This document shows positions 1-64,000 of a stretch of 64,000 nt of DNA, one piece after another. Under the pieces are notes generated by a model. The model ran no database searches. It saw only the letters and a program-made list of their open reading frames with translations, and was not told the DNA's origin. The first letter of the stretch is position 1. Every line of letters starts with the position of its first letter. The position numbers were made by a program, and so were the translations under genes. This stretch comes from Candidatus Onthoplasma sp. (GTDB lineage Bacteria > Bacillota > Clostridia > Christensenellales > UBA1242), in NCBI GenBank assembly GCA_045578345.1, contig JAZNKB010000003.1, forward strand, positions 82,604 to 146,603, written 5' to 3'.

Positions 1-1748
1 ATATATTATCAAACATGAAATTGGGTGATAACAAAAAACTCGAGGGTGTTTTATATTTCGCTCTTAAAACAAATAAAATTTCATTAGAAGATATCAAATC
101 CAACTATGATGAACAAATTTTTAACACAATTTCCATTTTGGAAAAACTCGATAAAATTAATTACTCTCAACAGGATATTGAAGCTGAAAATATCAGAAAA
201 ATGTTTTTCGCAATCACTAAAGACATTAGAATTATAATGCTTAAAATTGCATCCGTTGTTGTTGATTTAAGAAACATTTTCACAAAATCAGATGAAGAAA
301 AATCCTTGCTTGCATCATCAATATTCTCATTATTTGCTCCGCTTGCTGCACGTCTTGGATTATCCACTTACAAAACAGAACTAGAAAATGGAGCATTCTT
401 ATTAAGCAATCCGGATTTATATAACGACATACAGAAACAGGTTGACAGCAGATTTAACAAGCGCCAACCTATTGTTGAAAGGCTGAAAACACTTGTTCAA
501 AACTGTATGAACGACTTGAAAATTCAAGGTAAAGTTTATGGTCGAAAAAAACATATTTATAGTATCTATAAAAAACTACAAGATCATCCTCTAGACAATA
601 TATACGACCTTGTTGCAGTGCGCGCTTTAGTTCAAACGGTTCCGGACTGCTACGCCCTTCTTGGCAGGCTTCACTCTCTTGTTGAACCTTATAAAAACAG
701 ATTTAAAGATTACATTTCAACGCCAAAGCCGAATGGATATCAATCATTACACACCACTGTTTTATTTGAAGGTTTTCCAGTTGAAATCCAAATAAGAACA
801 GAAGAAATGCATCAATATGCTGAATATGGTATTGCTGCCCACTGGTTATATAAAGAAAAGAAAACCAAACAAGACAACTTAGATATTCAACTTGCTTGGC
901 TAAGACAAATGATGGAAAATGAAAATGTTTCAATTGACGAATTGGCGTCAAGTTTGGGTCAGGATATTTACAATAACGACATTTTTGTTCAAACGCCAAA
1001 AGGTAAAGTTGTTTATCTCCCAACAGGCTCAACACCAATTGACTTTGCTTACAGCATCCATAGCGAAGTTGGAAACAAATGTGTTGGCGCAAAAGTTAAT
1101 GGCAAAATGATTCCAACTCACTCAGAACTTCATAATGGTGATGTTGTTGAGATTATCACAAATCCGAATTCTAAAGGCCCTTCTAGGGATTGGCTTAAAA
1201 TATGCAAAACAAGTGAAGCACGAAGCAAAATAAATAGTTTCTTTAAGAAAAACATGAAGGAAGAAACTATCAAACTCGGAAAGACCATGCTTGAAGCAGC
1301 AATAAAAGAACAAGGTTATTCCGTAAGCAAACTTATGCAAAACGGAATTAATGATATTTTAAGTCAATATAACTATACTGAAGAAAACGAACTGTTTGCA
1401 AATATAGGAACAAATGCAATTCCATCAAGAGCAATCGCAAACAAACTTGCAAGTTTATATCAAAAACAAATTAAAGCAACAATTGAAAGCCCTGCAAGAA
1501 ACACAACAGTAACACTCGCTGAACCTATTGAAAAACAAATAGACTTGAAAGGTTTAAATAACATTTTAATGAAATTTGCAAATTGTTGCCATCCTATGTA
1601 TGGCGATGAAATTGTAGGTTTCATATCGGCAGGGCGCGGAATTATAATTCATAGACGTGTTTGCCCAAACATTTCTTATTTTAGAGAATCTCGTTTAATT
1701 GAAGCTTTTTGGAAACCAGTTGATGAAACAAACAAAAAGAAAAAGTAG
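1..1748 (+). CDS. relA: RelA/SpoT-family (p)ppGpp synthetase/hydrolase, N-terminus outside window
   Basis: Frame is open to position 3 upstream of the ATG at 15. Synthetase motifs GYQSLHTTV and EIQIRTEEMH. TGS segment FVQTPKGKVVYLPTGSTPIDFAYSIH. Cys/His zinc-finger segment CCHPMYGDEIVGFIS..IIIHRRVCPN. The protein stops shortly after this. Confidence 0.9.
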   Translation, partial: ILSNMKLGDNKKLEGVLYFALKTNKISLEDIKSNYDEQIFNTISILEKLDKINYSQQDIEAENIRKMFFAITKDIRIIMLKIASVVVDLRNIFTKSDEEKSLLASSIFSLFAPLAARLGLSTYKTELENGAFLLSNPDLYNDIQKQVDSRFNKRQPIVERLKTLVQNCMNDLKIQGKVYGRKKHIYSIYKKLQDHPLDNIYDLVAVRALVQTVPDCYALLGRLHSLVEPYKNRFKDYISTPKPNGYQSLHTTVLFEGFPVEIQIRTEEMHQYAEYGIAAHWLYKEKKTKQDNLDIQLAWLRQMMENENVSIDELASSLGQDIYNNDIFVQTPKGKVVYLPTGSTPIDFAYSIHSEVGNKCVGAKVNGKMIPTHSELHNGDVVEIITNPNSKGPSRDWLKICKTSEARSKINSFFKKNMKEETIKLGKTMLEAAIKEQGYSVSKLMQNGINDILSQYNYTEENELFANIGTNAIPSRAIANKLASLYQKQIKATIESPARNTTVTLAEPIEKQIDLKGLNNILMKFANCCHPMYGDEIVGFISAGRGIIIHRRVCPNISYFRESRLIEAFWKPVDETNKKKK

Positions 1749-1767
1749 CGACTAAATCGCTATTTTT
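1746..1767 (+). terminator. rho-independent terminator of relA
   Basis: Hairpin TAGCGA-ctaaa-TCGCTA followed by T5; it begins at the relA stop codon. Confidence 0.6.
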
Positions 1768-1780
1768 CGTGTTCGAAAAC

Positions 1781-1809
1781 AAAAAAACTGGCAGTTTTGC
1801 CAGTTTTTT
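1781..1809. terminator. bidirectional terminator
   Basis: A-run, CTGGCA-gttt-TGCCAG, T-run, between convergent genes. Confidence 0.65.
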
Positions 1810-1819
1810 AGTGTGCTTA

Positions 1820-2050
1820 TTAAGCCCAAATTGGATGTTTCTTGATAATAATAGAAACAATGTCGATAACCCAAAGTGCAATCCAACCTAAAAGTATCCA
1901 TAAGATACCAATGATAACAAGGCCTATATTACCTTTGACTGCGCCCTTCACAACACGGAAGAATGCCCAAATGATGTCCAAACCTGGCAAAGCGAAAATA
2001 ATTTTAAGCCAAACTGGAGCATCTTCAAACCATTTAACCAAACCCTTCAT
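1820..2050 (-). CDS. small membrane protein, unknown function
   Basis: 76 aa with two hydrophobic helices. SD AAGGAGAGGTG lies just upstream of the ATG on the minus strand. Confidence 0.6.
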   Translation of the reverse strand: MKGLVKWFEDAPVWLKIIFALPGLDIIWAFFRVVKGAVKGNIGLVIIGILWILLGWIALWVIDIVSIIIKKHPIWA

Positions 2051-2201
2051 TATTCACCTCTCCTTTTATATGATATAAGTATTATATCTTTTTTATTCCG
2101 ATTAATCAAGAAAATTTAATTTGTTTTCAAAATTTTAATCGGTATTTTTGATTTATTTTTCTAGAAATTTATCTTATTTTATCATGATTTTGCATTGAAA
2201 C

Positions 2202-3005
2202 ATGCAAAAAGGAAAATATAAACATATGAAAAAAAACTTAAAAATATATTACTCGTCTGAAGATGATGAAGTTGTGAATTTTAAAAATAAATCAATTAAA
2301 ATTGATGAAAATTATAAATACATTCATACAAATATTTTCTATCGACTTTGGTCTTGGATTAGTTATAGACTGTTTGCAACAACATATGCCTTTATAAAAT
2401 TTAAATGTATTGACAGAGTAAAATTTCACAACACAAAAATTTTAAAACAACACAAAAAAGGCGGTTGTTTTATTTATTCAAATCACACAAATCAATTTTG
2501 TGACGGATTTTGTCCTGCAATTATATGTTTTCCTAAAAAACCGCATATAATAGTTGACTCATCAAATGTTTCCATTCCATTTTGGGGAAAGTTTACGTGT
2601 AGGTGGGGAGCATTGCCAATTCCAAACACTTTAGCAGCCACCAAAAATTTTAATAAAGCAATTGAACACGTTCTCAATCAAAACAATCCAATAGTAATAT
2701 ATCCAGAAGCTCATTTGTGGCCATATTATACAAAAATAAGAGATTTTCCAGCAGTTTCATTTCGTTATCCAATCAAATTTAACAAACCAGTTTTCACATT
2801 CACAACCGTTTACACAAAACAAAAAAATAAAACAAAACCAAAAATTGAGATTTTCATAGACGGCCCTTTTTATGCAAACCCCAACTTGCCTGAAAAATTG
2901 GCACAAACTGCTCTTAGAAATGTCGTTTATGAAAAACTAAAAGAGCGTGCAAGTTTAAGCAACTATGAATATGTTCAATATATTAAAAGGAGCAAACATG
3001 ATTAA
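2202..3005 (+). CDS. lysophospholipid (PlsC-like) acyltransferase family protein
   Basis: Blocks NHTNQFCDG (His..Asp block) and IVIYPEAHLWP (PEG-type block). An alternative start exists at 2226. Confidence 0.7.
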   Translation: MQKGKYKHMKKNLKIYYSSEDDEVVNFKNKSIKIDENYKYIHTNIFYRLWSWISYRLFATTYAFIKFKCIDRVKFHNTKILKQHKKGGCFIYSNHTNQFCDGFCPAIICFPKKPHIIVDSSNVSIPFWGKFTCRWGALPIPNTLAATKNFNKAIEHVLNQNNPIVIYPEAHLWPYYTKIRDFPAVSFRYPIKFNKPVFTFTTVYTKQKNKTKPKIEIFIDGPFYANPNLPEKLAQTALRNVVYEKLKERASLSNYEYVQYIKRSKHD

Positions 3006-3816
3006 CATTCTTTTTGGTGGAAACTATAAAGTTTTTGACGGAATTCTTTTATGTCTGCTCTCAATGACAAAATATTGCGAAGATGAACTCAACATCTTTA
3101 TTCTCACAGCGGATGTGAGAGAATTAAAAGAAGAATATGTTCCTATATCCGAAAATCAAATCTCAATTTTAACTCAAGTTGTTAAACAAAAAAATCCAAA
3201 AAGTAGAGTAACATTAATTAAATTAGGTAAAGATTTCAATTCATGGATAACCGCTTCTTCTAATAAACTTAATATATACACTCCTTTTGCTTTTTTAAGA
3301 TTGTTTGCTGACACTATTGAAAATCTTCCAAACAAAATAATTTATCTTGACACGGACATTATGCTAAACGGCAACATCAAAGACCTTTTCGACACTGACA
3401 TTATAAATTATGAATTAGGTGTTGTTAATGATAGATATGGTTGTATTTTCATACGTCCAAAATATTTCAATTCAGGAATGCTTCTTATGAATATGAAAAA
3501 CATTAAAGAAAGTAAACTTCTTGAAAAAGTTAGGAATTTGTGTTTTAAGAAAAAAATGGCATTCCCAGACCAAAGCGCACTTAATAAATTTTGCAAAAAA
3601 AGATTATATTTACCAAGAAAATTTAATGAACAAGGAAAACTAAAAAACGATACAATCGTTCATCACTTTTCTAAAAAAATAAAATGGTTCCCATTGTTTC
3701 ACACAATCAATATTAAACCATGGCAAATTGAAGATGTTCAAAATAAATACAAATGCTATGCTTATGACAATATTTATGAAGAATATAAAAAAATTAAATC
3801 CTTAAATTTAAAATAG
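2998..3816 (+). CDS. glycosyltransferase family 8
   Basis: SD AAAGGAG precedes ATG 2998; the upstream ATG 2965 has none. Motifs YLDTDIM (DxD), FNSGMLLMN, FPDQSALN. Confidence 0.85.
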   Translation: MINILFGGNYKVFDGILLCLLSMTKYCEDELNIFILTADVRELKEEYVPISENQISILTQVVKQKNPKSRVTLIKLGKDFNSWITASSNKLNIYTPFAFLRLFADTIENLPNKIIYLDTDIMLNGNIKDLFDTDIINYELGVVNDRYGCIFIRPKYFNSGMLLMNMKNIKESKLLEKVRNLCFKKKMAFPDQSALNKFCKKRLYLPRKFNEQGKLKNDTIVHHFSKKIKWFPLFHTINIKPWQIEDVQNKYKCYAYDNIYEEYKKIKSLNLK

Positions 3817-3846
3817 TTTGATATTTAAAATAATCATCTTAGGAAA

Positions 3847-3878
3847 CAAAAAAGAACACTATTCAGTGTTCTTTTTTA
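3847..3878. terminator. bidirectional terminator
   Basis: A-run, AGAACACT-attc-AGTGTTCT, T-run, between convergent genes. Confidence 0.7.
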
Positions 3879-3905
3879 TATCTATTAAAACAAAATGTTT
3901 GATTA

Positions 3906-5936
3906 TTAATAACTTTCATATGATAATGTAATTGTTTGTTTTTCGCTATCTGATAAAACCGACTTTAATCTAACGCTTAAATCATCAACTGAAGTTGCAA
4001 AATATGGTATATCCCCATAAATTAAATCTAAGCCTTCATCACTATTTACTATTAAATTATATGCAAAATTATACATTCTCATTGCTTCTGCTAATGTATT
4101 GTTTAGTGCCACGATATACACAACATCTGTCTCAGCATCATAAGCAACTTTATTGTAGCGGTAATAAATATCTCCTATTTCAGTTGTATATCCAATTGAA
4201 TGGATTCTTAAAGCTTTTGATTCAATTGTCATATCTTCCAATTTTAAAGTATATTTATTCCAAATATAAACGTAATCAGCATCATTTGCAGGAATAGCAG
4301 GTTTTGTGATAGACATATTTTCAACATTAAATTCAAGTTTTGCTACTTCTTCACCTTTATGCATAAATGTTGCATAATATGTGATTATTTCTTTTTTCAA
4401 ATTAACAGTTAAATCTTTTAAAGAATTCAAGTCATATTCTTCCCATGAACAATTATATCCTTCAACACTTGGAACTTCAGGTTCTGTGATTGAAATATTT
4501 AAACAGTTATAAGTTCTTATTTCAACAACAGCATCTCCATTTTTGAATGTTACAACATAATCAATTGGAGTTACCGTTGAACCAATCGAAACCGGTGTAT
4601 CATTATATGTTAAAGTGTAATCTTGCCATGAAACTGTGTAATGCTCAGGAGCAATAACTTCAGGCAATTCAAGACTTTCATCTTCAATTGTGTATTTCAC
4701 AGACAAATTTAATCCTTCATGTCCAACAAATGAACATCCTTCTGGAATAGTAAGATTTGCTGTATACTCAACTGGAGTTTCAATTGCATTAATTGTTATT
4801 GTTCCTAAATTTTCAGATGTCACTTCAGTTTCCCAATCAAGAGTGTAATGTTCGTTTGCTGTTGGCAGAGCAGGGGCTTGAGTTGAATTTACGTTTTCGA
4901 TTGTATATTTAACTTCTTTTGTTTGTAAATCTGTTCCATCAAATGTATATCCTTCTGGAAGAGCATAAGTTACAACATATTCAATTGCACTGAATTGTGG
5001 TTTAATTTCATCAGGTTCTGAAACATCATATCCAAGAGTGTAATTTTCTGGCCATGCATAGTTATAGTGCGCAGGCACAACAACTTCTGGGAATTGAATG
5101 TTTGAATCTTCAATTGTGTAATTAACAACAATTTCTTTTTCTTCACGTCCAACAAATGAACAAAAGTCAGGAATTATAAGTTTTGCAGTGTATTCAATTG
5201 GAGTTTTAATTAAATTAACAACGATTTCTGTTGAACTAAACAATGAATATTCACTCCAAGTTAAAACATAATGTTGACTATTTTCAAATTCAGGATAATT
5301 AGGTGCAATAACATTTTGACTTTCAACAGTGTAACTTTTGCTTTCAACAACTTCATTACCATTTTTAAATGTTATTGTATAATTAATTAAATTTTTAGTT
5401 CTTGTTATTTTTGCATCATCATAAATAATTGTGCTTTCAGTGATATCTTCACCATTACATTGATATGTGTAATAATATCCATTCGGTGCTGAATATTGTG
5501 AATTTAAATAATCCAACAAATTATTAGATGCTGAGAACACTTTTGTTTCCGAGAAACTTGAATCGGAACTATCTAAAATTGTTAAATTATGGTTTGCAAC
5601 TTCAAAATTTGCTTTAATTATTGTATCAGTTTTAATTGTTACAACAACAGATTCGCTTGTGCTATAAGATATATTGTTAACTGTCCAATCTATAAAATCA
5701 AAATTTGCATTTGGTTGAGCAGTTAATTTTATTTTAGATTTTTCTTCAACAGTGTAAGTTCCAGGAACAGTATAAGTCTTACTATCAATGATGAAAGAAA
5801 CATCACCACCAGTTGTTGTTACCACAACAACTTCATACTTTTCTGGTTTTTTTGTGTTTCTAACAAAAACAATAACACCAACAGCAACACCAACAGCAGT
5901 AACTATTGCTATTGCAATTAATAATAATTTTCTCAT
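3906..5936 (-). CDS. membrane-anchored surface protein with reiterated beta-rich repeat modules
   Basis: N-terminal TM anchor LLLIAIAIVTAVGVAVGVIVFV. Repeated modules, e.g. PIEYTAKLIIPDFCSFVGREEKEIVVNYTIEDSNIQFPEVVVPAHYNYAW versus PVEYTANLTIPEGCSFVGHEGLNLSVKYTIEDESLELPEVIAPEHYTVSW. They resemble Listeria-Bacteroides type repeats. Confidence 0.8.
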   Translation of the reverse strand: MRKLLLIAIAIVTAVGVAVGVIVFVRNTKKPEKYEVVVVTTTGGDVSFIIDSKTYTVPGTYTVEEKSKIKLTAQPNANFDFIDWTVNNISYSTSESVVVTIKTDTIIKANFEVANHNLTILDSSDSSFSETKVFSASNNLLDYLNSQYSAPNGYYYTYQCNGEDITESTIIYDDAKITRTKNLINYTITFKNGNEVVESKSYTVESQNVIAPNYPEFENSQHYVLTWSEYSLFSSTEIVVNLIKTPIEYTAKLIIPDFCSFVGREEKEIVVNYTIEDSNIQFPEVVVPAHYNYAWPENYTLGYDVSEPDEIKPQFSAIEYVVTYALPEGYTFDGTDLQTKEVKYTIENVNSTQAPALPTANEHYTLDWETEVTSENLGTITINAIETPVEYTANLTIPEGCSFVGHEGLNLSVKYTIEDESLELPEVIAPEHYTVSWQDYTLTYNDTPVSIGSTVTPIDYVVTFKNGDAVVEIRTYNCLNISITEPEVPSVEGYNCSWEEYDLNSLKDLTVNLKKEIITYYATFMHKGEEVAKLEFNVENMSITKPAIPANDADYVYIWNKYTLKLEDMTIESKALRIHSIGYTTEIGDIYYRYNKVAYDAETDVVYIVALNNTLAEAMRMYNFAYNLIVNSDEGLDLIYGDIPYFATSVDDLSVRLKSVLSDSEKQTITLSYESY

Positions 5937-5947
5937 GAGAAACCTCC

Positions 5948-6940
5948 TTATGATTGAAGCGAGTCTTCAGATTCATAATTAAGTTTTGCATCGACATTGT
6001 TATTTATGCAAGTCCAAGCAGATTTTGCATAAACACTTATTGTGTCAACTTTAATCACAATTTTATCAACATTTTCACCTGTTGTAAGGAATTTGTGAAC
6101 AAATTCTTGCGCTTGTTTTTTCATTTCATCTGTTTTGGTTGAAGACAAAGCTTGAGAAATATCCATAGTCATAATGAAACTTGTTCCTAAAACATCTGTT
6201 GAAACTGTTGCAGTTGCGTTGTTGAAATCATATGAAACATAGTTTTCAAATTTATAATCTTCATTTTTATAGAAATCTTCAATTTTTGCAAAATAAGTAT
6301 CAGCTTCTTCTTTTTTAGCCAAACCTTGACCAGCCAAGAACTCATAAGAACGATAGAAAACACCATTTCCAGTGTATTCAACAGCAACTTCTTCTCCGTT
6401 TTCATTTGTTATTGTTGATGTTATTTTTTCTTTTTTAGCTGTTTCACTTTTATAAGCACAAGTGTCTTCATATTCTTCAACGAAATCTGCAATTTCTTCA
6501 ATGTAAGCAAGCAGTTCTCTCATAACTTTGCTTCCTTCAAGATCTTCGCCTGTTTTTGTTAATTGCTCTGCTCTTTTTTGGTATATTTCACTTGCTTTAG
6601 TGTCAATTGATTCAACTTTTTCAACGTCACCAGTAAAAGAGAATGAACAATCATATTCATTACCTCTTGAAGTTTCAGCAGTTGCATAAACCTTAACAAC
6701 ACCTTCAGTTTCTGAAACAAATTCTGTTTCAACATTTTCAATTCCTGTAACTTTTTCTCTATGTTTTCTGTTAAGAGTTTTCAAAACAAGACCATATGAT
6801 GATTCAATTTTTTCAGTTGTTTTGCTTCTTTTTTCAAGTTTTGCGCCAACGGTCATAGAACCGACAACAACTGTTCCAAGAGCCACAGTAGTTATCAAAA
6901 TACCTGAAACAACTCTAACTATTTTACCTTTTAAACTCAT
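5948..6940 (-). CDS. membrane-anchored acidic hypothetical protein
   Basis: 330 aa with N-terminal TM anchor ILITTVALGTVVVGSMTV. An 11-nt gap to the downstream surface-protein gene suggests an operon. Confidence 0.7.
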   Translation of the reverse strand: MSLKGKIVRVVSGILITTVALGTVVVGSMTVGAKLEKRSKTTEKIESSYGLVLKTLNRKHREKVTGIENVETEFVSETEGVVKVYATAETSRGNEYDCSFSFTGDVEKVESIDTKASEIYQKRAEQLTKTGEDLEGSKVMRELLAYIEEIADFVEEYEDTCAYKSETAKKEKITSTITNENGEEVAVEYTGNGVFYRSYEFLAGQGLAKKEEADTYFAKIEDFYKNEDYKFENYVSYDFNNATATVSTDVLGTSFIMTMDISQALSSTKTDEMKKQAQEFVHKFLTTGENVDKIVIKVDTISVYAKSAWTCINNNVDAKLNYESEDSLQS

Positions 6941-7162
6941 ATAAAAACCTCCCCATAGTTTAAAACTTTGATAATCATATCATACACATCCTATTTTGTC
7001 AATACCTCATTTATATGTTTAATTTCGATCGAATTTAATTATTTATAATCTATAACTAATAAACATTTATCTAATTTGCCTTTAGATTGTACTTATTAAT
7101 TAAACTCAATAAACTTGACATTATGTTTCAACTTTTTTATAATTAACTTTAGGAGATTACAA

Positions 7163-8023
7163 ATGAAATTAAGTATTAATATTTTGAAAGAACCCGCAGA
7201 TTTTGTGTCCGTTTGCAAAAAAAAGGAAGAAGAATTAGAATTAAACGGTTTGTTTAACACAGAAGAAAATGAAAATTCAATGGACAATGCAGAACCAGTT
7301 ACATCTGATTACCCTTACATAAAAAAAGGTTTTAAAAACGCAGTTAAGCATTGGTTTTACTTAAATTGTGTGAGAATTTATTCACATCTTATCAACAAAA
7401 AGTTAACAAATCTTAAAGTTGTCAAAAACACAAATGCAAAAAAGGTTAAAGGTGCTGTTGTCACTTGTAATCACATAAGCCTTGTGGATTCTTTTGCAAT
7501 AAGAAAAGCAATCGGCGCAGACTTTTATTATGTTGCTGCTGAGTTTAACAACTTTAAAGGTCACCTTGGAACTTTGGCAAGAAATTCTGGTTATATTCCT
7601 CTTCCTGAAGGGTTGGACAAAACAAAGCTTAGAAAGTTTAACGAAGCAATCACTCATTATTTAAATAAAGGCAAAAAAGTTTTAATCTTCCCTGAACAAG
7701 CAATGTGGAGAGACTACACTAAACCAAGACCAATGAAAAATGGTGCTTTCCGTTATGCTGTGCAAAACAACGTTCCAATTCTTCCACTCTTTATCACAAT
7801 CAAGGAAAAAGATGTTAAAGTAGACGAAAACGGATTGCAAAACTTTGGGGATTACACAATTCATGTTCTTGACCCAATTTATCCAAAACCAGAACTCAAC
7901 ATGAAAGAAAATATTGAATATCTTAGAAAAGAAAACTATAGAGTATGGAAAGAGCTTTACGAAAAAACCTATGGCATTCCACTTGAATACACAACTCTTG
8001 ACAAATCCAAAATTGAAATTTAA
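7163..8023 (+). CDS. 1-acyl-sn-glycerol-3-phosphate acyltransferase family protein
   Basis: SD AGGAG lies 7 nt before ATG 7163. HX4D block VTCNHISLVDS and block VLIFPEQAMW. Confidence 0.8.
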   Translation: MKLSINILKEPADFVSVCKKKEEELELNGLFNTEENENSMDNAEPVTSDYPYIKKGFKNAVKHWFYLNCVRIYSHLINKKLTNLKVVKNTNAKKVKGAVVTCNHISLVDSFAIRKAIGADFYYVAAEFNNFKGHLGTLARNSGYIPLPEGLDKTKLRKFNEAITHYLNKGKKVLIFPEQAMWRDYTKPRPMKNGAFRYAVQNNVPILPLFITIKEKDVKVDENGLQNFGDYTIHVLDPIYPKPELNMKENIEYLRKENYRVWKELYEKTYGIPLEYTTLDKSKIEI

Positions 8024-8067
8024 AAAGGTTGTTTTTACAACATTCTAAAAATCTTCTAACTTAAGAT

Positions 8068-8098
8068 AAAAAAACGAAGGACACTCCTTCGTTTTTTT
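8068..8098. terminator. bidirectional terminator
   Basis: A-run, CGAAGGA-cac-TCCTTCG, T-run. Confidence 0.7.
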
Positions 8099-8101
8099 AT
8101 C

Positions 8102-9031
8102 TTAGTCTTGCAATTCCCATTCAAGTGCACCAACAGGCAAATTAACCATTTCAACATCTTCAAGATTATATGAAAGTGATGAACTTATACTATACTCAAC
8201 TTCACCACTAGAATTTTCTTCTTTCATAGAACAACCAATAAACTTGTTATTTTCAATAATCCACTCATCTATTTGTGTTAGACCTTCATCCACACCAATT
8301 TTGAAAGTTAAAATAGTCTTAGCTCCATCAAAGTCATACAAAACTTCATCATAAAATTCTAAATCACTTTCTTCTAATCTTGAATCCATACTGATAAAAT
8401 TAGTAATTGCATATTCCATAACGTTTTCACTTGAAATTTTTGAATTTATGTTATATCTTCTTTTTAAGTCTTCACCAGTCTCAGAATCTTCTTCATCTAA
8501 AAATCTAAACCATTTATCACCAACTTTTTCACACCAGTTTTCTTCAACCTCATCACCAAATTGCATTTTTCCATAAAACTTATTATCCTTAACATTGGCA
8601 AAAATTTCCATACTAACATTTTCATATGAATAAGTCATTGATCCATGAACATGCTCAGCATTTAATAAATTTTGATAAGCAGTATTATACATTGAAACAA
8701 TGTCAGCTGTTGAAATAACTGAATAATCAATTTCGAGTTCAAATCCGTTCCACAAAACTTTCATTTTCTTTTCACCAGTAGTTTCTGTGTTGAAGTTAGC
8801 GATCATACTTTCTGTTAATTTAATTTCATCTGCAGTTGTATCATTCTTATCTGAAAAATATAAAATTTTTGCACCTTCTAAATTAATGTCTTCATTTTGA
8901 ATGTATGTAGTATCAAAACCACTTAGTTGAATATATGGTTTATCTTCATCTTTTTTACAACCTGTCATCAACCCCATTGATGCAACACCTATCATTGTTG
9001 CAATTGCTAAATTTTTAATTCCTTTTTTCAT
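8102..9031 (-). CDS. lipoprotein, unknown function
   Basis: Signal peptide plus lipobox LMTGC; 309 aa. Confidence 0.75.
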   Translation of the reverse strand: MKKGIKNLAIATMIGVASMGLMTGCKKDEDKPYIQLSGFDTTYIQNEDINLEGAKILYFSDKNDTTADEIKLTESMIANFNTETTGEKKMKVLWNGFELEIDYSVISTADIVSMYNTAYQNLLNAEHVHGSMTYSYENVSMEIFANVKDNKFYGKMQFGDEVEENWCEKVGDKWFRFLDEEDSETGEDLKRRYNINSKISSENVMEYAITNFISMDSRLEESDLEFYDEVLYDFDGAKTILTFKIGVDEGLTQIDEWIIENNKFIGCSMKEENSSGEVEYSISSSLSYNLEDVEMVNLPVGALEWELQD

Positions 9032-9135
9032 AATTTACATTTCCTCCTCTTTTGAATTATGATACTTATATTTTACCCCTTAGCATACTAAGTGTCAAGC
9101 ATATTTAAAAAAATTCTTAGTAAACTAAGTGTAAT

Positions 9136-9345
9136 ATGAATTATTTTGCTGTAAATTTAAAAACTTTAAGGAATGAAAAAAAATTAAGTCAATCACAACT
9201 TGCTAAAGAATTAGGGGTTAGCAATGGCATGATTTCCTTTTGGGAAAACAATATTTACGAACCAACCGCAACAAACATAATAACTATTGCAAGTTTTTTT
9301 AAAGTTTCCATTGATGATTTACTTTTGACTGAAATAGCAGTATAA
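9136..9345 (+). CDS. XRE-family helix-turn-helix regulator
   Basis: 69 aa with the pattern LSQSQLAKELGVSNGMISFWENN. Confidence 0.8.
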   Translation: MNYFAVNLKTLRNEKKLSQSQLAKELGVSNGMISFWENNIYEPTATNIITIASFFKVSIDDLLLTEIAV

Positions 9346-9386
9346 ATTTCTTCGCTTTAGTTCAAAATATAGTTTGTAGTTAACAT

Positions 9387-9415
9387 AAAAAAATCCACAA
9401 TTTGTGGATTTTTTT
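9387..9415. terminator. terminator
   Basis: A-run, ATCCACA-att-TGTGGAT, T-run. Confidence 0.65.
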
Positions 9416-9419
9416 AATT

Positions 9420-9586
9420 AAATTCTGTCCGCTTTATTCTATGCGAAAAATGTTTGTGAATAATTCCGCTTTATCTTAAAATAAGAGTTGATTGTCCGAG
9501 CAATTTAGCATGATTTTTGGTCACTTTGCAACAAAGTGTGCCAAAATGAATGCATTAAGCGAGTGACAACAACTCGAACATCCTTA
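9420..9586 (-). repeat. structured 3' element of asnS, related to the argS 3' repeats
   Basis: The stop codon is embedded in TAAGGATG. TCCGCTTTAT boxes at 9428 and 9465. Long imperfect hairpin centred on TTTTGGTCACTTTG-caa-CAAAGTGTGCCAAAA. Same layout as 52519-52838. Confidence 0.5.
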
Positions 9587-10969
9587 ATATTGAATACTTC
9601 CAACAGTGCGCGGATAAAGTTCAACGTCACGGATATTTGTGATGCCTGTTAAATACATAACAAGACGTTCAAAGCCAAGACCATAACCAGCATGAACATT
9701 TGTTCCGTAACGGCGAGTGTTAACATACCATGCATAGTCCTCTTCACGTAAACCAAGTTCTTTAATGCGGTTTGTGAGCACTTCTAATCTTTCTTCTCTT
9801 TGACTTCCTCCACAAAGTTCCCCAATTCCAGGAACTAGCATATCAACTGCAGCAACAGTTTTTCCGTCATCATTTTGGCGCATATAGAAAGCTTTAATAT
9901 CTTTTGGATAATTTTTCAAGAATACTGGTTTTTTGAAAACTTCTTCCGTAATATATCTTTCATGTTCGCTTTGAAGGTCGGTTCCCCAACTTACAGGGAA
10001 TGTGAAACGGTCCTTTACCTTTTCCAAAATTGAAATTGCTTCAGTATAGTCAAGACGGACAAATTCATTGTTAACTATGTTGTTAAGTCTATCAATCAAT
10101 CCTTTATCAACAAATTTATTCAAGAATTCCATTTCATCCTTACATTCTTTCAAAACATAAGAAATAACATATTTAACCATTTCTTCTTCATTGTCCATAA
10201 GTCCATCAAGGTCACAGAAACAAATTTCAGGTTCCATCATCCAGAATTCTGCAGCATGACGAGTTGTGTTGCTGTTTTCCGCCCTGAATGTTGGGCCAAA
10301 TGTGTAAGTCTTACCAAATGCATGTGTGATACATTCTTCGTGAAGTTGGCCAGAAACTGTCAAACTTACTTTCTTTCCAAAGAAATCTCTATCGTAACTT
10401 ACTTTTCCACTGCTTGCAACTCTATCTAAATCTAATGTGGTCACTTGGAACATTTCACCCGCACCTTCACAGTCGTTTGCTGTGATAATTGGAGTATTTA
10501 AGTAAACAAAGTTTCTTTCGTTAAAGAATTTGTGAATTGCAAAAGCCGCAACTGAACGAACTCTAAACACGGCATTAAATAAATTTGTTCTAGGTCTAAG
10601 AGTTGGCATTGTACGCAAGAATTCAATTGAATGACCTTTCTTTTGAAGTGGATAATCCGCTTCGCTTTCACCCAAAACAACAACACTTTCAGCACTTATT
10701 TCAAAAGGTTGTTTGGCGTTAGGTGTGAGAACCAACTTTCCATGAACTTCAAAAGATGAACCAACATTTTGTTTAACAATTTCGTCATAGTTGTTAACTT
10801 TTTCTCTTTCAACAACAACTTGAACAGACTTAAAAGCTCCATCATTGATTTCAACAAAGGCAATGTTTTTGCTGTCTCTAATTGTTCTTGCCCAACCACA
10901 AATTGTGATTGTTTTGTCTGCATATTCAGTATATATTTTGTGTAAATCTCTAATTTCAACTCTTTGCAC
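9584..10969 (-). CDS. asnS: asparaginyl-tRNA synthetase
   Basis: 461 aa class IIb aaRS. Motif 2 [21 protein letters not shown], motif 3 GYGLGFERL. Confidence 0.92.
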
Positions 10970-10983
10970 TTTAATTTTCTCCT

Positions 10984-11730
10984 TTAAATTAAATTTTCCT
11001 TTTTTAATACATTTTCAAGGAATTCGCCACTTTTTAAATATAAAATTTTTATTGGTTTGTAATCATTTAATTTTTCATTCCAAAGTTTAATATTTTTAAT
11101 CATCTTTTCGGTAAAGATTTTGTTATTTCCTCGATTATAACATCGTTGAGCATACTCTTGTTCTAAATTTTGTTCTGGAAATGCTATATAATATGGGATT
11201 TTGTTATCTTCATAGAATTTAAGTAAATCCCAGTGCATACTTGTTAAAACTATATCATAATATTTTCTAGCATTAACAATTGCATTATAATAATTTTGTG
11301 GCCACTCAGGATTTGCTGGTCGAATGGTTGTGCCTTTGCGTTTTTCAACATCTATATTTTCAAAACCTTCATTGATATGCTTATAATAACCGCTTTCCAT
11401 ATCTATTATGTTTTGATAGTGTTCTCCAAGCCAAGATTTTCCGATCGCACCAAATCCTGCAACAACAATTCCCTTTGATTTTATGTTTTTGTGATAATTT
11501 TCAATAATGTTTAAAGTTTCAATAACTTGTTTTCGATCAGAAACTTTTTCTTGTTCAGATAAGTTTTCGTAATCAGTTTTTATTTGCCTGTTCCATCTCT
11601 CAACTTTATCTTTTGGAATAGTAAGCGATCCATCTTCGTTTTGAATACAACAAGAATGTAGATATTTTTGCCATTTGGCCCACCTTTGATGTTCTTTAGA
11701 TGATAGCAATTCAACAAGTTCATCTTTCAT
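10984..11730 (-). CDS. P-loop NTPase/kinase-like protein of unknown function
   Basis: Walker [10 protein letters not shown]-terminal [11 protein letters not shown] helix. It starts 9 nt after the aspS stop and ends 14 nt before the asnS start. Confidence 0.7.
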
Positions 11731-11739
11731 ATTTAAACC

Positions 11740-13023
11740 TTATGGTGTGAGCCTATCTGGACCACGGAATAAGAACATTGATTCTTTAATGTTAGCAAGT
11801 TCTAACAAATTCATGGTTATTCTGTCTACTCCCAAACCAAATCCACCATGTGGAGGACAACCATATTTGAAGAATTGAAGATAGAATTCAACATCTTTAT
11901 CAAGACCTTTTTCTTTTGCTTGTTCTAACAAAATTTCATATCTATGTTCACGTTGCGCACCTGTTGTGATTTCAACACCTTTCCATATAAGGTCGTAACC
12001 TTGTGGAACTCCATCTTTTCTCATGTGATAGAACGCACGTTTTCTTGCACCAAAATCAGTAATGAAAATGAATTCATGACCATATTTTTCTTTTGCAAAT
12101 TGTTCACACATCTTTTCTGCTTCAGTTGTTAAGTCATCTTGTTCTTCTTTTGGGCATGTGTATCCATATCTTGCTTCTAATTCAGCATATAAATCCGCAA
12201 GTTTAACTCTTGGGAATGGGATTGTTGGAACAATAACCTCAACCCCGAACACTTCTTTAATTTGTTCACCATATTTTTCACTAACAACTTTAAGTGCGTA
12301 TGTCAAAAGTTCTTCTTCCATCACCATTACATCTTCAACACTTTCAATATTTGAAAATTCAAGATCAAAACCTGTGAATTCTGTTGCATGTTTTCTTGAA
12401 TGAGATTTTTCCGCCCTAAACACTGGACCACATTCAAAAATTCTTCCAAGTCCGCCTGCCATTGCCATTTGTTTATAGAATTGTGGGCTTTGAGCAAGAT
12501 ATGCTTTTGTGTCAAAATATTTAACTTCAAAAACTTCACTTCCGCTTTCACTTGCTGCACCTATAAGTTTTGGTGAGTGGATTTCAACAAATTCTTTTTC
12601 AACCAAAAACTCTCTCATTGCATTGACGAATGCTGTTTGAACTTTAAAGAGCAAAAGATTTCGTTCAGTTCTAAGGTCAATCCAACGATAATTTAATCTA
12701 TAATCAATTGTGCTGTCATCAGCAATTGGATTAGGTTCAGCATGGCTTGTGAGTTCTGCAAAATCAACCAAAACTTCTTGACCGCCCATTTTAACATATT
12801 CACTTTTAACCAATTCCCCTTGTACTCTAACTGTTGCACCAGGAACTAAGCGCAAAAACAATTCTCCAATTTCAGGATATTTAACTTTATCAATAAATAA
12901 TTGGATTTTACTTGAAAAATCTTTAACAACAATGAATTGCATATTCTTTTTGTCACGTACTGTGTCAACCATTGCATAAAAATCAACTCTTCCAACTTCT
13001 AATTTTGAAATTTGTGTAATCAT
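11740..13023 (-). CDS. aspS: aspartyl-tRNA synthetase, short (archaeal/eukaryal-like) type
   Basis: 427 aa. Motif 2 FRAEKSHSRKHATEFTGFDLE, motif 3 GFGLGVDRI. The upstream T-box carries a probable GAC specifier. Confidence 0.85.
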   Translation of the reverse strand: MITQISKLEVGRVDFYAMVDTVRDKKNMQFIVVKDFSSKIQLFIDKVKYPEIGELFLRLVPGATVRVQGELVKSEYVKMGGQEVLVDFAELTSHAEPNPIADDSTIDYRLNYRWIDLRTERNLLLFKVQTAFVNAMREFLVEKEFVEIHSPKLIGAASESGSEVFEVKYFDTKAYLAQSPQFYKQMAMAGGLGRIFECGPVFRAEKSHSRKHATEFTGFDLEFSNIESVEDVMVMEEELLTYALKVVSEKYGEQIKEVFGVEVIVPTIPFPRVKLADLYAELEARYGYTCPKEEQDDLTTEAEKMCEQFAKEKYGHEFIFITDFGARKRAFYHMRKDGVPQGYDLIWKGVEITTGAQREHRYEILLEQAKEKGLDKDVEFYLQFFKYGCPPHGGFGLGVDRITMNLLELANIKESMFLFRGPDRLTP

Positions 13024-13121
13024 AAAAATCTCCTTTATTTTTATTTAATAATTTTTTGCTTATGAGCAATGCAGTAACTCAACCATATCTACAGATATAA
13101 TTTCGCAATTTTTTGCGTTAG

Positions 13122-13335
13122 TAAAATAAAAAATGCCCTAACGCCAAACGCATTAGGACGATGAACTCTCACCGCGGTGCCACCTAATTTGTTGAGACAA
13201 CTCAACCACTTTAAAAACTGCAACCTAAATGGCTGTTTTTAAGACTAGGAAGTGTCTTTCACTAAGAGCGTGTTGATAAGTTCACACTATCCTTATCTCA
13301 CTTTGAATCGTTTTCTTAATTACTCTTTTCCGTTA
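13122..13335 (-). promoter_or_regulatory. T-box riboswitch leader (probable Asp specifier GAC)
   Basis: Read on the minus strand: GATGA and AGAGTA stem-I elements, specifier-loop GAAAGACA, T-box sequence AAATTAGGTGGCACCGCGGT. The terminator is CCTAATG-cgtttgg-CGTTAGG followed by T6. Confidence 0.85.
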
Positions 13336-13444
13336 TCATCTTAATGCCTTAATATTATCACGACAAAACAAATAAGTCAAGTCTTAGAAAATAAAATTTT
13401 CAAAAACAATAAAATTTTATCAACGCATAACAAATGTAATTATG

Positions 13445-13473
13445 TTTACAAATGTTAGTAAATATGATAAAAT
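13445..13473 (+). promoter_or_regulatory. sigma-A-type promoter placed for a leaderless transcript
   Basis: TTTACA, 17 nt, TAAAAT, then 6 nt to ATG 13480; no SD. Confidence 0.5.
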
Positions 13474-13479
13474 TGAATT

Positions 13480-14100
13480 ATGGAAAAATTAAACACTTCA
13501 TCCGATATAATTAAGTTCTTAAAATTCGGAAATTTAACTCAACCCTTTTTAGCTGACGATTATCTATTAGATAAAGTTATGCATGATTATAATGCTAAAC
13601 TTAATTTAAATGGAAAAGCAAATAAACTTGAAAGTTTGTATCTTTGGATTAATAAAAATATTATATATTCACAAGATTCAAATTTTCGCAATGAACATAA
13701 ATTCCAAAGAACTGCAAAAGAAATTTGGGAAAGTGGATTGGCTACAGGTTGCACGGATTTTTGCATTCTTTTTGCAACATTTGCTCGCCAAATTGGAATA
13801 CCAACAACTTTTCTTCACACCGCTGAAAAAAATTGGTTAAATAGGCTTAACAATAATAAAGATTATAAGTCTCATTATGGTCATAGTTTTTGTGAATGTT
13901 TTTATGGAGACAAGTGGATTTTGGTTGATCCAACTAAAGAAAAAATTCAAGAAGAATATGACGAAAAACTTATCAAGTTGAATTACTCAGTTGGTGGAAA
14001 TTTTGAGTTTGTTCCATATTTAAGAGACTTAGACTTAAAAGAAAAACAAACAGTGAATCAACATAATAAAATAATGGACGAAGTTTGTTATAATTTATAA
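13480..14100 (+). CDS. transglutaminase-like cysteine peptidase superfamily protein
   Basis: 206 aa. Catalytic-Cys context GLATGCTDFCILFATFAR, with later His/Asp (GHSFCECF, WILVDP). Confidence 0.65.
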   Translation: MEKLNTSSDIIKFLKFGNLTQPFLADDYLLDKVMHDYNAKLNLNGKANKLESLYLWINKNIIYSQDSNFRNEHKFQRTAKEIWESGLATGCTDFCILFATFARQIGIPTTFLHTAEKNWLNRLNNNKDYKSHYGHSFCECFYGDKWILVDPTKEKIQEEYDEKLIKLNYSVGGNFEFVPYLRDLDLKEKQTVNQHNKIMDEVCYNL

Positions 14101-14113
14101 AAGGAAATAAAAA

Positions 14114-14658
14114 ATGTTTGAAAAATTAAAAATCAAAACACCTGAAGATTTACTGAAATATTTCAAAGATAATATGAAATATGGATTTGTATATAGAAAC
14201 AAAGTCTTTTCGGATTTAGAATCAAATTTTCAATAAAATATGAATAAATTATATAAAATAAGATTAGGTGAAGATTTTATTAAAAACAAATATGGGGTAT
14301 GCTGGGATTTTGTGAGTTAGAAAGGTTGTTTTTTGAAACAAACAATATCGAACATGATTGTTATTTTATTGAAAGTTACTTAAACCAAAATGAAGGTGGT
14401 CCAACTCACACTTTTTCGTTATATAAAGAAAATAATAAGTGGTGTTGGTTTGAATTTAGTTGGTTCTATTATCGTGGAATTTGGAAATTCAATTCAAAAG
14501 AAGAAGCTTTAAAAAACATTGTTGAAAATTTTAAAAACTTTTATAATAACAAATTAATCAATATTAATTTATATAAAACATCCAAAGTTACTAAACGTTT
14601 AAATCCTTTTAAATTCGTTGACCATTGTTTAAATGTGGAAAAAATTAAATTAATCTAA
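14114..14658 (+). pseudogene. decayed transglutaminase-like paralog
   Basis: The reading frame from ATG 14114 hits an in-frame TAA at 14234 and resumes in the same frame up to KYGVCWDF. It then needs a +1 shift at the T4 run (14307-14310) to join ORF 14299-14658 (..CELERLFF..). Confidence 0.6.
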
Positions 14659-14670
14659 ACAATAAAGTTA

Positions 14671-14699
14671 TTGACAAAAATAAAATTTTTAACTATAAT
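14671..14699 (+). promoter_or_regulatory. consensus sigma-A promoter for the tRNA locus
   Basis: TTGACA, 17 nt, TATAAT. Confidence 0.7.
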
Positions 14700-14729
14700 G
14701 TAAAAATAAAAAAGGGTGCATGCTCAATA

Positions 14730-14767
14730 GCTGATGTGGCACAGTCGGTAGAGCACCGCCTTGGTAA
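14730..14767 (+). pseudogene. 5' half of a second tRNA-Thr(GGU), truncated after the anticodon loop
   Basis: GCTGATG-TG-GCACAGTCGGTAGAGC-A-CCGCC-TTGGTAA, then unrelated AT-rich sequence. There is no 3' anticodon-stem strand, T arm or acceptor. Confidence 0.6.
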
Positions 14768-14819
14768 AATTAAAATGAGCAAATTTTAAACTTAAAAAAT
14801 TATCTAAAAAAATCACTAT

Positions 14820-14896
14820 GCTGGCATAGCTCAGTAGGTAGAGCACTTGCTTGGTAAGCAAGAGGTTCGGCGGTTCGAGTCCGCTTGTCAGCTCCA
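14820..14896 (+). tRNA. tRNA-Thr (anticodon GGU), CCA encoded
   Basis: Acceptor GCTGGCA/TGTCAGC, D arm AGCTCAGTAGGTAGAGC, anticodon arm CTTGC-TTGGTAA-GCAAG, T arm GGCGG-TTCGAGT-CCGCT, then T-CCA. Confidence 0.9.
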
Positions 14897-14906
14897 TAAA
14901 AATTAA

Positions 14907-14950
14907 CCCTTAAAACCATCTATAAAATAGGCGATTTTAGGGGTTTTTTA
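14907..14950 (+). terminator. terminator after tRNA-Thr
   Basis: CCCTTAAAA ... TTTTAGGGG stem followed by a T-run. Confidence 0.5.
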
Positions 14951-14992
14951 TTTTTTTATTTTTTCACAAATTTTTCACACAAAAAAATATTT

Positions 14993-15144
14993 ACTGTCAA
15001 AAATAGATGCAAATGCTGTCAAAAAATCGATTAAAAAAGACCGAAAATCGCTCTACTCAACTTTCAGTCTAAAACGGCTAAAAACTCCCTAAAATCACCC
15101 TAAATGGTATCAACTGGTGTCAAACTACTGTCAATTACTGTCAG
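14993..15144 (+). repeat. cluster of five same-orientation (A/G)(C/G)TGTCA(A/G) iterons
   Basis: Copies at 14993, 15015, 15117, 15127 and 15137. The last three are spaced exactly 10 bp apart. Confidence 0.5.
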
Positions 15145-15151
15145 CGGTTTT

Positions 15152-15595
15152 TTATTGTAACCAGTTGGCATTTTCAACTTCATTCCAAATATCTTTCACG
15201 AGTTTTCCGTCAATTTGTGCTTTTTGCTCAAACTCTTCTATATCTTTAAATGTTTCATATTTGTCTGTATTCATTCCCCAAAATTCTACACCTTTATTTT
15301 CTGAACGCACTAATCCATATGTTACGCCATTATAAGTAAATTCCATTTCTCCGTAAAAATTATATCCATCAATGAAATCGTCAAAGTCAGGTGTAAATGG
15401 TTTTCCCTCTTTATACAATATTCTTGCTTTGTTTAAAGATATTAAGTTAGGACACATTACTCTATCTGGGAATTCTTCATGCATTCCACTATGGTCCCAT
15501 CCACAATTTGTACATTTATCTCCATTGCCAACATTATCTAAATATATAGTATTTCCACAAACTGGACAATTTGATTGAATCTTTTGATTATCCAT
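15152..15595 (-). CDS. zinc-ribbon (CPCC-like) protein, paralog A
   Basis: 147 aa. CPVCG..x..CTNCGW ribbon. Shares PNLISLNKA..L..EGKPF, KDIW and a C-terminal WLQ with 15707-16162. Confidence 0.75.
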   Translation of the reverse strand: MDNQKIQSNCPVCGNTIYLDNVGNGDKCTNCGWDHSGMHEEFPDRVMCPNLISLNKARILYKEGKPFTPDFDDFIDGYNFYGEMEFTYNGVTYGLVRSENKGVEFWGMNTDKYETFKDIEEFEQKAQIDGKLVKDIWNEVENANWLQ

Positions 15596-15706
15596 TATAT
15601 CTCCTTTTGCTTTTAACGATAGTCTTTGTTTATCTCTCTATTAAATTTGATATGTTCACATGTCCTCAAATTTAATTTTAATAAAAAACTCCTTCCATAT
15701 TTTTGA

Positions 15707-16162
15707 CTATTGCAACCAATATCTATCAGTCGTTTTCTCCCAAATGTCTTTTATATATTCATTTCCGATTTTAGCATTATTTTTAAAATCTTCATCATTA
15801 TTAAACTTTGTTATTTCCTTTGTTTGCGAATTATATAACGATATTTGTAGTTCTTTCTTTTTATCACAAATCAATTCAACTGCATAATAAACACCATCGT
15901 ATTCAAATTGCATTTCACTATACATGTGCAATGCTTCAATGAATTCATCTAAATTAGGCTCAAATGGTTTTCCCTCACTAAAAAGTTGCTTAGCTTTATT
16001 TAGTGATATTAAATTTGGCATTGAAATAATGTCGGGATTTTCTTCACTTAAGAAACAGTTCCACCATCCACAGAATGGGCATTCCCCTTGTTTGTAGATA
16101 TCAACATCTATTTCTTTATTACAAACTTCGCAATTCTTTCTATATCTTTGTTCGTTTTTCAT
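15707..16162 (-). CDS. zinc-ribbon (CPCC-like) protein, paralog B
   Basis: 151 aa. CEVCN..x..CPFCGW ribbon. Roughly 40 percent identical by eye to 15152-15595. Confidence 0.75.
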   Translation of the reverse strand: MKNEQRYRKNCEVCNKEIDVDIYKQGECPFCGWWNCFLSEENPDIISMPNLISLNKAKQLFSEGKPFEPNLDEFIEALHMYSEMQFEYDGVYYAVELICDKKKELQISLYNSQTKEITKFNNDEDFKNNAKIGNEYIKDIWEKTTDRYWLQ

Positions 16163-16174
16163 TGTATTCTCCTT

Positions 16175-16468
16175 TTAACAAAAATTTGGATTTGTCTTCT
16201 CTCCATTCGGACCTATATAAGGGGGTCTTGGATTCTTATCATTTTCCCAATCAACATAATGGTCGTGAGGCCATTCATGCTCTCCTCCGCCGTGCGCCCA
16301 GTCTCGATACCACTTTATTCTACCATCCGGACCATACCATCCTTGTTGTAAAAGCTTTTTGTTTTCATTGTATAAATCAATTCTGCTATTGGGTTTCCAT
16401 ATTCTCGGCAATGATCCAACTCTTCCTATTTTTGGTTCAATTCCGCCACTTGGTTTACACATTCCCAT
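16175..16468 (-). CDS. small Gly/Pro/Trp/His-rich protein with a YD-repeat-like segment
   Basis: 97 aa. GWYGPDGRIKWYRDWAHGGGEHEWPHDHY. The start codon overlaps the upstream stop (TAATG). Confidence 0.55.
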   Translation of the reverse strand: MGMCKPSGGIEPKIGRVGSLPRIWKPNSRIDLYNENKKLLQQGWYGPDGRIKWYRDWAHGGGEHEWPHDHYVDWENDKNPRPPYIGPNGEKTNPNFC

Positions 16469-17286
16469 TATAGCACCTCCTGTGGTAAAATTTCAAATGT
16501 TTTAGAAATGGTTTCTCCACCAATCCCCAACAATTTAAAATTTAAACTTTTTCCGTTTAAATTCTCCACTTTCAATGTCGTAAAAAATGGACCTATAACA
16601 TTATACTTAGTCTTGATTTTCACATTATCTAAATACCATTCAATTTTATCTGTAAATAATGATTCAATAGCGATAATTCCTTGATAATTGTCAACTAATA
16701 TAGATACAACTTTAGGAGCACCTAATATATTATCGTTTCTATTTATTTTAAACACTCTTTTCGCATCAGAATAAGATATTCTTTCCCAATCTACATTCTC
16801 ATAAGGATTATTTATAAATGGAATATTTCGTTGCTTAATTTCAATATTTTTTAGTCCAAACTTATCTAAATTTGCAACCACTTTCCATCTATAAATTCGA
16901 TTCCTTTGTTCAAAATCTAGTTGTGCCTTTGTTATACGCGAAGCAAACTGTAATTCATCACAATTGTTAACATTCATAAAATGCTTTTTAGCATTGTCTC
17001 CATAACCTAATCTTTCAGAATTCCTAATGTGTTTAACTCCATGACATTTACTACACAACGCAATAATGTCAACTAGAGTTTGAGTTTTTGTATTTATATC
17101 AAATTCCCAAACTTCATGAGCATCTAATTCTTCTGTTGCGAATCCGCAAATTTCACATTTATAATTTGCTTTTTTATAGCATTCTTTTCGCAAGACATCC
17201 CAATCTTTTTTAGACAAAAGAGTTCTTAGGTTGTTACCCCATGCTCCTTTAGGAATTAGTTCTATATCTAGTTTTAGTTTATTCAT
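16468..17286 (-). CDS. HNH-like zinc-finger nuclease-family protein with unknown C-terminal domain
   Basis: SD AGGAG lies 7 nt before ATG 17286. Pattern CEICG..x..H..x..CSKCHGVKH. Confidence 0.65.
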   Translation of the reverse strand: MNKLKLDIELIPKGAWGNNLRTLLSKKDWDVLRKECYKKANYKCEICGFATEELDAHEVWEFDINTKTQTLVDIIALCSKCHGVKHIRNSERLGYGDNAKKHFMNVNNCDELQFASRITKAQLDFEQRNRIYRWKVVANLDKFGLKNIEIKQRNIPFINNPYENVDWERISYSDAKRVFKINRNDNILGAPKVVSILVDNYQGIIAIESLFTDKIEWYLDNVKIKTKYNVIGPFFTTLKVENLNGKSLNFKLLGIGGETISKTFEILPQEVL

Positions 17287-17296
17287 ACACATTCTC

Positions 17297-18028
17297 CTAA
17301 ATTTCAGGGTATAATTCACCAGCAAGATATTTTTTAGTAAATTCAGTAATACCTATCTTTTTGATAAGTTCTTCTTTATTAAAAGGATCGATTCCTTTGA
17401 TATTTCCTTTCATTTCAGGAAATGGCGTTCCGTAACATATAATAGCGGAGGGTTGTATTATTTCCATCATTTTGTTGTAACCAAGCATAAAACCATCTTT
17501 ATTGTCCTCTCTAGTATAAGTTGAAACAGCAACAACAGACCCTTTTTCAACCCCATCAAAACAAAATTCCATACACGGAATAGAACCCCATGATATTGTT
17601 GGAATTACTTTCATTCCTTGTTTTTGCCAATATGCTCCACACCAACGATTTTTAAATACGCTATCTATTTGCCTTGCTAGCGGCATGTCTTTATATGTGC
17701 TAAATTCTGGTGTTAGCAACGCATAATATTGATCCAATTTTTCCATGGCTACTTCAGGCTTATCATATACTGAATTAAAATTCCAATCATATGTAAAAAA
17801 GTGAATAGTTTTATGTTTATTTTCTTCATCATTGAATTTTGTTTTTGAATAGTTTAACAACTCAATTTTGTCTAAATCAATATCTTGTTTTTTTATTAGA
17901 GGGATGCCGTATTTCCCGCATTTCTCAAATTCGTTTCGAACTAATCTTTGTTTTTTTTCTCGTTTTTCATCTTCATATTTTTTATCAACTGAATTTTCAT
18001 CATGTTGGTATATTGTTTGTTTATTCAT
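17297..18028 (-). CDS. DUF4417-like protein
   Basis: SD AAGGAG precedes ATG 18028. Segment HFFTYDWNF..LLTPEFSTY.DMP...Q....FKNRWCGAYWQKQGMKVIPTISWG matches my memory of the DUF4417 pattern. Confidence 0.6.
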   Translation of the reverse strand: MNKQTIYQHDENSVDKKYEDEKREKKQRLVRNEFEKCGKYGIPLIKKQDIDLDKIELLNYSKTKFNDEENKHKTIHFFTYDWNFNSVYDKPEVAMEKLDQYYALLTPEFSTYKDMPLARQIDSVFKNRWCGAYWQKQGMKVIPTISWGSIPCMEFCFDGVEKGSVVAVSTYTREDNKDGFMLGYNKMMEIIQPSAIICYGTPFPEMKGNIKGIDPFNKEELIKKIGITEFTKKYLAGELYPEI

Positions 18029-18298
18029 ATTTTTTCTCCTTAAAATTACAAAAGGTTGAAGATATTGCTCCAACCTTTTTTGTTTGCATATTAACACACT
18101 AACTTTTTAATTGATCTTAAATATGACAATATTTAATATTTTTACATCTCCATATCATCTTGTTTTTGTTTTCTTCGTTTTCGTTCTTCTAGTAAGTCAA
18201 AAAACATATCATCAAACTCTTCATCGGACATTTCAGCTAACACACTTTTCTTTTTAGAGCAATTTTATTTAATTTGTAATTAAACGAAAAAATTTTAA

Positions 18299-18327
18299 TT
18301 GACTTATTCAACTAAATTTGTTATCAT
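18299..18327 (+). promoter_or_regulatory. promoter placed for a leaderless licD transcript
   Basis: TTGACT, 17 nt, TATCAT, then 6 nt to ATG 18334; no SD. Confidence 0.55.
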
Positions 18328-18333
18328 TTTTTT

Positions 18334-19149
18334 ATGAAAGAAATTAGTAAAGATATAAAAGCAATCCAACAACATGCTTTACAAATATTAAAGTATGTTC
18401 ATAAAATCTGCATTGAAAATAACATTAGATACTCTCTAGATGGTGGCACTCTTTTAGGCGCAATAAGACACAAAGGATTTATTCCATGGGATGATGACAT
18501 TGATATTTTCATGCCAAGGCCAGACTACGACAAGTTTATATACGTTATGGACCAACAAAACAATCCCGATTTCAAATGTTTACATTTTGGAAAAACTGAA
18601 AATTATTATTATCGATTTGCAAAAGTTGTGGACTTAAACACAAAGGTAAGCGAAGCTGACAACATTGATATACCAGAATTGGGAATTTATGTTGATGTGT
18701 TTCCGTTTGATGGTATTGATGTTGAAAATGCTGACAAAACAATCAAAAAGGTTAAAAAGATTCACAAATATGCAGGTTATTCAGCTTTGAAAAGCCTTCA
18801 AAATGTTAGTGGCAATAAATTAACAAAAGCAATAAAATACTTAACTTATCCGATTTTTAAATTAATTGGCTGGAAACACTGGTGTAAGAAATTTGAAAAA
18901 TTCGTTGGAAAAATTGATTACGATAAGCATTCTCACTTAATGGCATATTCAGGAATTAATTTCAAAAAAAATATCATTCCTAAAGCTTTTTTTGATGATT
19001 TAATAGATGTCGAATTTGAAGGAATGAATTTCAAAGCAATCAAAGAATATCACACATATTTAACTCAATTGTATGGTGATTATATGGTTTTGCCACCAAA
19101 AGAAAAACAAGTATGTCATCATGATTTAGTCATCTTTGAAAATAATTAA
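18334..19149 (+). CDS. licD: LicD-family phosphotransferase (phosphocholine or related phospho-alcohol transfer to glycopolymer)
   Basis: Motif DGGTLLGAIRHKGFIPWDDDIDIFMPRPDY. Confidence 0.85.
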   Translation: MKEISKDIKAIQQHALQILKYVHKICIENNIRYSLDGGTLLGAIRHKGFIPWDDDIDIFMPRPDYDKFIYVMDQQNNPDFKCLHFGKTENYYYRFAKVVDLNTKVSEADNIDIPELGIYVDVFPFDGIDVENADKTIKKVKKIHKYAGYSALKSLQNVSGNKLTKAIKYLTYPIFKLIGWKHWCKKFEKFVGKIDYDKHSHLMAYSGINFKKNIIPKAFFDDLIDVEFEGMNFKAIKEYHTYLTQLYGDYMVLPPKEKQVCHHDLVIFENN

Positions 19150-19159
19150 TGATTCAGCT

Positions 19160-19192
19160 CAAAAAAGCACATTAAATTAATGTGCTTTTTTA
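19160..19192. terminator. bidirectional terminator
   Basis: A-run, AGCACATTA-aat-TAATGTGCT, T-run. Confidence 0.7.
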
Positions 19193-19194
19193 AT

Positions 19195-21594
19195 TTAGAT
19201 TAATAAATATTTTTTAAATTTTTCAATTTCTTCTGCTGAGAATGCAAAATTAATTTCTTTATTAGATAATTTATTTTTAAGATTTTCAATTTCATTAGAA
19301 TGATCTGTTGAGTCGGCTAGCAACTTAATCATTTCTGCGATATAATCTAAATCGTTATCGTTCCAATTATATCTAGCCAACTCTTGTGTTCCGAGTCTGA
19401 TTCCATAGCCATTAAACAAATCTTTATGTTTTTTATTTAAGGTTATTTCATATTTATAAGCATTATTATAAATAGTATCCATTGTTTCCTTTGAACATCT
19501 AATAAACACTTGATGAGTGTAAGAATATTCATCACCAGCAACAGCAATGTCAAAATTCATAGCTTTTAATTTGCTTGCTAAATATCTAGAACAATGAACC
19601 ATATGTTGCATATATGCTTTTCCGTGTTTTTCAAATTCAATTAACGCAAACAAAAGAGAAATTTTTTGATGCATTTGTGAGTGTCTTAACAATAAAGGAT
19701 TAATCGTTTTCTCCATCATATCGTGCAAATACTTATCATTTGTTAATATTAATCCAGATGCTGGACCAGGGAAAGTTTTATGAGTTCCACCGAACATTAT
19801 AATGTTGCTCATTGTTTTTAATGGGTTCCCCATTAATCCTGCAGCAATTAATCCCAACAACTGACTACAGTCATAAAGTAACACGCAGTTCCTTGTGTCA
19901 ATTTTTGTAATATCCATTGGTTTAATGATATCTGAAGGAGCTAATAAAATAAATTTAATACCTTCTTCTTTAACTTGTTTGTTTAAAGCTTCGTAATCCA
20001 CATCAAAATTTTGCAAATCATATGGCGCTTCAAAAACTTTAATTCCTAACTTTTCTGCAACTGGTCTGACAGAAGCATGACCACCGTGTTGACTACTTAA
20101 AATCATAAGTTTATCATCCGGGTGAGTGATACTTTTCAACACCATATCAATACAATTCATTCCAGTAAATGGACGAGCATCAGAATATTTTGCGCCAAAA
20201 ACTCTTTCACAAACTTCTGACAATTTTTGATAGAAAGGATATAATTTTTCACAACCAATGAAATTATCTTCCATACTGAAAGAATATGTGTTGTTCATGA
20301 TATATCTTTCTTGAAATCCCATAACCAAAGGCAAGTTTGCAAAATGAGAAATAACATTTTCTGCAGCACATAGTGGAACTGTTCTTTTGTGATAATCAAC
20401 AAAATCATGTGTTAAATTGTAGAGTTCTGCAATTTCTTTTTCTGAATCATATTTTCCAACATTTTTTGCGATATGCTTTGATTCATATATTGCAATGCTA
20501 TTAATTTTTGCAATAACAACAAATTCTTTACCTCGAACATTAATGATTTTTTCTTCTGTTGGATTAACGTCAACAACATAACTTTCGTCATTGCATTTAA
20601 ATGCAAACATTGTTTTCTTAACTGAACTTAATGTTTCAACTTCTTGCAAATTTGATTCTTTAACATTCAATTGCTTTGCAATAAGTTTTAAAATTGATGA
20701 CCTTGAATCGTAAACATAACTTTTATCAAAACTCTTAAGTTCTTCAAAAGAGTCGAATTCGTTTATGTCTTCTTCGTTGCATCTTTTAGAATACATATAT
20801 AAATCTTTCAAATTATCATCTTGAATATCTGCCCAAAACTTATTTTTTGTTTCTGGCAAATCATATATTTTTGAAACAATTTCTATATACTTCTCTGAAA
20901 ATCTTTTAGAGAAATAAGCATGACCTAATGTCACCCAAACATCATAACATTTATCCCCATAAAATGTGTTTATAATCTTGTCGTCATCATCTGTTTCTAT
21001 TCCTCTTTCAGCAGTTTTACCAGATTGATAAATACAAGTATAATATGAATCGAATGCATAAGGTTGGAAAAGGTTGGTGTTAAAATAAAGGTCAGAAGAA
21101 GTTATAATTGTGTTTTTTAAATAATCTTTTGCAGCATAAACACTTGAATAATTGTTTCTTATGGCGTAATCTTTTGATTCAACCAAAATAACATTATATT
21201 TGTCAACCAAATATTCAAAAGCTTCTTTCATATATCCAACAACAACTATAATTTCTTGAATTCCAACTTCTCTTAATTGTCTTATTTGACGCTCAATTAA
21301 AACTTCACCATTAACTTCTAATAAACCTTTTGGTTTCTCATAGTTCAATGGTACAAACCTAGAACACATACCCGCTGCTAAAATAATAGCATTGTCCACT
21401 TTGTGAGATTTAAGTTCCAACAATCCTTTTTCTGTTAATTTTTCATCACCATTCAAATATCCATCACGAATAAGTTCATTAATTGAATTTGAAATCAAAT
21501 CTCTTTCTTTTTTTAATTTTTGACACAATTCTTCATGATTTACCGAATCGTCTTTAAATTTAGCCAATAATATATTAAATTTTAAATTTGTCAT
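19195..21594 (-). CDS. multidomain fusion: winged-helix-like N-terminus, LicC-type nucleotidyltransferase, unknown middle region, SHMT-like PLP domain
   Basis: 799 aa. NTP-transferase signature AIILAAGMCSRF..PKGLLEVNG. C-terminal SHMT-like motifs LCAAENVIS and GGTHKTFPGPASG (PLP-lysine context). Confidence 0.75.
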   Translation of the reverse strand: MTNLKFNILLAKFKDDSVNHEELCQKLKKERDLISNSINELIRDGYLNGDEKLTEKGLLELKSHKVDNAIILAAGMCSRFVPLNYEKPKGLLEVNGEVLIERQIRQLREVGIQEIIVVVGYMKEAFEYLVDKYNVILVESKDYAIRNNYSSVYAAKDYLKNTIITSSDLYFNTNLFQPYAFDSYYTCIYQSGKTAERGIETDDDDKIINTFYGDKCYDVWVTLGHAYFSKRFSEKYIEIVSKIYDLPETKNKFWADIQDDNLKDLYMYSKRCNEEDINEFDSFEELKSFDKSYVYDSRSSILKLIAKQLNVKESNLQEVETLSSVKKTMFAFKCNDESYVVDVNPTEEKIINVRGKEFVVIAKINSIAIYESKHIAKNVGKYDSEKEIAELYNLTHDFVDYHKRTVPLCAAENVISHFANLPLVMGFQERYIMNNTYSFSMEDNFIGCEKLYPFYQKLSEVCERVFGAKYSDARPFTGMNCIDMVLKSITHPDDKLMILSSQHGGHASVRPVAEKLGIKVFEAPYDLQNFDVDYEALNKQVKEEGIKFILLAPSDIIKPMDITKIDTRNCVLLYDCSQLLGLIAAGLMGNPLKTMSNIIMFGGTHKTFPGPASGLILTNDKYLHDMMEKTINPLLLRHSQMHQKISLLFALIEFEKHGKAYMQHMVHCSRYLASKLKAMNFDIAVAGDEYSYTHQVFIRCSKETMDTIYNNAYKYEITLNKKHKDLFNGYGIRLGTQELARYNWNDNDLDYIAEMIKLLADSTDHSNEIENLKNKLSNKEINFAFSAEEIEKFKKYLLI

Positions 21595-21663
21595 TTTTCC
21601 TCCACGTATACGACATTATAACACATTTTTCTCATTTTGTACAAACTCTTTAAGTATGTTTGT

Positions 21664-22947
21664 TTATTTTTCAGTTTCAGAATTTGACTCAACAAACGCT
21701 AACTCTTTATTAAACAATGCTTTATTTTTATAGGTTACTACTATTCTAGAAATCGCTAAAACAGCTTCAGTTAAACAGCGAACAACACATAATGTTAACA
21801 AATTAAATTGATTAATTAAAATCAAAAATAATATTCCAACAATTTGAACAACTGATGCAGCAATTGTGGAAAAAGTTGCTGCTTTCTGTTTATTAATTGC
21901 CCCCAAACATGGCCAACCGTAAAGCATTGCAGGAAAAGAAAGAATAAATAGCGGTATCAAATATTTTATTAGCGTTGCAGATTTCAGATAATCCGCAGAA
22001 AATACTAATGTCACACCCCAATCTCCAAGGAATAAAATCATAACGCAACCAACTAAAATCAAAGGCATATATATAGCCATAATTCTATGTATAATATTTA
22101 AGTTCTTTTCTTTAACCATGGTTGGGAACACGCTGTTCGTTATAGGAGAATAAAATGCTTGTATTGCATTAACAATTTGCATTGCTACTGTCCAATAAGC
22201 AACATCAGCCTTTGTTAAGAATAAACCTATCAAAAGAGTGTTTAAAGCCGAGAACGCTGTTGTTGCAAAATTTGACATGAAGTATATGAAAGAACTCCTT
22301 AAACTTTGTAATGCGTTTTTTATACGCTTAAAATTAAAGTTAATTTTAATGTCCATTTTCTTTAATTGCATAAACACTAACACAATTGCAATCAAAGATG
22401 CAACAATATCGAAAATAGGCATTAAATAAACATCACCGTCATTTTTTACAAATATAAACGTCAGTATTAACGCAATCACTCTCATTATCACATAACGAAT
22501 GGTGATTTTTTCCATTTGTTCATATGCTTTAAAAACAAACTCAAACAAAAATATGGATAGTATAGACGTTCCTAATGATAAGAGTGTGAATATTTCATAT
22601 CCTTTTAAAATATCAAAACCAAAACAACAAACCAAAGTTATAACAACAGAAAGTCCACATAAAAGTAGTTGAGCATACAACGTGTTTCCTATTGTTTTGT
22701 TCACCTGCTCTTTATTTTTAATTACGGAAATAATATCTTTAGTTCCTGACAATAAAAAACCAAAGTCAATTAAAATTTGCATGTATGCAACTATGCTTTT
22801 TGCAAAAGAGATCCCACCATAACAGTCAACAGATAAAACACGAGTTAAATATGGTAATGAAATAAGAGGTATAATCATTTTTGATATACTTAACAAATAT
22901 AACATTACCGTGTTCTTTATTAGAACTTTATTTTTTTTCTTATCCAT
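21664..22947 (-). CDS. Wzx-like polysaccharide flippase (MOP family)
   Basis: 427 aa polytopic membrane protein in a glycan locus. It overlaps the upstream GT gene by 8 nt. Confidence 0.75.
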   Translation of the reverse strand: MDKKKNKVLIKNTVMLYLLSISKMIIPLISLPYLTRVLSVDCYGGISFAKSIVAYMQILIDFGFLLSGTKDIISVIKNKEQVNKTIGNTLYAQLLLCGLSVVITLVCCFGFDILKGYEIFTLLSLGTSILSIFLFEFVFKAYEQMEKITIRYVIMRVIALILTFIFVKNDGDVYLMPIFDIVASLIAIVLVFMQLKKMDIKINFNFKRIKNALQSLRSSFIYFMSNFATTAFSALNTLLIGLFLTKADVAYWTVAMQIVNAIQAFYSPITNSVFPTMVKEKNLNIIHRIMAIYMPLILVGCVMILFLGDWGVTLVFSADYLKSATLIKYLIPLFILSFPAMLYGWPCLGAINKQKAATFSTIAASVVQIVGILFLILINQFNLLTLCVVRCLTEAVLAISRIVVTYKNKALFNKELAFVESNSETEK

Positions 22948-24127
22948 TAATCTCTTCTAAACTTTCAATTATATTTTTAAAATTTTCGTAATAATCCTTA
23001 CCCACCGATACATTATCATCTTCATAAGACAAATTCAAATATTCACCATTATAAAAATTATCAATTTCTTTTGCAAGCATTTTTTCTAAATTATCGCTTT
23101 TGTCCAAAATTATCGCGTTTTTACTTACGTTTTCTGGCAAACCACCAGAATTAGTTACAATTTGAGGAAGTTTAACCGCTCTTCCTTCTAATGCAACAAT
23201 TCCTGCTGCTTCTTCACAGACCGATGGTATAACCTGCAAATTTGCAATGGAATAATATTTATATAACTCTTTGTTATGAATGAATCCCGTGAAAAATATA
23301 TTGTCTTTATTAGATTCTGCCAAAGATCTTAAATATTTAACAAAAGGAGTCACATTAGAATTTTTAAACGCAGATTCTCCAACAATCATAAGTTTTATAT
23401 TTTTGTTGTGTAACGAATTTATTGCTTTAATTAAAATATCAATACCTTTAGCTTGCACAAGTCTACCACAATAAATTATCACGTAATCATCTTTGTTGAT
23501 ATTAAACCTTGTTTTTAATTCATTTCTTTCTTCCTCGGTTATTGTGTTAAAAAAGGTTGTTGAAGTTAAACAATTTGGCAACACCTGATATTTAATTTCG
23601 CTAAGAACTTTTGATTCCTGCCAATCTTTTTTTATGAATTCACTAACACACACCATATGCCCGAAAAATTTATCTATTTTGTGTTTAGGAATAATTTGAC
23701 TATGAACATGCAATGCTAATTTTTCTTTTCCAAACAGTTTCTTTAATTTTCTTACAGCATTATTAAAAGACCCTTCGTAGATTATAAATTCAGGATTAAT
23801 GCTTTTTATTGTTTTAACAATGTAGTTTTCATAAGAAGAGTAAACAGGAACAATATAGTTTAATCTTTTGTTAACCCCATTAACAATTCTATCAAACTTA
23901 AACCTAAAATCACTTTGATAAAAATCGTAAAATTTAGTGTTTTTATAATTTGTATAATCATAAATAGTATTATCATTTTTGTGTTTGCACATTATGATAT
24001 GGTATCTAAATTTCTGACTAACTTCATTTTCATCAATTAAAGCAGTTATTAAGGACTCAACAGCGCCACCATTGATTGCCGGAACAGGAAAACATCCCGC
24101 AGGAAATACAAAAACAATATCTTTCAT
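22940..24127 (-). CDS. glycosyltransferase family 4 (GT-B)
   Basis: E-x7-E region PSVCEEAAGIVALEG. Confidence 0.8.
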   Translation of the reverse strand: MKDIVFVFPAGCFPVPAINGGAVESLITALIDENEVSQKFRYHIIMCKHKNDNTIYDYTNYKNTKFYDFYQSDFRFKFDRIVNGVNKRLNYIVPVYSSYENYIVKTIKSINPEFIIYEGSFNNAVRKLKKLFGKEKLALHVHSQIIPKHKIDKFFGHMVCVSEFIKKDWQESKVLSEIKYQVLPNCLTSTTFFNTITEEERNELKTRFNINKDDYVIIYCGRLVQAKGIDILIKAINSLHNKNIKLMIVGESAFKNSNVTPFVKYLRSLAESNKDNIFFTGFIHNKELYKYYSIANLQVIPSVCEEAAGIVALEGRAVKLPQIVTNSGGLPENVSKNAIILDKSDNLEKMLAKEIDNFYNGEYLNLSYEDDNVSVGKDYYENFKNIIESLEEING

Positions 24128-24137
24128 TTTTTACCTT

Positions 24138-25085
24138 TTAAATTAATTTTTCTCTTATTTTTAATATACAACTCAAAATTTTTGGATACTTATAAAACAA
24201 TTTTGTCAATTTATTATCATAACCTTTGTCTGCATAAAAATCTATTTCCTGTCTTATTTTTTCCAAAATATCATTATCGAGTTTCGCCCATTTAACATAA
24301 TGATAATACAAAATCGAAATACGCAAATAATGATTTATTGCTTTATTTGTAAAATTAGGACAATTATTTGTAACAAAATCAATCCTTTCTTTTAAGATGT
24401 CCAAAATTTGTAATCTTTTTTTGTTAAAAGTACTTGCAGTGATACTATCATTTCTTTGAGTGTTGTTATACATTTTCAAATCAACAAATCCCAATTTTTT
24501 ACATTTATATAAGATTTTATGGATCACAGCCTCATCTTCATGAAGTTTTCCAACAGGATATTCAATATCTTTAAAGATGTCTTTCTTATATAGTTTTGCC
24601 CATGCCGCCATAATTAATGGAACTTTTTTGTTGTATATCAAGTCAAAAACTTCTTCTTTTTCAAAAATATCAAATTTCAACTTCTTCTTATTTATTTTTT
24701 TATTATATGGTTTATTAATGTCATAAACTTTCTTCCACGAACACATTGAAATTTCACATGAAGTTTTGTTCATTAAACCCATCAAAATCTCAATCATTTC
24801 AGGATGAATTGTATCATCTGAATCAACAAAACTTATAAAATTTCCAGTTGCAACACGCATTCCAACATTTCTGGCATCTGACAAACCGCCATTTTCTTTA
24901 TGAATCACTTTGATTCTTTCGTCTTTATTTGCCCAATCATCACAAATTTTAGGACAATTATCAGGACTTCCATCATCAACTAAAATGATTTCTAAATTTT
25001 TGTAAGTTTGATTAACAATGCTTTCAACGCACGCGTTAATATATTTTTCAACTTTATAAACTGGAACTATTATACTTACCTTCAT
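24138..25085 (-). CDS. glycosyltransferase family 2
   Basis: VSIIVPVYKVEKYI...NQTYKNLEIILVDDGSPD, DSDD. Confidence 0.85.
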   Translation of the reverse strand: MKVSIIVPVYKVEKYINACVESIVNQTYKNLEIILVDDGSPDNCPKICDDWANKDERIKVIHKENGGLSDARNVGMRVATGNFISFVDSDDTIHPEMIEILMGLMNKTSCEISMCSWKKVYDINKPYNKKINKKKLKFDIFEKEEVFDLIYNKKVPLIMAAWAKLYKKDIFKDIEYPVGKLHEDEAVIHKILYKCKKLGFVDLKMYNNTQRNDSITASTFNKKRLQILDILKERIDFVTNNCPNFTNKAINHYLRISILYYHYVKWAKLDNDILEKIRQEIDFYADKGYDNKLTKLFYKYPKILSCILKIREKLI

Positions 25086-25095
25086 TTATACCTCT

Positions 25096-27408
25096 TTAGA
25101 TTATTTTCAACAACACTGAATACAACTTATATTTTTGATGCTTAATCATGAAATAGGCGATTTTATGATTAAATCCAATGGCATTTTTTAATGCTAACTT
25201 GTAGTTATTTTCTGAGTATAAAGAATTCATAAACTCTGTGTTGATTATCTTTTCCACCAAATCTGGTTTTTGATTTCTAATCAATTCATTTATTAAACTT
25301 GCATACACATGATATTTATAAGCATTATGTTGATCTTCAGAAACTTTATTTTTGGATTTTAACAAAACCATTTCAAAAGATTTCATTTTCTCCTTAATTT
25401 TGTCTTCATTAAAATTGTGCATTGCGCTTGTTGCTCTTTGGAAATATCCATATAATGGTTCATTAACCACTGCAACTTTTGGATTTTTATTAAACACATC
25501 CATCATGAAAACCAAATCTTCAGATAATTTTAAATCAGGGAAAGTCACGTCAGCAATTATATCTCTTGAAAACAAAACTCGCCACACGCAACCCATAACA
25601 TTTTCTGTATGAATGTTCCCATCTTTTTCAGTTGTTCCAATCTTCAATAAATAAGGATATATGCTTTCTTTTTCAAGTTTTGTTAAATTATTTTCAACGA
25701 CTCGCTTTTCAACATTGTCTTTTTCAAATATGTGTTTAAATCCACACATTACCAAATCTGTTTTCTTCTCGGTGATTTCTTTATACAACAACTCATACAT
25801 TCTCTCATGAATAACATCATCAGGATCCATAAATGTTACAAAATCACCGGTGGCGATTTGCAAACCAGCATTTCTTGCTTTAGAAACGCCCTCATTTTGT
25901 TTATGAACAACTTTAATTCTTTTATCTTTTAAAGAATATTCGTCGCAAATTTTTGAAGAATTGTCTTTGCTTCCATCATCAATTATAATTATTTCCAAAT
26001 TAGAATAAGTTTGATTTATTACACTGTCCAACCCTCTTCTTAAATAGTTTTCCACATTATACACAGGAATAATCACACTTATTTTTTTATTTTCAATTAC
26101 TGGTTCGTTTGATTTTTTGTATTCACCTTCCAAAATAATTCTTTCGCTTTTAAATAACGTCATTGATATCAACACAACAAATAATAAAGTTGAACCCCAC
26201 AAATCCTCTGATAAAGAAATTAAAAGCAAAGTTGTTAATGGTATTAGGTTTACAAATTTAAACTTTTTTAATTTATTTTTAACCAACATAAAATAAGATG
26301 CACACAATGCAATTAAAAGTGTAAAACCTGCCAAACCTAATTTATATATCAACATAATAAGCAAGTTATGCCCACCATGCCCGTCCTCTCCTGCTGAAGT
26401 TATACCGCATCCGAAAATTATGTTAAATACCGAAGATTTCCATTTATTTATATAATCCAACCAAATAGACAACCTTCCAGTAAGCAATGAATCAACAACA
26501 TTTGAGTATTCATATTTTGTAAATCTATCGATAATCGATAAAATTTCTTCGTTAAATATTGTGAAAACAATTGTTCCTAAAAAGACAACGCCAAAAAAAG
26601 TTACAACACCAAGTTTTTTATTTTTAATAAACAAAATCACTAAAAAAACTAGCAACAAAACTAAAGATATTATTAAGAACGATTTTGATTGTGATGTGAG
26701 TCCAACAATCGATATAATTGTATAATAAATTAAAAAAGGAATATATTTTATTCTTGTTCTAAAGAACATCCAAACTAGTAATGATAATCCAACCAAACAC
26801 ATTATCTGGAAACTATTCGGATGACCAACTAAAGATTTAAATCTTGTTTCCGGAACATACACTGAAATATGTTTCATTTCTGGGATAAAAGCTAAAACAT
26901 AACCTATTGTTGCGGATATTAAAATCCCCATAATAAAATATCTAATAACTCTATAAACATTGATACTTTTTGAGTTAACAAAAATCAAGTAAGCAATAAC
27001 TAATATTATATTAAAAACCAAAGCACTCTCAATATTTGAAATATTGAATTTTATAAATGAGTAAAGCACCAAACAAGATGTTAATAAAAACGGAATTAAT
27101 TTTAATTTTTGTTCCATTTTAATGATTCCAATCAAATGTTTTATTGAAAATATTATAGCAAATATTCCCATAAACAGGTTGAAAAAACTTCCAACGCCTC
27201 TAAAATTAATTAAAAAAATTAACACACAAAAGCATTTTTCAATATTAAAAATACAACACGCAAATAAAAACAATATGGAAATTACAACCAATAATGCAAT
27301 TTTACTTGCAGGTAACAATGTTGCTAAAAGACTGCACAAAACAACCACACACAATAAAATGTGTGTATAAAATTCTTTTTGTTTTAAGTTGTTTATAATC
27401 TTATTCAT
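25096..27408 (-). CDS. fusion of O-antigen polymerase/ligase-like (Wzy-type) membrane domain with a C-terminal GT2 domain
   Basis: About 430 aa with roughly 10 TM helices, then ISVIIPVYNVENYL..NQTYSNLEIIIIDDGSKD and DPDD. Confidence 0.75.
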   Translation of the reverse strand: MNKIINNLKQKEFYTHILLCVVVLCSLLATLLPASKIALLVVISILFLFACCIFNIEKCFCVLIFLINFRGVGSFFNLFMGIFAIIFSIKHLIGIIKMEQKLKLIPFLLTSCLVLYSFIKFNISNIESALVFNIILVIAYLIFVNSKSINVYRVIRYFIMGILISATIGYVLAFIPEMKHISVYVPETRFKSLVGHPNSFQIMCLVGLSLLVWMFFRTRIKYIPFLIYYTIISIVGLTSQSKSFLIISLVLLLVFLVILFIKNKKLGVVTFFGVVFLGTIVFTIFNEEILSIIDRFTKYEYSNVVDSLLTGRLSIWLDYINKWKSSVFNIIFGCGITSAGEDGHGGHNLLIMLIYKLGLAGFTLLIALCASYFMLVKNKLKKFKFVNLIPLTTLLLISLSEDLWGSTLLFVVLISMTLFKSERIILEGEYKKSNEPVIENKKISVIIPVYNVENYLRRGLDSVINQTYSNLEIIIIDDGSKDNSSKICDEYSLKDKRIKVVHKQNEGVSKARNAGLQIATGDFVTFMDPDDVIHERMYELLYKEITEKKTDLVMCGFKHIFEKDNVEKRVVENNLTKLEKESIYPYLLKIGTTEKDGNIHTENVMGCVWRVLFSRDIIADVTFPDLKLSEDLVFMMDVFNKNPKVAVVNEPLYGYFQRATSAMHNFNEDKIKEKMKSFEMVLLKSKNKVSEDQHNAYKYHVYASLINELIRNQKPDLVEKIINTEFMNSLYSENNYKLALKNAIGFNHKIAYFMIKHQKYKLYSVLLKII

Positions 27409-27476
27409 AAATTAAAACTTTTTCTTTTATAAAGTCATTCGTTGTATAAATTTCTATATTTAAAAACCATCTTATC

Positions 27477-27565
27477 AAGCTGTAAAATTATTTAATATTT
27501 TCAACAAATCACAATTCTTATGCACAACAATGCTTAGTTTATTAGCGATAATGATTTTACAGCTT
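27477..27565. repeat. perfect 12-bp inverted repeat upstream of the Wzy/GT2 operon
   Basis: AAGCTGTAAAAT (27477-27488) and ATTTTACAGCTT (27554-27565). Confidence 0.5.
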
Positions 27566-27644
27566 TCACTCAAATTATATTATCAAAATTTGTTATTACT
27601 GTCAATAAAAAAGAATATAAACAAACTCATCGACCAACAAATAT

Positions 27645-27672
27645 ATAAAAAAGTCACCATAAGGTGACTTTA
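27645..27672 (-). terminator. terminator after GT2 gene 27706-28827
   Basis: AGTCACC-ataa-GGTGACT with a T-run on the minus strand. Confidence 0.65.
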
Positions 27673-27705
27673 GTTTGCAATTCAAAATAAAATCTCAAAT
27701 AAAAT

Positions 27706-28827
27706 CTATTTTTTTCTTAATGTTTTAAAATATAACTTAGTTGTTTTATCCAACAATTCTTTTTTCACAGATCCACCATTTTGTTTTATCCATTTTCTAA
27801 GTTTAAAGAATTTTGGCAAACTTAATTTTCTACTATTTAAGAAATATGTAATTGTAATCATTTGTTGTGTTAACAACCATTCAGGATTTGTTGTGTTAAA
27901 TTGTTTACAAACAAGTTCATAAATATTATTCTTTTCATCTAAATTTTCTATTATAAAATCAAAAGGTAAACATTTACTTATGTTTGTTTCGTGTACCCAA
28001 TACACACCCACCCAATCTTTCATCATACAAACATCTCCAAAACAAGCAGCTCTCATATATATTGATGTATCATTCATCATCTTCATATTAACAAAATCTG
28101 CTTGATCCAAAACGGTTTTTTTGAAGACTGTTGGGAATGTTGAATTTGGTTTTCTATATTTTTCTCCAAACCCAAAGAGAAACTTTTCTTTGTTCATTAC
28201 ATTACAAAATGTCAAAGGGTGAAAATCAAATTGATTTAAAATATCATTAAATATTATGCTATTTGCACAAACCATTGACAAATTACTATAATCATGGAAC
28301 AATGCAACTGCTTTTGAGAAGAATGTTGGTTCAAAATAAAAATCATCATCATCCGCAAAGATTATATATTCACCCTTAGACACTAAATACGCTTTTTGAC
28401 GATTTCCTCCAGGTCCAAGATTGGTTTCATTCTCAATATATATAACTTTGTTATTAGAACCATATTTGGATTTTACCACTTCTGAGGTGTTATCAGTTGA
28501 ACAATCATTAATTATAATTATTTCTAAATTTTGATAATCTTGCTCTAGTATGCTATCAACACACCTACACAAAAAATCCGATCTATTATATGTTGGAACT
28601 ATAACACTTATTTTAGGTTGTTTTTCCTTTACTACTGATAAACTTTTTTCAGAAGGTCCATTAAAAACAAGATTTGGTTGTTCAATCTTATTATATGGAA
28701 ATGCAAAAAACGTTTCATTAATTTCATATTTCTTGCATAAATCATTAATTGCTTCAATTACACTTATTGAAACCTCTTCTTTTTGATATGCAATATTTAA
28801 TATTTTTTTAAAATCTTCTATTTTCAT
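27706..28827 (-). CDS. glycosyltransferase family 2
   Basis: ISVIVPTYNRSDFL..QDYQNLEIIIINDCSTD, ADDDD. ATG 28827 is preferred over the GTG at 28836. Confidence 0.8.
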   Translation of the reverse strand: MKIEDFKKILNIAYQKEEVSISVIEAINDLCKKYEINETFFAFPYNKIEQPNLVFNGPSEKSLSVVKEKQPKISVIVPTYNRSDFLCRCVDSILEQDYQNLEIIIINDCSTDNTSEVVKSKYGSNNKVIYIENETNLGPGGNRQKAYLVSKGEYIIFADDDDFYFEPTFFSKAVALFHDYSNLSMVCANSIIFNDILNQFDFHPLTFCNVMNKEKFLFGFGEKYRKPNSTFPTVFKKTVLDQADFVNMKMMNDTSIYMRAACFGDVCMMKDWVGVYWVHETNISKCLPFDFIIENLDEKNNIYELVCKQFNTTNPEWLLTQQMITITYFLNSRKLSLPKFFKLRKWIKQNGGSVKKELLDKTTKLYFKTLRKK

Positions 28828-28828
28828 A

Positions 28829-29971
28829 TTAATCACCGTCTTCTTTTAAGATTTTGTCCAAAGCCAAAAATTGTTGTTCTGAATCAATGATACATTTTTC
28901 TATCGTTGTTCTTACACTACTATAAGAGTTAAACGTATCAGCATTTAGTAAACAATCTAAAACTTCTTTTGAATCAACCTCACCAACATTCTCAATCAAA
29001 CAACTTTTACCATAAAAATTCAAATCTTGAAGAACATATTTTTGTTTTTCGTCATAAATTATTGGATATACAGCTTTCCCAAATAAAAATCCTAAAATCA
29101 TAGCATGGAATCTTGTTGCTATGATAGCTTTAGACTTTGATATTTCATCCAAAATTGGTTTAACATCACCTGAATATGAACAAATTTCAATATTTGTTAT
29201 GCCGTTATTTAGACATTTACTCTCTATTCTCTTTGCTACATTCAAATCTCCCTGTCTTTCACTAAAGGATAATAATACAATCTTTTCATTTCTTCTTGCA
29301 GCCTCTGAACAAATTTCAACAATTTTTTCAATGTATTCTTGTGCACATTTTTTTAATCGTTTTAGTTGTATACTTGGTCGTCCTTCCCATGATGGATTAA
29401 TAACAGAAATTGCAATTTGTTTTTCTTCAACCTGTGACTCATGCTTATAAGAGAACAAAATGTCAGGAGCGTATCTTATCTTCGCAGAATCTGGGAAATA
29501 AGATGCTGATGTGCTATCACGAAAACATAAATCTTTTAATTTAGTAAAGGCCCAAGTGAATTCTGTTAAAAATCTAGGGTCATTAAATGGTCCAAAATTT
29601 GCTCCAATAACATATGAGTTTTGATTTAATGTTGCTCTATTTCTAAAACTTCTTAATTTCCCTCTCCAGTATTGGTTATCTTGCATAAAAATTGATCCGC
29701 CGATCATAACACAAGCATCAAATTGATCATAAAACTTTTTTGCTTTTTTTGAAATATTTTCTAATCCGTATAATTTAAAATATTTTTTCATTTCTTTTGA
29801 AAAATGTAAATTCTGTAAGGTTTCTAAAGTTTTGTTGTGATGAGCCATTTCCATCACATAAAAATCCACGTCAGGATAACGTAAACATAAATGTTGAACA
29901 AATAAATCATCACCTAAATTATTTTGTAAATACGCCAAGGTTATTGCGACTTTTTTTCTTGTAGTTTTCAT
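28829..29971 (-). CDS. polysaccharide pyruvyl transferase family protein
   Basis: N-terminal NLGDDLF and C-terminal ATRFHAMILG, typical of CsaB/WcaK-type pyruvyl transferases. Confidence 0.7.
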   Translation of the reverse strand: MKTTRKKVAITLAYLQNNLGDDLFVQHLCLRYPDVDFYVMEMAHHNKTLETLQNLHFSKEMKKYFKLYGLENISKKAKKFYDQFDACVMIGGSIFMQDNQYWRGKLRSFRNRATLNQNSYVIGANFGPFNDPRFLTEFTWAFTKLKDLCFRDSTSASYFPDSAKIRYAPDILFSYKHESQVEEKQIAISVINPSWEGRPSIQLKRLKKCAQEYIEKIVEICSEAARRNEKIVLLSFSERQGDLNVAKRIESKCLNNGITNIEICSYSGDVKPILDEISKSKAIIATRFHAMILGFLFGKAVYPIIYDEKQKYVLQDLNFYGKSCLIENVGEVDSKEVLDCLLNADTFNSYSSVRTTIEKCIIDSEQQFLALDKILKEDGD

Positions 29972-29987
29972 ATTTTACATCCTTAAA

Positions 29988-31160
29988 TTATTTTTTTCTT
30001 TTAAATTTATTACTAAGCCAAGCCTTAAAATATAAAATAATATATCTTAATCCAACTTTTCCATTTTTAAATTCATTTAACGTTTGGTCTTTACAATCTT
30101 CTGTAATAACCCTTTTTGCAGTATTAGAAACCAATTTGTTTTTCTCGTTCATTTTATATAAAATGCTTTTATATACCTTATAAGGAATTGATAATGCCAA
30201 ATCAATACTTACACCTAAAATTAATTCGATAAATTTTTCATATCTTATATTGCCTTTATATAAAACTAAAATTTCCTTAAATTGCTCAAACAATTCTTCT
30301 TGCAATTGTTCATCCTGAACAGAATTTAGTCCAAGTAAAAAATATTCAAAATTTGTGTTTAAAAACACTAATTCTGCATAAACTTCATTATTCTTATCAA
30401 AGTATGTTGAATATGTTTTTATAGCTCTTATATGTGAAGATGAATTTCTTAAATTCCATGAAGTTGAAACAGAATTTTTATCTGCAGATTTCTTATAATA
30501 GCAATAAACCATCGACTTTGTTGTATATATTCGTTGAGCATACTTAACAGCATCTAAATTAAACACAACATCTTCACCATGCATCTCAGGTAAAAATCTT
30601 ATATTATTATTATTCAAGAACTCTCTTCTGAAAAGTCTATTCCATAGCGACGGACTCTTTATCGCAACAATATAATCACCAGCGCAATTTTTTCCATCAT
30701 TTTTTTCACAATATGATTTTATATAATCATAAACATACCATGGATTGTTGTCGATCTTTCTAAAATATTCTCCTATAACAACATCACTTTCATATTTCTC
30801 TGCTGTGTAATATAGCGCATTATAGGCTCCAGCTGGTATTTTATCATCAGAATCAAGAAATGCTATATATTTTCCATGAGCATTATCTAAAGCTGTGTTT
30901 CTTGCAACACCAGGACCAGCATTTTCTTGATAATAATAGAAGACATCCAACTTATCATTTTTAGCTTTGAATTCTTCAATTTTTTGTCTTGTTAAATCTG
31001 TTGAACCGTCATCAACAATAATAACTTCCAGATCTTCAAATTTTTGTTTAACCAAAGATGTTAAACAAGATTCAATATATTTTTCTTGATTATAACAAGG
31101 AATAACTACTGAAATTTTATAATTTTTTTGTTTTGCGTTATCATACTTGTGATTTTCCAT
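29988..31160 (-). CDS. glycosyltransferase family 2
   Basis: ISVVIPCYNQEKYI..QKFEDLEVIIVDDGSTD, DSDD. Confidence 0.85.
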   Translation of the reverse strand: MENHKYDNAKQKNYKISVVIPCYNQEKYIESCLTSLVKQKFEDLEVIIVDDGSTDLTRQKIEEFKAKNDKLDVFYYYQENAGPGVARNTALDNAHGKYIAFLDSDDKIPAGAYNALYYTAEKYESDVVIGEYFRKIDNNPWYVYDYIKSYCEKNDGKNCAGDYIVAIKSPSLWNRLFRREFLNNNNIRFLPEMHGEDVVFNLDAVKYAQRIYTTKSMVYCYYKKSADKNSVSTSWNLRNSSSHIRAIKTYSTYFDKNNEVYAELVFLNTNFEYFLLGLNSVQDEQLQEELFEQFKEILVLYKGNIRYEKFIELILGVSIDLALSIPYKVYKSILYKMNEKNKLVSNTAKRVITEDCKDQTLNEFKNGKVGLRYIILYFKAWLSNKFKRKK

Positions 31161-31375
31161 TTTTACCTCATTTATATTTTTTTCTTAAAGTGTTAAGTTT
31201 ATGTATTATAACATTATTGTAGTTTCTTGTCAATAAAAAGAGGTCAAAATTTCAACCAAAGAACAATCCACCACTTTAAAAAAACTAACAAATAATATGA
31301 AAACACAAATTATACAAAAAATTTGATATTTTATAATCATCGCGAAACAAATCGCAATAAGATAAATTAAAGTTC

Positions 31376-31405
31376 TTGACTTTATTCATGAATTTATATT
31401 ATAAT
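31376..31405 (+). promoter_or_regulatory. promoter of the ABC exporter genes, near-leaderless
   Basis: TTGACT, 18 nt, TATAAT, then 8 nt to ATG 31414; no SD. Confidence 0.55.
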
Positions 31406-31413
31406 TTACCCAT

Positions 31414-32223
31414 ATGGATAAAATACTTAAGCAAAAACAAAACCAAGTATTTGATAAAATGCGTAAGAATAGCAATATTTTAAAAGCATTGGTGGCAAAA
31501 AACTTCAAGTCTCAATACAGAAACTCAATTTTGGGTGTGTTGTGGACTGTTTTAAACCCTCTTTTAAATATGATTGTTATGTCGCTTGTTTTTTCGCAAC
31601 TCTTTGGAAACAGGTCGGGTGTAGGAATTTATCCAATCTATTTATTCTGCGGAAATTTGATGTTTAACATGATGCGCCAAATAACATCCCAATCATTAAC
31701 TAGTATGGTTTCAAATTCTGGACTAATTAAAAAGGTTAAAATTTCATATTCTGTTTTTCCAATATCAAGCATGTTTACAGCCTTAGTTAACTTCGGCGTT
31801 TCGTTTATAGCATTAATAATAATAATGTTTATAGTAAAACAACAATTCTATTGGACAACTTTATTAACGGTTACCATTGTTCCAGCTGTTTTACTATTCT
31901 CACTTGGCATTGGCCTAATTGTTGCTAGTTTATATGTGTTTTTTAGAGATATTAAACACATATATGAGGTTTTCTTAACATTGTGGATGTATTTAACTCC
32001 TCTTTTCTATACCGCCGATTCTTTAAAAAGCAACACAATTGCAAACATAATTAATTTAAACCCTATGACTCATTTTGTAACAGCTTTTAGAAATGTAATT
32101 CAATGGGGAGCGGTTCCAAGTGGTATTGAATTCTTAATTTGTTATGGTTGGGCTTTTGCAATGTTGATTATTGGATATTCAATTTATAGATTAACTAGAA
32201 AGCGCTTTATTCTATATATTTAA
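31414..32223 (+). CDS. ABC-2 type glycopolymer export permease (TagG/Wzm-like)
   Basis: 269 aa with six hydrophobic helices, followed by the cognate ATPase. Confidence 0.8.
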   Translation: MDKILKQKQNQVFDKMRKNSNILKALVAKNFKSQYRNSILGVLWTVLNPLLNMIVMSLVFSQLFGNRSGVGIYPIYLFCGNLMFNMMRQITSQSLTSMVSNSGLIKKVKISYSVFPISSMFTALVNFGVSFIALIIIMFIVKQQFYWTTLLTVTIVPAVLLFSLGIGLIVASLYVFFRDIKHIYEVFLTLWMYLTPLFYTADSLKSNTIANIINLNPMTHFVTAFRNVIQWGAVPSGIEFLICYGWAFAMLIIGYSIYRLTRKRFILYI

Positions 32224-32231
32224 GGAGACTT

Positions 32232-33005
32232 ATGAAGGAAAAAAAACAAATCAAAGAAGATAATGTTATTGAAATCGAGAACTTGAGTTTGAAATTCAAT
32301 AAACCCACTGAAAAACTTACCACTTTGAAAGAGTTTTTTGTAAAATTAATTAAAGGCAAGCTAAGATATGATTCTTTTTGGGTTTTAAACGACATCAATC
32401 TTGAGGTTAAACGAGGCGAATCTCTCGCTTTAATCGGTTTGAATGGAAGCGGAAAAACAACATTGTTAAAAGTGATAGCCGGAATTCTTCAACCAACCAA
32501 AGGAGAAATTAGAATTAATGGAACAATTGCTCCATTAATTAGTATGGGTGCCGGATTTGACATGGAGTCAACCGCAAGAGAAAACATATTTTTGAATGGT
32601 GCAATTTTAGGATTTTCAAAAAAGGAAATGTTGAAAAAATATGATTCAATTGTCAAATTTGCTGAACTTGAAGGTTTTATGAATGTTCCACTTAAGAATT
32701 TTTCATCTGGAATGCTTTCAAGATTAGGTTTTGCCATTGCTGTTGATGTTCAGCCAGATATATTGTTGGTTGACGAAGTGTTATCAGTTGGAGACATTAA
32801 TTTTAGACTAAAATGTCAAAAGAAAATTGAAGAAATTTTAAAACAAGGAACAACTTTAATCTATGTTTCTCATTCCATGAACGAAGTAACTCGTCTTTGC
32901 AAAAACGCATTATGGATTAAAGATAATCGCGCTCATATGTATGGTTCAAGCCAAGAAGTTGTTCAAAAGTATGTTGAATTTTGCCAAAGCACTCAAAACA
33001 AATAA
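32232..33005 (+). CDS. ABC glycopolymer export ATP-binding protein (TagH/Wzt-like)
   Basis: Walker A GLNGSGKTT, signature FSSGMLSRL, Walker B ILLVDE. Confidence 0.88.
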   Translation: MKEKKQIKEDNVIEIENLSLKFNKPTEKLTTLKEFFVKLIKGKLRYDSFWVLNDINLEVKRGESLALIGLNGSGKTTLLKVIAGILQPTKGEIRINGTIAPLISMGAGFDMESTARENIFLNGAILGFSKKEMLKKYDSIVKFAELEGFMNVPLKNFSSGMLSRLGFAIAVDVQPDILLVDEVLSVGDINFRLKCQKKIEEILKQGTTLIYVSHSMNEVTRLCKNALWIKDNRAHMYGSSQEVVQKYVEFCQSTQNK

Positions 33006-33036
33006 AGGATAAAATTTACAATACTTTAAAATTAAA

Positions 33037-33066
33037 AAAAGTCCTATAATATAGGGCTTTTTTATA
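33037..33066. terminator. bidirectional terminator
   Basis: A-run, GTCCTATA-atA-TAGGGC, T-run. Confidence 0.6.
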
Positions 33067-34282
33067 ATTTGCTTTTCAAAACAGATCTTATTTTACTTCC
33101 CTTTGGAAATAATAAAACTCCAATTTTAAACACAAACGTGTTGTGCAATATCTTTTGTTTTAACGAAATAATTTCTTTTGGAAAAATTATATCCGATTCT
33201 TTTCCTTTTGCGAAAACAAATCTCGTTTTAAAAACTTTTTGCATTTTAATAAGTTCTTTATATGCATAGGAATTTTTTCTCACACAAATCTTTAAACATT
33301 TATTTGAGTAATAAACCCTTTTTAACAATTCATCAATTTCATCTATATTCTTCGGCAAAAGTTTTTGATTTAAATAAGGATAATCACTCATAAAATCAGC
33401 TGTTTTTAATTCACAATTCACATATCTTTGTTTAATAAACTCATTCAACTCTTTGGATTTGTATTTTTTCGCAACAGAATAATTTATTGAACAAAGAAAT
33501 TGCTTCCATGCTAAAAAATCTTCTCTCACAATTTCAAACATTTTTTTGCTTTTTAAATCGTTTTCAATAAAATTAAACACGTCTGTTAATGAAATTACAT
33601 GACTAATATGTTTATCTTTGCTTTCAACAGCAACCTCTTGCGTGTCATGAACCCTATAAAAATAATATCCAACATGAGTGTTTGAAACCTTTGTAGCCAA
33701 ACTGAATGCAAAATAGGTTATAAGAACATCTTCAGCATAAACCATTCTATCAATATTCAATTTCTCCACCTCTTCACAAGCAGATAAAATCACTTCACGC
33801 TTGAAAATTTTATTCCAAAGCACATAAGTTGAATGTTCTTTTCCTTGCTGAGCAAAAAATCTTTTTGTTGGCTCATAACAAACAAAATTTGAATTGATTG
33901 TTGAATCGTTAAAGCAATAATACATTGTGCTATGTGTGTTAAACGCCCAATCATTGATGATTATGTCAGAATCTTGAATTGATTTTAAACTTCCTTCCAA
34001 ATAATTAAATGAAATTGTGTCATCAGAATCCACAAAACACACATAAGGTGAAGACGTTTGTTTAACTCCAAAAATTCTAGCATTTAAAGTTCCTTTGTTC
34101 TCTGTTTTAAAATACTTAACATCAAATTTATTCAAGATTGATGAATAATCCTTGCTTGAACCATCGTCAACAATAATAACTTCTAAATCCTTTATTGTTG
34201 AATTAAAAATTGAATTTAAACAAGCTTCAAATAAGGTTTCATCAGTGTTATATACACACACAATAACAGACAATTTTTTCAT
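33062..34282 (-). CDS. glycosyltransferase family 2
   Basis: Start taken at MKKLSVIVCVYN. Motifs LEVIIVDDGSS and DSDD. Confidence 0.8.
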   Translation of the reverse strand: MKKLSVIVCVYNTDETLFEACLNSIFNSTIKDLEVIIVDDGSSKDYSSILNKFDVKYFKTENKGTLNARIFGVKQTSSPYVCFVDSDDTISFNYLEGSLKSIQDSDIIINDWAFNTHSTMYYCFNDSTINSNFVCYEPTKRFFAQQGKEHSTYVLWNKIFKREVILSACEEVEKLNIDRMVYAEDVLITYFAFSLATKVSNTHVGYYFYRVHDTQEVAVESKDKHISHVISLTDVFNFIENDLKSKKMFEIVREDFLAWKQFLCSINYSVAKKYKSKELNEFIKQRYVNCELKTADFMSDYPYLNQKLLPKNIDEIDELLKRVYYSNKCLKICVRKNSYAYKELIKMQKVFKTRFVFAKGKESDIIFPKEIISLKQKILHNTFVFKIGVLLFPKGSKIRSVLKSKL

Positions 34283-34405
34283 GTTTAAATTATAACATAG
34301 AAAATTCACCAAGTCAATTCTAATTATGTTTTAACTTACTTTTATTATTTTTTAATGCGAGCAACAATCACTTTGCTTTGTTGGATTCATAAACAAAAAA
34401 ACCAA

Positions 34406-35548
34406 TTAAATCAATTGGTTTTTTTCATATATTTGTTTAAGTTCTTTTCTTACATTTTTCAAAAGATATTTATCCACGTGCTTTCTATTAAACTCTCCCA
34501 TTTGCTCGCAAATCTCATCATTATCTAGCAAATATTTTAAAGCATTTAATTGTGAATTTATATCTTTTGCACTTGTTAAGATTCCACCCTCTTCTTTAAC
34601 AAGATTTTTGTTTCCTCTAACAGATGAGGCCACAATAGGAAGTTTGAAATACATTGCTTCCATAATGCTCATTGTTAAACCTTCATGGAACGATTGATGA
34701 TAAAATATATCGCTTATTTGCATAATTTTGTTAACATCTCTTCGATACCCCAAGAAAATAACCTTGTTCTTTAAATCTAGTTTTTGAACCAATTCTTGCA
34801 TTTTTGCCATAAGTTTCCCATCTCCGCAAAGGATATATTTAACATTGGCGTTTTCTTTCACAAGGCGAGCAAAAGTTTTGATCATTGTTTCATGGTTTTT
34901 ACGTTTTATAAATTCTGAAACTGACAATATTATTTTTTCGTTTTCTTTAATTCCTAAACTCTTTTTAAATGAAATTTTGTCAAACTCTTGATTGTTATAT
35001 TTTTCTATATCAAGACCAATTCCACTAATATTGTAACAATTTTCGCATTTAAATTTTTTACTTTCCGAAAAATCTTCATCATTCATTGTTATTAAGACAT
35101 CTGTCCATCTTGCCATAACTCTTTCAGCAGATTTAAAAATGAAGTTTTTAACAGCATTGTTACCTTTAAAGAAGAAATATCCATGCGCGGTGTAGATTAC
35201 TGGAATTTTAAATTTCCTTCCAAGCAATCTTCCAAGCATTCCACCAACAGGCTGTTGACAGTAAATCAAATCATATTTATTTTCATTTTGAAGAGCAACC
35301 AAAGTTTTGTAAGCACCATAATTTTTAAAAGTTAATGGTAACCTTGTCATTGGGACATTAATCATATTCAAACCAAACTTTGTTTTTAACTCATCAAACC
35401 AAAATCCAGTTCTTGAACAAACGCAATCTATTGTTGCTCCATATTTTTGTAAATCTCTAATGTGAGGAATTAAAAATTGCCAAATCATATTATCTGTTGA
35501 ACATAACAATAAAACTTTTGCACCGCTTAATTTAATTTTTTTCTTCAT
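34406..35548 (-). CDS. glycosyltransferase family 4 (GT-B)
   Basis: 380 aa. C-terminal HQSFHEGLTMSIMEAM (E-x7-E region). Confidence 0.8.
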   Translation of the reverse strand: MKKKIKLSGAKVLLLCSTDNMIWQFLIPHIRDLQKYGATIDCVCSRTGFWFDELKTKFGLNMINVPMTRLPLTFKNYGAYKTLVALQNENKYDLIYCQQPVGGMLGRLLGRKFKIPVIYTAHGYFFFKGNNAVKNFIFKSAERVMARWTDVLITMNDEDFSESKKFKCENCYNISGIGLDIEKYNNQEFDKISFKKSLGIKENEKIILSVSEFIKRKNHETMIKTFARLVKENANVKYILCGDGKLMAKMQELVQKLDLKNKVIFLGYRRDVNKIMQISDIFYHQSFHEGLTMSIMEAMYFKLPIVASSVRGNKNLVKEEGGILTSAKDINSQLNALKYLLDNDEICEQMGEFNRKHVDKYLLKNVRKELKQIYEKNQLI

Positions 35549-36078
35549 GCAACATCCTTCATAAATGGATTTTGCTCAAAAACATTATAATATGCGTTTT
35601 TGAACAATTGAAACTTTTTAGACAAAATGCTTGAAAAATTTTTTGGCAAAAAAATGTTAAGACTATCCTTAACGGCCTTAATGTCTTTAATTTTCCTTAT
35701 TTTGCCTTTTGTTATGTTCAATTTTTATTCCTTACTAAAATTAATGATAACATAACTTGTAAAATTTTTCAAGAAAAATCTCACTTTTTGGAAAAACAAA
35801 TCGGATTTTTTCCTTAAAATTTACATTACTTCAGTATTGTATGCTCTAAACTTGTAAAAACAGCAACTAAATTTACGCTTAGATTATTAAAAAACGTATT
35901 AAAACCAACGATTTATTTTAGTATATTTATATGTGTTAACTTTACTTTTATACAGAATTTATTTAATGTTTTAACTTAGTAATTCTTTCAACATCTCGCT
36001 TTAAAATTATTTTCGACATTATTTTATCGAAATTCTAAAATTTGTAACTTTTTTTAATTTATTCGTTTTCTTTTATTC

Positions 36079-36107
36079 TTGACTCACACTTTCTGTTTAT
36101 GTTAAAT
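36079..36107 (+). promoter_or_regulatory. sigma-A-type promoter
   Basis: TTGACT, 17 nt, TTAAAT. Confidence 0.5.
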
Positions 36108-36169
36108 TAGAACCCAAAGCACTATTTTCTTATGAAAATATGTTTATACATTTAATACAAGGAGTTAAA

Positions 36170-36463
36170 ATGGAAATTATCATAAAATCAATTTGGACAC
36201 AAGAAATTCGTGAAGAAAAAATTAATGAATATGTTTATTCGTTAGGTGAAAAGATTTTTCAAAAATGCAAAATTAGCAATAACATAACAAATGAAGAATT
36301 TGAATCAATTTCATTAGATTTGTGTGTTAATTATGCAAAAAACAAAGTGTTGCCATACATATTCAATATGAGTAGTGGTTCTTTTTCAATTTTAATAACA
36401 GAAAAAGCTGTTCTTGATGTTTTAAATTTGGCAAAACTAGAAAATTCAAAATTAACTGTTTAA
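36170..36463 (+). CDS. hypothetical protein
   Basis: SD AAGGAG precedes ATG 36170; 97 aa, no motif recognised. Confidence 0.5.
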   Translation: MEIIIKSIWTQEIREEKINEYVYSLGEKIFQKCKISNNITNEEFESISLDLCVNYAKNKVLPYIFNMSSGSFSILITEKAVLDVLNLAKLENSKLTV

Positions 36464-36465
36464 TC

Positions 36466-36497
36466 CAAAAAAGAGAACATTAATGTTCTCTTTTTCC
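36466..36497. terminator. terminator
   Basis: AGAGAACAT-taa-ATGTTCTCT followed by a T-run. Confidence 0.7.
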
Positions 36498-36547
36498 TTA
36501 AATTTCACGTAACATATTAAACACTTTAAATGAAACGATTAGACACT

Positions 36548-37315
36548 TTATTTTTTTATTTTACTATATTTTCTCAAACCGTTAATTCCATTAAAGAAAG
36601 TGTAGAACAATCTTTTGAAGAACCCAACACCATGTTTTTTGTATGTGTTATATGACATTTTAATTGCCTTTAATTTATTTCGTGATTTTGAACCAACAGT
36701 AAGTCTATAAACAACTGTTGGTGTTTTAATGCCATATGCAATGTTAATTTCTTTCATTATGTTTAACCAACATAAGAAATCTTCATGGACTTCGTCTGCA
36801 TAGAAAGGATATTTTGTTAACAACTCTTTCTTAAACATTGATGCTGATGGCAGGATTTTGTTCTGATAGAAAAGTTTTTTGTATGTAATTGAATCATCAA
36901 CAATAAACTCAGATTTAAGAGGTTCCCCTTCATTAGTCATGAAAGAATATGAAGAGTGAATAATTTGACCACCTGTTTCTTTCTGTCTTGCAATCAATAA
37001 TTCCAAATGATTTTTTTTCCATATATCATCCGAATCAAGAAAAGCCACCCATTCGCTTTTTGCGTTTTTAACACCGTAATTTCTTGTTGCCGAAACTTTT
37101 GAGTTAACTTCGTTTTTCAGTAGAACAATACGAGCATCCTCTTTTTGGAGAGTTTCAACAATTTGACGTGTGTTATCAGTTGAACAGTCATCCACACAAA
37201 TGATTTCAATATTCTTCACTGTTTGATTCATTACAGATCTAATTGTGTTCTCTATATACTTTTCTGCATTATACATTGGTATTACAACTGAACAGTCCAA
37301 ACTTTGATTCTCCAT
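36548..37315 (-). CDS. glycosyltransferase family 2
   Basis: CSVVIPMYNAEKYI..NQTVKNIEIICVDDCSTD, DSDD. Confidence 0.85.
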   Translation of the reverse strand: MENQSLDCSVVIPMYNAEKYIENTIRSVMNQTVKNIEIICVDDCSTDNTRQIVETLQKEDARIVLLKNEVNSKVSATRNYGVKNAKSEWVAFLDSDDIWKKNHLELLIARQKETGGQIIHSSYSFMTNEGEPLKSEFIVDDSITYKKLFYQNKILPSASMFKKELLTKYPFYADEVHEDFLCWLNIMKEINIAYGIKTPTVVYRLTVGSKSRNKLKAIKMSYNTYKKHGVGFFKRLFYTFFNGINGLRKYSKIKK

Positions 37316-37430
37316 TTCATTTTTCTCCTTAATGATTGAATTATATCAAATTTTTTATGTTCTGGTCAAGAAATTTAACTTATGCATAATAAAAATTAAA
37401 AATAATTCATAGAATAAATTATGGTGAAAT

Positions 37431-37817
37431 ATGACGAAAAATAAAATAAAATTGACACTGATTGACGATTATATCAAAATTTGTCTAATCAAAAATTTCC
37501 TAAACAACGACTTTAATCAAGCAAAATTAACACCTTTTTATTTAAATCTAATTTCCAAACTAAAACATTTAAATTCTACACTTGAACAAATATACTGCAA
37601 AATTTTTGAAAAACTTAAACTTAATAACACTTCATTAGATGTTTTAAAACGAGATTTGTTGAACAATAACATCCAGTTTGAAAAAGAGCATCTCAACAAC
37701 TATCTTAATTGCGCCAAAACAATTGACAAATCCAACCTCCTGCTCAATTCAATTTTAAACAACTTAAAACAAAAATTAAAAGTTTTAAAGTTGGATGTCT
37801 CGTGTTTAACAATGTAA
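37431..37817 (+). CDS. hypothetical Asn/Leu/Lys-rich helical protein
   Basis: 128 aa, weak SD GGTGA. Its stop codon abuts the left direct repeat. Confidence 0.45.
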   Translation: MTKNKIKLTLIDDYIKICLIKNFLNNDFNQAKLTPFYLNLISKLKHLNSTLEQIYCKIFEKLKLNNTSLDVLKRDLLNNNIQFEKEHLNNYLNCAKTIDKSNLLLNSILNNLKQKLKVLKLDVSCLTM

Positions 37818-37833
37818 ATATTTGGAATATCAT
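37817..37833 (+). repeat. left copy of 17-bp direct repeat AATATTTGGAATATCAT
   Basis: Exact match to 48958-48974. Confidence 0.7.
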
Positions 37834-38019
37834 GTGAATGTCAAATGAAAATGCGAAAAAATTAAAAAAATATTAAAAAATTATATAATCTACTTACTAA
37901 CAGCATTAAATTTAATGCTGTTAGGCCATTTTCGGTTAGTTTCAGTGGAGATTTTTAAAATTTAGATATGAAAAGAAACAAGCGAGTTTTACAGCTTGTT
38001 TTTTTTAGATAGTCAATTG

Positions 38020-39054
38020 TTAAGCAATTAGTTTCGAATAATGATATTCAAACAAAGTTCGTGAATTATTAAAACCTAATACTTGTCGTGGATAATCATT
38101 AACCCAATCTTCAACTTGTTGCACTTGTTCACGTGTATATTTTGACAAGTCTGTTCCCTTTGGAACAAGTCGTCTGATCTCTCGATTTATTCGTTCGTTA
38201 GTTCCACGTTCACATGAACAGTAAGGATGACAATAATACAATTTTGTTCGTTGACTGTTTCTTCCATAGATACTACGTTCCAATGCAACACTATCAGAAA
38301 ACTCGCTACCGTTATCAACTGTTATTGTCTTAAATAGTTTTTTGAAGTTCTTGCCATATTTTCGTTCAATCTTATTTAAGCAATCAACAACACTTCTTGA
38401 TTTCTGATTTTGCATAGGCATAATAATTTCTTTACGTGTTAATCTTTCAGTTAATACCAGGAATGTACTATTTGAAGAACCACAAACACAATCCATTTCC
38501 CAATGACCGAATGTTTTTCGTTCCAGAATTTCAATCGGTCTTTTTTCAATGCTAGTTCCTTTCGGCGCACGTTTAATAACCATTTTGCGTTTCCCAAGTT
38601 TTCTTTTTTCTTTCATCGGAAGATGTTTGATTTCAAGACGTGAAAAAACACCTTTCTCAATATACTTATACAAAGTGTTTACGCAGATAGTGGTATTGAA
38701 TTGCAAACCTTTATGTTTGATTTCACCCAAAACTGCGAGTGGAGAAAGTTTATCATCTACAATACGTTTTTCAATATACTCAGCATAATCATAATCTTTT
38801 CCGAGTTTAATATCTGCACCTTTATTCTTTAAGTGATTACGATATTTTTCATGTGCAAGGTCACAACTATAACGTGTTTCTTCTTCCCAAGTTACACCTA
38901 TGAGATGTTTATAAGCACCACGTTTCATTTCTCGATAAATTGTACTGATATGTACGTCTAATAATTTTGCAATTTCTTTAATACTGATTTTTGCCAATAA
39001 GTAAGATTCCAATTGCACGCGTTTAGTTCTTGTCAAGTGTTTGAATGTTCGCAT
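38020..39054 (-). CDS. IS30-family DDE transposase
   Basis: 344 aa. N-terminal HTH (ISIKEIAKLLDVHISTIYRE). Catalytic region HWEMDCV ... TVDNGSEF ... ERGTNERINREIRR. Confidence 0.88.
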   Translation of the reverse strand: MRTFKHLTRTKRVQLESYLLAKISIKEIAKLLDVHISTIYREMKRGAYKHLIGVTWEEETRYSCDLAHEKYRNHLKNKGADIKLGKDYDYAEYIEKRIVDDKLSPLAVLGEIKHKGLQFNTTICVNTLYKYIEKGVFSRLEIKHLPMKEKRKLGKRKMVIKRAPKGTSIEKRPIEILERKTFGHWEMDCVCGSSNSTFLVLTERLTRKEIIMPMQNQKSRSVVDCLNKIERKYGKNFKKLFKTITVDNGSEFSDSVALERSIYGRNSQRTKLYYCHPYCSCERGTNERINREIRRLVPKGTDLSKYTREQVQQVEDWVNDYPRQVLGFNNSRTLFEYHYSKLIA

Positions 39055-39080
39055 TTTTCAAATTCCTTTTTGTTTATTGT

Positions 39081-39187
39081 CAATACCAACACCTTGCAAA
39101 AGCAGATCGTGGGCAACTGCGCTAGACCGCTTGCAGATGGCCCACTGTACCTTGCTTTTGTGTTCAAGGTTTTGATATCTGGTATTG
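39081..39187. other. GC-rich ~107-nt nested hairpin (candidate structured RNA or IS end structure)
   Basis: Pairings CAATACCA/TGGTATTG, ACCTTG/CAAGGT, CAAAAGCA/TGCTTTTG, GTGGGC/GCCCAC, CTGC/GCAG. It is locally much more GC-rich than the flanks. Confidence 0.45.
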
Positions 39188-39319
39188 ATTAGATATTTCA
39201 TTTGAGTATGCAAATTATATTTCAACGATCAAGGTTTGTCAAGATGTAAAATTTAAGCCCCTACTTCTTGACTTCATCTTCGAAAGCGTGCTTTATGTTA
39301 AAGAAAAAAGGAGGTAATC

Positions 39320-39400
39320 ATGATTATATTACAACTCGTACTTGTAATACTTCAGATTGTTGCAGCAATCTTAGATATTATTAATATCAATCACGACTAA
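39320..39400 (+). CDS. 26-aa hydrophobic peptide, type I toxin-like
   Basis: MIILQLVLVILQIVAAILDIININHD. Strong SD AAGGAGG lies 6 nt upstream. A downstream ACTTCCTTT can pair with the SD. Confidence 0.5.
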   Translation: MIILQLVLVILQIVAAILDIININHD

Positions 39401-39685
39401 CTTCCTTTTCGCAAGAAGTTTAGCACACTTCCAAATATTTGTCAAGAGCCACACGATGCCACCCCTAGCCAATATGGACTTATTTAATAACACATCCGAT
39501 TTTGAAGTAAAGTGTCGTAAAAAATTTTTGTTCCTTAATGCAGTTGCTTACCACAAAATTTTTTTACTAAAACTTACGTTTTCCACTTGACTTAAAAATC
39601 TATGGATGTGAATTTTTGTTGATAAGAAGTTGTAAGGCGAAGGCTTACAACTTTCAATTATTATTTATTTAGGAGGAATTTATTT

Positions 39686-40096
39686 ATGTCAAACACATTT
39701 AACAGCGACACGAAGGATTTTAATTTTGTGGTTAACAAAGCATTACTAGAAGTGACACCAATCAGATTAAGAGGCAAAATTGCAGAAAACTTATTAGGAT
39801 ATTACAACGAACTGAGGCAGGAAATTAATAAACTTAAAAGAGACTTGGACATGTTTGAATCCGTCAACAAGTATATTAACGAACATAGTTATGAAGAATT
39901 AGAAAAATTTATTCTAACAAGTAAAAGAAAATCAAATCAAGAAAAAGTTGATTTGTTGGAAAAACTTAGAGAACGATTGTCTATTCATACAGAATCAATC
40001 CTAATTAATAATTATTACTTGGAGAGTGTTATAACTACATATGATGTTTGTGAAACAATCAATGAAATGATATTAGAAATTTTAAGGGAGAATTAA
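39686..40096 (+). CDS. hypothetical coiled-coil protein
   Basis: SD TAGGAGG; 136 aa. Confidence 0.6.
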   Translation: MSNTFNSDTKDFNFVVNKALLEVTPIRLRGKIAENLLGYYNELRQEINKLKRDLDMFESVNKYINEHSYEELEKFILTSKRKSNQEKVDLLEKLRERLSIHTESILINNYYLESVITTYDVCETINEMILEILREN

Positions 40097-40098
40097 TT

Positions 40099-40257
40099 AT
40101 GAAAATTAAATATATGGTTTATTATAAAAATAAATTAAATGAAGATTGGAGACTTCATGGATTATATACAAAAACTGACGCATTAGGAACTGCGAATTTA
40201 TTATTAAAAAATGATAGAATTATCAAAATTGTACCTGTAGAAATAATCAAGTCGTGA
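40099..40257 (+). CDS. hypothetical 52-aa protein
   Basis: SD AAGGGAG, ATG 2 nt after the upstream stop, followed by hairpin CGTGA-gttta-TCACG and a T-run. Not in the ORF track because it is shorter than 60 aa. Confidence 0.5.
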   Translation: MKIKYMVYYKNKLNEDWRLHGLYTKTDALGTANLLLKNDRIIKIVPVEIIKS

Positions 40258-40337
40258 GTTTATCACGGCTTTTTTCTTCAAATATTTGCATTTTTCTTAA
40301 AGTTGTATTATAATGTTACAGTTTTAAGGAGTGGTAA

Positions 40338-40940
40338 ATGAACTTATTACATATGTTATCACAGCAACCCGCAAATCAGACAAAGACATCAATTTCAATA
40401 AATCCCGCGATTGCTTTAACAATAGGATTTGTAGTGCTGTTCATAATAATTTTTGTTATTGCGTTTAAATTTTTAGGTAAAAATGAAGAAAATAAAAAAC
40501 CAGAGAAAGAAGAAAACGAAAACAAAGATGAAGATAAAAGTGAAAAATCTTTCCCTGTTGGAATATTGTTATTAATAGTTGTAGTTATAATCTTGATTAT
40601 AATTCCGTTTATAACTGTAAAATGTAGTTCTGACACATCATCAGATACACCAACTTTAATCACGAGAAACATTACAAAAAGAGACTATTCATATACCACT
40701 TCACAAGATTTAACTTCATATAGCATAACAATTGTTCCAGAACTAGACTTTAAAACGTGCACCATTGAGCTGACTTTATATAATTCAAAAGATAAGGAAA
40801 TATTTTCAGATACATTAACTAAATCTAATTTAAGAAAAAACTCATCATATACATATACATTTGAATTTGGTTTTATTAACTCACTTTCCGGCAGTAGTGT
40901 TTCATTCAATGTTACGGGCAAGTGTTCAACGTTTCAATAA
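40338..40940 (+). CDS. two-TM membrane protein with acidic Lys/Glu linker
   Basis: SD AAGGAG; 200 aa. Confidence 0.6.
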   Translation: MNLLHMLSQQPANQTKTSISINPAIALTIGFVVLFIIIFVIAFKFLGKNEENKKPEKEENENKDEDKSEKSFPVGILLLIVVVIILIIIPFITVKCSSDTSSDTPTLITRNITKRDYSYTTSQDLTSYSITIVPELDFKTCTIELTLYNSKDKEIFSDTLTKSNLRKNSSYTYTFEFGFINSLSGSSVSFNVTGKCSTFQ

Positions 40941-40971
40941 AAAAATCTGACTAAAATAAGTCAGATTTTTT
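40939..40971. terminator. bidirectional terminator
   Basis: A-run, ATCTGAC-taaaataa-GTCAGAT, T-run, between convergent modules. Confidence 0.7.
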
Positions 40972-40981
40972 AATCCAATAA

Positions 40982-41215
40982 TTATTTTCGTTTTGCTTTA
41001 TAACAATTAGCAGAATCTTTACGAGAATCTAAATAACCAGCACGATAAGATAACTGAGTATTTGTAAGTTTAATACCTTTGCCGTTTTCAGTTCTTTTTG
41101 TTTTTCCAGTATTAGTTTTTGCATAACCATATTTTAATTCATTTGCAAATTTTTTTCCTTTTTCTGCTGGATTTAATAAGGTAATCGTTTTACCTTTTCT
41201 AGTAATAGTTTTCAT
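40982..41215 (-). CDS. 77-aa highly basic protein
   Basis: Last gene of the minus-strand block; Lys/Arg/Thr/Gly rich. Confidence 0.55.
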   Translation of the reverse strand: MKTITRKGKTITLLNPAEKGKKFANELKYGYAKTNTGKTKRTENGKGIKLTNTQLSYRAGYLDSRKDSANCYKAKRK

Positions 41216-41221
41216 AAATTT

Positions 41222-43402
41222 TTATTCTCCTTTATCAATTAAATTTTTATTTTCATCAATTTGATGTTTATTCATTAAGTCATTAATAAAATAACTGTTT
41301 TGTTGTTGTAGTTCTGCAAACGTTGCTTTTTCAGTTGCATATTCTTCAAGGTCATTAATTCCTATTGGCGAACGTAATGCTTTTTCAGTGAAGAAATCGC
41401 TGAAACAGTCAGTTGAGAATCTACGTGAATAAATTTTTTTAGACATTATATAATATTTGCGTTCCAATATCTTGCCATCCATTGTGCCATTTTCGACTTG
41501 TGTTCCAGCACACTTATAACCGAAAGTGTTATAAATTCTTTCATGGAAATGGTGAAACCAAGCCACAAACTTTTTGACAAAATACATAAACAGTGTGTTA
41601 TCTGATCTTGTAAATCTATATCTGTAATACAAATCAATGAATTTATTAAACACCCAATCATGTATTAAGTCAGTTAATGCAAAGAATGGCATAGCTAGTT
41701 TTTTATCACTAACTTCATCAATTGTCACAACTTCCAATAAATCACGCGCGTCAGCACCCCAAGATTCAGGACGCTGTTCGTCAGTGATAATTTTAACAAA
41801 AGGAAAATTATCAATAGTAGCCCTATGTCTAATCATTTTTAATGCATCGTTAAAACCATCATTTTTTTGATTGGCAAGCAATTCTTTAATTTTTACTTCT
41901 TGCAAAGTTAAATTATTCTTACGTTCCTTTCCAACTTCAGTTATGTTAACAACACCAATTTCTAAAACATCGCTTTTAATATTGTTTTCAATCATTTTCT
42001 TTCCAAGACGCAAACTATCAAAATCCAAGATATGAGCATGACGACTCTGAACTTCCATAAGTTCAGGATTGCGTCTGAAGAAATTGGTATCCCACATTGG
42101 AAAGTTTCCAATATCGTTTAATATGTTATCAGTTCTTATTGAATAATTAGAAACGATAAGTGAACATTGTAAAATATAAACAAAATATAGTTGAGCATAA
42201 TTTTCAATAACTTTCCAAATATTTGTAATCGTGAGACTGTCATTATAAGTCAATCCATAACGCATATAATCATAGTCATAAATATTTGCTTTTGAATTAT
42301 CAAATTCCCAGTTCTTACGTTTGTTATAAACATAAGTTTTTATTGTTGCAAGATTATATATTTCATGCCTTCGCATTGCGCATTTCAAATCGTTTTCTAA
42401 GTTCACCCAGGGGAAATAAGGAAACTTCATATCATTTTTCAAAATCAATTCAAATGCTTTATCTCTCAACATTACTTCTTGCGAAAGTGCCATATCTGTA
42501 ATAATTGTAGTTTTATGTTTACCCATAGTTCCACACAACATTAACAAAATAGGTCGTTCATTGATCATTCCACAATTCTTGTTTTCAAAATGTTGCAATC
42601 TACTATAACCGATTTTCTTACGCAACCAACATATAAATAGATATGTAAGTATAACCCAAGCAAAAGGTGGAATAAAAGCAAGTGATACACTTATATCTAT
42701 AAACAACTTATAGAATTGAGAATATAAAGTCCCAATATCAAAAGCAACGACAAAGAACAAATAGTAAGCAATAAATTCAATAATGATTGTGACCAAGTTG
42801 AAATTAAATGCCCATATAAACAACCATATTTTGATATATCTATTGTTTTCTTTTAGAAAATCAACAAAACTTTTAAGCCAATTTTTTACTGGAATATAAG
42901 TTTTTGTTGCTAACAATTTAACAAATCTCAAAGGTTTACTATCTATGTTATAATCATTATTTTCAGAACGTAAATATCTTTGAAACAATAGATATAAAAT
43001 CAAGAACATTGGAAGAATAATCAACAGCAAAATTCTGCTGAAATTAAACAATAATGTTCCAAGATAAGAAATATACGCTTGAAAATTATCAGCAGTAGTC
43101 CAAACATCCCAATATTCGTTCCACTTTACAACAAATTCTTCCCAAGTTGCAGGAAGATTAAAGAATGGAGTGAATGGAACGTTGGAAGTGGATGTGACTG
43201 TTGGATTGACATCCCAATCAAAATAGAATATCTCTTGTATATAATAGCGGATTGAATTCCATAAATCCCTAAAAGCTTCGCCAATTCTGACAAAAGCATT
43301 AGGAAAAACAAATATTGTAAAACATAAGAAGATAATTGTGATTCCAAACGCTATATAATGTCTATAATTCAAATTTTTAAGTTTTTCTTTTAATTTATTC
43401 AT
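41222..43402 (-). CDS. polytopic membrane P-loop ATPase (candidate pI/Zot-like morphogenesis ATPase)
   Basis: 726 aa. About 270-aa N-terminal multi-TM region, Walker A LCGTMGKHKTT, Walker-B-like VKIITDEQ. Confidence 0.7.
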   Translation of the reverse strand: MNKLKEKLKNLNYRHYIAFGITIIFLCFTIFVFPNAFVRIGEAFRDLWNSIRYYIQEIFYFDWDVNPTVTSTSNVPFTPFFNLPATWEEFVVKWNEYWDVWTTADNFQAYISYLGTLLFNFSRILLLIILPMFLILYLLFQRYLRSENNDYNIDSKPLRFVKLLATKTYIPVKNWLKSFVDFLKENNRYIKIWLFIWAFNFNLVTIIIEFIAYYLFFVVAFDIGTLYSQFYKLFIDISVSLAFIPPFAWVILTYLFICWLRKKIGYSRLQHFENKNCGMINERPILLMLCGTMGKHKTTIITDMALSQEVMLRDKAFELILKNDMKFPYFPWVNLENDLKCAMRRHEIYNLATIKTYVYNKRKNWEFDNSKANIYDYDYMRYGLTYNDSLTITNIWKVIENYAQLYFVYILQCSLIVSNYSIRTDNILNDIGNFPMWDTNFFRRNPELMEVQSRHAHILDFDSLRLGKKMIENNIKSDVLEIGVVNITEVGKERKNNLTLQEVKIKELLANQKNDGFNDALKMIRHRATIDNFPFVKIITDEQRPESWGADARDLLEVVTIDEVSDKKLAMPFFALTDLIHDWVFNKFIDLYYRYRFTRSDNTLFMYFVKKFVAWFHHFHERIYNTFGYKCAGTQVENGTMDGKILERKYYIMSKKIYSRRFSTDCFSDFFTEKALRSPIGINDLEEYATEKATFAELQQQNSYFINDLMNKHQIDENKNLIDKGE

Positions 43403-43404
43403 AA

Positions 43405-43500
43405 CTAAATCCTAGTTGCTGTAAAAATAAAATAACCAAATACAACTAAAAGCAACGCACCTACAACAACTTTCAAAATATTTATTAATGTCTTTTTCAT
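43405..43500 (-). CDS. 31-aa single-TM peptide (candidate coat-like protein)
   Basis: MKKTLINILKVVVGALLLVVFGYFIFTATRI. It sits 2 nt from both neighbouring genes. Below the ORF-track length cutoff. Confidence 0.5.
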   Translation of the reverse strand: MKKTLINILKVVVGALLLVVFGYFIFTATRI

Positions 43501-43502
43501 AT

Positions 43503-44921
43503 TTAATACCTTGTTTTTTTCTTGTTTTTACTAAACAATTTAAATGGAAGTGAAATAACCCACCATACAATCTTGAAGACAATTTTTATAATCCAAATTA
43601 TTGCTGATATTATAGTTGGCAATATTGGAGCGAAAATAACAATCAAAATAATAATAAGCAATAGCATTAAGATAATCTTAAACATATCATTAAGTTTAAA
43701 TTCATAATTATGTTCAGTAGCAGAATTTTCACTACCAGTTTGCTTGTTATCAATTACAGGCAAATCATATACATTTCCATTTGTTTCAAATTTAAGACGT
43801 AAGACTGTTACATCACCAACGGATGTTTTAGAAATATCACGCATTGCAGATGTATAAACATCAGTATAATCAGTTTCAGTAAATCTCAACACCCATTGTT
43901 TAGATTTTAAATTTGCTTCAGCAACATCAGTTAATGTTTCTTCATCAAACACATCAAACATTGCAACACTAAAAATGTTAGTTCCTTCGGCGTCTTTTAG
44001 AAAATCATCAACACTATTAATTCTTTTCCAAGAGTATTTACGTCCACCGAAGCCATCAGTTTCATAACTTGCGTTTTGCTCATAATTCAAATATTCATAA
44101 TCAGGTTCTACTGAACCATAAGAATATTCGGAACCACCGCCGACAGTGTATACAGCTGTAAATCTTTTTTCTTGTGTTGTAAAGTAGACATCTGCTTCAT
44201 ATAATTTATCAATTGGTTTATCAGTTGAAAATGCAACAAAATGAGAATCACAACCACCATCATAAGCATTTAAATCAAAACCATCTTTATAACGTATAAA
44301 GCCAACAAACTTATCAGTTATTTCAATTGTTTCCAATTCAGAAACAGATGTAATGACACCATCATCAGAATTAATGAATGTGTATTGTTTCGCAACCTTA
44401 AAAACAACTTCATCAATTGTATTGTCGTTTATAGGGTCCAAACCTTTATCTATGTTTTCATCCCATGGTCGATATATTGATATAACTTCGTAATATCTTG
44501 TTGTCTCATCAGAAACAGACAATCCATCAACAACATACTTATAGAAAACACCTTGTTTATTTAAGAAATTGAGCTCATAGTTTTTAATATTTTCCTTAAT
44601 ATGTAATGAACAAGATATATTAATACTGCTTGCACGTAGATTCATATGATCAGCACTAGGTTGATAAACATACACAAACAATTCCTTATCTGAACTTTCT
44701 GCAATTTGCATAACTTGCAAAGAATAATCATCTTCAATCATTGGGTAATCTTCTACATTAAAATTCTCGTCAGTAGATAAATCTTCCAATGCGGTTGTAT
44801 AACCACCTTCAACTGAAATGTTTAACGCGCTGACTGTCATTGAATTTGTTGGAATAAAACATATCAAAATATACAAAACAACAAATATAATCGAGAGTGA
44901 AATTCTTAATGCTTTATTCAT
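43503..44921 (-). CDS. secreted protein with C-terminal TM anchor (candidate adsorption/minor coat protein)
   Basis: 472 aa. N-terminal signal-like ISLSIIFVVLYILICFIPTNSMTVSA, C-terminal hydrophobic anchor, then a KNKKKTRY tail. Confidence 0.7.
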   Translation of the reverse strand: MNKALRISLSIIFVVLYILICFIPTNSMTVSALNISVEGGYTTALEDLSTDENFNVEDYPMIEDDYSLQVMQIAESSDKELFVYVYQPSADHMNLRASSINISCSLHIKENIKNYELNFLNKQGVFYKYVVDGLSVSDETTRYYEVISIYRPWDENIDKGLDPINDNTIDEVVFKVAKQYTFINSDDGVITSVSELETIEITDKFVGFIRYKDGFDLNAYDGGCDSHFVAFSTDKPIDKLYEADVYFTTQEKRFTAVYTVGGGSEYSYGSVEPDYEYLNYEQNASYETDGFGGRKYSWKRINSVDDFLKDAEGTNIFSVAMFDVFDEETLTDVAEANLKSKQWVLRFTETDYTDVYTSAMRDISKTSVGDVTVLRLKFETNGNVYDLPVIDNKQTGSENSATEHNYEFKLNDMFKIILMLLLIIILIVIFAPILPTIISAIIWIIKIVFKIVWWVISLPFKLFSKNKKKTRY

Positions 44922-45502
44922 AATTTACCCCCGCTTATTAAATTGAAATGTATATTAATTGTTTCAGACATATCACTTGAAGATATAGATAAAGTAAATG
45001 CTGGAAGTTTAGTATCAACAACTGTTGGAATATCTGAAAGTGTTGAATCAGGGTAATACAATTGCAATATTTCCGGTAAATCCATATTTGCAGTTAATGT
45101 AAAATAATCTTCATAAGAAACAATAGAAAAACCTTTAGCTAAACTTTGAACATCTGAAAAGTTTGTTTCAGTTCCATCAACTTTAAACGTAAAAGTAGTT
45201 GCAGAAGTAATATTTGGTTTTATTAATATCAAATAACCCGAATCTTCACCTTCAAGAGTGTTATGTATTTCAAACTTATATTCTTTACCTAACGTTAAAT
45301 TGTAGTTTTCAAACTCATGAGTGAAAACAACTTTTCCACACGTTACATAAAAATTCTTCAATGGTGTTGTGAAGTTATTAGTAAAAACAAAAAGAAAACC
45401 AAGTGATAACATCACAACTAACATTATCATGAAATTAGATATTGCTTTTGATGTCTTTTCGTTTGATTTTCTTTTCATAATTTTTATCCTTTTATTCAGC
45501 AA
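44918..45502 (-). CDS. N-terminally anchored membrane protein
   Basis: 194 aa. TM FMIMLVVMLSLGFLFVF. Overlaps both neighbours. Alternative start at 45478. Confidence 0.6.
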   Translation of the reverse strand: MLNKRIKIMKRKSNEKTSKAISNFMIMLVVMLSLGFLFVFTNNFTTPLKNFYVTCGKVVFTHEFENYNLTLGKEYKFEIHNTLEGEDSGYLILIKPNITSATTFTFKVDGTETNFSDVQSLAKGFSIVSYEDYFTLTANMDLPEILQLYYPDSTLSDIPTVVDTKLPAFTLSISSSDMSETINIHFNLISGGKL

Positions 45503-46154
45503 TTATTGGTTCAACATAACCAGTAAATACTGCACCTTCTTCAAATTGAACCCAATTTATAACACCTTCAAATCCAGCATTAAAGTACATACTAACACTA
45601 CATTTTCCTTTTTCAACTATAATTTTAACAGTTGATCCAAAGTTAGAAGTAACGCCCAATGTAACTGATGAAGATTCAGTAAAGTATTTTGAAACAGAAT
45701 ATACTACACCATTAAGAGATAAAGACAAAGTTACATCTCTATCTATATACATCTCTTTATCTTCATTTAAAATTTGTGACAAATGGAAAGTTGTATTTCC
45801 AGAGTTTTTCACATAAAGACCTTCCTCAACTTGATAAGCAGTAAAAGATACAGTTGATGTATCATTTGTAAAGTAATTCCAATTATCAACCAATGGATTA
45901 TTCAAAGTTACATTAGTTTCATCAAATACAGCAACTTCACTTGAATTAATTGCAAAATTGGAATTTTTAAGTAAATTATTACTTTCTTTGGTAACATCTT
46001 GAACAAAAGCGTTTTCTACTTTATTTTTGACCCAATTAAAGTCATCTCTACCGAAGAAAGCAAGTGAAACACCGAGTGTTCCGATTGCAAGCAAAGTGAC
46101 CAGAGATATTGTTAAAATTTTCTTAAATTTATTAGATTTAAATAATTTTCTCAT
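45492..46154 (-). CDS. N-terminally anchored membrane/secreted protein
   Basis: 220 aa. TM ILTISLVTLLAIGTLGVSLAFF. Confidence 0.65.
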   Translation of the reverse strand: MRKLFKSNKFKKILTISLVTLLAIGTLGVSLAFFGRDDFNWVKNKVENAFVQDVTKESNNLLKNSNFAINSSEVAVFDETNVTLNNPLVDNWNYFTNDTSTVSFTAYQVEEGLYVKNSGNTTFHLSQILNEDKEMYIDRDVTLSLSLNGVVYSVSKYFTESSSVTLGVTSNFGSTVKIIVEKGKCSVSMYFNAGFEGVINWVQFEEGAVFTGYVEPIIAE

Positions 46155-46165
46155 ATGTCACCACC

Positions 46166-46609
46166 TTATTTGTAGAATCTAACTTCAACGTCAGATTCAT
46201 ATTTGATAATATCAAATGTTGAGATATCATCATCATTTGTTGGAGTGATTACAATTTTAAACAATTCAGCATCTTCAGGAATAACTCCGTTATATGTAAC
46301 ACCAAAATTGTTTGTTGCAGAAATAAAGTTTTCTTCTGCGTCATAGAAATATAATTGATAAGACAAATCTGCGTCTTCATCAACTTTTACACTTAAACCA
46401 TCAACATCATAGAATCCAGTTGATACAAAACTACCAGCATTTTTTGTAAATTTGCCAGCTTCATCCAATGCGCCAACTTCATAATTTGTAGCGCTGAGTG
46501 TTGTGTATGTTTGACTTGAACCCATACGCACGCATAGACCAATTGCAGCTACTAATACTAAAATACCTACAACCGCAATTAACCAATTTTTCTTAAAAAA
46601 TTTCTTCAT
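46166..46609 (-). CDS. N-terminally anchored membrane/secreted protein
   Basis: 147 aa. TM WLIAVVGILVLVAAIGLCV. Confidence 0.65.
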   Translation of the reverse strand: MKKFFKKNWLIAVVGILVLVAAIGLCVRMGSSQTYTTLSATNYEVGALDEAGKFTKNAGSFVSTGFYDVDGLSVKVDEDADLSYQLYFYDAEENFISATNNFGVTYNGVIPEDAELFKIVITPTNDDDISTFDIIKYESDVEVRFYK

Positions 46610-46618
46610 AAATTCTCC

Positions 46619-46876
46619 TTAATTATCTTCTTCGTCTTCAGAACAAAGACAATCCATAATTTTAATAAAATCTTTTACGAAAGTTTCAAAGGATTTAGTA
46701 GACGCAGACTTTGCATATTTTCTTGACATATCAAGGATGAAGTTATCATAATCTTCAAGATTGCAATCTTTACCTACGTAATAACCGATACATTCATCTC
46801 TTAATGGTAAATCATCAACGTCGATTATATTTACGGACCTTTGAAATTCTCGATAAATTTTCCAAAATCTAAACAT
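46619..46876 (-). CDS. hypothetical 85-aa acidic-tailed protein
   Basis: Tightly packed after rep; no motif recognised. Confidence 0.55.
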   Translation of the reverse strand: MFRFWKIYREFQRSVNIIDVDDLPLRDECIGYYVGKDCNLEDYDNFILDMSRKYAKSASTKSFETFVKDFIKIMDCLCSEDEEDN

Positions 46877-46893
46877 TTTAATACCTCTTAAAT

Positions 46894-47979
46894 TTATAAT
46901 GTTATTTGTTCGTCGCCGAAGTTATCAAAGGGCAAATCAGCATTAGAACAAATTTTGTCAAAAGCAGATTGAAAATCAAATTTCTTTTTGTTTGCTTTTT
47001 TCAAATCTATTAGTTCATTTTTGAACATTCGACCAACTCCGGAAGGTTGTCCGGTAGAGTCAAGACCTGAATCATATACAATAACTTCTTTTTCTGTCAC
47101 AACAACATAACAAGAAATACGTCTATAAAGTTGTTGCAGAGATTCCAGATTGCTTGTCCTCAAATGCTTATACCAATATCGAATTGGAATGGATGAGGTA
47201 ATAACAATCATTTCACCAAGAAAGATTTTATTATGAAAACGACTACTAATCGAAGATTGAGTATTGTTGTCAGTAATCTTCAAAAAATCTTCAAACTTAA
47301 AAGTTTCGTCTCTTAAGTCGTCCAGAATTATTGCTTTTTGACCTAAATAGTCTTGCAAAGGGTCATTGCTTGATGAACTAATACAATAATCATATTCTAA
47401 ACTTTTAAGCAATTTCTTGGCATAATACGTTTTGCCAGTTCCTGCTTTTCCAGTTATGAACATAACTTGTAAGTCCCTATCCGTATTCATACTTGAACAT
47501 AAGCATTCCAACTCCCATAATTTTTTAAGCTGATTTAGCGCCTTTGTCTTTTCAACTATCGGTAATGTGTTTGCATATTGGAGCATTTGAGCATAAGTAA
47601 AGTTCTTAAAATCACCGATTATTTTTGCTTCAGCAACTTCAGTTTGCCAATCAAAATTCGCCACGACTTCACTTGGGTCATATTGATGTTTGTTTTTTTG
47701 ACTATCATTGCCATGAATTAAATACAAGAGTGCGTCAGTTCCACGACCTTTAACTTTTTCAATAAAGTTTTCAGGAACACCAAACCAACTTGCAACGAGT
47801 TTAGAATCACAAGAAGACTTACCAAAATTCAAATATATATGATAATGATTTCTTGTTTCATCTTTGTCGTGCAATATGTAAGCCCATTTTTTAATGGTGG
47901 AATACTTCATACACGTTTCTTGTATATCCACTTGCAACTTGTCTTGGTCAGTTACGATTTCCATATGTCTTAATTGCAT
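46894..47979 (-). CDS. rep: rolling-circle replication initiator: HUH endonuclease fused to P-loop (SF3-helicase-like) domain
   Basis: HUH context WAYILHDKDETRNHYHIYLNF, Walker A ITGKAGTGKTY, Walker B AIILDDL, motif-C-like MIVITSS. Confidence 0.75.
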   Translation of the reverse strand: MQLRHMEIVTDQDKLQVDIQETCMKYSTIKKWAYILHDKDETRNHYHIYLNFGKSSCDSKLVASWFGVPENFIEKVKGRGTDALLYLIHGNDSQKNKHQYDPSEVVANFDWQTEVAEAKIIGDFKNFTYAQMLQYANTLPIVEKTKALNQLKKLWELECLCSSMNTDRDLQVMFITGKAGTGKTYYAKKLLKSLEYDYCISSSSNDPLQDYLGQKAIILDDLRDETFKFEDFLKITDNNTQSSISSRFHNKIFLGEMIVITSSIPIRYWYKHLRTSNLESLQQLYRRISCYVVVTEKEVIVYDSGLDSTGQPSGVGRMFKNELIDLKKANKKKFDFQSAFDKICSNADLPFDNFGDEQITL

Positions 47980-48033
47980 AACTCACCAACTTTTAATATC
48001 AGAAAATAATTCATATTCTTTAACCACCCACGA

Positions 48034-48162
48034 ATTATACTTTTTATACATTTTATACGTTTGTCAACACCGGCTGGACAAGCCCCAGCCGATGTGTTAT
48101 TTTTAACTATATTTAAGTTAAAGACAAACATAATGAATTTTATTGTTTTATACGTTTTATAC
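48034..48162 (-). promoter_or_regulatory. origin-like region: two pairs of TTTTATAC iterons flanking a GC-rich hairpin
   Basis: Iterons at 48042, 48051, 48146 and 48155 (period 9). Hairpin CGGCTGG-acaagcc-CCAGCCG at 48071-48091. Lies immediately upstream of rep. Confidence 0.5.
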
Positions 48163-48177
48163 AATTTATCAAAATTT

Positions 48178-48357
48178 TTAATTCTTAGAGAAAAATGCTA
48201 AACGTCCAGATATGCTATCTAAACTTTCATGTGTAAGATAATCACAACCATTGATATCGACAACTATTGTGTACTTTTTATCTTCAGTAACATAAAGAAT
48301 ATGATTTACATTCAATAAAACTCTTTCATTTCTAGTTGTTTTTATTTCGAAAAACAT
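48178..48357 (-). CDS. hypothetical 59-aa protein (LytTR-like pattern, weak)
   Basis: SD AAGGTGG. MFFEIKTTRNERVLLNVNHILYVTEDKKYTIVVDINGCDYL... Below the ORF-track cutoff. Confidence 0.45.
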   Translation of the reverse strand: MFFEIKTTRNERVLLNVNHILYVTEDKKYTIVVDINGCDYLTHESLDSISGRLAFFSKN

Positions 48358-48368
48358 ACGACACCACC

Positions 48369-48692
48369 TTATTGATACAAAGTATCTGCATTAAAAACGT
48401 TAGTGTCTTTTACGATGTCGAGATTAGCAACAAATGTTTTGTTGTTAAAATCGTTGATTCCGAAAGTGACATCAATCAAAGTTCCAGGTAAAATTTGTGA
48501 AAACTTCACGTAATCTTCTGGTTTCTTTGTTTTGTTGATACAAGCATTAACAACAGCTTCATTTGCTTTTGGGTGCCAAAGACCGCCATTGCTCATCTTG
48601 TTTGGTAAACGATATAATGTTAAAAACATCAATTCCTCTCCTGTTTGTTGATCCTTATTTGTTCTTGAACCTACTAAAATACATCTTTTCAT
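48369..48692 (-). CDS. 107-aa protein, first gene of the block (candidate ssDNA-binding protein by size and position only)
   Basis: SD AAAGGAGG; no recognisable motif. Confidence 0.6.
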   Translation of the reverse strand: MKRCILVGSRTNKDQQTGEELMFLTLYRLPNKMSNGGLWHPKANEAVVNACINKTKKPEDYVKFSQILPGTLIDVTFGINDFNNKTFVANLDIVKDTNVFNADTLYQ

Positions 48693-48743
48693 TTTTAAAA
48701 ATCCTCCTTTTGCGGATGAACAACCGCAACACTAAATTAAATT

Positions 48744-48844
48744 TGCCGAGGAAGGGATTCGAACCCAGCGTCGTCAACTCATTCATTCTTGAACTCCTAA
48801 ATTTCACGATCATGACGAGTTGACTGTTCCATACTTAACTCGGC
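48744..48844 (-). other. tRNA-like element (degenerate tRNA-Leu(UAG)-like)
   Basis: Read on the minus strand: acceptor GCCGAG../..CTCGGC-A, canonical T loop GGG-TTCGAAT-CCC, anticodon-like arm TGAA-ATTTAGGAG-TTCA. However, it is 101 nt long, has mismatches in the T and acceptor stems, and an 8-bp extra helix GTCAACTC/GAGTTGAC replaces a normal D/anticodon junction. Confidence 0.4.
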
Positions 48845-48957
48845 AGGTGGTGTTAGGTATTATGTCAGCGCCCAACAACCGCCCAGAAGAAGAAAAAAAC
48901 TGCGAATTCAAGAAAATGGAAGTTATTTTCCTATTCGCAATTAATTATAAAATAAAC

Positions 48958-48974
48958 AATATTTGGAATATCAT
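48958..48974 (+). repeat. right copy of 17-bp direct repeat AATATTTGGAATATCAT
   Basis: Exact match to 37817-37833. Confidence 0.7.
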
Positions 48975-48983
48975 TGATTTATG

Positions 48984-49012
48984 TTGAAAATATTTTCATT
49001 CTATGTTATAAT
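48984..49012 (+). promoter_or_regulatory. consensus-like promoter of the priming sugar transferase
   Basis: TTGAAA, 17 nt, TATAAT, then a leader with SD GAGGT. Confidence 0.65.
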
Positions 49013-49034
49013 GACTTCGCGAGGTATATAAAAC

Positions 49035-49808
49035 ATGAAAGAAAACTCAACAGAAACAAAACGTGGCCCTTATGCAAAATTTTTTAAAAGATTTATTGAC
49101 TTCTTGGTTTCTCTAATTGTACTAATAATTTTATCACCAATAATGCTTATAATTACAATCATTTCTCTTATTTCAATTGGTCGCCCATTAATTTTTGCTC
49201 AATATCGTCCTGGAAAAGATGGTAAAGTTTTCAAACTTTATAAATTTAGAAGCATGTCAAATAAAAAAGATAAAAATGGTAATCTTCTTCCAGATTCAGA
49301 CCGAATCACAAAGTTCGGCAAATTCTTGAGAAAAACTGGTCTTGATGAACTTCCTCAACTTTTTAACATTTTAAAAGGTGACATGAGTTTAATCGGTCCA
49401 AGACCAAGACTTGTAAAAGATATGGTTTTCTATGAAGAATCTGTGTTTCCAGCATACACCGTTCGTCCAGGAATAACTTGCTTGTCTCAAATCAGCGGTG
49501 GAAGAAGTGAATCTTCATGGGAAGACATTTTTGAAAAAGATTTGGAATATTCGAAAAAAATAACTTTCATTGGTGATGTCAAAATATTATTTAAAACTGT
49601 TTTTGCAATTTTCAAAAAGGAAGGAAAAGGCGCAAGTGCTGGAGAAAGCAAACGTGAATATTACTATCCTGACTATTTATTAAAAAGTGGAAAAATTACA
49701 AAAGATCAATATAACAAAGGAATTGAATCGGCAAATAAAATTATTGACAGCAAAGGACAAGTTGTCTATTCTGAAAAATTACATAAAAAACCTAAACAAG
49801 ATAAATAA
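49035..49808 (+). CDS. undecaprenyl-phosphate sugar phosphotransferase (bacterial sugar transferase family)
   Basis: TM near the N-terminus, motif LDELPQLFNILKGDMSLIGPRP. Confidence 0.88.
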   Translation: MKENSTETKRGPYAKFFKRFIDFLVSLIVLIILSPIMLIITIISLISIGRPLIFAQYRPGKDGKVFKLYKFRSMSNKKDKNGNLLPDSDRITKFGKFLRKTGLDELPQLFNILKGDMSLIGPRPRLVKDMVFYEESVFPAYTVRPGITCLSQISGGRSESSWEDIFEKDLEYSKKITFIGDVKILFKTVFAIFKKEGKGASAGESKREYYYPDYLLKSGKITKDQYNKGIESANKIIDSKGQVVYSEKLHKKPKQDK

Positions 49809-49849
49809 AACAATTTTCTAGCGAAAATGTGTTTTGTTGTTAACACAAT

Positions 49850-49878
49850 AAAAAAGCACCGATTGGTGCTTTTTTTTA
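49850..49878. terminator. bidirectional terminator
   Basis: A-run, AGCACC-gatt-GGTGCT, T-run. Confidence 0.7.
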
Positions 49879-49887
49879 CAAATCAAT

Positions 49888-50688
49888 TTATTCTTCATCA
49901 ATTTCAATCTTGTCGTTTTCTTTTATGTTTGGCTTTGTTATCTCACGATACAATTCACTAACATTAACGGTATCTAAATATTTTGTTTTCATTTTCTTAA
50001 TTAAATCATGTTTTCCAAATGAATAATGTTCACTTTCATTTAAAATGATGTGGTCTTCAAAATCAATTCCATGAGATAATACCATATTAATGATTTTTTG
50101 AGTTGTTTGCACATCCGCAAAACTTGGTTCAACGTCTCCACATGGATGAGTGTGAAATAAAACAATGCTGTGAACTCCTTGATTGTTGATATCATTCATG
50201 ATTTGTCTTAAATCAAAACTAATTTCTGTGTCATCTCTTCCTTTATATCTATAAGTCTTTAAAACTTTTTTGTTCTTTGTTAGACATGCCATAATCATAA
50301 ATTCAGTATCTTTAATACTATAAAAATTTCTAAAAAATTCAATACATTTGGTTGTGTTGTTTAAAATGTATGTTTTCTTTTCGAGCTTGCTTTTATTATA
50401 GATTTCAATGAGTTCAGAAAGCGAACGAATAAAAAGTGCACTTTCAGGTCCAATTCCTTCAACTTTTAATAAATCATGATAATCAGCATCAAAAACATTC
50501 GAAAAACCGCCAAAATATTCAATTAAATTATGCCCGATTGGATTTGTGTCCTTCCTTGGAATTGAATAAGTTAACAGCAATTCTAAAATTTCATGATATT
50601 CAAGACAATCTAAACCATTCTTTCTAACTTTTGTCTTTAGTCTTTTTCTATGATCCTTATGCGTGTTTACGCTTTCTTTCTTGTTCAT
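49888..50688 (-). CDS. radC: RadC-family JAB-domain protein
   Basis: SD GAGGAA precedes ATG 50688. HhH GIGPESA, JAMM-like HTHPCGDVEPSFAD. Confidence 0.85.
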   Translation of the reverse strand: MNKKESVNTHKDHRKRLKTKVRKNGLDCLEYHEILELLLTYSIPRKDTNPIGHNLIEYFGGFSNVFDADYHDLLKVEGIGPESALFIRSLSELIEIYNKSKLEKKTYILNNTTKCIEFFRNFYSIKDTEFMIMACLTKNKKVLKTYRYKGRDDTEISFDLRQIMNDINNQGVHSIVLFHTHPCGDVEPSFADVQTTQKIINMVLSHGIDFEDHIILNESEHYSFGKHDLIKKMKTKYLDTVNVSELYREITKPNIKENDKIEIDEE

Positions 50689-50885
50689 AATTTCCTCATT
50701 TGTTTGTTTTAGTTTATCACAATGTTGAAATTTTTTCAATAGTATATCTTAAATTTTTATTTTTACATTAACAAAATATTTTTTCAAAAGAAAAATTTAT
50801 TTTATTTTACTTGTAAATGTTTATGAAAAAATATATAATAATATTTATAAAAGACATAATAAAGAATAAAAAAACAAGGAGATAT

Positions 50886-52469
50886 ATGAAAAAATTTAAG
50901 ACTTTAATTTTGTTTTTATGGATTATTCCATGCATGTTTCTTCTTAATGGTTGTTCAATTATAAAAAGTGAAGAAGCACACATAACAAACATTTCAATCT
51001 TAACCGTGGAAGAAGACACAACAACTTATGTCATTCATTATTCAGATGGTTCAAAGGAAACAATCCCTGTTGAAACAACAAGTGAAAAATATGTTGTGAA
51101 CATTAAAAAGACTTCAAAAATCGATAAAACCACAACTTACACTATATATTTTTCCGACAATTCAACATCAATACTCACCATCGAAGATGGAAAAGATGGG
51201 AAATCTCAAGATGTTACAATTGATGAGATCTATGAAAGATATTTAGTTGATCACCCTAACGCAACCTATGATGATTTTTTGAAAGAATATTTAACACTTG
51301 TTCAACCAGAAGCATATCCAACTGTTCAAGATGCAACAAATTTAGCATTGCAATCTGCCGTAACAATTTGGTGCGAATTTCCAACAAGCACTTACTTAGG
51401 CACAAACAAAGACACTTCTGTTGCTTGTGGTTCTGGTGTGATTTATAAAATGGAAAGCGTATATAGTTACATCATAACAAACTATCACGTGGTATATATG
51501 GCAGATTGCGACACTGAAACTGGAATTGCAAAACACATTAATATCTTCCAATATGGAACAAGTGAACTCGCATATCAAGCAACAGATGATAACGGATACA
51601 AAGTTCTTGATGATAATGGTTATCCTGAAATTGCTTATGGTGACGGTGCAATTGAAGCAATATATGTTGGTGGCGAATTGACTTATGACCTCGCTGTAAT
51701 CAAAGTTCCAACTGAAAAATTGCTTGAATATAATCCACATGCTGTTGCGGTAACAGTAGCAAAAGATTATAGCATTGGCGAAACAGCAATTGCAATTGGA
51801 AATCCTGAATGTGAAGGATTCTCTGTTACAAGCGGAATAATTTCAGTTGAAAGTGAAGATATTGAAATGACTGGTGCTGATGATATTACAGAATGCAAGT
51901 TTAGAGTTATGCGAATTGATACTGCTGTTAACGGAGGAAACTCTGGTGGTGGTTTGTTCAACATTAATGGAGAATTAATCGGAATTGTTAACGCAAAAGC
52001 AGTTGCAAGCGAAATTGACAACATTGCTTATGCAATCCCTTATGATAACGTAACTGCAATTGTTGACAATCTCTTAAATTACTATGACGGAACAAACCCT
52101 GCAAAAATCAAAAAATTATATTTAGGAATTTCATACACAACCGAAAATAGTCACGCAGTGTATAACCCAGAAACAAATCGCACACAACTTAAAGACGATT
52201 TAGTTGTTGCTGAAGTTACAAACAATAGTGTTGCACACTTAATGGGCTTTGAAGTTGGTGACATTGTTAAAACAATTTCAATCAACGGAACAGTCCACAC
52301 CATCACTTGCGCACATCAACTTCCAGATTTACTACTCACAATTCGAGCTGGAGACAAAATTATCATTGAAGTTGAAAGAGAAGGTAAAGCCGAACTTCAA
52401 AAATGTGGAATCACTGACGAAAATGGAATTTTGGATAGTTACTTAAAAACCGTTGCTGAACTTTCTTAA
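50886..52469 (+). CDS. trypsin-like (HtrA/S1C-like) serine protease lipoprotein with C-terminal PDZ-like region
   Basis: SD AAGGAG precedes ATG 50886. Lipobox LLNGC. Catalytic triad contexts NYHVV, DLAVIKV, GNSGGGLF. Confidence 0.8.
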   Translation: MKKFKTLILFLWIIPCMFLLNGCSIIKSEEAHITNISILTVEEDTTTYVIHYSDGSKETIPVETTSEKYVVNIKKTSKIDKTTTYTIYFSDNSTSILTIEDGKDGKSQDVTIDEIYERYLVDHPNATYDDFLKEYLTLVQPEAYPTVQDATNLALQSAVTIWCEFPTSTYLGTNKDTSVACGSGVIYKMESVYSYIITNYHVVYMADCDTETGIAKHINIFQYGTSELAYQATDDNGYKVLDDNGYPEIAYGDGAIEAIYVGGELTYDLAVIKVPTEKLLEYNPHAVAVTVAKDYSIGETAIAIGNPECEGFSVTSGIISVESEDIEMTGADDITECKFRVMRIDTAVNGGNSGGGLFNINGELIGIVNAKAVASEIDNIAYAIPYDNVTAIVDNLLNYYDGTNPAKIKKLYLGISYTTENSHAVYNPETNRTQLKDDLVVAEVTNNSVAHLMGFEVGDIVKTISINGTVHTITCAHQLPDLLLTIRAGDKIIIEVEREGKAELQKCGITDENGILDSYLKTVAELS

Positions 52470-52474
52470 TAAGT

Positions 52475-52506
52475 AAAAAACACCAGTTGCGCTGGTGTTT
52501 TTTTTC
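52475..52506. terminator. bidirectional terminator
   Basis: A-run, ACACCAG-ttgcg-CTGGTGT, T-run. Confidence 0.7.
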
Positions 52507-52518
52507 TTCACAAATTAA

Positions 52519-52838
52519 GGCAAACTCAACGATTTGAGTAATATTATCTACCTCTTCATACTAAAGCGAGAAATGATTGCTTTTTGCGACTTAGGCTTTC
52601 GCTTGCGAAATCGCCGTTAAGCAAAAGCAACATTTCGAGCCTCCTTAATACAAATATCCGCTTTCCCTTTAGGCGAGAATTGATTGGGTTTTGCGACTTT
52701 GCGTAAGCACCTAAGCAAAACACAACGATTTGAGCCTCCTTAATATAACAATTCCTCTTCATCTTAAGGCGAGAATTGATTGGGTTTTGCGACTTTGCGT
52801 AAGCACCTAAGCAAAACTCAACGATTTGAGCCTCCTTA
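52519..52838 (-). repeat. tandem ~96-bp repeats in the argS 3' region
   Basis: Units 52767-52840 and 52671-52744 differ at one internal position and in the last 2-3 bases. A diverged unit lies at 52562-52648 and a partial one at 52519-52548. Each unit on the minus strand starts TAAGGAGGCTCAAATCGTTG; the first overlaps the argS stop codon. Confidence 0.8.
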
Positions 52839-54515
52839 CATTTCTCGTAACGTATCAATACAAAGCAAATTAAAACCAACCGCCAAAGTATCTTTCAAAA
52901 CTTTAACAAGGTTAATTTTTGCTTTAGTTGTGGTTTCAACCCCGTCTAGCACTTTTGAGGTTGTGTAGAACTTATTAAACATCTTACACAATTCCATAAC
53001 CCTTTTCAAAATCAAACTTGGATCTCTTTTATCCAACCCATTTTTTATAACATTTTTAAAATCATTAACTGACTTTAAAATATCAAAAGCTTCTTGATTA
53101 AAACAAGAATAATCCGCCACCACGTCAGTTTCATTATATTTCCTTAAAATACTTTCCAAACGCGTGTACGTATATTGCATATATGGTGCAGTTTCACCTT
53201 CAAAACTAAATGCTCTTTCAATGTCGAAAATTGCATCCTTGTGTCTTTCAATATTAAGAGCGTTAAAAGCCAAAACAGCTTTGGCAACTTTTTTTGCAAC
53301 ATTTTCTGGCTTTTCAATGCTAAAAGTTCTATCTTTAATAACTTCATTTGCATTATTCATAACATAGTCTAACAAGTCAACAAGAATTGCTTGTTTTCCA
53401 CGTCTAGAACTAATTTTCCCGTCAGGCAGACTGAATCTTCCATAAGCAATATGTTCTAATCCAGAAGCATAATCAAATCCTGCAAGTTCTAAAACTTTAA
53501 AGAATTGAGCAAAATGAAGTTTTTGTTCAACCGCAGTTAAGTATAAGCATTTATCAAAATTATAAGTTTCATGTCTATCAATAGCAGCAGCAATGTCACG
53601 AGAAGCATAGATGCTCGCACCATCACTTCTTTTAACAATGCATGGCGGCATATCAAATTGTGATAAATCAACAACTGTTGCTCCTTGACTAATCGTTATT
53701 AAGCCTTTTTCTTTTAACATATCCACAGTTTTGTCTAAATCGTCTGCATAACTTGCTTCACCTTTCCATGAATCAAAATGAATGTCCAAAATATCCAACA
53801 AACGTTCCGCTTCTTTTTTTGCAATTTCAATAACCTTTTGATAAATAGGATAAACTTCGGCATCTTTATCTTCAATCTTTTTAGAGATATCACGAGCCAA
53901 TTGTTGTAAATTTTCATCTTCTGCTTCTGCAGCATTAAATTTAACATAATATTCTTGCAAAGCATCAATGCCACGAGCTTCAATATCTTGCTCATTGCCA
54001 AACATGTTTATGCCGGCAATAATTTTACCATAAGTTGTGCCATAATCACCGATATAGTTAATTCTAACAACTTTATAACCAGCATTTTCAAACAATCGCG
54101 CTAAGCTTTCACCTAAGAAAGAATTCTTGATGTGTCCAATATGCATGTATTTTGCAAGATTAACTGAGCAATAGTCAATACAAACAACTTTTTGTTCACC
54201 TTCATTATATTTAAAGTTTTCAGTTGAGAAATTTTCAATTATTTCCTTTGAAACAATCTCTTTGTTTAAAAAGAAATTTACATAACCCGCAACAACTTCA
54301 CACTTTTCAATAATTCCGCCTATCATGACAGTTTCCGCAATTTTGTTTGCAATATTCATTGGATTATCTTTTAAAACTTTTGCAAACGAAAAACAAGGAA
54401 GAGAATAATCTCCTTTGTCTGCACTGATGCTTTCAATAATCAAGTTTTCAACATTTGCATTTAGTTCAGAAAAGTCAAAACCAATGCTTTTTACAATTTC
54501 ACTTTTAATATTCAT
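52836..54515 (-). CDS. argS: arginyl-tRNA synthetase
   Basis: Class I HIGH motif (YMHIGHIKN), ArgRS-type layout, C-terminal ..DTLREM. ATG 54515 is preferred over TTG 54533. Confidence 0.9.
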   Translation of the reverse strand: MNIKSEIVKSIGFDFSELNANVENLIIESISADKGDYSLPCFSFAKVLKDNPMNIANKIAETVMIGGIIEKCEVVAGYVNFFLNKEIVSKEIIENFSTENFKYNEGEQKVVCIDYCSVNLAKYMHIGHIKNSFLGESLARLFENAGYKVVRINYIGDYGTTYGKIIAGINMFGNEQDIEARGIDALQEYYVKFNAAEAEDENLQQLARDISKKIEDKDAEVYPIYQKVIEIAKKEAERLLDILDIHFDSWKGEASYADDLDKTVDMLKEKGLITISQGATVVDLSQFDMPPCIVKRSDGASIYASRDIAAAIDRHETYNFDKCLYLTAVEQKLHFAQFFKVLELAGFDYASGLEHIAYGRFSLPDGKISSRRGKQAILVDLLDYVMNNANEVIKDRTFSIEKPENVAKKVAKAVLAFNALNIERHKDAIFDIERAFSFEGETAPYMQYTYTRLESILRKYNETDVVADYSCFNQEAFDILKSVNDFKNVIKNGLDKRDPSLILKRVMELCKMFNKFYTTSKVLDGVETTTKAKINLVKVLKDTLAVGFNLLCIDTLREM

Positions 54516-54521
54516 AGTTAT

Positions 54522-54550
54522 ATAATAACACAATAATTTTATTTTCGCAA
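54522..54550 (-). promoter_or_regulatory. promoter placed for a leaderless argS transcript
   Basis: On the minus strand: TTGCGA, 17 nt, TATTAT, then 6 nt to ATG 54515; no SD. Confidence 0.5.
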
Positions 54551-54570
54551 GACTATTTTGAAAATCCCCC

Positions 54571-54598
54571 TTGACTATTTTAAAATTTGTGATATTCT
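54571..54598 (+). promoter_or_regulatory. promoter placed for a leaderless transcript of 54605-55477
   Basis: TTGACT, 16 nt, TATTCT, then 6 nt to ATG 54605; no SD. Confidence 0.45.
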
Positions 54599-54604
54599 TT
54601 CATT

Positions 54605-55477
54605 ATGAAAAAGACAACATCATGTTTTGAGAATTTGAAAAGATTTTTTATTAACGCATTTGTTAATGCTGAAATTTCAAGAAGTGAAATTGACAATTTT
54701 TTCCAGGATTATTTAAAATATATTTTTGAACTTAATAAATTAGATATAAGTAAATATGACATTTTAATTTCAAAGGTTGAAATTAATGAGTATCATTCTA
54801 AACGTGAAAAAACATATAAGCATACTGCAAACAAAGAATGTAGGAATTTAATTAAGCGCAGAGTTTTAACAAAATCTTCTTTTAAAGCAAATAGCGGAAA
54901 TCATTACTTTGATGCAATGATGAGCTGTCACCCAACAATTCCAAACAAATTTGATATTGTGATTAATAAAAACCTATGCCACGCTCATAACGATGAAGAA
55001 ATCATTGAGTTAATAAATTTATTATATGTTTTCGGCCACGAAGTTCATCATATTATCCAATATATAAAAAGACCAAATGAAATGGAAAGATATGACTATT
55101 TGCAAGAATTGCATTACGCATATCTCAGAAATGCCGACCAAGTTGTGAACACTCCAAAAGAAGTTAAAAAGTTAAAACGCGCAATCAATCAACATTTACA
55201 CGTAATGTATTCACATTGTAAACCAGAAAAATTTGCAAACAAAAAAGCATATGACTATCTTGACATATTATTCAATCAAATCATTGCTTCCATTTCACCA
55301 ATAAACTCAATTGAAGAAGATATGTTTTACACCTTCATTCAAACATTAAAAGAAAAAAATGATCAAATGTATTTATTTTCAGATTATGACGACTTATTAA
55401 CAGATTTAAAATATGGCGACTCACTTGAACGCTTAATTAATTTCCCCGTTGAAAAAGACTTATTAAATATTAATTAA
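54605..55477 (+). CDS. hypothetical protein with HExxH metallopeptidase-like motif
   Basis: 290 aa, FGHEVHHIIQY. Confidence 0.6.
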   Translation: MKKTTSCFENLKRFFINAFVNAEISRSEIDNFFQDYLKYIFELNKLDISKYDILISKVEINEYHSKREKTYKHTANKECRNLIKRRVLTKSSFKANSGNHYFDAMMSCHPTIPNKFDIVINKNLCHAHNDEEIIELINLLYVFGHEVHHIIQYIKRPNEMERYDYLQELHYAYLRNADQVVNTPKEVKKLKRAINQHLHVMYSHCKPEKFANKKAYDYLDILFNQIIASISPINSIEEDMFYTFIQTLKEKNDQMYLFSDYDDLLTDLKYGDSLERLINFPVEKDLLNIN

Positions 55478-55827
55478 CTTAAAACACCAGCACTAGCCTT
55501 TGTGTATGCTCTTGTTAATCCACCAGCACCAAGTTTGATTCCGCCAAAATATCTAACCACAGCAACAAGCACGTTGGTTAGATTTTTTTTCTTAATAACA
55601 TTCAAAATTGGATAACCAGCAGTTCCATTTGGCTCTCCATCATCACTACATTTTTCGTTCACTGTTTCCTTATTATACACGTATGCGTAACAAACGTGCC
55701 TTGCCTTTTTGTGTTCTTTTTTAAGTTTTTCCAAAAATGGCTTCACCATTTCCAGTGAAGTTAGTTCCAATTTGTATGCAATAAATCTCGATTTATTGAT
55801 TTCCAATTCAAAAGTTTTAGTTTCCAT
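55474..55827 (-). CDS. IMPACT/YigZ-family N-terminal domain protein (short form)
   Basis: RHVCYAYV, DDGEPNGTAGYPIL, VVRYFGGIKLGAGGLTRAY. Only 117 aa. Confidence 0.75.
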   Translation of the reverse strand: METKTFELEINKSRFIAYKLELTSLEMVKPFLEKLKKEHKKARHVCYAYVYNKETVNEKCSDDGEPNGTAGYPILNVIKKKNLTNVLVAVVRYFGGIKLGAGGLTRAYTKASAGVLS

Positions 55828-56014
55828 TTTAGTATGCTAACAAAAAAAAATAAATAACACAACTTATTAACACAAAAATCATAAAATGCTAGTTTCTCTA
55901 TCATATTAGGGTGAAAACCAAAACAACCATTTTCTTAACCAAGATAAAAAGTCACAAAATGTTTGACTTAATAAATCATATATTGTATTATCATGTTAGT
56001 AAAAGGAGTTTATT

Positions 56015-56368
56015 ATGTTTTGTAAATATTGTGGAAGTAAGCTTGAAGAAGATGAAGGATCTTTCTGTAAATACTGTGGAGCAAAATTGATTGAAAACAA
56101 TCAACCAACAGTTCAACCAGCAACACCTGCTGTTAAGAAAGAAGAAAACACAGCTCAAACATTTGCAATTTTAGGTTTGGTGTTTTCTTTCATTTTCTCT
56201 CTCGTTGGTTTGATTATGTCTGCAATCGCTTTGAAAAAGTATAAAACACAAACAACACAAGAAGGAAGAGGCATGGCCCTTGCAGGTTTGATTCTTTCAA
56301 TCATTTCAGTTGCAATCTTTGTTTTTTATTTTCTCATTATTGTAATAGCAGTCGCAACATCAATCTAA
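56015..56368 (+). CDS. zinc-ribbon plus two-TM membrane protein
   Basis: CKYCGS..x..CKYCGA, then two hydrophobic helices. Confidence 0.7.
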   Translation: MFCKYCGSKLEEDEGSFCKYCGAKLIENNQPTVQPATPAVKKEENTAQTFAILGLVFSFIFSLVGLIMSAIALKKYKTQTTQEGRGMALAGLILSIISVAIFVFYFLIIVIAVATSI

Positions 56369-56429
56369 CAAAAAAGCACATTGCATGTGCTTTTTTTTAT
56401 TGTACATTTTAATATTAATTAAATGAATA

Positions 56430-56735
56430 TTATCTAAATGTTTTCATAACACCTATAATTTGTCCTACTTCAACATCGTTAAGTTCTCGAGAAATCTTTT
56501 TAACCACATATCTTCTATCTTCATCAAGTGTTGTTAAATCAATAATGTCCGCATCATTTCCAATGAGAGTGTCTACGCTCACACCAAAAAGTTTTGAAAG
56601 TTTGATTAACTTTTCAATATTTGGTTCTGCTTTTCCGTTTTCATATCTTTGCATTGATTGAAGAGACACACCAATTTTTTCAGCCACTTCTCTACAAGTT
56701 AAGTTATTCAATTTTCTAAAATCTTTAATTCTCAT
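56430..56735 (-). CDS. XRE-family helix-turn-helix regulator
   Basis: LTCREVAEKIGVSLQSMQRYENGK. Start at MRIKDF is preferred; the upstream part of the ORF is hydrophobic read-through of the promoter region. Confidence 0.7.
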   Translation of the reverse strand: MRIKDFRKLNNLTCREVAEKIGVSLQSMQRYENGKAEPNIEKLIKLSKLFGVSVDTLIGNDADIIDLTTLDEDRRYVVKKISRELNDVEVGQIIGVMKTFR

Positions 56736-56788
56736 ATTAAATATATTACTATTCATATATAAAATATCAAAAAGTAATATAAAAATTG

Positions 56789-56817
56789 TTGACAATATTC
56801 GTTTTCTGATATATATT
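56789..56817 (+). promoter_or_regulatory. sigma-A promoter for 56889-57191
   Basis: TTGACA, 17 nt, TATATT. Confidence 0.6.
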
Positions 56818-56888
56818 ATTGTAATATGTATCATTTTTCAAACATTTGATTTCAATTTGATTGATTTGTGATATAAAATGGAGTAAGT

Positions 56889-57191
56889 ATGAAAATTCAA
56901 ATTTGCAAAAAATGTAAACATTTTCAACAACACTATGTTAATAGCAAGTTTTTAGGTTTTTTCACTGTTAATTGCGGGCATTGTCATAAAAAATTAATCA
57001 AAAAGGCAAATTGTGAAAGTTTTGAAGAATATGAAAACATTGAAGAAAAAGACATTTCAATTATTAATAGTTTTCTTAGTTATGAAAGAAAATTGAATAA
57101 ATTAATAAACGAAATTTGTGTACTTGTTGATTCAACAAGAAATTTAAAAAAAGAAATTATTTCATTTGAATTAGAAAAAAAGCACAAGTAA
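56889..57191 (+). CDS. Cys-rich (CxxC..CxxC) 100-aa hypothetical protein
   Basis: SD GGAG. CKKCKH..x..CGHCH. Divergent from the XRE gene. Confidence 0.55.
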   Translation: MKIQICKKCKHFQQHYVNSKFLGFFTVNCGHCHKKLIKKANCESFEEYENIEEKDISIINSFLSYERKLNKLINEICVLVDSTRNLKKEIISFELEKKHK

Positions 57192-57292
57192 TTGTGCTTT
57201 TTTATTACTAAATACGAGTAGAAAATTACGCATTTTAATACATCCACTTGTTTTTTAAGAGAGGATTATTGCTTGAAGTGAGCATCTAATTA

Positions 57293-58207
57293 TTACATCA
57301 TGTCCTTAATCACGCCCATTTTGTCAACGCAGTATCCAACAGCTAATGCTCCAGGGCCAGTGTGACACACAATGAAAAGAGGCAACGGATCATGAGTGAA
57401 GAATGGATATTCTGGAAAAGCTGTTCTAACTTCTGCTTCGAAATCTTTAATTTCTTTCGCATTAATGTCAGCAAAACTGTGTGCCATTCCAATATACACC
57501 TTTCCTTGTTTTGCTTCTTCCGGAAAACGTTCTTCAATTTCCTTTCTTGTTGCAGCAATCATTTTTGCTTTTGCTTGTTTCATTGACATAACTTTTGCAT
57601 AAGCATCAAGTTTTCCACCATGAATTTGAAGAATAGGTTTTATGTTTAAAAGTGTTCCAATTGCAGCAGCAGCAGGAGTTACACGTCCACCTTTTTTTAA
57701 ATATTTAAGAGTGTCAACAGCAATATAAACTCCTGTGTCACTTCTTGTTTGTTCTAAATATTCTTTAATTTCTTTTCCGCTTTTTCCTGCATCAATCATT
57801 GTCCTTGCTTCAAACATTGCCATTTTGTTTAAGAAAGCAACTCTTTGGTTGTTTGGAACAAAAACTCTTCCCTCAAACTCTTCATCATGACTAGCATTTA
57901 TTGCTGCATTGCACGATTCACTAAGTCCGCTTGACAAAATGATATACACAATTTCGTCATACTTTTGCAAAACTTCACGCCATTCATCCTTAACAAACTC
58001 AATGCTTGGTTGGCTGGTGCTAACATCTGTGTTTTTATCATTTAAGAAAATATAAAACTCATCATATGTCATATTTTTATCTTCATAAAATTCTTCGCCA
58101 TTAACAATAAAGGAAATTGGAATTATCTTTTCAATTTTAATTTTTTCCATTTCTTCTTTAGTTAAACTTCCAGAATTGTCAATCACTAATGCAACTTTTT
58201 TTGACAT
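57293..58207 (-). CDS. DegV-family fatty-acid-binding protein
   Basis: SD AAGGAG precedes ATG 58207. VALVIDNSG, TSQPS, GGRVTPAAA, CHTGPGALAV. Confidence 0.85.
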   Translation of the reverse strand: MSKKVALVIDNSGSLTKEEMEKIKIEKIIPISFIVNGEEFYEDKNMTYDEFYIFLNDKNTDVSTSQPSIEFVKDEWREVLQKYDEIVYIILSSGLSESCNAAINASHDEEFEGRVFVPNNQRVAFLNKMAMFEARTMIDAGKSGKEIKEYLEQTRSDTGVYIAVDTLKYLKKGGRVTPAAAAIGTLLNIKPILQIHGGKLDAYAKVMSMKQAKAKMIAATRKEIEERFPEEAKQGKVYIGMAHSFADINAKEIKDFEAEVRTAFPEYPFFTHDPLPLFIVCHTGPGALAVGYCVDKMGVIKDMM

Positions 58208-58397
58208 ACTTATTTTTCTCCTTAATCTTTCAGTTTTTCGATATTTTTCGCCTTGTTCTTTCAAAATCTTCCATTTTTTGGCAAACAAAACTGAACACTT
58301 GTTCATAATTGATTATATAGTAAACCTTAACTTTTTACAAATGAATCAAGCACTTTTTTAAAATTTTTTAATTTTTTAGAAAAAACCTGAACAACAT

Positions 58398-58426
58398 TTG
58401 ACAAAAGTGTTGAGTTTTTATATTAT
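58398..58426 (+). promoter_or_regulatory. promoter placed for a leaderless TetR transcript
   Basis: TTGACA, 17 nt, TATTAT, then 6 nt to ATG 58433; no SD. Confidence 0.6.
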
Positions 58427-58432
58427 AAAACC

Positions 58433-59014
58433 ATGCAAAAACAAGAATATAAGAATACAATACAAACAAAGAAAAAGATTTCATCTGCATATTTGAAACT
58501 TTTGATTGAAAACCCTGAAGCAATCAGTGTTACTGAAATTGTTAAAAGAGCAGAGATAAATCGCGGAACGTTTTACTTACATTTTGAAAACGTTAAAGCT
58601 GTTGAAAAATATATTGAAAATGAACTTGCACAAAACTTTAAAGACCTTGAACTTGACTTTAGACAAATTCAAATTGACAAAACTCCCGAAATAATTTTAA
58701 ACAAATTCAATGAAATTTTGCTAAGAGATTTGGATTTTTATAGTTTATTCATTCGAGCTGCAAGCGAAACGAATTTAATGGAAACAATAAAAAAATCGCT
58801 TTTAATTTCAATTTCAAACAACTTCAAAGTTATGCAATATGTTATGAACTATGAGAGATTCAAAACTGTTGTGCAATATATTGCTGGCGGAGCAATAAAT
58901 GTTTACACTGATTGGTTTAAAGGCAACATTGATTGCACAATTGAAGAACTTTCACAAAATCTTACTTTGCTTATTAAACATGGTTTAAAGGAATTTATTA
59001 AAGATGGAAACTAA
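58433..59014 (+). CDS. TetR-family transcriptional regulator
   Basis: N-terminal HTH ISVTEIVKRAEINRGTFYLHF. Confidence 0.8.
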   Translation: MQKQEYKNTIQTKKKISSAYLKLLIENPEAISVTEIVKRAEINRGTFYLHFENVKAVEKYIENELAQNFKDLELDFRQIQIDKTPEIILNKFNEILLRDLDFYSLFIRAASETNLMETIKKSLLISISNNFKVMQYVMNYERFKTVVQYIAGGAINVYTDWFKGNIDCTIEELSQNLTLLIKHGLKEFIKDGN

Positions 59015-60260
59015 GATATTTGATTATGGTATGAACGGCGAAGGTGTTGGCAAGGTTGATGGAAAAATTGTTTTAATTGATAATGCTCTTATTGATGAAG
59101 TTGTTGATTTTCAAATTGTTGAAGATAATAAAAACTATGCAACAGCTAAAGTTAACAAAATTTTACATCAAAGCCCTTATAGGGTTTCACCAACTTGCCC
59201 TTATTTTTATGAATGTGGTGGTTGTCAACTTCAACATATGAAATATGCCGAACACCTTAAGTTTAAAACTTTAAACGTTCAAAAAACAATCAAAAAAATA
59301 ACTGGCTTAAACGTTAAGGTTAATGAAACGATTCCGTGTTCAAATCAGTTTAACTATCGCAACAAAATGAGTTTTTCTGTTGAAAATCTTTATTGTGGAC
59401 TTGTTAAACCAAACAGCAAAGATATTGTTGAAATATCATCATGTCCTCTCGCTCAAGAAGATATAAATAAGGTATTAACTATATTTAAAGAATATATTAA
59501 TATATATAAATGTGATTGCATAAAAAATTTGGTTGTTCGCTCAATTCAAAAACAAATTCTTGTTGGAGTTGTAACAACAAAACATATTGATTTAAAAGAA
59601 TTGTTATCCACATTAAAAGAACATTTTTTGGATATCGGATTATTCGAAATTTTAAACACTCGTAAGGACAGTGTTGTTTTAAGTGGCAAGGTTAATCACA
59701 TTGGTGGCATAAAAGAAATCAAAATCGACAATTTAGGTGTAAAATATTCTGTCGATTTATTGGGATTCCACCAAACAAACCTTGAAATTCAAAACAAATT
59801 ATACTCTTCTGTGTTAAACTATATAAGTCCAAACTCTGTTGTTGTGAATGGTTTCAGTGGACAAGGATTGTTAACCGCAATTTTGGCTCAACGTGCAAAA
59901 TTTGTAACAGGAATTGAAATAAACAAAAATTCACACCAAAGTGCTGAAAAATTAAAAAAAGACAACAACATTCAAAACATGAAAAACATATGTGGAGATT
60001 TCTTCAAACATATCCCGAAAGAAAAAATAAAAGCTAACACAATCATTCTCGACCCAACGAAAAAGGGTTGTGGAGTTAAAGTAATGAATGAAATATGCGG
60101 TATCGAGAATATAATATATATCTCATGCAATCCGATTGCACTAAGTAAAGACTTAAACGCAATTAAAGATTACTATAACATTGAAGAAGTTACACCATTT
60201 GATATGTTCCCAAACACCACAAGTGTTGAAACACTTGTTAAATTAAAAAGGAAAAATTAA
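59004..60260 (+). CDS. RumA/TrmA-family RNA (uracil-5-)-methyltransferase
   Basis: TRAM-like N-terminus, Fe-S Cys cluster CPYFYECGGCQLQH, SAM-MTase fold, catalytic YISCNP. Confidence 0.85.
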   Translation: METKIFDYGMNGEGVGKVDGKIVLIDNALIDEVVDFQIVEDNKNYATAKVNKILHQSPYRVSPTCPYFYECGGCQLQHMKYAEHLKFKTLNVQKTIKKITGLNVKVNETIPCSNQFNYRNKMSFSVENLYCGLVKPNSKDIVEISSCPLAQEDINKVLTIFKEYINIYKCDCIKNLVVRSIQKQILVGVVTTKHIDLKELLSTLKEHFLDIGLFEILNTRKDSVVLSGKVNHIGGIKEIKIDNLGVKYSVDLLGFHQTNLEIQNKLYSSVLNYISPNSVVVNGFSGQGLLTAILAQRAKFVTGIEINKNSHQSAEKLKKDNNIQNMKNICGDFFKHIPKEKIKANTIILDPTKKGCGVKVMNEICGIENIIYISCNPIALSKDLNAIKDYYNIEEVTPFDMFPNTTSVETLVKLKRKN

Positions 60261-60271
60261 GGAGAAATAAC

Positions 60272-61117
60272 ATGATTTTATCAACAGATTCAACAGCAAA
60301 TTTACCAAAGGAATACTACGAAAAATATAATATTAGAATGATTCCATTACAAATCATCTTAAATGACAAAACATATAATGATTTAAGCGATGAACTTCCA
60401 GCGAAAGACTATTATCAAAAAATGCGTGAAGGTGCAACACCAACAACTGCACAAATTAACGAATATGCAGCAAGAACTTATTTTGAGGAACTTTTAAAAT
60501 CTGGTGAAGATATTTTGCACATTAGTTTTTCGTCTGCTCTTTCAGGAACTTGTGCAACAATGAAAAGAGTTGCTGAAGAATTAAACGAAACCAATTCTAA
60601 CAAAATTGTTATAATTGACTCGTTAAATGCTTCATGCGGTGAGGGTCTTCTTGTTCTTTATGCAAAAGATTTAATAAATGAAGGCAAATCTTTAGATGAA
60701 GTTAAAAGCGAAATTGAAAAGCTTGTGCCATACATATGCAGTTATTTTACAGTTGAACAATTAAAATATCTTGTTCGTGGGGGAAGGGTTGGAAAATTCT
60801 CAGGAATTGTTGGAACAATTTTAAACATTAAACCCGTACTTCGTGTTGACGAAAACGGAAAACTTGTAAGTTATAAAAAAATCATTTCAAGAAAGAAATC
60901 AATTACGGAAATGACTAATATCGTTGTAGAGAAAATAAACGAAAAACGTTATGTTATGATATCTCATGCTGAATGCAAAGAAGATGCCATAGATTTAGCA
61001 AAAACTCTTAAAGAAACATTGGGTGTTGAGGCAGTTATTACTGATTTAACCCAAGTTATAGGTTCACATACCGGTCCAGGACTTCTTGCTGTGTTCTTTG
61101 TTGGTAAAGAAAAGTAA
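60272..61117 (+). CDS. DegV-family fatty-acid-binding protein
   Basis: STDSTANL, TTAQ, GGRVGKFSG, GSHTGPGLLAV. Confidence 0.88.
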   Translation: MILSTDSTANLPKEYYEKYNIRMIPLQIILNDKTYNDLSDELPAKDYYQKMREGATPTTAQINEYAARTYFEELLKSGEDILHISFSSALSGTCATMKRVAEELNETNSNKIVIIDSLNASCGEGLLVLYAKDLINEGKSLDEVKSEIEKLVPYICSYFTVEQLKYLVRGGRVGKFSGIVGTILNIKPVLRVDENGKLVSYKKIISRKKSITEMTNIVVEKINEKRYVMISHAECKEDAIDLAKTLKETLGVEAVITDLTQVIGSHTGPGLLAVFFVGKEK

Positions 61118-61124
61118 TTTAATA

Positions 61125-61153
61125 TTGACAAATTCCCCTATTTGTGATATAAT
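61125..61153 (+). promoter_or_regulatory. consensus sigma-A promoter
   Basis: TTGACA, 17 nt, TATAAT, then a leader with SD AAGGGGA. Confidence 0.65.
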
Positions 61154-61179
61154 CAAAATATATAAAAGGGGAATTTTTT

Positions 61180-62517
61180 ATGTCAAAACTTATAAACACC
61201 TACTCTAACCTTAATGAAATGCTCGATGCAGATTTTAATTCAACCATATTGAAATTAAAAGAACCTAACATGAATTTATCTTTAGATAACCATGTTGTAA
61301 ATTCAGCAAAAGATAAACTTAAAAATGCGCAAAAAAATCAAAAAGCTAGCGTTAAAGCTTTTGAAAAAAATGAAAAGAAATTTAAGGTTTTAAAAAAATA
61401 TGGTGAGGTTTTGGCAAAAGTTGAAAGACTTTTGGGCCTAATTCCTTCAGAACTTTCTAATCTTTCCATTGATGAGCTGTCTGCAAAATTGGAAGAACTT
61501 CTTCAAACAAGAAAAAACAATATTTTCCAATTAAATTTGATTTTCTATCAAAATATGCTTTCCGACCTTTTAACAAATTTAGTTAACATTGAAAAAGATT
61601 TTCAAGAAGGTTCAATTTCTTCAGCCGAGGCCCTTGCTCGTGTTAAAGAAGCAAAGCACGACGTTAAACACCACATTAATGATATGCCTCCAGTAATGTA
61701 TGAACCATTGACTCAAGCTTCAGAATTGGTTAAGTTGTATGAAAATAGTTATGCTGGCATTCAAGAAGCAACAAGTAAAGAACAATCTTCAAGTTTAATT
61801 AAAACTGAAATTAAACCAGAACACGAATTATTATTTAATACACTTACAGATAAAACAAAAGATTTGCTTACAAAAGTCAACAACCTTTCTCAAGACTTAT
61901 CTCGTTTTGAACCGCAAGTTGACCTTAGCAAATTGACAAAAGATTTAAAAAACACTGAAGATATTCTTGAATTAGAACATTGGGATGTAGACGATATGGA
62001 TTCAGCGGTTGAAAAATTAAATCAAACAACCACAATTCTCACAGAACTACAAATTGAAAAGAATGAAGAATATGCAACACTTTCTGAATCAATTGAAGAA
62101 ATCACAACAAAATCAAGCGAATTGAATTCAGAAACAATCAAAGAAATCAGTAAAGAGACCTTCAAACAGGCAGTTGAAAGAGCAGAAACCACAAGAGAAA
62201 CCATTAAAGAAGTTGACGATATTCCACTTGAAAACAATATGTTCGCCACAGACATCAAAAAACAATTTACTGAAACTGTTTTATCTCAACTTGCAGTAGA
62301 CCATGAAAACACTGATATTGTTGCGATAAATCCAGAAGCATCAGTTGCATATAAGGACAACTCAATCAATGAAGAAGTTCAGCAAGAGGCAGAAGAACTT
62401 CAATTAAGAGTTAGTCAATATGAATTGGAAAATGGAATGATGAAAGCTTTAGAAAACAATCCAGAAGATGAAGAAGACGAAAACGACAAAAGCAATAGAG
62501 AAAATCCAAACAATTAA
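61180..62517 (+). CDS. acidic coiled-coil hypothetical protein
   Basis: 445 aa, Glu/Lys/Leu/Asn rich, acidic tail. Confidence 0.65.
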   Translation: MSKLINTYSNLNEMLDADFNSTILKLKEPNMNLSLDNHVVNSAKDKLKNAQKNQKASVKAFEKNEKKFKVLKKYGEVLAKVERLLGLIPSELSNLSIDELSAKLEELLQTRKNNIFQLNLIFYQNMLSDLLTNLVNIEKDFQEGSISSAEALARVKEAKHDVKHHINDMPPVMYEPLTQASELVKLYENSYAGIQEATSKEQSSSLIKTEIKPEHELLFNTLTDKTKDLLTKVNNLSQDLSRFEPQVDLSKLTKDLKNTEDILELEHWDVDDMDSAVEKLNQTTTILTELQIEKNEEYATLSESIEEITTKSSELNSETIKEISKETFKQAVERAETTRETIKEVDDIPLENNMFATDIKKQFTETVLSQLAVDHENTDIVAINPEASVAYKDNSINEEVQQEAEELQLRVSQYELENGMMKALENNPEDEEDENDKSNRENPNN

Positions 62518-62523
62518 TTAAAC

Positions 62524-62555
62524 AAAAAAGAATAGTGAATTGCTATTCTTTTTTT
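62524..62555. terminator. terminator
   Basis: A-run, GAATAG-tgaattg-CTATTC, T-run. Confidence 0.7.
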
Positions 62556-62575
62556 AACAAATGAAACTGTTTATA

Positions 62576-62663
62576 AACTGTTAAAGCGTTTCACTCTTTA
62601 TCAGGAGAAACTGGCGTTTAACTGTTAAAGCGTTTCACTCTTTATCAGGAGAAACTGGCGTTT
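62576..62663. repeat. perfect 44-bp tandem duplication spanning the 3' end of the Crp/Fnr gene
   Basis: AACTGTTAAAGCGTTTCACTCTTTATCAGGAGAAACTGGCGTTT occurs at 62576-62619 and again at 62620-62663. Confidence 0.85.
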
Positions 62664-63296
62664 CTCATAATCAATCAATCCATCTTCTTTCATTTTGCTT
62701 AGTTCGGTTGACATTGCACTTCTGTCAACCGACAAATAATTTGCAAGTTCTGTTTTGTTAAATGGTATTTCAAAATAACTTGATTTTTCTTTCTTTGCAA
62801 GAGAATTGAAATAAGATAAAAGTTTATCCCTAATTGTCTTTTTAGATAAATGTGTAAGTTTGTCCAACAACTCTACATTTTTTTCTGCAACAACTTTCAT
62901 TATATGTTTCACAACAATATCATGACGCCTACATTTGTTCTCGCATGGGTTAATCAATCTATGCTTATTCATAAAAAGAACAAGTGTTTTTTCTGTTGCA
63001 ATCAACGTATCCTTATAAACACTTTCACCACTTAATGCACTTTCTAAGCCATAAACTTCACCCTTTTTCAATCTCATCAAAATTGTAATGTCTCCAAGGC
63101 TATCCACACTTTGAACAATTGCTCCACCCTTTACAATCATCACAACTTCATCCATGTCCATTCCTTGTTCAACAATTGATTGATGCTTGTTGAAAACCTT
63201 AAATCTAGTTTTGAAACAAAACATCATTGCCTGACATTCAAATTCAGACGCAGATGCGAAAATTTTGGTGTTTTTTAACTCTTCATAATGTTCCAT
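62625..63296 (-). CDS. Crp/Fnr-family transcriptional regulator
   Basis: cNMP-binding-like beta barrel (GEVYGLESALSG) and C-terminal HTH NKTELANYLSVDRSAMSTELSKMKEDGLI. Confidence 0.85.
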   Translation of the reverse strand: MEHYEELKNTKIFASASEFECQAMMFCFKTRFKVFNKHQSIVEQGMDMDEVVMIVKGGAIVQSVDSLGDITILMRLKKGEVYGLESALSGESVYKDTLIATEKTLVLFMNKHRLINPCENKCRRHDIVVKHIMKVVAEKNVELLDKLTHLSKKTIRDKLLSYFNSLAKKEKSSYFEIPFNKTELANYLSVDRSAMSTELSKMKEDGLIDYEKRQFLLIKSETL

Positions 63297-63522
63297 AAAA
63301 ATATTTCCAATTTGTTTAAATTTGTTGTAAAAACAACACTTTTTATGTATTTATTATAGTATAATGGTAGTGTAAAGTCAAATAAACGCCCAAAATTATT
63401 AAAATTTCATCCTAACACAACATGTTGACATAACAAAAATTCAACAACACAATTAGAGCAAATTTTAAGAAAAAAGCATTTGAATTTTACATTAAAATAA
63501 ACATTTAGGAAGGGAGTAAATC

Positions 63523-64000
63523 ATGAAATGTATCAAAAGAAATGGTCAAGAAGTTGAATTTAACAGCGACAAAATTCGTAAAGCTGTGACCAACGCAAAC
63601 AACAATATTGACGAAATGTCAAAAAGATTGTCATTTGAACAAATTGAAAAAATTACCAATGACGTGACTGCAAAATGCGAAAACATGGGTCGTGCTGTTG
63701 GAGTTGAAGAAATTCAAGATATGGTTGAATTTGCAATTATGGGGGAAGGAAAATTTGATGTTGCAAAACATTACATAACTTATCGTTACACTCGCCAATT
63801 GGCAAGACAAAAAAACACAACCGACGATAAGGTTTTCTCATTAATTGATTGTCAAAATGAGGAAATCAAACAAGAAAATAGCAACAAAAACCCAACCATA
63901 AACAGCGTTCAACGTGACTATATGGCTGGTGAAATGAGTAAAGATTTAACAAAACGTTTCTTACTCCCTGAAGATATATGGCAAGCACATGAAGAAGGAT
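63523..64000 (+). CDS. nrdD: anaerobic ribonucleoside-triphosphate reductase, 5' part (runs off window)
   Basis: SD GGAAGGGAG. ATP-cone MKCIKRNGQEVEFNSDKIRKAV ... HYITYRYTR. The frame is open to the window end. Confidence 0.85.
   Translation, partial: MKCIKRNGQEVEFNSDKIRKAVTNANNNIDEMSKRLSFEQIEKITNDVTAKCENMGRAVGVEEIQDMVEFAIMGEGKFDVAKHYITYRYTRQLARQKNTTDDKVFSLIDCQNEEIKQENSNKNPTINSVQRDYMAGEMSKDLTKRFLLPEDIWQAHEEG

Follow-up and report, generated by a model that had tools for sequence, protein, structure and literature searches.

A putative capsid-less, virus-like rolling-circle element with IS30-type ends in a gut Christensenellales genome

IS30-family insertion sequences, which measure 1-1.7 kb, pass through intermediates whose joined ends flank a short spacer and form a junction promoter, and IS1630 of Mycoplasma fermentans duplicates long and variable inverted-repeat targets. 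The plectrovirus SpV1-R8A2B (Plectroviridae, NC_001365), from a low-GC host of the Bacillota lineage, has a small circular genome that also occurs in an integrated form. It encodes an IS30-family transposase (ORF3) downstream of the structural genes and on the same strand, a large ORF1 (715 aa) with a signal peptide and a C-terminal anchor, several small transmembrane (TM) proteins, and an ATPase (ORF2, 337 aa) in which N-terminal TM helices precede the P-loop, but no Rep. Bajarodino virus 74 (PQ006121), a gut member of the 'Inoviridae', has a circular genome of about 10 kb with a unidirectional gene layout, an IS30-like transposase, a Rep with HUH and SF3 domains, and a 245-aa Zot ATPase (PF05707). 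The Plasmaviridae (Acholeplasma phage L2) and the pleolipoviruses combine a temperate 12-kb genome and non-lytic release with envelope proteins that have a signal peptide and a C-terminal anchor; L2 also encodes TM helices followed by a P-loop (ORF3) and a tyrosine integrase, and lacks an HUH Rep. Passages of Kazlauskas et al. 2019 (PMC6668415) describe pCRESS integrated plasmids and phytoplasma plasmids with an HUH and SF3 helicase Rep, a YLxH motif and no known viral structural genes; in those passages the pCRESS elements integrate site-specifically, with attachment-site repeats, and neither a membrane ATPase module nor IS30-type ends are mentioned. Filamentous phages are described as swapping replication modules, IS30 transposases included (PMC13595969, PMC6668415).

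The window (the whole stretch of 64,000 nucleotides that was analysed) contains a mobile element of 11,124 bp that shares features with each of these systems (Table 1). We propose, with a probability of about one half, that this integrated copy is intact and represents a temperate, virus-like rolling-circle element without a capsid, whose family resides in gut Christensenellales and Clostridia. The preliminary description had recognised its core, a block of eleven minus-strand genes, as a rolling-circle block resembling those of filamentous phages. The coordinates and sizes of these genes (107, 59, 361, 85, 147, 220, 194, 472, 31, 726 and 77 aa) stand. Leaving aside the non-coding stretch 47980-48177 (198 nt), they are spaced by 2-17 nt or overlap by 4 or 11 nt; one gap, of 17 nt between Rep and the 85-aa gene, exceeds the 12 nt first given as the upper limit. 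The element reaches beyond the block as it was first drawn and takes in the terminal repeats, the IS30-like transposase and the antisense cargo genes. The two positions between which a circular junction had been anticipated, 48957 and 37834, are its exact ends.

Table 1. Features of the element, with positions in the window.
Feature	Position	Strand	Remarks
Whole mobile element	37834..48957	-	Perfect 17-bp direct repeat at both ends
Target-site duplication by the 3' end	37817..37833	.	Starts at the last stop-codon base of a 128-aa host ORF (37431-37817)
3' terminal inverted repeat	37834..37861	-	Reverse complement GTGAATGTCAAATGAAAATGCGAAAAAA; outward-facing -35 box TTGACA at 37839-37844
Palindrome, likely terminator	37897..37924	.	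Perfect, 28 bp, after the transposase stop
IS30-family DDE transposase, the element's integrase	38020..39054	-	NF033563, 225 bits against a cut-off of 80 (equivalog match)
Sigma-70-type promoter upstream of the transposase gene	39214..39242	-	12/12 consensus match only
Antisense accessory genes (136, 52, 200 aa)	39686..40940	+	Conserved only in the nearest relatives (L002, L086)
77-aa very basic protein	40982..41215	-	Net +16; diverse small basic proteins at the same position in relatives
726-aa membrane ATPase	41222..43402	-	Polytopic helical N-domain (1-281) and divergent P-loop domain
31-aa single-TM peptide (g31)	43405..43500	-	Motif K.ILKV..G....GYFIFT; always directly upstream of the ATPase
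472-aa acidic protein (g472), core family	43503..44921	-	Signal peptide and C-terminal membrane anchor
194-aa N-terminally anchored protein (g194), core family	44918..45502	-	38 loci
220-aa N-terminally anchored protein, variable slot	45492..46154	-	Ig-like or Listeria-Bacteroides-repeat proteins there in relatives
147-aa N-terminally anchored protein	46166..46609	-	2-4 tandem paralogues common in the family
85-aa acidic protein	46619..46876	-	Unique to this element
Rolling-circle Rep, 361 aa	46894..47979	-	HUH origin-binding domain and SF3 helicase; motifs HYH, YLIH, GKAGTGKT
Putative double-strand origin	47980..48177	-	GC-rich hairpin CGGCTGGGGCTTGTCCAGCCG flanked by 4 GTATAAAA iterons
59-aa small protein	48178..48357	-	Weak LytTR/FlbD-like match (E = 0.002, below cut-off)
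107-aa protein	48369..48692	-	Family of 7 loci; upstream of Rep in type-A relatives
Structured non-coding leader	48693..48929	-	tRNA-like T-arm GGGTTCGAATCCC (~48735-48770); conserved in L086
5' terminal inverted repeat	48930..48957	-	GTTTATTTTATAATTAATTGCGAATAGG; -10 box TATAAT at 48944-48949
Target-site duplication by the 5' end	48958..48974	.	AATATTTGGAATATCAT on the + strand; 17/17 identical to 37817-37833

The 17-bp repeat that flanks the element has an expectation of about 2e-4 by chance in these flanks (estimated from base composition), and the same two ends are abutted in a relative (L086). Across 28 elements we found conserved ends, direct repeats of 15-28 bp and co-varying subterminal motifs, the TGCGAA motif of the 5' end changing together with the opposite end inside each element. 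The elements, of 10-18.5 kb, occupy different insertion sites in different genomes and not one site common to all relatives, and the initial view of a rolling-circle mobile element rather than a chromosomal complex is supported; a search for empty sites found none. As in IS30-family insertion sequences, the transposase is an equivalog-level match, the terminal inverted repeats are imperfect, and the variable target duplications are often palindromic or terminator-like and lie just 3' of genes. The element differs from them in its much larger size, in carrying a rolling-circle replicon of its own together with a membrane module of 7 kb, and in that its junction promoter faces a long operon, the transposase lying at the far end with a promoter of its own. 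The transposase gene is found downstream of the ATPase gene and on the same strand in 50 of 75 loci. Its product is 29% identical to SpV1 ORF3 (hmmsearch E = 9e-30), 42% to the bajarodino virus 74 transposase (E = 7e-104) and 52% to the integrase of Faecalibacterium phage Lagaffe; tailed phages, Lagaffe and Saumur among them, use the closest IS30-like transposases as their integrases.

Circular forms, which had been suggested for this block, exist in relatives. Joined ends were found in two circular contigs (L070, with a 141-bp terminal overlap, and L100, with a 55-bp overlap and Rep directly after the transposase), in one permuted contig (L086, junction ...GACATTCAC-AGAT-GTTTATTTT...) and between two copies in tandem (L014), with a spacer of ~2-4 nt that again recalls IS30. 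All four junctions contain TTGAC(A/T)-17 nt-TAnnnT, with the -35 box contributed by the 3' end and the -10 box by the 5' end, and the placement of the hexamers is compatible with such a split promoter in 28/28 delimited elements. Because end joining sets the -35 box exactly 17 nt from the -10 box, circularisation should switch on the long operon; the geometry is observed, and the promoter is predicted to be active in the circular form. The transposase would release the element, by copying or cutting it out, as a circle in which the terminal repeats abut, and would reinsert it just 3' of genes, duplicating a target of 15-28 bp (17 bp here), a step for which sequence signatures are shown here and in relatives. 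In the circle, and only there, the junction promoter would then drive the operon that starts with the 107-aa gene and takes in Rep and the ATPase.

The Rep is the sole recognisable protein of the eleven-gene block, and Pfam confirms its assignment as an HUH/P-loop protein (Rep_OBD PF01719, 3e-11; RNA_helicase PF00910, 8e-7). It is 35% identical to phytoplasma plasmid Reps over 83% of its length, matches the Rep of bajarodino virus 74 (hmmsearch E = 1e-15), and has the YLxH signature described in passages of PMC6668415. Relatives carry either of two Rep types but never the two together (14 of type A, 26 of type B): the one found here is the HUH/SF3 type, whereas the type-B Rep has its match in PF23343, which comprises the ORF2/G2P proteins of ssDNA phages. 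The iteron region of about 200 bp that had been pointed out corresponds to a 198-nt non-coding stretch with a hairpin and four repeats (ssDNA folding z = -4.5). Judging from its domain content, the Rep would nick the hairpin-and-iteron origin and amplify the circle by rolling-circle replication with single-stranded intermediates. SSB is no more than a tentative label for the 107-aa protein, which had been noted as SSB-sized; neither Pfam nor PDB gave a match for it. In some relatives, a small protein ends in an SSB-like DDDLPF tip.

The topologies initially predicted hold in a Kyte-Doolittle scan: the 147-, 220- and 194-aa proteins have one N-terminal hydrophobic segment each, the 472-aa protein has N- and C-terminal ones, and the 31-aa peptide a single one. 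No recognisable capsid, terminase, tail, lysin, relaxase or T4SS genes are present in the element, in line with the preliminary description, and the block proteins other than Rep gave nothing above noise in Pfam, PHROGs, NCBIfam and PADLOC; those of the putative virion module have no detectable homology to virus structural proteins. The 472-aa protein, which matches nothing in Pfam or PDB, is a candidate adsorption or spike protein, and the 77-aa protein, as basic as first described, a candidate for binding or condensing DNA. The 31-aa peptide had been compared with a coat protein. It is a strongly conserved partner of the ATPase, unlike a typical fast-evolving coat protein, and its charge polarity is wrong for a major coat protein; it probably serves as a small subunit in the ATPase complex. 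None of the element's proteins could be identified as a small, hydrophobic, helical major coat protein.

The 726-aa protein is confirmed as a membrane P-loop ATPase, with some 5-6 N-terminal TM segments followed by the P-loop GTMGKHKT (Walker A K297, Walker B D541/E542, invariant TE.GKER.N). Its predicted structure (pLDDT 94.6) was searched with Foldseek against PDB and BFVD (top 50 of each). The best PDB matches, the packaging NTPase B204 of STIV2 (4KFT) and HerA, are likewise P-loop pumps acting at membranes, but they are weak (E = 0.18-0.29, TM-score normalised to the target 0.19-0.39) and come with no sequence signal, and B204 lacks a polytopic membrane domain. One significant match, in BFVD, is to a viral protein (A0A894JLK1, E = 5e-5). 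By this model, the ATPase resembles viral packaging ATPases of the FtsK-HerA type only weakly.

The element is part of a very large, essentially undescribed family. Thousands of relatives exist, most of them in Christensenellales and Clostridia of the gut and one in the strain Pumilibacter intestinalis CLA-AA-M10 (L064), and they share the order g194, g472, g31, ATPase and then transposase (the 472-aa gene is upstream of the ATPase gene in 105 of 116 loci). This order recurs in about 160 independent loci, and there are 2,879 homologue clusters for the ATPase and 2,392 for the 472-aa protein, so the genes of the block are not chance ORFs. Around this core, relatives swap the two Rep types and three integrase types (IS30-type, serine and tyrosine), and since the ATPase and g472 stay constant, the module defines the element and is no mere rider. 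The distribution of the family is huge and patchy, with several diverged copies per genome, which fits horizontal spread. Of the 2.9 million contigs in IMG/VR just 2 carry the ATPase, and of 50,697 phage records just 1, which speaks against the reading preferred here.

One family member has been found in virus-like particles (VLPs). A preprint (bioRxiv 10.64898/2026.07.08.737213) reports that an 'unknown MGE' of ~15 kb (Pumilibacteraceae MGBC157735), with an edge IS30, an 'inovirus gp2' gene and a 'TraG/TraD' annotation, is enriched in 0.2-µm-filtered, DNase-treated, CsCl-purified VLPs; its authors assigned it neither a mobilisation mechanism nor an element type. It resembles the family in the edge IS30, the G2P-type Rep, the size, the short flanking direct repeats and the Christensenellales host. 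The two published 19-mers occur exactly in two of our loci (L074 and L032); their ATPase and that of the present element share 54% identity. Given the two exact 19-mer matches, the 'unknown MGE' is almost certainly a type-B member of the same family. The element studied here differs from it in Rep type and in accessory genes. From the VLP enrichment and the synteny with inovirus pIII-pVI-pI we infer an export step. DNA would be delivered to a membrane complex of the ATPase and its 31-aa partner, and would exit without lysis in a particle made of the membrane-anchored 147-, 220-, 194- and 472-aa proteins, its DNA condensed by the 77-aa protein and the 472-aa protein serving for adsorption. By this analogy, which is one of lifestyle and gene order, the element would work like a plectrovirus or an inovirus. 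The family probably exports DNA in particles through a membrane machine unlike any known, and the element, which is real, mobile and active-looking, probably represents a new virus-like lineage with a plectrovirus-like lifestyle.

Other readings give the membrane module or the VLPs a different meaning. If the Rep doubled as a relaxase, the ATPase were a divergent FtsK/T4CP-like translocase into a neighbouring cell and the anchored proteins were adhesins or channel parts, the element would be an integrative plasmid or a minimal conjugative or mobilisable element. The build of the ATPase (N-terminal TM segments, C-terminal P-loop, ~720 aa) recalls coupling proteins and the FtsK-like TraB, and its weak structural matches belong to the FtsK-HerA superfamily; the likeness of the Rep to plasmid Reps, the integrated plasmids without viral structural genes that carry related pCRESS Reps in the passages cited (PMC6668415), the 'TraG/TraD' annotation of the preprint element and the missing coat protein point the same way. 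We nevertheless regard this as unlikely: Pfam and NCBIfam reveal no VirB4, relaxase, T4CP or other T4SS signature, PF12696 is absent from 60 ATPase family members and from 10 scanned L074 proteins, TrwB, VirB4 and FtsK are not among the top 50 Foldseek matches, the type-B Rep falls in an ssDNA-phage family, and enrichment in VLPs after DNase and CsCl is unexpected under contact-dependent transfer. That enrichment could instead come from packaging by a helper phage. A phage satellite that excises, replicates and travels in helper capsids, using its membrane module for superinfection exclusion, helper manipulation or the like, would account for the size, the integrase and replication functions, the missing capsid genes, the transposases closest to those of tailed phages, and the recovery by a gradient protocol made for tailed phages. 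It is quite improbable, given that terminase small subunit, capsid-remodelling and helper-interference genes are all lacking and that every element devotes about half of its length to a strictly conserved membrane ATPase module, which is hard to explain in a satellite. The preprint also found a Zot-bearing element in VLPs, which its authors read as a phage satellite; if it forms inovirus-type particles, the protocol does not exclude those.

More improbable still is a giant transposon of the IS30 type that replicates like a plasmid in one phase, the membrane module being cargo (a transporter, a surface structure or toxin export) that exports no DNA. The transposon features are the best-proven part of the element, the surface proteins are variable and adhesin-like, and the ATPase has no assigned function, but this reading is at odds with the constancy of the module amid swapped integrases and Reps, with the VLP enrichment and with the patchy distribution that fits horizontal spread. 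The least probable of these alternatives is a true but highly diverged filamentous phage (Tubulavirales), with the ATPase a derived pI/Zot homologue and one small membrane protein the coat. The likeness to filamentous phages claimed in the preliminary description is upheld for the gene order, a pIII-like protein, a small TM protein and an ATPase as in inoviruses, and for the plectrovirus-like lifestyle, but not for the ATPase itself. Pfam finds Zot (PF05707) in 0/60 members of the ATPase family, hhalign against a gut Zot family gives a probability of 6.8% over the Walker A motif only, no named Zot is among the top 50 PDB or BFVD matches of the high-confidence model, and some 245 residues with large insertions separate Walker A from Walker B. 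The TM segments preceding the P-loop are shared with SpV1 ORF2 and L2 ORF3, and hhalign aligns the last TM helix and the P-loop with SpV1 ORF2 at 24% probability, a similarity limited to the TM helix and Walker A; the control comparison of Zot with SpV1 ORF2 also fails, so the negative Zot tests are of low power. Beyond the ATPase and the transposase, the proteins of SpV1 have no detectable relation to those of the element, bajarodino virus 74 has an ATPase unrelated by profile comparison and lacks the g472, g194, g147 and g31 families, and no protein of the Plasmaviridae or pleolipoviruses shows detectable homology.

The stretch 48693-48957, which includes the leader, is predicted to fold as ssDNA (z = -3.5); the T-arm leader is not called as a tRNA or tmRNA, and it is possibly a single-strand origin or a packaging signal. 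In type-B elements, the c13 family is the analogue of the 59-aa protein. Among the antisense genes, the 200-aa product has two TM segments.

All eleven minus-strand genes of the block are present with the positions and lengths ascribed to them in the preliminary description, which drew the limits of the block too narrowly and so left out a transposase and the true borders of the element (see the table). The 17-bp match between the two borders is expected by chance about 2e-4 times in the flanks, as estimated from base composition, and the insertion point directly follows the stop codon that ends a 128-aa ORF. The predicted empty site is CGTGTTTAACAATGTA-AATATTTGGAATATCAT-TGATTTATGTTGAAAA; the pattern flank+N17+flank gave 0 matches in metagenomes, and exact-protein look-ups of both flanking genes found no record. 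The element interrupts an exopolysaccharide-biosynthesis locus.

Features of the element and its surroundings (window coordinates)
Feature	Position	Strand	Description
Element	37834-48957	minus	11,124 bp, bracketed by 17-bp direct repeats; at least 15 genes
Direct repeat	37817-37833 and 48958-48974		AATATTTGGAATATCAT, perfect, 17 bp
Flanking host genes	36548-37315 and 49035-50739		GT2 glycosyltransferase on one side; polyprenyl glycosylphosphotransferase (sugar phosphotransferase) and RadC on the other
Outward-facing -35	37839-37844		TTGACA, 3' end of element
Palindrome	37897-37924		CTAACAGCATTAAATTTAATGCTGTTAG, perfect, 28 bp; directly after transposase stop codon; kept in the close relative L086
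IS30-family transposase	38020-39054		3' end of element; NF033563, 225 bits (cut-off 80)
Three antisense genes	39686-40940	plus	136, 52 and 200 aa; between ATPase operon and transposase
Hairpin	40938-40985		between convergent genes
ATPase gene	41222-43402	minus	726-aa membrane P-loop protein
Origin-like region	47980-48177		198 nt, non-coding; GC-rich hairpin with four flanking GTATAAAA repeats
tRNA-like T-arm	48735-48770	minus	GGGTTCGAATCCC, then acceptor-like strand; within 5' non-coding leader 48693-48957
-10	48944-48949		TATAAT, 5' end of element

The genes of the block are tightly packed, at distances of 2-17 nt (slightly wider than the 0-12 nt given before) or with overlaps of 4 and 11 nt, the exception being the 198-nt origin-like stretch. 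A hydropathy scan bore out the membrane topology that had been proposed: there is a single N-terminal hydrophobic segment in each of the 147-, 220- and 194-aa proteins, an N-terminal and a long C-terminal segment in the 472-aa protein (g472), one TM segment in the 31-aa peptide (g31), and 5-6 TM segments ahead of the P-loop in the ATPase. The 77-aa protein has a net charge of +16. Rep is the sole block protein recognisable in Pfam (Rep_OBD PF01719, 3e-11; SF3 helicase PF00910, 8e-7), and PHROGs, NCBIfam and PADLOC added nothing for the others. Likewise, Pfam, NCBIfam and PHROGs gave no capsid, terminase, relaxase or T4SS signature. An anti-phage defence system was considered and rejected, PADLOC giving one noise-level match, on the Rep P-loop. 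Downstream of the block, the 28-bp palindrome is probably a terminator insulating the 3' terminal repeat. Only L002 and L086, the nearest relatives, share the antisense genes, which may form a module for lysogeny or cargo; their 200-aa product has two TM segments.

That this is an intact element mobilised by an IS30-type transposase, belonging to a large and essentially undescribed family, is well supported, mainly through its relatives, i.e., loci in other genomes or contigs that encode homologues of the ATPase (numbered with the prefix L). The element has an IS30-type DDE transposase, imperfect terminal inverted repeats and a target-site duplication (17 bp here, 15-28 bp in 27 relatives). 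Simple insertion sequences of the IS30 family span 1-1.7 kb and carry the transposase alone, whereas this element covers 11.1 kb with its numerous additional genes. In the 27 relatives, the direct repeat is found 40-270 bp beyond the stop codon of the transposase gene and again 10-18.5 kb upstream; these repeats differ in sequence, and several are hairpin- or terminator-like. The sequence just inside them is conserved (5' TGTAAAGTTTTAC/TA... and ...CTTGACTTTTCA 3'). Subterminal motifs co-vary between the ends of each element, e.g., AAATGCAGAA at both or AATTACACA at both, as expected if one transposase binds both ends; in the window element, (A)TGCGAA is found at both.

The existence of circular or joined-end forms is also well supported, again through relatives: such ends were seen in L070, L100, L086 and L014, not in the window copy. 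Two of these are circular contigs, L070 with a 141-bp terminal overlap and L100 (14,521 bp) with one of 55 bp; in the latter, Rep follows the transposase gene. The contig of L086, whose ATPase is 84% identical to that of the window, starts and ends within the transposase gene, and its junction (...GACATTCAC-AGAT-GTTTATTTTATAATT...) consists of exactly the two window ends. Finally, L014:1625-13828 holds two tandem copies of an element within a 449-kb chromosomal contig, which may be an intermediate resembling the IS30 dimer or the result of circular and integrated forms having been merged in assembly.

Joining the ends would assemble a promoter, a geometry for which the support is good and comes mainly from the same relatives. 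IS30 and other copy-out/paste-in insertion sequences form junction promoters. Here, the -35 and -10 hexamers lie at opposite ends of the element and are exactly 17 nt apart in 4/4 observed junctions (L086, TTGACA-17-TATAAT; L070, TTGACA-17-TAAAAT; L100, TTGACA-17-TACACT; L014, TTGACT-17-TATACT). In each of the 28 delimited elements, TTGAC(A/T) and TAnnnT are so positioned that a spacer of 1-4 nt brings them to 17 nt. The transposase has a promoter of its own (12/12 consensus match). Because the putative junction promoter, whose activity we infer from sequence, faces the long operon extending from the gene of the 107-aa protein (g107) past Rep as far as the ATPase, closing the circle should turn on both replication and the membrane module.

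Homologues of the ATPase form 2,879 clusters at 90% identity and 1,220 at 50%, are about 720 aa long almost throughout, and in no case carry a Pfam domain. The 472-aa protein, with 2,392 homologues, is likewise unannotated. With one genome taken per species, 359 stretches encode the ATPase, mostly in MAGs of Christensenellales and other gut Clostridia; one carrier is cultured (Pumilibacter intestinalis CLA-AA-M10), and some genomes have two copies. About 160 loci were mapped with the proteins of the window and with protein clusters built de novo. The backbone reads (Rep type A) - g147 paralogues - variable anchored protein - g194 - g472 - small basic protein - g31 - ATPase - (Rep type B) - accessory genes - IS30-like transposase, in which g147 and g194 are the anchored proteins of those lengths. 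The g472 gene is upstream of the ATPase in 105 of 116 loci, and the transposase is downstream on the same strand in 50 of 75. The two Rep types are mutually exclusive: type A, the HUH/SF3 protein of the window element, occurs in 14 loci, type B (about 330 aa, PF23343, ORF2/G2P, between ATPase and transposase) in 26, and both together in 0. In some loci without an IS30-type gene, a serine recombinase or tyrosine integrase is encoded elsewhere. Since the Rep types exclude each other and the integrases vary, the ATPase and g472 are the constant core, around which modules for replication and integration appear to be exchanged. Variability is also seen in the anchored proteins, with Ig-like or Listeria-Bacteroides repeats in relatives, and the small basic proteins near the ATPase are of many different kinds.

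Several features of single loci were noted. Large serine recombinases (about 390-520 aa) are found in L013, L042 and L067 and tyrosine integrases in L001, L042 and L080; L067 and L080 additionally encode an IS30-like gene. Type-B elements (L074:891-1511 and others) begin with a gene for a SprT-like zinc metalloprotease (PF10263); a zinc-ribbon protein in antisense orientation (cluster c8) is frequent in them, and a DnaJ-domain protein is present in some. Recurrent contigs of about 6.4 kb were rejected as free genomes, being assembly fragments.

The Rep domains and the structured origin point to rolling-circle replication of the element. The Rep has the motifs HYH and YLIH, i.e., an HUH nuclease with a YLxH motif III fused to an SF3 helicase, the combination that defines pCRESS Reps (PMC6668415), and is closest to Reps of phytoplasma plasmids (35% identity). 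As ssDNA, the 198-nt region folds far better than shuffled sequence (z = -4.5), and the leader gives z = -3.5. The T-arm within the leader, better formed in L086 (GTGGGTTCGAATCCCAC), could be a single-strand origin, a packaging signal or a small RNA. ARAGORN and Rfam made no tRNA or tmRNA call on it, and a tRNA/tmRNA attachment site was rejected, the motif lying inside the element with no gene fragment at the border. In type-A relatives, a 70-100-aa protein directly upstream of Rep (L058:1372-1674, L062:5918-6217, L073:3752-4003) ends in DDDLPF, DDSGIPF or DNDILF, resembling the bacterial SSB tip, a hint that single-stranded DNA is handled; no such gene is present in the window element.

A first AlphaFold model of the ATPase (36 close homologues, pLDDT 64) gave meaningless Foldseek matches and was replaced by one based on a 104-sequence alignment (pLDDT 94.6). 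In this model, residues 1-281 form a helical membrane domain, and the P-loop domain contains large insertions; the key residues are K297 of Walker A and D541/E542 of Walker B, and the motif TE.GKER.N is invariant. Matches in the PDB were weak, the best being the genome-packaging NTPase B204 of STIV2 (E = 0.18, probability 0.72) and HerA; TrwB, VirB4, FtsK and Zot were not among the best 50. In BFVD, one match was significant, an unnamed 269-aa viral protein (A0A894JLK1, E = 5e-5) for which tables and literature gave no identity, followed by ORF286 of Acidianus two-tailed virus. Profile searches of the ATPase, g472, g107 and cluster c9 families against PDB sequences returned nothing.

These results bear on the original reading of the block as filamentous-phage-like. 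Filamentous phages are defined by an FtsK-like morphogenesis ATPase of the pI/Zot family, their hallmark, and a hydrophobic helical coat protein (PMC13595969). The equivalence of the ATPase with pI/Zot was not supported: neither the window protein nor any of 60 family members has PF05707, hhalign of the family against a gut Zot alignment gave 6.8% probability (Walker A only), and no named Zot protein is among the best 50 Foldseek matches in PDB and BFVD. These negatives are not strong because the control, Zot against plectrovirus ORF2, also fails. Nor was the assignment of the 31-aa peptide as coat protein: it always precedes the ATPase, is highly conserved (motif GYFI(F/Y)T) and has a basic N-terminus, and we read it as a putative subunit of the ATPase complex. 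The block has no other single-TM protein of 30-90 aa, leaving this peptide as its only major-coat candidate. The element does have an exchangeable replication module (HUH/SF3 Rep, G2P-type in type-B relatives, plus IS30-type transposase), a feature not specific to filamentous phages, which exchange such modules freely, IS30 transposases included (PMC13595969, PMC6668415). Its transposase is 52% identical to the integrase of Faecalibacterium phage Lagaffe, 42% to that of bajarodino virus 74 (classified in Inoviridae, with Zot and an HUH/SF3 Rep) and 29% to ORF3 of plectrovirus SpV1-R8A2B. SpV1 further encodes a protein of 715 aa with signal and anchor, and an ATPase that combines TM segments with a P-loop; homology of either to window proteins was not detected. 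Its ORF1 (the 715-aa protein) was discarded as an ATPase homologue, lacking a P-loop, which is in ORF2; plasmavirus L2 was also discarded, none of its proteins being related to those of the element. A true, very diverged filamentous phage is the least probable of the readings weighed here; the functional analogy remains reasonable.

The reading we prefer, with a probability of about 0.5, is a temperate, non-lytic virus-like element that would export its DNA through the ATPase module. A preprint (bioRxiv 10.64898/2026.07.08.737213, July 2026) reports, from a Pumilibacteraceae genome of the mouse gut, an 'unknown MGE' of about 15 kb that has IS30 at one of its edges, short repeats on its flanks and a gene annotated 'inovirus gp2', strongly enriched in 0.2-um-filtered, DNase-treated, CsCl-purified VLP fractions; the authors give neither element type nor mode of movement, and the supplements contain no gene table. 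Both published 19-mers are found without mismatch in L074 and L032, two type-B members, within the transposase gene, and therefore at least one family member occurs in nuclease-resistant particles, which may be self-made or borrowed. Borrowed particles would suit a phage satellite, a reading we regard as quite improbable; no PHROGs or Pfam match to packaging-hijack genes (small terminase, capsid-size redirection) was found. A minimal conjugative or integrative plasmid is unlikely. Neither Pfam nor NCBIfam matched a VirB4-type ATPase, coupling protein or relaxase in the block proteins, 60 ATPases and 10 L074 proteins scanned; the Rep may act as a relaxase. The preprint's 'TraG/TraD' annotation was not reproduced by Pfam on L074. 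A transposon carrying the membrane complex as cargo is very unlikely. As a bolder form of the virus-like reading, the family may tentatively be seen as a realm-level new lineage of non-lytic bacterial viruses, invisible to standard virus-detection pipelines despite being common in mammalian gut Clostridia, with morphogenesis by the polytopic 720-aa ATPase, 31-aa peptide and anchored proteins without known viral homologue, and a circle-only promoter starting the lytic programme.

If the virus-like reading is true, an abundant temperate class in mammalian gut Clostridia has been missed by current virus finders; the ATPase is carried by just 2 of 2.9 million IMG/VR contigs and 1 of 50,697 GenBank phage records. 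It would become clear what the 'unknown MGE' in VLPs is, where exactly it begins and ends and how it is mobilised, and the family would be the second, much larger case after plectroviruses of a virus-like replicon using an IS30-type transposase as integrase. The split promoter suggests a simple testable switch, in which excision itself would start replication and export. The ATPase and g472, large and well-modelled orphan families, could define a new DNA-export machine, and the cultured carrier (locus L064) makes these proposals directly testable.

Two minor observations concern individual contigs. A T-box leader match at L007:1472-1702 (minus strand; E = 2e-9, below the gathering score) lies in flanking host DNA and is unrelated to the element. 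The contig of L147 (ERZ1643251 NODE-3265, 15,210 bp) has a coverage of 149x, against 19x for L133 in the same assembly, which may reflect an episomal multicopy state.
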